From: Deltaproteobacteria bacterium
GTDB lineage: Bacteria; Myxococcota_A; Polyangia; Polyangiales; Houyiibacteriaceae
Direction of reading: 5' to 3'
Length of the DNA: 23,702 nucleotides
Assembly (NCBI GenBank): GCA_034670305.1
Contig: JAXMNT010000078.1
Location: forward strand, 1-23,702
This document shows, piece after piece, positions 1-23,702 of the stretch (positions within the stretch are counted from its first letter, which is position 1; every line of letters starts with the position of its first letter). The position numbers and the translations under genes are program-made. The notes under the pieces were generated by a model. It was not told the DNA's origin and made no database searches. It saw only the letters and a list, made by a program, of their open reading frames with translations.

Positions 1-62
1 GTCCGCTGGGCATCGCGCTCCGATTCGCGCCTCGCCGTCGCGAAACACACGGCGTCCACGAC

Positions 63-125
63 GCGGGCAAGGGCACGGGCAAGGGCAACGGCAAGGGAGC
101 AGGTCGCTTTTCAGCGACCTGCTAG
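63..125 (+). repeat. Composite repeat element copy A1: (GGGCAA)-like hexamers, 11-bp hairpin, terminal CTAG
   Basis: GCGGGCAAGGGCACGGGCAAGGGCAACGGCAAGGG (63-97), then perfect inverted repeat AGCAGGTCGCT-TTTC-AGCGACCTGCT (98-123) ending in CTAG (122-125). Similar to the reverse complement of 23578-23658. Confidence 0.85.
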
Positions 126-327
126 ACACAGCGTCAGCACCAGACACAGCGTCAGCACCAGACACAGCGTCAGCGTCAGCACTAGACACAGCGTCAGCAC
201 CAGACACAGCGTCAGCACCAGACACAGCGTCAGCACCAGACACAGCGTCAGCACCAGACACAGCGTCAGCACCAGACACAGCGTCAGCACCAGACACAGC
301 GTCAGCACCAGAGACAGCGTCAGCACC
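124..327. repeat. 18-bp tandem repeat (AGACACAGCGTCAGCACC), 11 units
   Basis: Counted directly: 11 contiguous units with no spacers. Unit 3 has a 6-nt CAGCGT duplication and a terminal C>T change; unit 11 has one substitution. Confidence 0.97.
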
Positions 328-386
328 ATTCGGGTGGGGGCTTGCTGGCTCGGCGGCATTTTGATGGTGGCGGAGTGCTCGCCCGC

Positions 387-515
387 GTCAAGGGTGCCTC
401 CGGCCCCAGCCTTCGGAAGGCTGGCTTCGCCCTTGACCCAGGCTCCGCTCTCCACCGGGGGCGCTCCGCGCCGCCGAGCAATGTCGCTCTGGCGTGTGAC
501 GCGTTGGAGGCTCTG
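387..515 (+). promoter_or_regulatory. Conserved structured leader of four-helix-bundle gene 1
   Basis: GTCAAGGG (387-394) and CCCTTGAC (430-437) form an inverted pair around the hairpin CCAGCCTTC-G-GAAGGCTGG (406-424). TTGACC at 433-438, GGGGGCGCT at 457-465, GGAGG RBS at 506-510. Blocks are shared with 12572-12713. Confidence 0.65.
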
Positions 516-827
516 ATGATTGTTCTCGAAACTTCGTTCGTTCTCGTGGGGGAGTTGCGCGACGTGCTGGCTGCTGTTTCTCGCAAAGACCGGTCGCTGG
601 CAGACCAGATGCGGCGGGCGGTTCAGTCAGTCGTCCTGAACTGCGCTGAGGCGCAACACGCACGCGGGAAGCGGAGCGTCGACCGCTTCTCGATCGCGTA
701 CGGAGAGGCGAGCGAGCTGAAGGCGGCGCTTCGTCTCGTCCGAGTACTCGGGTATGCCGAGGTCGGCGAGGACGTGACGCGGCGCTGCGATGAGATTTGC
801 GCGATGTTGTACCGGCTGAGTCACTGA
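516..827 (+). CDS. Four-helix-bundle protein (23S rRNA IVP / Avd-like family), 103 aa
   Basis: Motifs [19 protein letters not shown] and [11 protein letters not shown] resemble the family pattern DQxRRAxxSxxxNIAEG...FxxAxGSxxE; C-terminus CAMLYRLS. Start moved to ATG 516, just after GGAGG. Confidence 0.85.
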
Positions 828-840
828 CAGCAGGCTGTTC

Positions 841-864
841 GGCGCCGGCCCTCGGGCCGGCGTC
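841..864 (+). other. GC-rich hairpin downstream of four-helix-bundle gene 1
   Basis: GGCGCCGGCCC-TC-GGGCCGGCGTC with one G-U pair and no U-tract. Confidence 0.5.
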
Positions 865-887
865 GCGTCGGCATCTGCCTCCGGGGG

Positions 888-1151
888 CGGATTCGGCTTC
901 GGGGTCGGCTTCGGGGTCGGCTCGGGGCCGGCTTCGGGGTCGGCTTCGGGGCCGGCTTCGGGGTCGGCTTCGGGGTCGGCTTCGGCTTCGGATTCGGATT
1001 CGGCTTCGGGGTCGGCTTCGGGGTCGGCTTCGGGGTCGGCTTCGGGGCCGCCGGCTTCGGCTTCGGATTCGGCTTCGGCTTCGGCTTCGGCTTCGGCTTC
1101 GGGGTCGGCTTCGGATTCGGCTTCGGCTTCGACTTCGGATTCGGCTTCGGC
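888..1151 (-). repeat. Heterogeneous hexamer array B1 (GCCGAA/CCCCGA/TCCGAA on the minus strand), about 43 units
   Basis: CGGCTT/CGGGGT/CGGATT units fill the gap between two convergent genes. Confidence 0.95.
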
Positions 1152-1156
1152 CGGCT

Positions 1157-2482
1157 CTACACCTGCGCCGACTTCCACCCGCCGCGCCGGAAGCTCGCCC
1201 ACAGAATCACCGCGCGCACCGTCCAATCGAGGGTGCTCGCCATCCACACGCCGCGCAGTCCGAGGTCCAAGACGAACGCGAAGACGTAGGTCGCGGCGAG
1301 TCGCACCATCAGTCCACCGACGAAGGTCGCGCGCAACGCGGCTCGGGTGTCGCCGGCGCCGCGGAGTGCTTCGGCCATCACCGCGGCGACGCCGAGGACG
1401 GGTGCTTCGACGGCGGCGATGGCGAGGCAGGGCACCGCCAAGGCGAGCACGTCGGGGTCGTTCGAGAAGGGCAAGAGCAGCCACTCGGGCACGAGCAGGA
1501 AGGCGAGGGCGAAGAGGCCGAGCAGCCCGAGGGTGTGGGCGAGCGACGACTTGATCATGGCTTCGGCTTGGTCGGGTTTCTTCGCGCCAAGACTCTGCGC
1601 GGCGAGCGCGGCCGCCGCGATGCCGAATCCATCGGCGGAGAGAAAGGCGATTGCCTCGACGCTGATGAGCGTTTGGTTGGCGGCCATGGCGCGTTCCCCC
1701 AGCGCGCCGATCATCGCGACGAACCCGAGGAAGCCGACTTGTTGCAGCAAACGTTCGGCGACGGTTGGCCCGGCGACCGTGCGCACTCGGCGCCACGCGT
1801 CTCGTTCGCCGCCACGGCCGCGCCAGCTCAGTTGCCCTGGCCGGCGTCGGGCGAGCAGGGCCCACAACACCGCCGCCTGCCACACCATCGCGGAGACGCT
1901 GCCGATCGCCGCGCCGCGCGCGCCCATGTCGAGCCCGAACACCAGGCCGATGCTCAAGCCGACGTTGAGCAGCACCCCGACCGAGGAGACGACGAAGGGC
2001 GTTCGGGTGTCGCCGGCCGCCTGCATGCCGACCGCCGCCGTGTAGGAGAGCAACATCGCCGGCATGCCGAGAAAGGAGACCTCGAGGTAGCGCACCGCCT
2101 CGTTGCGTGCGGCGGGACCGACATCGCCGAAGAGACGAAGGCACAACGGGATGGCGAGCAGACCCATCGTCGCCGCGATCACACCGATGCCGAGCGCGCC
2201 GAGGCCGCTGGCCCGCAACGCGGAACCTGCGCCCTCGAAGTCCTCCGCGCCGACGCGCCGTCCGATGAGCGCGATGCTGCCCACGCTGAACGCGCTCAGG
2301 ACGAGCCACGACGTCCACACGAGCGGGCCGCTCATCTGCATGGACGCGAGTGAGTCCGAGTCGAAGTGGCCGAGCACACCGCGGTCGACGAGGAACGCGA
2401 CCGTGTGCAAGAGCTGCTGCGCGATGGCCGGCCAGGCGAGCCGCCTTACCAATCTTCGGATCTCGGACCGAGACAGGCTCAT
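1157..2482 (-). CDS. MATE family efflux transporter (DinF/NorM-like)
   Basis: 441 aa, multi-TM. LAWPAIAQQLLHTVAFLVD, GDTRTPF, MGARGAAIG, RGAGDTR and LGLRGVW are typical MATE motifs. Confidence 0.93.
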   Translation of the reverse strand: MSLSRSEIRRLVRRLAWPAIAQQLLHTVAFLVDRGVLGHFDSDSLASMQMSGPLVWTSWLVLSAFSVGSIALIGRRVGAEDFEGAGSALRASGLGALGIGVIAATMGLLAIPLCLRLFGDVGPAARNEAVRYLEVSFLGMPAMLLSYTAAVGMQAAGDTRTPFVVSSVGVLLNVGLSIGLVFGLDMGARGAAIGSVSAMVWQAAVLWALLARRRPGQLSWRGRGGERDAWRRVRTVAGPTVAERLLQQVGFLGFVAMIGALGERAMAANQTLISVEAIAFLSADGFGIAAAALAAQSLGAKKPDQAEAMIKSSLAHTLGLLGLFALAFLLVPEWLLLPFSNDPDVLALAVPCLAIAAVEAPVLGVAAVMAEALRGAGDTRAALRATFVGGLMVRLAATYVFAFVLDLGLRGVWMASTLDWTVRAVILWASFRRGGWKSAQV

Positions 2483-2532
2483 GTCAGACGCATCGAGTGA
2501 GACGCATCGGCCGACGCATCAGGGGACCAGGC

Positions 2533-3426
2533 TCAGCGCTGGCGCTGAAACTTCACCTTCTGTTTGGGCACGATGCCCTCGCGCTGAAGCACTTCGGTGG
2601 CGAGCGCCTTCACCTTCGGATGGCTTCCCTTTTGGAGGAACGCCCCGAGCTGGTTCGCGTCGGCTTTGGCGAGGCGCATCATCGCGGTGCGCGCGCGCCC
2701 CTTCTTCTTCTGCTTGAGGTACGTGAAGACCTGCGCTCGCAAGAGGAACGGCTTCACTTCGGCGTAGTCGGGATCTTCAGGATCGTAGTCTTCGAGCAGC
2801 TCCGCCGCTTCTTCGTGTTTGCCGGTGCGGGAGAACGCCTCGGCCATCACCGCGGCGTAGAGCGCGCGCTGCTTCGGCTGGGGTTGCGCATCGATGTCGA
2901 TCTGGTCGGCGAGCACCCGCGCGTCGGAGGCGCGGTTCTGAACGAGATGCATGAGCGCGAGCTGTGCGCGCACGTCGCCGCGGATGGCCTTCGGTGCTTT
3001 GTCGAGATCGATCGACTCGAGGATGCGCACGGCCTCCTTGGGATCGTCCTGGGCGACGAGCTGCGCTTGCGCCATCTGTCCGATCGCGTCGTTGCCGCCT
3101 TTGCCACTCTGGAGTTTGGCGAGCGCCTCGGCGCGGCCCTTCTCGTCGGTGGCGCCCTTGAGGATGTCGACGATCGCGGTCGACTTCCGGAGCATGTTCC
3201 ACACGTAGAGGCCGAACCCGACGATCACGAGCGTGAGCACGCCGGCGACCACGAAGCCCCAGTAGGAGATGTACGGGGTGAGCATGCCGGCGATGAGCCA
3301 GAGCACGCCGACCGCGATCGCAATCTGCGCGATGACCTTCCACTTGATGGTCGGTCGCTCCATCTGGGCGAGCGCTTCGGTGGGATCCCTGCGCTCGGGC
3401 AGTTTCGCCTTTTTCCTCTTGGCCAC
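2533..3426 (-). CDS. Hypothetical membrane protein with two N-terminal TM helices and a TPR-like helical C-terminus
   Basis: 297 aa, GTG start, two hydrophobic segments, then Ala/Leu-rich helical repeats (DPKEAVRILESI, GKHEEAAELLE). Confidence 0.75.
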   Translation of the reverse strand: MAKRKKAKLPERRDPTEALAQMERPTIKWKVIAQIAIAVGVLWLIAGMLTPYISYWGFVVAGVLTLVIVGFGLYVWNMLRKSTAIVDILKGATDEKGRAEALAKLQSGKGGNDAIGQMAQAQLVAQDDPKEAVRILESIDLDKAPKAIRGDVRAQLALMHLVQNRASDARVLADQIDIDAQPQPKQRALYAAVMAEAFSRTGKHEEAAELLEDYDPEDPDYAEVKPFLLRAQVFTYLKQKKKGRARTAMMRLAKADANQLGAFLQKGSHPKVKALATEVLQREGIVPKQKVKFQRQR

Positions 3427-3600
3427 GGGGTGGCCTAGCAGGCTGGCGGAAAATGGGCGAACGGAAGCCGCGCATGGTTCTGGTGCCGATCACCGCCCCC
3501 TGGCTGGGGCGAAGCGGCGCGACCTGTGACTTCGCAGACCACAACGGCGACGAGATCACCCGTGCAGGTGGGTTTGCACGATCCTTGCTCTACCCGGGGC

Positions 3601-4452
3601 ATGCGTTTGCTCATGCTCGCCCTGGTCTTGGTTTTCGGCTGCGAGGTCGCCGAACTCTACTCCGACGGAACCCGCCCGATCACCCCCGGTCTGGACGCCG
3701 GCGTCATGAACGACAGCGGCCCCGGCGCGGACAGCGGCCCGGGCGTGGACACGGGCCTGGCTTGTGTGCCCATGTGCTCGGGCCGAGACTGCGGCGACGA
3801 CCGCTGCGAGGGCACCTGCGGCACCTGCGGCGCGGGCGACGCGTGCAGCGAGGCGGGGACCTGCGAGCCGGTCGACCCCGGATGCACCCCGAGCTGTGCG
3901 GGACGCGGATGCGGCGACGACGGCTGCGGGGGGTCGTGCGGCATGTGCGCGGTCGGTCAGATGTGCACCGCCGGCAGCTGCGTGAGCGGCCCGCCCGATC
4001 CGCCCACCGCCACCTGTTCCGGGACCCGCGGCCGCGACGTCGGCACCACCGTTCCGAGCGCGACCTTCACCGACTGCGACGGAAACGAGGTCTCCCTCGA
4101 CTACCTCTGCGGCTACGACGCAGCCTGGGTCTACTCGTTCGCGACCTGGTGCGGCATCTGCCGCAGCGAGATGCGCACCATCAACGACTGGGTCGCCACC
4201 CAGCCGGCAGACCGGTTCGAGATGTTGATCGTCGTCACCAGCACCACCGAACACGGCACCCCGAACGCCGCGTACTGCGACTCGATCCGCGACGAGTTCG
4301 GCCTGACCAACGCGACCGTCTTGTTCGACGACGGCAACCGCTTCCTCAACACCTTCTACTACGGCGGCGCCGGCGCCGAGATGGCGTACGAGAACGGCGT
4401 GATGGTGCAAAAGGGCGGCGTCACCCGCGGCCTCATCGAGAGCTTGCTCTAG
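3601..4452 (+). CDS. Cys-rich lipoprotein with a C-terminal thioredoxin/TlpA-like redoxin domain
   Basis: Signal/lipobox MRLLMLALVLVFGC. Two repeats of CxPxCxGRxCGDDxCxGxCGxC, then TFTDCDGNEVSL...FATWCGICRSEM (CxxC redoxin motif). Start set at ATG 3601. Confidence 0.8.
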   Translation: MRLLMLALVLVFGCEVAELYSDGTRPITPGLDAGVMNDSGPGADSGPGVDTGLACVPMCSGRDCGDDRCEGTCGTCGAGDACSEAGTCEPVDPGCTPSCAGRGCGDDGCGGSCGMCAVGQMCTAGSCVSGPPDPPTATCSGTRGRDVGTTVPSATFTDCDGNEVSLDYLCGYDAAWVYSFATWCGICRSEMRTINDWVATQPADRFEMLIVVTSTTEHGTPNAAYCDSIRDEFGLTNATVLFDDGNRFLNTFYYGGAGAEMAYENGVMVQKGGVTRGLIESLL

Positions 4453-4528
4453 TCCACGCAAAGCGTGGGCTAGCCCTTGCCCTTGCCCTTGCCCCTGCCC
4501 TTGCCCTCCTCGCTGCCCGTGCCCGTGC
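4449..4528 (-). repeat. Composite repeat element copy A2: CTAG-bounded hairpin plus (CCCTTG)n
   Basis: CTAGTCCACGC-AAA-GCGTGGGCTAG (4449-4473, one G-U), then CCCTTG/CCCCTG/CCCGTG hexamers to about 4528. Confidence 0.75.
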
Positions 4529-4566
4529 ACCGCCCTGCGCGCCAAGCGCGGACCTTCGGTCGTTCT

Positions 4567-6549
4567 TCAATCCGCGATGCGTTGGAACTCGATGCGGCGG
4601 TTCTGGCTTCGGCCTTCTTCCGTGTCGTTTTCAGCCACCGGCTGGCTCTCGCCGAGTCCGATCGCTTCGAGCCTCGAGGCGTCGATTTGGAACTGGGAGA
4701 CGAGCCAATCGCGGACCGTGTTCGCGCGTTGCTGACTCAGCCGGAGGTTGTTCCGCGAGCTGCCCTGGCCGTCGGTGTGGCCGCTGATTCGAATCCGGAC
4801 CTCCGGGTGCCTCGTGAGCGAGGTCCCGACGTGCTCGAGAATCGCGAACGCGTCGCCCACGAGGTCGTTGCTGCCAGAAAGGAACTGGACGTCGGGCAAC
4901 ACCATGGCGACTTCGGTCATCACCAAGCAGCCGTCCGCATCCACGGTGGCGCCGCGTGGGGTCTGCGGGCAGGTGTCGTTCACGTCGAGGATGCCGTCGT
5001 TGTCGCTGTCCACCGCCGGCGCTTCGACGACCTCTTCGACCTCTTCGACCGGCTCTGGCGCTTCTTCGACTGGAGCCGCGGCAGTCCCGATGCTCCAGCG
5101 AATGCCGAGGCCGACGATGTCGGCTTCCATGTTGTAGTCGCCGTTGCCGATGTACGCGACGCCGCCTTCGGTGGGCGGCCGGTCGGGTGTGCGGGGTGGG
5201 CGGATCGGGTTGGCCTGCGGCACCGCGCTGTCGCGCACCTGGCGGTCTTGCAGGAACACATGCGCGTAGCTCACGTCGAGCCAGAGGCCGTCCTTGAGCC
5301 GAACGCTCGCGCCGAGGCCCACGATGAACTTCGAGCTGTCGAGCGTCAGCGGCGTCAGGTACGCGTCGTCGAAGCTCGAGTTCTCGTAGTTCACGCCGGC
5401 GCGGATCTGCAGGCGGTCCTCGAGCGTCGTGAACTCGCCGCCGAGCCGCACGCTGAACACATCGTTCATGTTGCGGGGGATGTCGATCGGTCCGACCTGG
5501 TAGTCGCCGATGGCGATGGCGTCGCGGATCCAGACGTTCTTCGGCGTGATCTTGGCGGCGGTCTGACTCGCCCAGTGTTCCCATACGAGCGCGGCTTCGA
5601 TGCGCAACGAAGGCGTCGGCCGCACTTCGACGCCGGCGCGCAAGATCACCGGCAAGCTGAGCTCGAGGTCGGCCTTGTTCCCGTCGACGCGCGCGCCATC
5701 GAAGATCGGCGCGCCCGGCAGGCGCACGTCGAGTTCGGCTTCGCCGCGGATCGCGCGCGGATGCCACACCATGGACGCGCCGATGCGGACCACGTCGGTC
5801 GCGTAGGTCAGGCCCAGGCTGATGCCGGGCGCGATGATCGGGGAGAGGGAGAAGCGGGTGACGCCATCCCACTCGGGGTCCTCCGGCTGGCTGCACGCGA
5901 GCCCGTCGCAGGCGCTGATCGACGTCTCGCCGACGAACGATCCGATGAGCACCGGCACACCCACGCCGATCGAGAAGTTGTCGGTCGGTTTCCACGCGAG
6001 CGACGCGTTCACGTTGAGGAAGAGGCTGCCTTCCAGGGTGAACAGCGAGTAGCGCTGCGGTGCCGCGCTGCAGTTCGGATCGTCGAAGCCCTCTTGAGTG
6101 GTCGCGTCGCAGGTGCCGCCGGACGCCTGTACACCGCGGGGCCAGCTGAGCAGGCTCGCATTGGGGGCGTAGATGCCGACGCCGAGCACCAGGTCGTCCC
6201 GCAGCGGGTGCGAGTACGCGATCATCGGGATCGGGATCGGCGGCGCGCTCAGGTCGACCGTCGGCAGGGTGTTGCCGCCTGAGTCGATGCGGGTGAAGTC
6301 ACCGCGCAGGAACGTGAGGGACGCGTCGAGCAGCAGCTGCTGACCGGACCACGAGAGGCCGGCCGGGTTGTACCAGATGGACTGCGGGTCGTCGGCGCCG
6401 GCCACGAACGCGAAGCCGCGCCCCATGGGTCGGACGCCGCGGTCGGTGAGAAAGAGGCCGCCCGCTTCCGCGGGGGCGGCGTGGGCCAGCACGCCGGTCA
6501 GAACCAGCAGCGCGGCTGTTCCGCTGAATGGGAGAGTGGATTTCGTCAT
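4567..6549 (-). CDS. FadL/OmpP1-type outer-membrane transport barrel fused to a TSP3-like motif and an OmpA C-terminal domain
   Basis: Signal peptide ending AEA-G. GVRPMGRGFAFVAGADDPQSIWYNPAGL is the FadL-family N-terminal signature. DSDNDGILDVNDTCPQTP, then ISGHTDGQG...NLRLSQQRA...GLGESQP...NRRIEF (OmpA). Start moved to ATG 6549. Confidence 0.88.
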   Translation of the reverse strand: MTKSTLPFSGTAALLVLTGVLAHAAPAEAGGLFLTDRGVRPMGRGFAFVAGADDPQSIWYNPAGLSWSGQQLLLDASLTFLRGDFTRIDSGGNTLPTVDLSAPPIPIPMIAYSHPLRDDLVLGVGIYAPNASLLSWPRGVQASGGTCDATTQEGFDDPNCSAAPQRYSLFTLEGSLFLNVNASLAWKPTDNFSIGVGVPVLIGSFVGETSISACDGLACSQPEDPEWDGVTRFSLSPIIAPGISLGLTYATDVVRIGASMVWHPRAIRGEAELDVRLPGAPIFDGARVDGNKADLELSLPVILRAGVEVRPTPSLRIEAALVWEHWASQTAAKITPKNVWIRDAIAIGDYQVGPIDIPRNMNDVFSVRLGGEFTTLEDRLQIRAGVNYENSSFDDAYLTPLTLDSSKFIVGLGASVRLKDGLWLDVSYAHVFLQDRQVRDSAVPQANPIRPPRTPDRPPTEGGVAYIGNGDYNMEADIVGLGIRWSIGTAAAPVEEAPEPVEEVEEVVEAPAVDSDNDGILDVNDTCPQTPRGATVDADGCLVMTEVAMVLPDVQFLSGSNDLVGDAFAILEHVGTSLTRHPEVRIRISGHTDGQGSSRNNLRLSQQRANTVRDWLVSQFQIDASRLEAIGLGESQPVAENDTEEGRSQNRRIEFQRIAD

Positions 6550-6589
6550 ATCGAAGTGCGCGACGCCACGGAAGCAGCCCGCGGGGAGT

Positions 6590-9500
6590 CTATTCGGTGA
6601 GCTCGCGGGACTGGATGACGTTGTAGATGCGTTCGAGTCCACGATCCTGATCGGTCAGGAACTCATGCGCGGTGGTCAGCACCGCGCGGTGGTCGTCGCT
6701 GCGCAGACTCGTGCCGAGTCCGGGATCGACCCGGTTCACTTCCGCCACGACATCGAGAATGGTCTCGAGCGGTGTCTCGCCTCGGCCGCTCTCTGGGAGC
6801 GTCACGAGGTTGGAGAGGATCGCGGGCAGGGTGTGTCGGTCGTCGATGTCCGCCATCGCGCGCATCAAGTCCATGGTCTCGTCGAGCGCGCTTCCGCTGA
6901 GCGAGAGGGTGGCTGGGTCCACGTTGCCACCAGCGGCGGCGACGTCGCGCACGCCGGGGACCATGCCTTCGGAGAGCACGTGGAGCAGCGGCACGAGGTT
7001 CAGATCGTCTTCGAGCACCTGCATCAGATCCGCGGTTGAGACGACCATCGTGTCGAACGCATCGAAGCCGGACGCCTCGCTCATCAGGTACTGCATCATG
7101 CCGGCGAGCTCTTCTTTGGCCGGTTCGTCGCGTTGCACCGCTTCGAGAAACGCCATCGACGCGGCGCCCACCGAGGAGCCCATCGAGTCCTCGACGCGGC
7201 CGGCGAGCCCGCGCGCCCACGGGACCAGATCCCCGGTGCGGCGGTGGTCGTCGATGCGCGCTTGCAGGAACGGCACGAGTACCCGGGCGAGCCCGTAGGT
7301 GCGGCGGTTGGCGAGCTCGTAGGTGCCCCGGCGACCAGGCGGCTCGCGGGTGGTCAGCAGCTGGTCCACCAGATCGCTCCGGCCCGATCGCCAGCGCACG
7401 AGCCGGTCCGGATCGCTCGCGGCGAACGCGTCGTCGAAGCTGCTGAGCGAGTCGAGCACGAGATGCAGCGGCGTGTTCGGAATCGGGGTGCCGCCGTTGG
7501 TGGCGGTCGTAGGCAACCCGGCCCGGTTGACGAGGCCCGGGCTGAGTTGCGGGTTCACCGCCGCTTCGGTGGCGGCGGCGAGGGTCTGGAACCCATCGAG
7601 CCCCGGTCGCACTTCGGTCGCGCCCAGCACCTGGCCGAGATCGTAGAGCCGGCGAATCATGCCGCCGGCGAGCTCGGGGTCGCAGCGCCCATCGGGGGCG
7701 TAGTCGCAGTCCGCGAAGAGGTTGGCGACGATGGGTTCATAGCTGCGGCCGTTGTCGTGGTGCGCGAAGAAGGGCGCGCTCGGGTCGGCGTCCTGGGTCA
7801 TGTCGGTGCCGCTCGAGGGCCAGTGGGTGTGAAGCGACGTGATGAGTTCGGTGAACAAGAACCGGCCGTCGGTGCGGCGGTCGAAGGTGTCGAACGCTTC
7901 GAGCAGCGGGCTCATCGCGTCGTAGAAGCTGACCTCCTCGGCATCTGCGCAGACGGTGCCGGGCGCGACCAACGCGTCCCCGCAGAACCGGAAGTTGCGC
8001 TCCCACGCGAAGATGACCGGGTCCGCGTGGCGATCGACCATCACCGCGCCGTCGCGGGTGAGCGGCGGATCCACCAGGGCTTCGAGGAACTCGTTGCCCT
8101 CGCGGGTGTAGACCATGCGCGCGAGCGCCTGCGGGGTCGGACGCCTCGTCAATCCGTCGATGCCGCTCGACTCTTCGAGGGTCGCATCCGCGTCGATGCC
8201 AAGGCTGCCACCGACCTCGAGCAGCACGCCGAGGAACTCGTCTTTGATCTCGAGTTCGTAGCGGCCGATGATCGAGAGCGCGAAGGCTTGCGCGACGTCG
8301 GTGATCTCGAGCAGCTCACACTCGTCGTAGCTCCCGCCGAAGAGCGGGTAGGTGACGTTGAGTCCGAAGAGCCGAAGCCGAAGGCGCGCGCCGTCTTTGT
8401 TGCAGACCCGCACGTAGCCGAGGTCGTGAATCGCACTGATGGAGCGCTGGAAGATGCTCATGTTGCCCGGTCCATCGGGCGCGCCGCGATCGACTTCGTC
8501 GGTCCACACCTGGTCGGTGAGCTGGCGGTTGATGTCCGCTGGATCGAGCGCGATGGGATCGCGGAAGCGCATCATCTCGGCGTAGATCGTGCCGAGGCGT
8601 TTGCTGCGGGGGTCGGCGAGGGCGCGGAGGGTGCCCTCCATCATGCCGGGCTCCTGGGTCATCCATTGCGCGACCTGAATCACGTCGTCCCAGAGTTCGC
8701 TCTCCGGGGGAATGGACGCGTCGGGTGTGGCCTCGGCGACCGCATCGGCGACCAAGCCGCCGCGGATGAGCGCGGCGATCTCCGGCTCGTGATCCGTCAT
8801 CAGCAGGTCGACCAGCGTGAGCGCGTCGTTGGTCTCGGGGCGGTGGAGCAGCTCGCCAGTGGCGTAGAGCAGATCGAACATGGGGCCGCGGGCGGTGTCG
8901 TAGCCCATGTAGCGCGCGTTCACCGGACCGAGGTCTTCGGTCTGCATGGTGGGCGGCCCCATCAGGACCGGCAGTCCGTACGCCATGTTCAGGAGCGTGG
9001 GCTGGTCTGGGTCGAGCCAGGGCGCCGCGTCGCGCGAGAGGCCGGCGAGCAAGCTCTGGTTCACGTCGATGTACCGGTAGAGCGCGCTCGAGTCGGCGCG
9101 CAATGCGCGTCCCGCCGGTCCGCGGAGCACGGTGTCGGGCTCGGTGATGGTCGCGAACGGGGAGGGCACTTCGAGCAGGCCGCCGCTCGTCGACAGAAAA
9201 CGGCCGAGCGGATCGACGTCCGCGAGTCCGTCTCGATCCATGTCGGCGAAGGGCGGCGGCACCGATCCATCGGCGCTCGCGGGCACGACCAGGCCGCGCC
9301 CGTCGCGCACCGCCATGAAGTGCGCGTTGCCGTCACCGAATTCGGCTCGGGTGGAGAACAGGAGCTGCCGGGTGAGCTCGAGGGTGCTCGGACCGTCTTC
9401 GGGCACGCTGTCTTCCGCGGTCGCCATGTCGAGCGCGATCGCGCCGACGAGCTGGTTCCATTCGGCCTCGGCCGACCCACCCGGCGCGAGTGCGCCGAGC

Positions 9501-10072
9501 GCGGTGTCGGTGAGTTCGACGATGCGCGGGTAGGAGAGAGCGGGCCGGGCGACGCCGAGCGCGACGCGCGAAGATCGGTATCCGAGCCGAGTGCTGACCC
9601 GCTCGAGCGCGCCGATGGCTTCGTCGTCGGCCACGAGTTTGTCGAACAGATCGGCGAGCGCCCGAGTCTGGCTCGGGAGCCGTTCGTCCGGCGGGTCGTA
9701 GAACGGAATCAGCTGACCGGTGAAGTGGTCGAGGTCGTCTTCGAGTGTCTCGGGAAACGCCACCTCGAGCGCGGGCACGAGTCGGCCCCGCATCTCCGCC
9801 ATCACCCGGAGCCGTTCGGTCGGTGCGGTGGAGGCGTCGACTTGGCCGCGGCAGAGTGCCTTGGTCGACTCGCCGGTCACGTCGGTCGGCACCTCGCTCG
9901 AGGCCAGCCGCTGACAGAAGACGTAGTACATCTCGGCGCCAAGGCTTTGCCGAACGGCCGTCACCCGTTCGGTGTCGAAGTCGTGCGAGCAGCTCGGTCC
10001 CGCCAGGATCAGCAGACCGAGAAACCACGGAAGCGGCACACGCCGGACGGCGCGTTTGCGAAGAGAAGACAT
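6590..10072 (-). CDS. Large (~1160 aa) hypothetical lipoprotein
   Basis: Long ORF with normal amino-acid composition. Basic N-terminus, hydrophobic stretch and Cys (LLILAGPSC); Ca-binding-like DMDRDGLADVD. Start ATG 10072 is uncertain. Confidence 0.8.
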   Translation of the reverse strand: MSSLRKRAVRRVPLPWFLGLLILAGPSCSHDFDTERVTAVRQSLGAEMYYVFCQRLASSEVPTDVTGESTKALCRGQVDASTAPTERLRVMAEMRGRLVPALEVAFPETLEDDLDHFTGQLIPFYDPPDERLPSQTRALADLFDKLVADDEAIGALERVSTRLGYRSSRVALGVARPALSYPRIVELTDTALGALAPGGSAEAEWNQLVGAIALDMATAEDSVPEDGPSTLELTRQLLFSTRAEFGDGNAHFMAVRDGRGLVVPASADGSVPPPFADMDRDGLADVDPLGRFLSTSGGLLEVPSPFATITEPDTVLRGPAGRALRADSSALYRYIDVNQSLLAGLSRDAAPWLDPDQPTLLNMAYGLPVLMGPPTMQTEDLGPVNARYMGYDTARGPMFDLLYATGELLHRPETNDALTLVDLLMTDHEPEIAALIRGGLVADAVAEATPDASIPPESELWDDVIQVAQWMTQEPGMMEGTLRALADPRSKRLGTIYAEMMRFRDPIALDPADINRQLTDQVWTDEVDRGAPDGPGNMSIFQRSISAIHDLGYVRVCNKDGARLRLRLFGLNVTYPLFGGSYDECELLEITDVAQAFALSIIGRYELEIKDEFLGVLLEVGGSLGIDADATLEESSGIDGLTRRPTPQALARMVYTREGNEFLEALVDPPLTRDGAVMVDRHADPVIFAWERNFRFCGDALVAPGTVCADAEEVSFYDAMSPLLEAFDTFDRRTDGRFLFTELITSLHTHWPSSGTDMTQDADPSAPFFAHHDNGRSYEPIVANLFADCDYAPDGRCDPELAGGMIRRLYDLGQVLGATEVRPGLDGFQTLAAATEAAVNPQLSPGLVNRAGLPTTATNGGTPIPNTPLHLVLDSLSSFDDAFAASDPDRLVRWRSGRSDLVDQLLTTREPPGRRGTYELANRRTYGLARVLVPFLQARIDDHRRTGDLVPWARGLAGRVEDSMGSSVGAASMAFLEAVQRDEPAKEELAGMMQYLMSEASGFDAFDTMVVSTADLMQVLEDDLNLVPLLHVLSEGMVPGVRDVAAAGGNVDPATLSLSGSALDETMDLMRAMADIDDRHTLPAILSNLVTLPESGRGETPLETILDVVAEVNRVDPGLGTSLRSDDHRAVLTTAHEFLTDQDRGLERIYNVIQSRELTE

Positions 10073-10215
10073 CGAAACCCCTGAGACACCGTGAGACCCC
10101 TGCGGTGCAAGGGCCGCGGCTCCCCGCACCCGAGCGGGGAGACACCTGGTCAATCTATCAGTGCACAGGCGGGCGGGTCGAGGGCGGCGTGCTCAGTCGG
10201 GACCGGCGATGCTCA

Positions 10216-10544
10216 GCCGATGCCGACGCCGATGCTGACGCCGAATCCGAATCCGAAGCCGACGCCGACGCCGATGCCGATGCCGAAGCCGACGGCGACG
10301 CCGATGCCGATGCCGATGCCGAGCCGAATCCGACGACGAAGCCGATGCCGATGCGGATGCCGATGCCGATGCCGATGCCGATGCCGGAGCCGAAGCCGAC
10401 GCCGATGCCGATGCCGATGCCGACGCCGAATCCGATGCCGGAGCCGATGCCGATGCCGATGCCGATGCCGATGCCGACGCCGATGCCGAAGCCGAAGCCG
10501 AAGCCGATGCCGAAGCCGATGCCGACGCCGAATCCGAAACCGAC
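10216..10544 (+). repeat. Heterogeneous hexamer array B2 (GCCGAT/GCCGAC/GCCGAA/TCCGAA), about 54 units
   Basis: Read directly; lies between divergently transcribed genes and ends about 20 nt before ATG 10564. Confidence 0.95.
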
Positions 10545-10563
10545 CAGGGTATGCTCGGCGCCT

Positions 10564-12570
10564 ATGTCGCACTCGATCTGGAAGTTGCTCGCGCTCCTTG
10601 GAACCACACTCTTCGTCTGGAGCCCGCCGAGCGCGCATGCGTTCTGTGGGTTCTACGTCGCGGGCGCGGAGGCGCCGCTCTACAACGACGCGACCATGGT
10701 CGTGCTCTTGCGCGAGGGCACGCACACGGTGCTGTCGATGCGGAACGACTACCAGGGGCCGCCGGAGAACTTCGCGATGGTCGTGCCGGTGCCAACGGTG
10801 CTCGCAGAGACGGACGTGCAGGCGCTCGACGCGGATGTGTTCGAACGCGTCGACCAACTCTCGGCGCCGCGGCTCGTCGAGTACTGGGAGCAGGACCCAT
10901 GTTTCGTGGGCGGGGGAGGCACTGGGGAAGGCACCATCGGTCTCGGCAACCTCGGCACCGTTGGTCATGGCGCCGGGTACGGTCGCGGAAGCGGCGCGTC
11001 GGTCACGGTCGAGGCGGAGTTCCAGGTCGCCGAGTACGAGATCGTGATCTTGAGCGCGCGCGACTCCGGCGGTCTCGACCGCTGGCTGCGCGACAACGGC
11101 TACCAGATCCCGGATGGCGCCGAAGCGGCCCTGCGGCCGTACGTGGAAGCGGGCACGAAGTTCTTCGTCGCCAAAGTCGACGTCTCCAAGGTCACCTTCG
11201 AAGACGGCCGCGCGATGCTCAGCCCGCTGCGCATGCACTACGAGAGCGAGACGTTCAGCCTGCCGGTGCGGCTCGGCATGCTCAACTCTTCGGGCACTCA
11301 GGATCTGATCGTGAACATTCTGGCGGACGACCAACGCTACGAAGTCGCGAACTACCCCAACGTCACCATCCCGACGAACCTCACGGTGACCGACGACGTG
11401 CGCGAACGGTTCGGCGAGGTGTACGCCGCCATCTTCGACGAGACGCTGGCGCGCAACCCAGGCTCGGTGGTGACGGAGTACGCGTGGCAGGCGTCGAGCT
11501 GCGATCCGTGTCCCGGGTCGACGAGTGGATTGAGCGGGCAGGATCTGCGGGTGCTCGGCTCCGGGGTCGCGACTGGTCAGATCATGAACGCGGGACTGCG
11601 GGCGGCGCGCGGGGCGGAGCTGGCGATGGTCCGGACCGGGGCTGGGCACGTGACGGAAGGTTTGTCGCGGGAAGTGGCCCGGCGGATCTTCCGGCGCCAC
11701 CTCAACGAAGTGAAGTCTTGCCACGAACGGCAGCTGGCGATCACCCCTGGCCTGACCGGGCGTCTGAACCTGGTCTTGCAGATCGAACCCGACGGGCGGG
11801 TGGGTGCGTCGGAGGTCCGCGGGTCGACCGTGAACGCCCTCGACGATTGCGTGGCTCAAGCGGCGCGGCGCTGGGTGTTCCCCCAACCCGAAGGGGGCCG
11901 GCAGGTGACGTACCATCAGCCGATCGTGTTCACGATCCAGCAGGCTGGCCGCGGGTACGGGTTCGGTGGGTTCGGTGGGTTCGGCGGCACGCCCAAGGTG
12001 CTGACCCGGCTGCACTACCGCTACGGCGACGGCACGCTGGGAGAAGACCTCGTGTTCCGGGAGGCGCCGCCGATCGTCGGCGGTCGCGAACACTTGGACG
12101 AGGAGGGCAACCTCTCTCAGGTCGCCGAACCGGTGGCGCAGGGCTCGAACAACTTCCAGGGGCGTTACGTGATCCGCCACGAGTGGGAGGGCGAGGTCGC
12201 GTGCGACAACCCGATTCGAGGGCGGTGGGGCGGACCGTGGCGGACGGACGACGCGCCGCCGCCTCCACACTCGACCTTGGCCGCGACAAACCTCGCCCAC
12301 GTGTCGCGCGGTTCGCTCACGCTCTCGAACCATCTGGCCAAACCGGTGCCGGCGCTCGCGATCACCGCGGCGGTGTTGGCTGGTGCGGGGGCGCCGGTGC
12401 CAGCGGCGAGCGGCGCGGTGGCGGCGGCGACCGATGTGACGCCGCTCGAGCGAGACCAGGAGTCGGACGGCGGGTGCGGGGGGTGCGCGACGGCGGGCAG
12501 TGGTGGTGTGCCGGCGGGGTTGGTGTTCGTGGTCGGGGTGGTGGCGATGGCGATGCGACGGAGACGCTGA
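10564..12570 (+). CDS. DUF2330 domain protein with an inserted AgmX/PglI-type TonB-C domain and a MYXO-CTERM-like tail
   Basis: Signal peptide ending AHA-FCGFYV. YQGPPENFAMVVPVP, SAPRLVEYWEQDPC and EYAWQASSCDPCPG are typical of DUF2330. GLSREVARRIFRRHLNEVKSCHERQL...WVFPQPEGG resembles the AgmX C-terminus. Tail is GGCGGCAT...hydrophobic...RRRR. Confidence 0.85.
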   Translation: MSHSIWKLLALLGTTLFVWSPPSAHAFCGFYVAGAEAPLYNDATMVVLLREGTHTVLSMRNDYQGPPENFAMVVPVPTVLAETDVQALDADVFERVDQLSAPRLVEYWEQDPCFVGGGGTGEGTIGLGNLGTVGHGAGYGRGSGASVTVEAEFQVAEYEIVILSARDSGGLDRWLRDNGYQIPDGAEAALRPYVEAGTKFFVAKVDVSKVTFEDGRAMLSPLRMHYESETFSLPVRLGMLNSSGTQDLIVNILADDQRYEVANYPNVTIPTNLTVTDDVRERFGEVYAAIFDETLARNPGSVVTEYAWQASSCDPCPGSTSGLSGQDLRVLGSGVATGQIMNAGLRAARGAELAMVRTGAGHVTEGLSREVARRIFRRHLNEVKSCHERQLAITPGLTGRLNLVLQIEPDGRVGASEVRGSTVNALDDCVAQAARRWVFPQPEGGRQVTYHQPIVFTIQQAGRGYGFGGFGGFGGTPKVLTRLHYRYGDGTLGEDLVFREAPPIVGGREHLDEEGNLSQVAEPVAQGSNNFQGRYVIRHEWEGEVACDNPIRGRWGGPWRTDDAPPPPHSTLAATNLAHVSRGSLTLSNHLAKPVPALAITAAVLAGAGAPVPAASGAVAAATDVTPLERDQESDGGCGGCATAGSGGVPAGLVFVVGVVAMAMRRRR

Positions 12571-12571
12571 C

Positions 12572-12713
12572 GCCTTCGGCCCGGCGCGAAGCGCGCCGCT
12601 TCGCTGGCGCGCTTCGCGCTTGCTCGTCCTTGACCCGCCACCCCGCCGACAGCTGGGGGCGCTGCGCGCCCTCGGGCGAGTTCACGCTCGGCGTACACAA
12701 CGGTAGGTTCTCG
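12572..12713 (+). promoter_or_regulatory. Conserved structured leader of four-helix-bundle gene 2
   Basis: GCCTTCGGCCC; perfect 14-bp stem GCGCGAAGCGCGCC/GGCGCGCTTCGCGC (12584-12619); CCTTGACCC (12628-12636); GGGGGCGCT (12655-12663); stem-loop; AGG before ATG. Collinear with 396-515. Confidence 0.65.
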
Positions 12714-13025
12714 ATGCTGGTATTCGACAAGTCGCTGCTTCTTCTCTCTTTGCTGGTGCGCGAGGTTCTGCCTCGCATTCGCGAGGCGTCGCTGAAGTCG
12801 CAGCTGCGGCGGGCGGCGCAGGCCGTTCCTCTGCTGATTGCGGAGTCGCGAAGCGCGCGCGGCGCGCGGAACCCGGACGGGTTCTCGCGGGCGCTTGGCG
12901 AAGCGCGTGAGGTGAAGGCGGCTCTGCAGGTCGCAGCGGTGATGGGGTACGTCGAGGCGGGCGCGGACGTGTACGACCTCGCGGACCACGTCTGCGCGAT
13001 GCTGTTCAAGCTGAGTCGGAACTGA
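12714..13025 (+). CDS. Four-helix-bundle protein (23S rRNA IVP / Avd-like family), 103 aa
   Basis: SLKSQLRRAAQAVPLLIAE, DGFSRALGEAREVKAAL, CAMLFKLS. Roughly 45-50% identical by eye to 516-827. It is hidden as the tail of the 824-aa track ORF. Confidence 0.83.
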   Translation: MLVFDKSLLLLSLLVREVLPRIREASLKSQLRRAAQAVPLLIAESRSARGARNPDGFSRALGEAREVKAALQVAAVMGYVEAGADVYDLADHVCAMLFKLSRN

Positions 13026-13029
13026 GCGG

Positions 13030-13069
13030 GGTGAGCGGAGCGTTTCGGGTTCGAGACGCTCCGCTCACC
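13030..13069. terminator. 18-bp hairpin directly after four-helix-bundle gene 2 (terminator or element end)
   Basis: GGTGAGCGGAGCGTTTCG-GGTT-CGAGACGCTCCGCTCACC with one G-U pair and no U-tract; lies between convergent units. Confidence 0.55.
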
Positions 13070-13076
13070 GGACTGG

Positions 13077-13364
13077 CTAGTCTACGTCTCGTGCTTCCCG
13101 CTCGTGAAGCTCCAACGCGAGTTGGCGAAACGTTTCGGTGTGCCTGGCAAGCTCCTGCCACCTGCCCCCGAACTCCATGCACCACTGCAGGGTGGCGTCG
13201 CCGTCGATGAGCAAATCTTCGATTAGGTAGTGATTTACGAGGCCTCGCCAGTTCGGTGAACGTAGGACCGAACCGTCTCCGGCGCTTCGACTCCCAGCTC
13301 CGGCGCCTCCAGGGTTGACTGCGGAGCACACGCGAAAAGCAGCAGGGAGCTCAACCAACCGCAC
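13077..13364 (-). pseudogene. Possible degenerate small gene or hypothetical protein
   Basis: 95-aa ORF with a protein-like C-terminal half. An alternative frame near the 5' end reads like a lipoprotein signal (WLSSLLLFAC). Composition looks less GC-rich by eye. Confidence 0.3.
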
Positions 13365-13365
13365 G

Positions 13366-13821
13366 CTATTCCGTGGGGAGGACTTCGGCGCGGATGGTGA
13401 TGACGCCGGCTCGGATCATGTCGAGGCGTTCGGCGGCGGCGCGGCTGAGATCGAGGATGCGGCTGTGGTCGCGGAAGGGGCCGCGGTCGTTGATGCGGAC
13501 GACGACGCTGGCGACGTCTTGGCCGTCGACGACGCGGACGACGCGGACGCGGGTGCCGAAGGGGAGGTCGCGGCTGGCTGCGGTGAGCTGGGTCGGGTCG
13601 TAGGGTTCGCCGCTCGCGGTGGAGCGGCCGGCGAGGGCGTCGGAGTAGTAGCTCGCGCGGCCTTCGAGGACCCGCTCGGGATCGGCACCGTTCTCGGACC
13701 CGGCACCGGTCCTCCCGCGGTCTTGGGCGGTGGCGCCGCCGCACGCGAGCGCGACGAGCAGTACGCAGGCGGAGAACCCGGCGGCGAAGGCGGTGCGTAT
13801 CACGTTCGAATCATGCCCCAT
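13366..13821 (-). CDS. rlpA: Septal ring lytic transglycosylase RlpA family protein (DPBB domain only)
   Basis: GRASYY...GRSTASGEPYD...LTAASRDLPFGTRVRV...VRINDRGPF...RILDLSRAAA; lipobox LVALAC. Start could be GTG 13803. Confidence 0.92.
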   Translation of the reverse strand: MGHDSNVIRTAFAAGFSACVLLVALACGGATAQDRGRTGAGSENGADPERVLEGRASYYSDALAGRSTASGEPYDPTQLTAASRDLPFGTRVRVVRVVDGQDVASVVVRINDRGPFRDHSRILDLSRAAAERLDMIRAGVITIRAEVLPTE

Positions 13822-13824
13822 GAA

Positions 13825-15528
13825 TCACTCCTCGGGCAAACCATGGCCAGGCACGAGCAGGGTCGAGCGGTAGGCGTCGAACTGGAAGAGGTCGCTGTGT
13901 TCTTCGTTGTGGCAGCCGGTGCAGGTCGATTCGGGCGGGTCGCGGAGCATCGGCGCTTGGCCGCCGGCGTCTGCGTGGGCGCTGCCCGGCCCATGGCAGT
14001 TCTCGCACCCGACGTTGACCAGGCGGCCCTCGAGGTTGTGGGTCACGGTGGATCCGCCCGCGCGCTCGTAGCCGGTGACGTGGCAGCCGACGCACTCGAG
14101 GTGGAACTGTCGGTTGAGGTCGACCAGCGTCGCGTAGGCGCGGCCGTGGGGGTGGCCGCTCCACCACTCGAACGCCGGGCGGTGGCAGCTCTGACAGCGG
14201 GAGGATCCGATGTAGTGCGGCTCGCCTTCGCGGACCGGGGGCGGGGTGCGATCTGCGTAGGCGGTTCGGTTGTGTTCGTTGACCCGCAGCCCGAACGCGT
14301 CGAGTCGGGTGCGCACCGCGTCGTCCTGGGCCGCATCGGGATCGAGTTCGATGTAGCGCGCGGCAAACGAGCGTTCGTTCGGCGCGCGCTCTGGGGTCCG
14401 GATGGTGCGTCGCTCGAGCTTCATGCCGTCGAGCCGCGAACGCTGGGTCGCGAGCTCGCTTGCCGCCCGACCTTCTTCCGTCCACTCGGCCAGCCGGGCT
14501 TCGAGGTGTTCGATCTCCGCGTCGAGTTCCGCCCGCCGAGTCCGCGTCGTCCACGGGCTCTGATCCACCCACGCCTCGGCGGTCGGCGCAGCGGGCAGGT
14601 GCAGGTCGACGACCGCGAGCCCCTGCCCCTGCCGCCCCGCGTGAACGACGACGCCGCCATGGGTCGAAGGAGCGATCGCTTCCTCCCGATCGAGCCCACC
14701 GAGCACCACCACATCCGCGAACTCTGCCGTCGCCCGCGCCAGCCGCCGGTCCCCCCGCACCAGCGCCACGACGACCACATCGGCAGGCCCCGGCCGCTCC
14801 CGCAACCCCCGCTCCGCCCGCACCGCCACCACCCGCACCGAGACCCCCCCCACCTCGAACGAAGCCACGCGGGCCGGCCCCGAGGAATCGGCATCGGCAC
14901 CGGATTCGGCATCGGCATCGGCATCGGCTTCGGCATCGGCTTCGGGATCGGCTTCGGGATCGGCTTCGGGATCGGCTTCGGGATCGGCTTCGGGATCGGC
15001 TTCGGGATCGGCTTCGGGATCGGCTACGGCCGAGTTCGAATCGGGCACGGCTTCCGCCTCCCCCCCGAACACCCGGAACTCCGCCCGCCCTCGCAGCGCC
15101 GCCAGCACCTCCGGCTTCGACTCGTCGAGCGTCCCCACCATCGCGGCGTCCAGGCCCGCGCCGTTGAGGATGTCGGTCAGCGCCTCCGCCTGCCACCGCT
15201 GCGTCTCGGCCGCATCCGGGCCCGCGTGGTGTTCGTTGGTGAAGAAGAGGTCGCCGGCGGACACGAAGAGGGTCGGGGCTTCGTCGCTCAGCCGGCGCAC
15301 CTGCGCGACCATCCGGTCGATGCCGCCCAGCGGCCGGCTCGTGCATCCACACGGCTCGAGGGTGCCCTTGAGATCGGTGATCGCGAGGATGCGCAGACTC
15401 GGCGTGCCGAGCGCGGGCTCGGGTGGATCGACTTCGACGAGCGGTTCGTCGCCCTCGCAATCGCAAGCGCCCACGAGCGCAGCGAGCGAGACCAGCAGAA
15501 GCAGACCAGGTCGTGCGGGCCTACGCAC
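13825..15528 (-). CDS. Lipoprotein with a UshA/5'-nucleotidase-like N-domain and a C-terminal tetraheme cytochrome c (c554-like)
   Basis: Lipobox LVGAC. TDLKGTLEPCGC...LGGIDR and SAGDLF motifs. Four CxxCH motifs: CQSCH, CVGCH, CENCH, CTGCH. GTG 15528 overlaps the upstream stop. Confidence 0.85.
   Translation of the reverse strand: MRRPARPGLLLLVSLAALVGACDCEGDEPLVEVDPPEPALGTPSLRILAITDLKGTLEPCGCTSRPLGGIDRMVAQVRRLSDEAPTLFVSAGDLFFTNEHHAGPDAAETQRWQAEALTDILNGAGLDAAMVGTLDESKPEVLAALRGRAEFRVFGGEAEAVPDSNSAVADPEADPEADPEADPEADPEADPEADPEADAEADADADAESGADADSSGPARVASFEVGGVSVRVVAVRAERGLRERPGPADVVVVALVRGDRRLARATAEFADVVVLGGLDREEAIAPSTHGGVVVHAGRQGQGLAVVDLHLPAAPTAEAWVDQSPWTTRTRRAELDAEIEHLEARLAEWTEEGRAASELATQRSRLDGMKLERRTIRTPERAPNERSFAARYIELDPDAAQDDAVRTRLDAFGLRVNEHNRTAYADRTPPPVREGEPHYIGSSRCQSCHRPAFEWWSGHPHGRAYATLVDLNRQFHLECVGCHVTGYERAGGSTVTHNLEGRLVNVGCENCHGPGSAHADAGGQAPMLRDPPESTCTGCHNEEHSDLFQFDAYRSTLLVPGHGLPEE
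14887..15024 (-). repeat. Hexamer array B3 inside the cytochrome gene, encoding (ADPE)7-ADAEADADAD
   Basis: 138 nt = 23 hexamers, including seven perfect TTCGGGATCGGC 12-mers (14941-15024); in frame. Confidence 0.95.
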
Positions 15529-16450
15529 GCAGTCGCTCTCCGCGCACCACCGCCTCGGCGACGTCGCCGCGGGCGGCGTCCGACCCGGCCAACATGCGCG
15601 CGCCGCGGAGCAGTCGTTCGACGGGGAACTCGGTCGTGTAGCCGTAGCCGCCGTGCACCTGAAGCGCTTCGCTGGCGACTTCGACGGACACCCGCGACGC
15701 GAACGCCAACGCGGCCGCTGCATCGTGCGGCCTGTCCGAGGTGGCCGCCGCGCGCGTCATCAACTCGGCGGCGTCGCAGTACATCGCGCCGTCGGCGAGC
15801 TTCCACTGGATCGCTTGAAAGCGGGCGATCGGGCGGCCGAACTGTTCGCGTTCTTGGGCGTAGTCGAGCGCGGCGCGCAGCGCGCCCCGTGCGCATCCGA
15901 CAAGCGCCGCGGCACGCACCAGACGTTCGATGCGCTCGCACGCCGCGTGGTCGGTCGCGGTCAACGTCGCTTGCGGTGCGCCCCTCGCGGTTGCTGTGGC
16001 GAAGCCGGCCCCGCGCAGTCCCATCGGGTCCACCGCGTCGACGGTGAGCTGCGCCGCGTCGAACACCTGGTCGCCCATCACCCAGAGGCTGACGGAGCGC
16101 GGCGCGAACCCGCCGTAGGTCATGCGGTCGGCGGGACGTTCACAGCCCGAACGGAGCTGCGCGATCGTGGCTGGCCCGGCGTGGAGCGCGAGGGCCCACG
16201 ACAGCGAAGGAGAGACTTCGGCAAGGGTCTGCACCACGAGCACGAGCGCGAGTGGATCGAGTCCGAGCCCACCATCCTCCTCCGGTACCAGCAGGTCGCC
16301 GAGATCGAGTTCGCCGAGCGCGGCGTACACCTTCTCGAACGCGTCTCCGCCCGCTTCGATCGCGTGGGCGTGTGGCGCGACCTGGGTGGTGGCGAACTGC
16401 CGCACCGAAGCTTCGATGCTCATGTGGAGTTCGGGCAGAGAGAAGTTCAT
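15521..16450 (-). CDS. Acyl-CoA dehydrogenase family protein (short, 309 aa)
   Basis: LLVPEEDGGLGL, MGLRG, YAQEREQFGRPIARFQAIQWKLAD, ALQVHGGYGYTTEFPVERLLR. ATG 16450 overlaps the upstream TGA (ATGA). Confidence 0.9.
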   Translation of the reverse strand: MNFSLPELHMSIEASVRQFATTQVAPHAHAIEAGGDAFEKVYAALGELDLGDLLVPEEDGGLGLDPLALVLVVQTLAEVSPSLSWALALHAGPATIAQLRSGCERPADRMTYGGFAPRSVSLWVMGDQVFDAAQLTVDAVDPMGLRGAGFATATARGAPQATLTATDHAACERIERLVRAAALVGCARGALRAALDYAQEREQFGRPIARFQAIQWKLADGAMYCDAAELMTRAAATSDRPHDAAAALAFASRVSVEVASEALQVHGGYGYTTEFPVERLLRGARMLAGSDAARGDVAEAVVRGERLRA

Positions 16451-17319
16451 CGCGGGGATCCTTGCATGGGGCGGCGGAAGCGGGCGGGCGGCGTCGGACG
16501 GAACCGCTGCTCGGGTCCCGGCGGCGCGTAGACCTGCCACGCTTGCAGGGCTTCGGTGCCGGCTTCGTAGCCGTGGCGCACGCCGGGTGGGACTTCGTAG
16601 ACCTGGCCCGCTTGGATCGGAAACCGTTCCTCGCCCATCACCATGGTGCCGTTGCCGGCTTCGATGAAGAGGATCTCCGCCGAGGTCTCGTGGACGTGTT
16701 CGGGCACCGAGAGATCCGCATCCGCATCGAGATGCGCCAGGCTGCCATGCAGCGCGCCCGAGGCCTCTTCGAGCAAGATCTTCACCCGCAGTTTGCCGCC
16801 CGCGAACGGCAGCGCTTCGACGGCGGTGGGCGCGTCGAGGATCTCGTCCGGCGAAGGCGCTTCGTGTCCGCAGGGCGTGGTGGTGCCTTCGCTCGGAAAG
16901 GGGGTGTCCGCGATGCGCGCGAGCGTGACGAGCACCACGCTGTCTTCGGTGGCGGTGTAGCTGGTCGGAGAGAGGGCGCGCCGAAGTTGTCCAGACGTCA
17001 GCCCAGAGAGCGTGCCGCGCAACACGACGACGGTCGCTTGCTGGCAGCCGTCCGCCTGCACTTCGAGGGTGCGACCGGCGGGCACCTCGATCGTGCCGAT
17101 GCGTCCTCGGGCGCCGTTCCCTGAGAGCTGGGGAAGCGCGAAGATGGGCGGCGGGCCGGGTTCGGGTGCCGGCACTGCGGGCTCCGCTTCTTCCGTCGTT
17201 GGCGCAGCGGACACCGTGGGTTCGTCGTCGCACGCACCCACGAACACGGTGGCACACACGGCCATTCCGAAGCCGGCCATTCTGAGCCCGGGGCTCGCGC
17301 GGAACATTCCGACCTTCAT
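16447..17319 (-). CDS. Cupin domain lipoprotein
   Basis: VPEHVHETSAEILFIEAGNG...GQVYEVPPGVRHG are the two cupin metal motifs; N-terminal VFVGAC lipobox. Start is uncertain (ATG 17319 chosen). Confidence 0.85.
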   Translation of the reverse strand: MKVGMFRASPGLRMAGFGMAVCATVFVGACDDEPTVSAAPTTEEAEPAVPAPEPGPPPIFALPQLSGNGARGRIGTIEVPAGRTLEVQADGCQQATVVVLRGTLSGLTSGQLRRALSPTSYTATEDSVVLVTLARIADTPFPSEGTTTPCGHEAPSPDEILDAPTAVEALPFAGGKLRVKILLEEASGALHGSLAHLDADADLSVPEHVHETSAEILFIEAGNGTMVMGEERFPIQAGQVYEVPPGVRHGYEAGTEALQAWQVYAPPGPEQRFRPTPPARFRRPMQGSPR

Positions 17320-17351
17320 GGCGGCGAGCATCGAAGGGTGGTCGGCGCCGG

Positions 17352-18209
17352 TCAAGACGCGCCCGGCCAAGTGCCTGAGACCACGCGTTCGATGCCGCCG
17401 AGGTCGACCTTGGTCTGCACGTCGACGTAGCCCGCATCCGCGAAGATCCTACGGACCTCGGCGGCCTGTTCGGCACCGAGCTCCATCGCGAGCACGCCGC
17501 CGGCGCGGAGCTGGGTCTGGCATGCGTTCACGATGCGGGTGTGCACTTCGGTGCCGAGGTCGCCCGCGAAGAGCGCGAGGCCCGGTTCGTGGTCCCGAAC
17601 GTCCGCGCTCAGTTCGTCGCGTTCGTCGTTGCGAATGTAGGGCGGGTTCGAGACGACGAGATCGAAGGGGCCTTCGAAACCGGCGAAGAGATCCCCACAG
17701 GCGAACTCCACCGCGACGCCATGGGTCTGTGCGTTGCGCTCCGCGACGGCCAACGCTTCGGGCGAGATGTCGGTCGCCGAGATGCTCGTGAGCGGTCGTT
17801 CGGCGGCGAGGGAGATCGCGACGCAGCCCGAACCGGTGCAGAGATCGATGACCCGCGCGTCGCCGGTGCAGTGGGGCAGGGCGACTTCGACCAGCGACTC
17901 GGTGTCGGGCCTCGGGATGAGGACATGCGCGTTCACTTCGAAGCGCAGTTTGTAGAAGTCGCGGTACCCGAGGATGTACGCCATCGGCTCGAACGCGCGG
18001 CGTCGTTTCACCAGCGCTTTGACGTCGCTCAACTCCTGGTCCGCGAGCGGCCGATCGAGATCCAGGTAGAGCTGAATGCGTTCGCTGCCGAGCGCGTGGG
18101 CGACCAGGAGTTCGGCGTCGAGCCGGGGAGCGTCGATCCCGCGCCCGGCGAAGTCGGCCTTCATCCACTCCAGCATCCGCCGAACGGTCCACGTCTCGGG
18201 CTGCGCCAC
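17352..18209 (-). CDS. prmC: Release factor glutamine methyltransferase PrmC/HemK
   Basis: PRLDAELL, EPMAYILG, VLIPRPDTE, DLCTGSGCVA, VSNPPYI, EPGLALFAG. Confidence 0.97.
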   Translation of the reverse strand: MAQPETWTVRRMLEWMKADFAGRGIDAPRLDAELLVAHALGSERIQLYLDLDRPLADQELSDVKALVKRRRAFEPMAYILGYRDFYKLRFEVNAHVLIPRPDTESLVEVALPHCTGDARVIDLCTGSGCVAISLAAERPLTSISATDISPEALAVAERNAQTHGVAVEFACGDLFAGFEGPFDLVVSNPPYIRNDERDELSADVRDHEPGLALFAGDLGTEVHTRIVNACQTQLRAGGVLAMELGAEQAAEVRRIFADAGYVDVQTKVDLGGIERVVSGTWPGAS

Positions 18210-18253
18210 GCTGTGGGCATGGCGTGAGTCGTGCGGGGAGGCAAGGAGTTCGG

Positions 18254-18371
18254 CCCGAAGCCGAGGCCGGAGCCGATGCCGAAGCCGATGCCGAAGCCGA
18301 TGCCGAAGCCGATGCCGAAGCCGATGCCGATGCCGAAGCCGATGCCGAAGCCGATGCCGAAGCCGAGGCCG
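18254..18371 (+). repeat. Hexamer array B4 (GCCGAAGCCGAT)n, about 19 units
   Basis: Read directly; begins immediately after the sigma-factor stop codon (minus strand) and lies upstream of prmC. Confidence 0.95.
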
Positions 18372-19025
18372 TTACTCGGCGGTGAGGGCGGCGCGGAGGC
18401 GGTCGAGGGCTTTGGTGTGTAGGCGGCTGGCCCAGCTCTTCGAGATGCCGATCTCCGCTGCGACCTCGTCGAACTGGCGGCCATCGAAGTAGAAGCCTTC
18501 GACGAGCTTGCGTTCGCGTTCGGGGAGGGTGTCCAGCAACCCGCGGACCCGAACCTTCGCCTCTTCGCTGAGGACCCGCTCCTCTGGGGTCTCGGGGGCT
18601 TCGTCCTGGCCCACCGCGCTGAGCACGAAGCTGGTGGTCAACTTCGCGAGCGTCTGGTGCATCGCTTCGAGCGTGGCCTTCGCATCGGTGCGCGACTTCG
18701 GGTCGGCGGCGCGGGCTTCGCCGAGCTGTTCGCCGATCTCGAGTGCGGCCAGGGCTTCCTGGCGTTTGCGGTGCGCGCGCCGCGAGAGGTTCGAGTCGCG
18801 CCGGATCGAGTCGATCATCGCGCCGCGGATTCGGTAGTACGCGAACGTGTTGAACTGCACGCCGCGGCTCGGGTCGAAGCGGGACTTGGCTTCGAGCAAA
18901 CCGGCCATGCCTTCGGCGATCAGATCGTCCATCTCCGCCCGCAAGTCGAACGCTGCGCGCAACTTGTGCGCGATGCTTGCCACGAGAGGTCTGTACTCCT
19001 CTACGAACTCTGCGTCGGTGGACAC
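18372..19025 (-). CDS. Sigma-70 family RNA polymerase sigma factor, FliA/WhiG-like
   Basis: DDLIAEGMAGLLEAKSRFDPSRGVQFNTFAYYRIRGAMIDSIR (region 2) and LPERERKLV...EVAAEIGISKSWASRLHTKAL (region 4). Confidence 0.92.
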   Translation of the reverse strand: MSTDAEFVEEYRPLVASIAHKLRAAFDLRAEMDDLIAEGMAGLLEAKSRFDPSRGVQFNTFAYYRIRGAMIDSIRRDSNLSRRAHRKRQEALAALEIGEQLGEARAADPKSRTDAKATLEAMHQTLAKLTTSFVLSAVGQDEAPETPEERVLSEEAKVRVRGLLDTLPERERKLVEGFYFDGRQFDEVAAEIGISKSWASRLHTKALDRLRAALTAE

Positions 19026-19158
19026 GGGTGATTCGCCGATCTCAGCTTCGTCGATACACAGGAGTGGGCGTCCCGGTCAAGCTCGGTGAACTTCCATCGA
19101 ACCACGAAACATCCGCCCCGCGGGTGCAATCGTGGACGAAGGGAAGTAAGACCGACGG

Positions 19159-19755
19159 GTGACGCGGCCTTCCGATCATGACCCCAAACGGCGTCCTCGC
19201 GCGCGCCGAAAGACGCCGGAGACGCCGCTGCCAAGCGCTCCGTCCGGCGAAGAAAAGCCCTCGCTCGCCAGTGCCGACTGTCGTCGGCGCGCTTCGGCGA
19301 CCGCGCAGTTCGGTGCGTTCGTCCGCGCCGCGATCGACGATCCCCGGACGGCCGCGAAGTTTTCGGTCGCCTACGCATCGCTCTCGCCCGTCGAACGCCG
19401 CGCGCTCCGAGCCGCCGTCGCGGAAGAAGGCCTCGGTGGCGACGAGGTCGGGCTGTTGCTCGCGTGTCTGGACGCGATCGAGACCGACGCGTTCGTCCGT
19501 CCGCGCTGGCAAGCGTGGCAGGGCGATGGACGCCTGGCGGTCGGCGCACCGGAGGTCGGCATGCTCGAAGTTCGGCGTGGCGAAGTGCGGGTCGTGCCGC
19601 AATGCGGTCCCGAGCAAGGCGACCAACCGGCCAACCTCGAAGAGACCGTCGACGAACTCGCCGAATTGCTCTGGCGGGCCCGCCGCTCCGGCACGCCCTG
19701 GCCCGACGGTGCGTCTCGGTTTGCCGCGCTGTTCGACCGCGCAGCGTACGGCTGA
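19159..19755 (+). CDS. Hypothetical protein
   Basis: 198-aa ORF that fills the gap and ends 4 nt before the thrB start; no recognisable motif. Confidence 0.6.
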   Translation: MTRPSDHDPKRRPRARRKTPETPLPSAPSGEEKPSLASADCRRRASATAQFGAFVRAAIDDPRTAAKFSVAYASLSPVERRALRAAVAEEGLGGDEVGLLLACLDAIETDAFVRPRWQAWQGDGRLAVGAPEVGMLEVRRGEVRVVPQCGPEQGDQPANLEETVDELAELLWRARRSGTPWPDGASRFAALFDRAAYG

Positions 19756-19759
19756 GCGC

Positions 19760-20725
19760 GTGGCGACGTTCACGCCGCTCGGCGCCGTCGACGCCGCCCG
19801 CGTGGCCCACGCCCATGGGCTCGGCGACGTTGCAGAGGTCGTTCCCATCGCGGCCGGCAGCGTGAACTCCAACTACGTGTTGAAGCTGGCCGACCGGACC
19901 GTCTTCGTTCGGCTCTACGAGGAACAGGAGACCGACGGGGTCGCCTTCGAGTGGGCGCTCTTGCGGCATCTGATCGCGGCAGGCCTTCCGATCCCCGCCC
20001 GATTGGCAGCGGATCCCGACGTGCCGGGTGCGCTTCGGGTCGGAGGGCGTCCCGTTGCGCTGTTCGCGTTCGCGGACGGGGAAATGAGCTGTCAGTCGGC
20101 GGTCGACGCGGCGCGGGCGCACACCGTTGGCGCGCTGCTGGCGCGCACCCACCGCGCCGGCGAGACCTTTGGCTGGCGTCGTCGGAGCCGCTTCGGACGT
20201 CCCGAGTTGCGGGCGCGTCTCGCTTCCGCCGACGCCTCGGGTGCGGCCGCCGAGATCCAGCAGACGCTGGCGCGGCTTGTGCGCGCGCTCGACGACATCG
20301 ACGCCCATTGGCCCGGCGGCCTGCCCACCGGCGTGATTCACGGGGACCTCTTCCGCGACAATGTGCTGTGGCGCGACCAAGAGCTGGTCGCGGCCATCGA
20401 CTGGGAGAGCGCTTCGACCGGCGCGTTCGCGTACGACCTGGCCACGACCATGCTCGCGTGGTGCGTGGGCGACGCGCTGGATGCCTCGCTGGTGGGCGCA
20501 TTCCTCGGCGGGTACCAGTCGGTGCGCCGGCTCGAGCCAGTGGAGCGGGCGCACTTCCGAACCATCGCCCGAAGCGCCGCCGTCCGGTTCACTGCGACCC
20601 GGATCACCGACTTCGAGCTGCGGGCCCTGGGGGGCGGCAAGAAGAAGGACTACCGCCGGTTTCGCATGCGGCTCGACGCGATCGAAGCCTGGTCGGACGC
20701 GGATGTGCAGCGTTTGCTCGCGTGA
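19760..20725 (+). CDS. thrB: Homoserine kinase type II (APH-like phosphotransferase fold)
   Basis: MATFT start, IAAGSVNSNY, LPTGVIHGDLFRDNVLW, IDW, YDLA, AAVRFTATRITDF. GTG start at 19760. Confidence 0.88.
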   Translation: MATFTPLGAVDAARVAHAHGLGDVAEVVPIAAGSVNSNYVLKLADRTVFVRLYEEQETDGVAFEWALLRHLIAAGLPIPARLAADPDVPGALRVGGRPVALFAFADGEMSCQSAVDAARAHTVGALLARTHRAGETFGWRRRSRFGRPELRARLASADASGAAAEIQQTLARLVRALDDIDAHWPGGLPTGVIHGDLFRDNVLWRDQELVAAIDWESASTGAFAYDLATTMLAWCVGDALDASLVGAFLGGYQSVRRLEPVERAHFRTIARSAAVRFTATRITDFELRALGGGKKKDYRRFRMRLDAIEAWSDADVQRLLA

Positions 20726-20822
20726 GCGGTCGCATCCGACGAGGAGTCGAGCCCAGCCACGGAGCGACAATCCCCATGTCGCCGATTGTAACGTGTCCCC
20801 GCGTCCGCCATAGAGTGCGGAG

Positions 20823-21158
20823 ATGAGCGACAGCTACTACGAGCCCGAGGATCTGGGGAAGTTCGGCGAGATCGGCGAGAACATGCCGGAACTCGCGAAG
20901 AAGTTCTTCGACTGGTACGGCGCCGTGTTCGAGGAGGGGGCCCTGAGCGCACGCGAAAAGGCCCTCATCGCACTGGCGGTCAGCCACGCGTTGCAGTGCC
21001 CGTACTGCATCGACGCGCACTCCAAGGGCGCCCTCGAGAAGGGCGCCGACCTGGACCAGATGACCGAAGCGGTGCACGTCGCCGCGGCCATCCGCGCCGG
21101 CGCCTCGCTGGTGCACGGGGTTCAGATGCGCAACCACGCAACCAAGATCAGCATGTGA
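20823..21158 (+). CDS. AhpD/CMD-family peroxidase-like protein associated with arsenosugar radical SAM genes
   Basis: YYEPEDLGKFGEI...FFDWYGAVFEEGALSAREKALIALAVSHALQCPYCIDA...GASLVHGVQM; coupled to arsS. Confidence 0.9.
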   Translation: MSDSYYEPEDLGKFGEIGENMPELAKKFFDWYGAVFEEGALSAREKALIALAVSHALQCPYCIDAHSKGALEKGADLDQMTEAVHVAAAIRAGASLVHGVQMRNHATKISM

Positions 21159-22225
21159 CCGCGACGTCTGCCGCCCGAACGTTGCGCGTGGTGTCTTTGC
21201 GAAGCCGCCGGGATCCGCTCGCCTCCGGCGATCGGCAGCGTGAACTGCTGCGGCAGCTCCCCATTGCCCGGGAATTCGAGGACGCGCTCGCGACCGCGCC
21301 GGGCCTCACACCGCTCCGCCCGACGGGGATCGACATCCTGCAGATCAACGTCGGCAAACTCTGCAACCAGACCTGCCGCCACTGCCACGTCGACGCCGGC
21401 CCCGACCGCGAAGAAGTGATGACGCGCGAGACGTTCGAACACGTGCTCGCGCTCTTGCGCCGCACCGACATCCCCCTCGTGGACATCACCGGTGGCGCGC
21501 CCGAACTCAACCCGCACTTTCGGTGGTTCGTCGAACAGGTGAGCGCGCTCGGCCGGCGGGTGCTCGACCGGTGCAACCTCACCATCCTGGAGACGGGCGC
21601 CGGACGGGACCTGCCGGAGTTCTTCGCCAAGCACGGGGTGGAAGTGGTGTGTTCGCTCCCCCACTACCGCGCGCTCGGCACCGACTCGCAGCGGGGGCAG
21701 GGCGTGTACGAGAAGAGCATTCGTGCGATCCGCACCCTGAACGGGCTCGGGTACGGTCAGGGCGGCGACCTGCGTCTCACGTTGGTCACGAACCCGGTCG
21801 GCGCGTTCCTTCCGGCGAGTCAGGCGTCGCTCGAGGGCGAGTGGAAGCGTGAACTGAAACGGCTGCACGACGTCACGTTCGATTCGCTCATCGCGATCAC
21901 GAACATGCCCATCTCCCGCTACCTCGAGTGGCTCCAAGAGAGCGAGAACCTCGAGGCGTACCTCACCAAGTTGGTCGCTGCGTTCAACCCGGTCGCCGCG
22001 GCGGAGGTCATGTGCCGCAACACGCTCTCGGTGGGCTGGGACGGCATGCTCTTCGACTGCGACTTCAACCAGATGCTGGAGATGCCGCTGCAGACCAGCC
22101 GGGGCTCGATGCACATCCGAGACTTCGACGCGGACGCACTGGCGGGACGCACCATCCAGACCGACCGACACTGCTTCGGTTGTACGGCTGGGGCCGGCTC
22201 CAGTTGCGGCGGCGCCACGGCCTGA
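21155..22225 (+). CDS. arsS: Radical SAM/Cys-rich protein ArsS (arsenosugar biosynthesis family, DUF3641-type C-terminus)
   Basis: LQINVGKLCNQTCRHCHVDAGP, DITGGAPELNPHF, MCRNTLSVGWDG.LFDCDFNQML, HCFGCTAGAGSSCGG. GTGA overlap with the upstream stop. Confidence 0.9.
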   Translation: MTATSAARTLRVVSLRSRRDPLASGDRQRELLRQLPIAREFEDALATAPGLTPLRPTGIDILQINVGKLCNQTCRHCHVDAGPDREEVMTRETFEHVLALLRRTDIPLVDITGGAPELNPHFRWFVEQVSALGRRVLDRCNLTILETGAGRDLPEFFAKHGVEVVCSLPHYRALGTDSQRGQGVYEKSIRAIRTLNGLGYGQGGDLRLTLVTNPVGAFLPASQASLEGEWKRELKRLHDVTFDSLIAITNMPISRYLEWLQESENLEAYLTKLVAAFNPVAAAEVMCRNTLSVGWDGMLFDCDFNQMLEMPLQTSRGSMHIRDFDADALAGRTIQTDRHCFGCTAGAGSSCGGATA

Positions 22226-22389
22226 GGCGTCGAGCGAGTCTCCTTTCGAGAGCTTCGTGATGAAACACACGTGCCCGGAATGGTTGGTGTTTCCGGTGTG
22301 CCCCGACATTGACCATGTCCGTGCGGACCGGTAGTTTGAGGTGCTTTCCCCGACAGCTCTCCCCCGCCCTCTCTCCGTCGAGATCCAAC

Positions 22390-23481
22390 ATGAACCGCTT
22401 TCTTCTTGCTGCTTGCTCCCTCCTCGCCGTGCTCGCGCTCGGCTGTGGCGACGACGATCGCACCGGACGTCCGGACACGGGCGGTGGCATGTGTACCCCG
22501 ATGTGCACCGCGCCCCAGGTGTGCTGCGGCACCCGATGCGCCAGCGTCATGAACGACTTCATGAACTGCGGCGGATGTGGAATCGCCTGCGCTTCGGGCC
22601 AGTCCTGCACCTCCGGGACCTGCACCGGCATGATCACCGACACCGGCCCGCAGCCGGACGCCCCTGGCGTCGACACCGGCCCCACCGGCATGTGCTCCCC
22701 GAGCTGTTCCTCGATGCAGCGCTGTTGCGGCACCGCGTGCGTGAACCGGTCCTCACCGGCCGGCGCGCTCGAAGGACGCAGCGACTCGAGCTTCGGCCAC
22801 TGCAACGGCTGCGGTCTCGCGTGCGACATGGATCGCGCCAGCCGCTGCGCGTCGCCCCCCGGCGGTGGACCGCCCCAGTGCCTTTGCGGCAACACCAGCC
22901 AGTGCGGCGTCGGCGAAGCCTGCGTCTTGAACGACACCGGCACCTACCTCTGCGCCAACCTCCAGAGCGACCCGAACAACTGCGGCATGCCTGGCACCCG
23001 CTGCAACACCGGTGAGACCTGCACCGCGGGCGTCTGTGGATGCGGCGGCGGCGCTGCCTGTGCGTCCGGCATGGGCTGCTGCGCCGGCGCGTGCGTGGAC
23101 GTGTCCACGAGCGCGGAGAACTGCGGCGAGTGCGGCAACGCCTGCACCGCGCAGTCCCCGACCTGCGAAGCGGGCGCGTGCGTGTGTCCCGGCGCTGGCC
23201 GTGAGTGCACGGCTCCGACCAACGACCCCTTCGGCGGTTCGAGCCTTGGAGAGTCCTGCTGTCCTGGCATGGGCTGCGTCGCGAACGAGGGGGGATCCGA
23301 AGCCTCCCCGAGCACGAGCTGCAACTGCATGGCGTGCTCCGCAGGGGAGCCTTACTGCGCGGTCAGCGGAGGCGCCGGGTTCCCGGGCCTGCCCCCGAGC
23401 CCGGTCGAAACCTGCTGCCACACCGAGGACACATTCCCCCCCTTCGGCGAGAGCTGCAGCGGCGGTGGCGGCTTCCCGTGA
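22390..23481 (+). CDS. Cys-rich repeat lipoprotein (myxobacterial Stig1-like repeats)
   Basis: Lipobox LALGC. Repeated CC.G.C.....D..NCG.CG.AC units (NDFMNCGGCGIAC, SDPNNCG, SAENCGECGNAC). ATG 22390. Confidence 0.85.
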   Translation: MNRFLLAACSLLAVLALGCGDDDRTGRPDTGGGMCTPMCTAPQVCCGTRCASVMNDFMNCGGCGIACASGQSCTSGTCTGMITDTGPQPDAPGVDTGPTGMCSPSCSSMQRCCGTACVNRSSPAGALEGRSDSSFGHCNGCGLACDMDRASRCASPPGGGPPQCLCGNTSQCGVGEACVLNDTGTYLCANLQSDPNNCGMPGTRCNTGETCTAGVCGCGGGAACASGMGCCAGACVDVSTSAENCGECGNACTAQSPTCEAGACVCPGAGRECTAPTNDPFGGSSLGESCCPGMGCVANEGGSEASPSTSCNCMACSAGEPYCAVSGGAGFPGLPPSPVETCCHTEDTFPPFGESCSGGGGFP

Positions 23482-23499
23482 CCCTTTGATCCCCGCGTC

Positions 23500-23536
23500 C
23501 AAAGGCCCCGCCATTCGCGGGGCCTTTGTTCGTTTT
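23500..23536 (+). terminator. Rho-independent terminator
   Basis: CAAAGGCCCCGC-CATTC-GCGGGGCCTTTG followed by TTCGTTTT, 18 nt after the stop codon. Confidence 0.85.
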
Positions 23537-23577
23537 GGGGACAGCAGCCGCCTGCCACACGTCCGCCCGGTCGGTTG

Positions 23578-23658
23578 CTAGCAGGTTGCTGAAGAACGCC
23601 CGCAGGGCGTTCTCGCAGCCTGCCCCTTGCCCCTGCCCTTGCCTTTGCCCTTGCCCGC
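23578..23658 (-). repeat. Composite repeat element copy A3: CTAG, nested hairpin, (CCCTTG)n
   Basis: CTAGCAGGTTGC...AGAACGCCC-GCA-GGGCGTTCT...GCAGCCTGC, then CCCTTG-type hexamers. The reverse complement matches 63-125 at 31/35 (hexamer part) and 15/16 (TTCAGCRACCTGCTAG end). Confidence 0.85.
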
Positions 23659-23661
23659 GGA

Positions 23662-23702
23662 TCAGCGGTCAGATCGCTTGATCAGCGCGACGAGCATCGC
23701 GA
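23662..23702 (-). CDS. 3' end of a truncated gene, possibly a third four-helix-bundle protein
   Basis: The minus strand reads AMLVALIKRSDR-TGA, resembling the termini CAMLYRLSH and CAMLFKLSRN. Only 12 codons are visible. Confidence 0.4.
   Translation of the reverse strand, partial: AMLVALIKRSDR

Follow-up and report, generated by a model that had tools for sequence, protein, structure and literature searches.

Two cassette copies in the window

The window, that is, the whole 23,702-nt stretch of DNA analyzed here, carries two copies of a cassette on its forward strand. Copy 1 is preceded by a tandem array at 124–328 (11 copies of the 18-nt unit AGACACAGCGTCAGCACC identified using TRF, no strand assigned), which is of the CAG-phase hexamer type, like the arrays of other family-A copies. 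A short linker with a G-rich tract (GGGTGGGGGC..TTGCTG) leads from the array to helix P0 (329–347, + strand; sequence and family-A alignment), and the structured leader domain with helices P0–P4 occupies 348–479 (+ strand), as delimited by the covariance model, alignments with pair counts, and the minimum free energy (MFE). The linker to the start codon (480–515, + strand), defined from the sequence and an alignment of 34 leaders, is associated with a small hairpin at approximately 476–489 and a Shine–Dalgarno-like GGAGG at 506–510. The four-helix-bundle (4HB) gene of family A (516–827, + strand) encodes the 103-aa protein P0001, matched by PF05635 (6.3e-15) and TIGR02436 (7.9e-17). A GC-rich 3′ hairpin (840–865, + strand; 11–12 bp, 4-nt loop, no T-run) starts 13 nt after the stop codon. 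Copy 1 is flanked by arrays on both sides, as approximately 44 copies of a CGGCTT-type hexamer follow at 888–1151 (TRF, no strand assigned) and end at the stop codon of a convergent MatE gene (1157–2482, minus strand; Pfam). Most family-A copies have extra 5′ hairpins (H0–H2), which copy 1 lacks in the family-A alignment.

Copy 2 belongs to family B. Its leader (12571–12713, + strand; family-B alignment) is 5′-truncated: it has no array, G-tract, P0 5′ strand, or P1 5′ strand, begins at P2, and starts directly after the stop codon (12568–12570) of a DUF2330/TonB_C gene. The covariance model matched it weakly at 12529–12680 (35.7 bits). The gene (12714–13025, + strand; PF05635, TIGR02436) encodes the 103-aa protein P0002 and is followed by a GC-rich 3′ hairpin of approximately 18 bp (13030–13069, + strand; sequence). 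The truncation junction was bridged by public contigs in four of four runs (pieces 10509/10515–12621). Window positions 300–2500 were covered by four DNA runs of one ‘plastic metagenome’ study and by runs with small shares; no RNA run was among those listed.

The first-pass annotation of this DNA had described two 312-nt genes whose products are about 45–50% identical, with collinear blocks upstream of both, a GC-rich hairpin behind each, and unrelated neighbors, and had seen no transposase, recombinase, or reverse transcriptase in the window. These observations held up. The two proteins share 49% identity over 89 aligned residues, and the collinear blocks belong to a single fold (P0–P4), of which they are the strands, with CCTTGACCC at 431–439 and 12628–12636, 85 and 86 nt before the respective ATGs. 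The neighbors in the Pfam scan were unrelated housekeeping-type genes, and the scan of the 24 window ORFs retrieved none of the three enzyme types. The conserved domain of copy 1 starts at 348 and not at 387, and the 5′ strands of P0 and outer P1 had been missed. The truncation of copy 2, the role of CCTTGACCC as a helix strand, and the place of hexamer arrays in the conserved architecture had also been overlooked.

No Rfam rRNA match was obtained in the window or the tested loci. The flanking genes in the window are protein-coding. No inverted repeat joined the cassette ends, the best candidate being 10 nt at 90% (400–409 with 851–860), which is at chance level. General repeat scans of 100–1200 retrieved no template/variable repeat pair.

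Leader fold and its conservation

The leader was modeled as a closing helix P0 around a long irregular P1, which leads to a three-way junction with P2 and P3 and is followed by hairpin P4. In copy 1, P0 pairs 348–354 with 473–479 and is extendable to 348–357 with 470–479 (a perfect 10-nt complement). Outer P1 pairs approximately 366–378 with 447–456, and inner P1, which includes CCTTGACCC, pairs 387–394 with 430–437. P2 (396–404), the variable hairpin P3 (407–423), and P4 (460–472) complete the domain, which measures approximately 135–160 nt across copies. The P2 loop fits a 3–4 bp stem with a U-N-C triloop better, and UNCG tetraloops were dropped. The copy-1 leader was matched by the covariance model at 345–482 with 131.9 bits, and its MFE was −79.1 kcal/mol (z = −3.9; none of 200 shuffles was as stable).

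Three alignments were used to count base pairs. For 30 copies of this genome (A3), 97.6% of the cells were paired versus 33–45% when the partners were slid, and seven of 24 pairs showed compensatory changes. The alignments of 29 copies from nine genomes (A4) and of 47 matches from 14 genomes (A6) gave 93.1% and 93.8% paired cells, respectively, the latter versus 37–50% with slid partners; these percentages are inflated, as both alignments were fitted to the model. Compensatory changes occurred in 25 of 33 pairs in A4 and in 29 of the 33 modeled pairs in A6, which bears out the covariation that had been suggested as a check on the leader. The covariation score of A6 was 0.596 versus 0.143 for shuffled alignments, and none of 500 shuffles scored as high. 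Nine outer-P1 pairs are absent from covariance model R1 and covary nonetheless, and both P0 and outer P1 differ wholly in sequence between genera while keeping their complementarity. Within families, the leader p-distance was 0.07–0.10 versus a synonymous divergence (pS) of 0.33–0.41, such that the leader diverges 3.5–5 times slower than synonymous sites.

Rfam 15 provided no leader match at E ≤ 1 over the whole window, at the gathering score, or at E ≤ 5 on five leader loci. Judged from its sequence comparisons, the leader is a large, newly recognized structured motif without an Rfam family, and the comparative support for it is of the strength usual for functional RNAs.

A reading of CCTTGACCC as a −35 box was rejected, as it is the 3′ strand of P1, pairs with an upstream GTCAAGG, and covaries with it (its last pair changes from G-C to A-U in a compensatory manner); no −10 element follows it, and a sigma-70 consensus scan of 1–1300 retrieved zero sites. 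A comparison with the sigma-54 consensus by eye did not fit either.

The leader lies on the coding strand upstream of the ORF, and its position relative to the ORF is fixed in all copies. Depending on the genome, approximately 5 to 57 nt separate the motif from the start codon, the Shine–Dalgarno sequence lies outside the fold, and the ribosome-binding site (RBS) is not visibly sequestered. Such variable spacing is not what is typically seen in a translational switch. Neither P4 nor P0 is followed by a T-run. The wobble cells in paired columns comprised 31 G-U/U-G versus 27 A-C/C-A, and the sense strand folded more stably than the antisense strand in only 25 of 46 copies. As neither a wobble signal nor a sense/antisense asymmetry was present, a single-stranded DNA fold or a cruciform would fit these counts equally well.

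Four-helix-bundle protein

Both proteins passed the curated HMM cut-offs of PF05635 (33.8) and TIGR02436 (24), with 55.7 and 61.5 bits for P0001 and 41.6 and 41.9 bits for P0002, respectively. The AlphaFold2 monomer model of the family-A protein (pLDDT 96.8) has four helices and is an up-and-down four-helix bundle like the solved members of the family, as Foldseek matched it to 2gsc and 2rld at TM 0.81–0.88 and to Avd (4dwl/8ub7) at TM of approximately 0.74. The sequence identity to Avd is only approximately 14%, and phmmer matched 2gsc at 7.9e-5. The structures 2gsc and 2rld are XCC0516 and BT_0352, two solved members of the ‘S23 ribosomal protein’ family. These matches agree with the fold family named in the first-pass annotation, that of 23S rRNA intervening-sequence proteins (IVPs) and Avd. 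The genes here lie outside rRNA and have no reverse transcriptase of a diversity-generating retroelement (DGR). Within families, the proteins evolve under purifying selection (pN/pS 0.09–0.18 at pS 0.33–0.41). PADLOC returned no match for the four proteins submitted.

Copies and hexamer arrays in this genome

The 7.9-Mb genome contained 47 PF05635 matches, 39 of them above the cut-off. A composite pattern of CCTTGACCC and GGGGGCGC occurred 24 times, in every case on the same strand as a PF05635 match and a few hundred nucleotides upstream of it. Model R1 identified 38 leaders at E ≤ 0.001. Together with the weakly scoring copy 2 and a leader at C10:56795, which is interrupted by an insertion and was left out of R1 scoring, these make up approximately 40 leader loci in three subfamilies (A, B, and C). 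Thirty-three loci have 4HB ORFs of intact length, three have disrupted ORFs, one is cut after four codons, and three are ORF-less derivatives that retain the leader and the 3′ hairpin, with differing deletion end-points. Copies truncated at the 5′ side with an intact 3′ side (window copy 2 and C15:123159) are present, as are 3′-truncated and internally deleted ones. The first-pass annotation had looked to other family members for the leader; it recurs at the approximately 40 loci but is absent from the canonical family-D copies of this genome, which also lack arrays, and from six distant 4HB loci (see below).

The conserved order is a hexamer array, a G-rich tract directly 5′ of P0 (also present in the upstream sequences of relatives), the folded leader, a linker of approximately 5–60 nt with the RBS, a 4HB gene encoding 103–113 aa, and a GC-rich hairpin, often followed by a second array. 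The 3′ hairpin (10–12 bp) was found in nearly all of 34 copies, with a stem sequence that differs between families. In families A and C, the 5′ region contains a GTAG-headed hairpin, and 15 of the 16 genome-wide occurrences of this motif were at 4HB elements.

Arrays were located within 260 nt upstream of 36 of the 38 leader matches, within 450 nt of 35 of the 47 4HB matches (versus 9% of random positions), and within 200 nt downstream of 20 of the 47 (versus 4%). The array units are 6 nt (periods of 6–18 nt), and their sequence varies between copies of one family. Copies of families B and C are often flanked on either side by arrays that agree in type and orientation. In family A, the array types left and right of a copy differ; therefore, simple excision between flanking arrays fails to explain these copies. 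Genome-wide, 1139 arrays have a length of at least 48 bp and a period divisible by six, and 36 of them adjoin leaders.

Array, leader, and 3′ hairpin are passed on jointly as one sharply bordered unit, and the copies are dispersed singly among unrelated genes. Neither an empty site nor an insertion polymorphism was found for 1–13500 in the contigs of four metagenome runs, which break at arrays. Many contig joints in these runs lie between arrays and have short sides, and none removes a cassette. Any short target-site duplication is hard to see, as the flanking arrays would mask it.

Distribution and separate amplification

The leader motif was detected in eight of 60 relatives and, among 150 genomes sampled from the class, in 10, with only 21–53 candidates scored per genome in both surveys. 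In total, the motif is present in at least 14 genomes from several families of Polyangia, and leader, ORF, and hairpin occur together in at least 13 genomes besides this one. A 4HB ORF followed the motif in 13 of 15 loci of the first set and 13 of 19 loci of the second. By inspection of the upstream sequence, arrays preceded at least 13 of the 15 first-set loci and, in the second set, seven of eight copies of G097 and two of three of G173; none was seen before the other eight second-set loci (G089, G103, G137, G110, G093, and G184). The motif of G110 is followed not by a 4HB gene but by a lipoprotein gene with Asp-Thr repeats. G097 (97% complete, 20 contigs) has at least 17 motif copies and G057 at least 11.

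In the tree, all three families of this genome (A, B, and C) group in a single clade (support 97/93), and monophyly also holds, genome by genome, for the copies of G097, G057, G027, and G173. This clustering by genome points to separate intragenomic amplifications. The PF05635-type family is also multicopy in several relatives, with matches in 22 of 31 genomes and up to 31 in each. Six 4HB loci of more distant origin, taken from named MAGs (L092–L097), gave no credible match to model R1 (best E = 0.16); the leader is therefore confined to one branch of the 4HB family.

Comparison with known systems

Among the closest known systems is Avd with the Sp RNA of DGRs. The cassette protein is in the same fold family (PF05635; Avd structures 4dwl and 8ub7), and in both cases, a small helical-bundle protein is encoded beside a conserved structured non-coding segment. 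A preprint on a phage DGR (10.1101/2023.10.23.563531) describes an Avd pentamer that binds a tetraloop-capped stem, with all five protomers holding the 11-bp stem, and Avd as an obligatory cofactor of a reverse transcriptase. Unlike DGRs, the cassette has no DGR reverse transcriptase and no template/variable repeat pair in the scans of 100–1200, carries its structured segment 5′ rather than 3′ of the gene, exists in tens of copies per genome, and encodes a protein with low identity to Avd.

The best sequence and fold matches are in the 23S rRNA IVP or ‘S23 ribosomal protein’ family (2gsc and 2rld). Unlike intervening-sequence ORFs, the cassette genes are outside rRNA, and they have a conserved leader and array architecture, none of which was found for that family in literature searches. 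REP/BIME, BOX, and Correia elements are short and non-coding. The cassette resembles them in being dispersed, intergenic, hairpin-rich, and amplified by lineage, with RAYT-like genes in the genome, but it is approximately 550 nt long, codes for a protein that is under selection, contains a multi-branched domain of 135 nt conserved across families of the class, and is bordered by microsatellites. It also differs from a MITE in having no terminal inverted repeats. With ribosomal-protein leaders and riboswitches it shares a conserved, covarying fold that immediately precedes an ORF on the coding strand; unlike these autoregulatory leaders, it has no Rfam match and no evident RBS sequestration, and its motif accompanies a single multicopy gene family as well as arrays and survives in ORF-less copies. 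Full-text literature searches retrieved nothing on the leader, multicopy 4HB cassettes, or hexamer arrays in Myxococcota.

Proposed function and alternative explanations

The comparisons show a fold conserved by compensatory change, with the leader constrained far more strongly than synonymous sites and the protein kept by purifying selection. They also show that the unit multiplied separately in several genomes, leaving truncated and ORF-less remnants. The results support the original proposal of leader, ORF, and hairpin acting as a single unit, since the three parts travel together in approximately 40 loci and in at least 13 other genomes, the leader covaries, the copies cluster by genome, and the window neighbors are unrelated. 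The two mechanisms that it offered as examples, a small non-autonomous mobile element and an RNA–protein module served by an enzyme from elsewhere in the genome, are hypothetical; no such enzyme turned up, and a reverse transcriptase is improbable in this role.

As the best explanation, to which we give about an even chance, we propose a multicopy cassette amplified within Polyangia lineages, the 5′ leader RNA of which binds the encoded 4HB protein and which spreads via the arrays. The leader would belong to the 5′ untranslated region of the gene's transcript and would serve as a binding platform for the oligomeric 4HB protein encoded right behind it, by analogy with phage Avd on the stem-loop of DGR RNA. 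Binding may result in feedback control, a stable RNA–protein particle, or both. Having no transposase of its own, the cassette would spread by duplication into or beside hexamer arrays, for which homologous recombination between arrays of the same type, and not reverse transcription, may be the simplest route. A hint of recombination comes from C1:195200–196300, where the upstream array and 5′ hairpins of a complete family-A element recur once more behind it; integration of a circle by recombination within that segment would be expected to leave this pattern. The matching arrays that often flank family-B and family-C copies are a second hint.

The folded domain may instead act as DNA. It would be a structure recognized as a single strand and would mark the left end of a non-autonomous transposon, whose right end would be the 3′ hairpin. 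The element would then be moved in trans by RAYT-like Y1 (HUH) transposases, like IS200/IS605-derived PATE or REP/BIME elements, with the 4HB gene as cargo or accessory. We consider this unlikely, although the absence of a G-U excess over A-C and of a sense/antisense asymmetry agrees with it, as do the GTAG-headed hairpin of families A and C and the three ORF-less derivatives. Y1_Tnp matches numbered 11 in this genome (G000), 12 in G097, the other high-copy genome, five in G173, four in G027, and two in G013, and each of the five other carrier genomes tested had at least one; a G173 match (C467:997–1182) lies approximately 530 nt upstream of a motif copy at C467:1712. G057, however, has a single weak match (E = 1.9e-4) for at least 11 motif copies, and the Y1 proteins reached 38.8 bits, whereas the cut-off for REP-associated transposases is 80. 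The substrates known for HUH enzymes are short hairpins, whereas the domain here is a multi-branched structure of 135 nt with long-range helices. Window copy 1 and the other genera lack the GTAG hairpins, the ORF-less copies do not share their deletion end-points, and purifying selection on the proteins of approximately 33 copies is unexpected for passive cargo. IS91-type rolling-circle transposition was rejected, as Y2_Tnp (PF04986) had no match in G000, G097, G057, or G173.

An ordinary expanded paralogous family that is not mobile, with a cis-regulatory 5′ UTR kept through old duplications and arrays as normal intergenic content, seems rather improbable. Here, the synonymous divergence within families (pS 0.33–0.41) is substantial, meaning that the copies are not very young, and purifying selection acts on both leader and protein; only 36 of the 1139 arrays adjoin leaders, and the G110 motif stands before a lipoprotein gene. 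Yet the copies are single and scattered among unrelated genes, and monophyly of each genome's copies would require repeated independent expansions. Such a family would also leave unexplained why arrays adjoin 36 of 38 leaders versus approximately 9% of random positions, why truncated, ORF-less, and partially duplicated copies exist, and why array, leader, and 3′ hairpin are inherited as a sharp-bordered unit.

A non-autonomous retroelement, in which the leader-to-hairpin transcript is copied by a reverse transcriptase encoded elsewhere with the 4HB protein as an Avd-like cofactor, was already disfavored and is highly improbable. The cofactor role described for Avd, unit borders that would match a transcript, the two 5′-truncated, 3′-intact copies, which could be incomplete cDNAs, and three RVT_1 genes in this genome would suit it. 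The best matches of these three genes are retron families and not DGRs, none lies beside a cassette, and 3′-truncated and internally deleted copies occur too. G097 and G173 (92% complete) carry the cassette with no RVT_1 match, and reverse transcription was rejected as the main route and appears unlikely as a route of spread at all.

A type III toxin–antitoxin-like addiction module, in which a transcribed array or leader neutralizes the protein and which would explain persistence without a transposase, has very little probability: the order of tandem repeats, structured RNA, and small ORF resembles ToxIN-type loci in outline, but type III systems have identical tandem RNA repeats of approximately 30–40 nt before the toxin gene, whereas the 6-nt units here (periods of 6–18 nt) differ between copies of one family and so provide no specific antitoxin, PADLOC gave no match, no nuclease motif is known in the 4HB family, and such a module would not usually be present in approximately 33 intact copies per genome.

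Stand-alone PF05635 proteins are widespread and often multicopy, with no function known outside DGRs, and a covarying nucleic-acid fold tied to one 4HB branch offers them a concrete, testable partner. Proliferation beside hexamer arrays without a recognizable mobility gene links two unexplained features of these large genomes and would make the cassette a system for studying the spread of repeats and small genes by recombination.

A bolder version, to which we assign a low probability, is a selfish RNA–protein cassette, in which the Avd-like protein and leader RNA form a particle and the unit propagates without a transposase or reverse transcriptase by using or even seeding arrays. The hexamer microsatellite arrays, which make up approximately 2% of these genomes, would be its landing pads: excised circles would re-integrate by homologous recombination between arrays of the same type. 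If this were true, arrays and cassette would each be one half of a system that shapes Polyangia genomes, and binding to structured RNAs would in general be the role of the stand-alone ‘23S rRNA IVP’ proteins, for which an explanation has long been lacking.

Cassette copies and the four-helix-bundle gene family

The first-pass annotation had described two small four-helix-bundle (4HB) genes with shared upstream blocks, a GC-rich 3' hairpin after each, and unrelated neighbors lacking any mobility gene. The two ORFs (516-827, copy 1, and 12714-13025, copy 2, both on the + strand) each encode 103 residues and scored above the curated cut-offs of PF05635 and TIGR02436; their products are 49% identical across 89 residues. 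The upstream blocks were confirmed in both copies at the distances reported, as were the two hairpins. A Pfam scan of 24 window ORFs found no mobility gene and only ordinary neighbors (MatE, TPR, FadL/OmpA-type, DUF2330/TonB_C, DPBB, cytochrome, acyl-CoA dehydrogenase, PrmC, sigma factor, APH, CMD, and radical SAM proteins). The C terminus of the DUF2330/TonB_C product encoded ahead of copy 2 (10552-12570) combines a Gly/Cys-rich stretch with a hydrophobic helix and RRRR, which we take to resemble a MYXO-CTERM-type sorting signal.

The genome (G000; 7.93 Mb, 105 contigs, 96% complete), of which the window is contig C78, contains 47 matches to PF05635, and 39 of these exceed the cut-off. Reading of the open frames divided them into families A and B, with 14 matches each (copy 1 in A, copy 2 in B), family C, with 9, and the canonical family D (9-10, often fragmentary or at contig ends). 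Aligned copies of families A, B, and C share one architecture. A tandem array comes first and is separated from the conserved leader by 40-180 nt that are less well conserved and finish with a G-rich tract; the ORF comes after the leader, a GC hairpin after the ORF, and in many copies a further array follows. Both leader and arrays are missing from family D, several fragments of which lie at contig ends (C77:1, C31:7, C43:3, and the end of C83). The closest named relatives of the 4HB protein come from metagenome-assembled genomes (MAGs) labeled Kofleriaceae, Polyangiales, and Polyangiaceae, which places the organism in Polyangia (Myxococcota). Four public DNA runs carry sequence of this organism, all from one 'plastic metagenome' study.

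Leader fold and its conservation

Helices were drawn from per-family consensus folding and inspection. The leader domain of copy 1 (348-479) has a predicted RNA fold with a z score of -3.9, and the whole domain is closed by helix P0, whose strands in this copy (348-357 and 470-479) are perfect 10-nt complements. P0 pairs GCUCGGCGG with CCGCCGAGC in the A-type, GCCCGAUGG with CCCUCGGGC in the B-type, and GCCCGGCGG with CCGCCGGGC in the C-type, and is followed by a conserved single-stranded junction. The outer part of the long helix P1 is family-specific and complementary in every family (GGAG.GC with GC.CUCC in A, GGUCGGCGGGG with CCCCGCCGACC in B, and GUCGUCUGGCG with CGCCAGACGAC in C). Because an upstream GTCAAGG is the complement of CCTTGAC, the block 'CCTTGACCC' was assigned to the 3' strand of inner P1. 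P1 leads to a three-way junction from which P2 (GGCC-UNC-GGCC) and the variable hairpin P3 branch, and hairpin P4 lies 5' of the P0 3' strand.

Along the lines proposed in the first-pass annotation, 4HB genes were collected genome-wide, a covariance model was built, and covariation was scored; both the leader and its covariation were found. In A3, a MAFFT alignment of 30 leader copies from G000 only, 97.6% of cells were paired under a conservative 24-pair structure, compared with 33-45% when pairing partners were slid, and 7 of the 24 pairs were compensatory. The covariance model built from A3 (R1) matched 38 leaders in G000 and, among 60 relatives, leaders in eight further genomes, which represent two other families as well as three genera within the family of G000. 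A second model, R2, matched at least 10 of 150 genomes sampled from the class, adding six families, with at least 17 motif copies in G097; 21 candidates were scored per genome.

The wider alignments A4 and A6 were fitted to a model, which favors pairing. With nine outer-P1 pairs added to those of R1, A4 had 93.1% of cells paired and 25 of 33 pairs compensatory, and A6 (47 matches, 14 genomes) had 93.8% paired (37-50% slid), 29 of 33 pairs compensatory, and a covariation score of 0.596 against 0.143 for shuffled alignments, a score that 0 of 500 shuffles reached. In A4, the P0 and outer P1 sequences were wholly unlike between genera while pairing was retained; model fitting alone could not yield 7-12 contiguous complementary positions of unrelated sequence. 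The model did not find the leader at six more distant 4HB loci of named MAGs, and Rfam 15 gave zero matches for it.

Unpaired nucleotides of the P1 internal loop (UGCUCGG opposite CCUGCGC) and of the junctions are kept across genera, which suggests that the leader may have a specific ligand. The G-rich tract 5' of P0 (GGGUGGG-like; 329-347) complements, by eye, a C-rich stretch (CCCGCCC-like; 437-446) that comes after the P1 3' strand, also at equivalent positions in most copies, and an alternative pairing competing with P1 is conceivable.

Association of the leader with the gene and with tandem arrays

About 40 leader loci were considered in G000, namely the 38 R1 matches, the weakly scoring copy 2, and the insertion-bearing C10:56795. 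The 4HB ORF was of intact length at 33 loci, disrupted by an insertion or frameshift at three, cut after four codons at one (C1:200930), and missing at three (C18:54465, C22:10039, and C54:5128), where the leader is retained up to and including the P1 3' strand, with the 3' hairpin joined on directly. In two sets of loci from other genomes, the motif was followed by the ORF at 13 of 15 and at 13 of 19. Among the exceptions are two motif copies of G110 (L103 and L110), which lie 100-140 nt ahead of a gene for a predicted lipoprotein; the mature part of this protein begins with long Asp-Thr/Asp-Ala repeats encoded by a hexamer array.

In some relatives (G013, G002, and G012), 4HB genes are found in convergent pairs separated by 40-110 nt; at the G013 locus L076 (C11:205495-208637), both genes of the pair carry a leader motif of their own, at 1501-1643 (+) and 2446-2580 (-). 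At L101 of G103, two motifs are oriented toward each other, and the interval separating them contains no 4HB ORF. Some G000 cassettes are interrupted in the leader or ORF by insertions of ~70-80 nt of two recurring sequence types (C28:6824-7126, C68:36053-36355, C10:57086-57388, and the C19:96076 and C11:27473 regions), which look like a second small dispersed repeat family, MITE-like in character.

Tandem arrays whose period is a multiple of 6 were found within 260 nt upstream of 36 of the 38 leaders, compared with an array within 450 nt of random positions in 9% of trials. The array type is family-specific (CAGnnn in A, nCCGAn in B, and CCGCTn in C), and the unit sequence nevertheless differs among copies. 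Inspection of upstream sequences showed the same order of array, G-tract, and leader in most copies from other genera and families.

G000 contains 1009 such arrays of at least 60 bp, totaling 172 kb or ~2% of the genome, with AAGCCG (299 arrays) and AAGGGC (266) as the main units. They are intergenic, and most typically lie directly behind stop codons or terminator-like hairpins, or separate divergent genes. Those in the window lie at 65-97, 124-328, 888-1151, 4473-4536, 10216-10531, 14887-15029, 18255-18371, and 23619-23656. The first ~125 nt of the window, made up of flank, a GGGCAA array, and the hairpin AGCAGGTCGC..GCGACCTGCT, reappear where contig C1 begins; thus, contig ends fall in repeats.

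Selection, history, and spread

Silent-site divergence (pS), pN/pS, and leader p-distance were 0.33, 0.18, and 0.07 for family A, 0.41, 0.09, and 0.09 for family B, and 0.37, 0.13, and 0.10 for family C. These values indicate that the proteins were kept functional in dozens of copies and that these copies are not especially young; change in the leader is 3.5-5 times slower than at silent sites. In a maximum likelihood tree of 59 4HB proteins, families A, B, and C formed one clade (support 97/93), and the copies of G097, G057, G027, and G173 were monophyletic in each genome, so each lineage expanded its own set. Given these separate expansions, the dispersed single-gene sites, and the truncated and ORF-less copies, the cassette behaves as a proliferating element, unlike a vertically inherited gene set, the outcome that the first-pass annotation had set against mobility.

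Nothing transposase-like lies within the cassette unit. The cassette may spread by recombination between arrays, whereby a circle would integrate into a like segment, and some structural features support this. One lies at C1:195200-196300, where behind a complete A element and its downstream array come a second copy of the upstream array and the initial 100 nt of the 5' region, the pattern expected from circle integration by recombination within that segment. Copies of B and C often lie between arrays of one type and orientation. The model is incomplete, since array types differ between the two sides of family A copies. Public contigs break at arrays, and no empty site was found among them.

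RNA or DNA

We give roughly even chances to a putative RNA-protein module of the leader RNA and the encoded 4HB protein. The fold lies on the coding strand, keeps a constant order and orientation, and sits shortly 5' of the ribosome-binding site; the protein has a predicted Avd fold, and the unpaired nucleotides kept across genera likewise favor RNA. A preprint on the phage diversity-generating retroelement particle describes an Avd pentamer gripping an 11-bp tetraloop-capped stem with bases flipped out (10.1101/2023.10.23.563531). Several points argue against certainty on RNA and keep a DNA-level structure as the main rival: neither an excess of wobble pairs nor strand asymmetry was seen, a sigma-70 consensus scan of window 1-1300 found no recognizable promoter, and the spacing from motif to start codon is variable.

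Both the protein family and Avd, its relative, are already known. Neither Rfam nor full-text literature searches returned the folded leader, its strict tie to one 4HB branch, the cassette with its bordering arrays, or the repeated expansion of that cassette in Polyangia. The cassette would represent an Avd-like protein with its cognate structured nucleic acid.

As a DNA-level recognition structure, the leader would be moved by RAYT-like Y1 enzymes, whose genes are numerous in G000 (11) and G097 (12); but G057, with at least 11 cassettes, has one weak Y1 match only, and we consider this explanation possible but less likely than the RNA-protein module. The 11 G000 genes (C20:45721, C31:83470, C38:23649, C68:18551, C1:180072, and six more) are paralogues of ~235-250 aa with the REP-associated tyrosine transposase as the best NCBIfam match, scoring below the cut-off. 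IS91-type enzymes were absent in G000, G097, G057, and G173, and reverse transcription is unlikely because G097 and G173 carry the cassette with no RVT_1 match. G000 has three RVT_1 genes (439-554 aa ORFs at C23:86418, C10:168437, and C67:18832), whose best matches are retron families just below the curated cut-offs.
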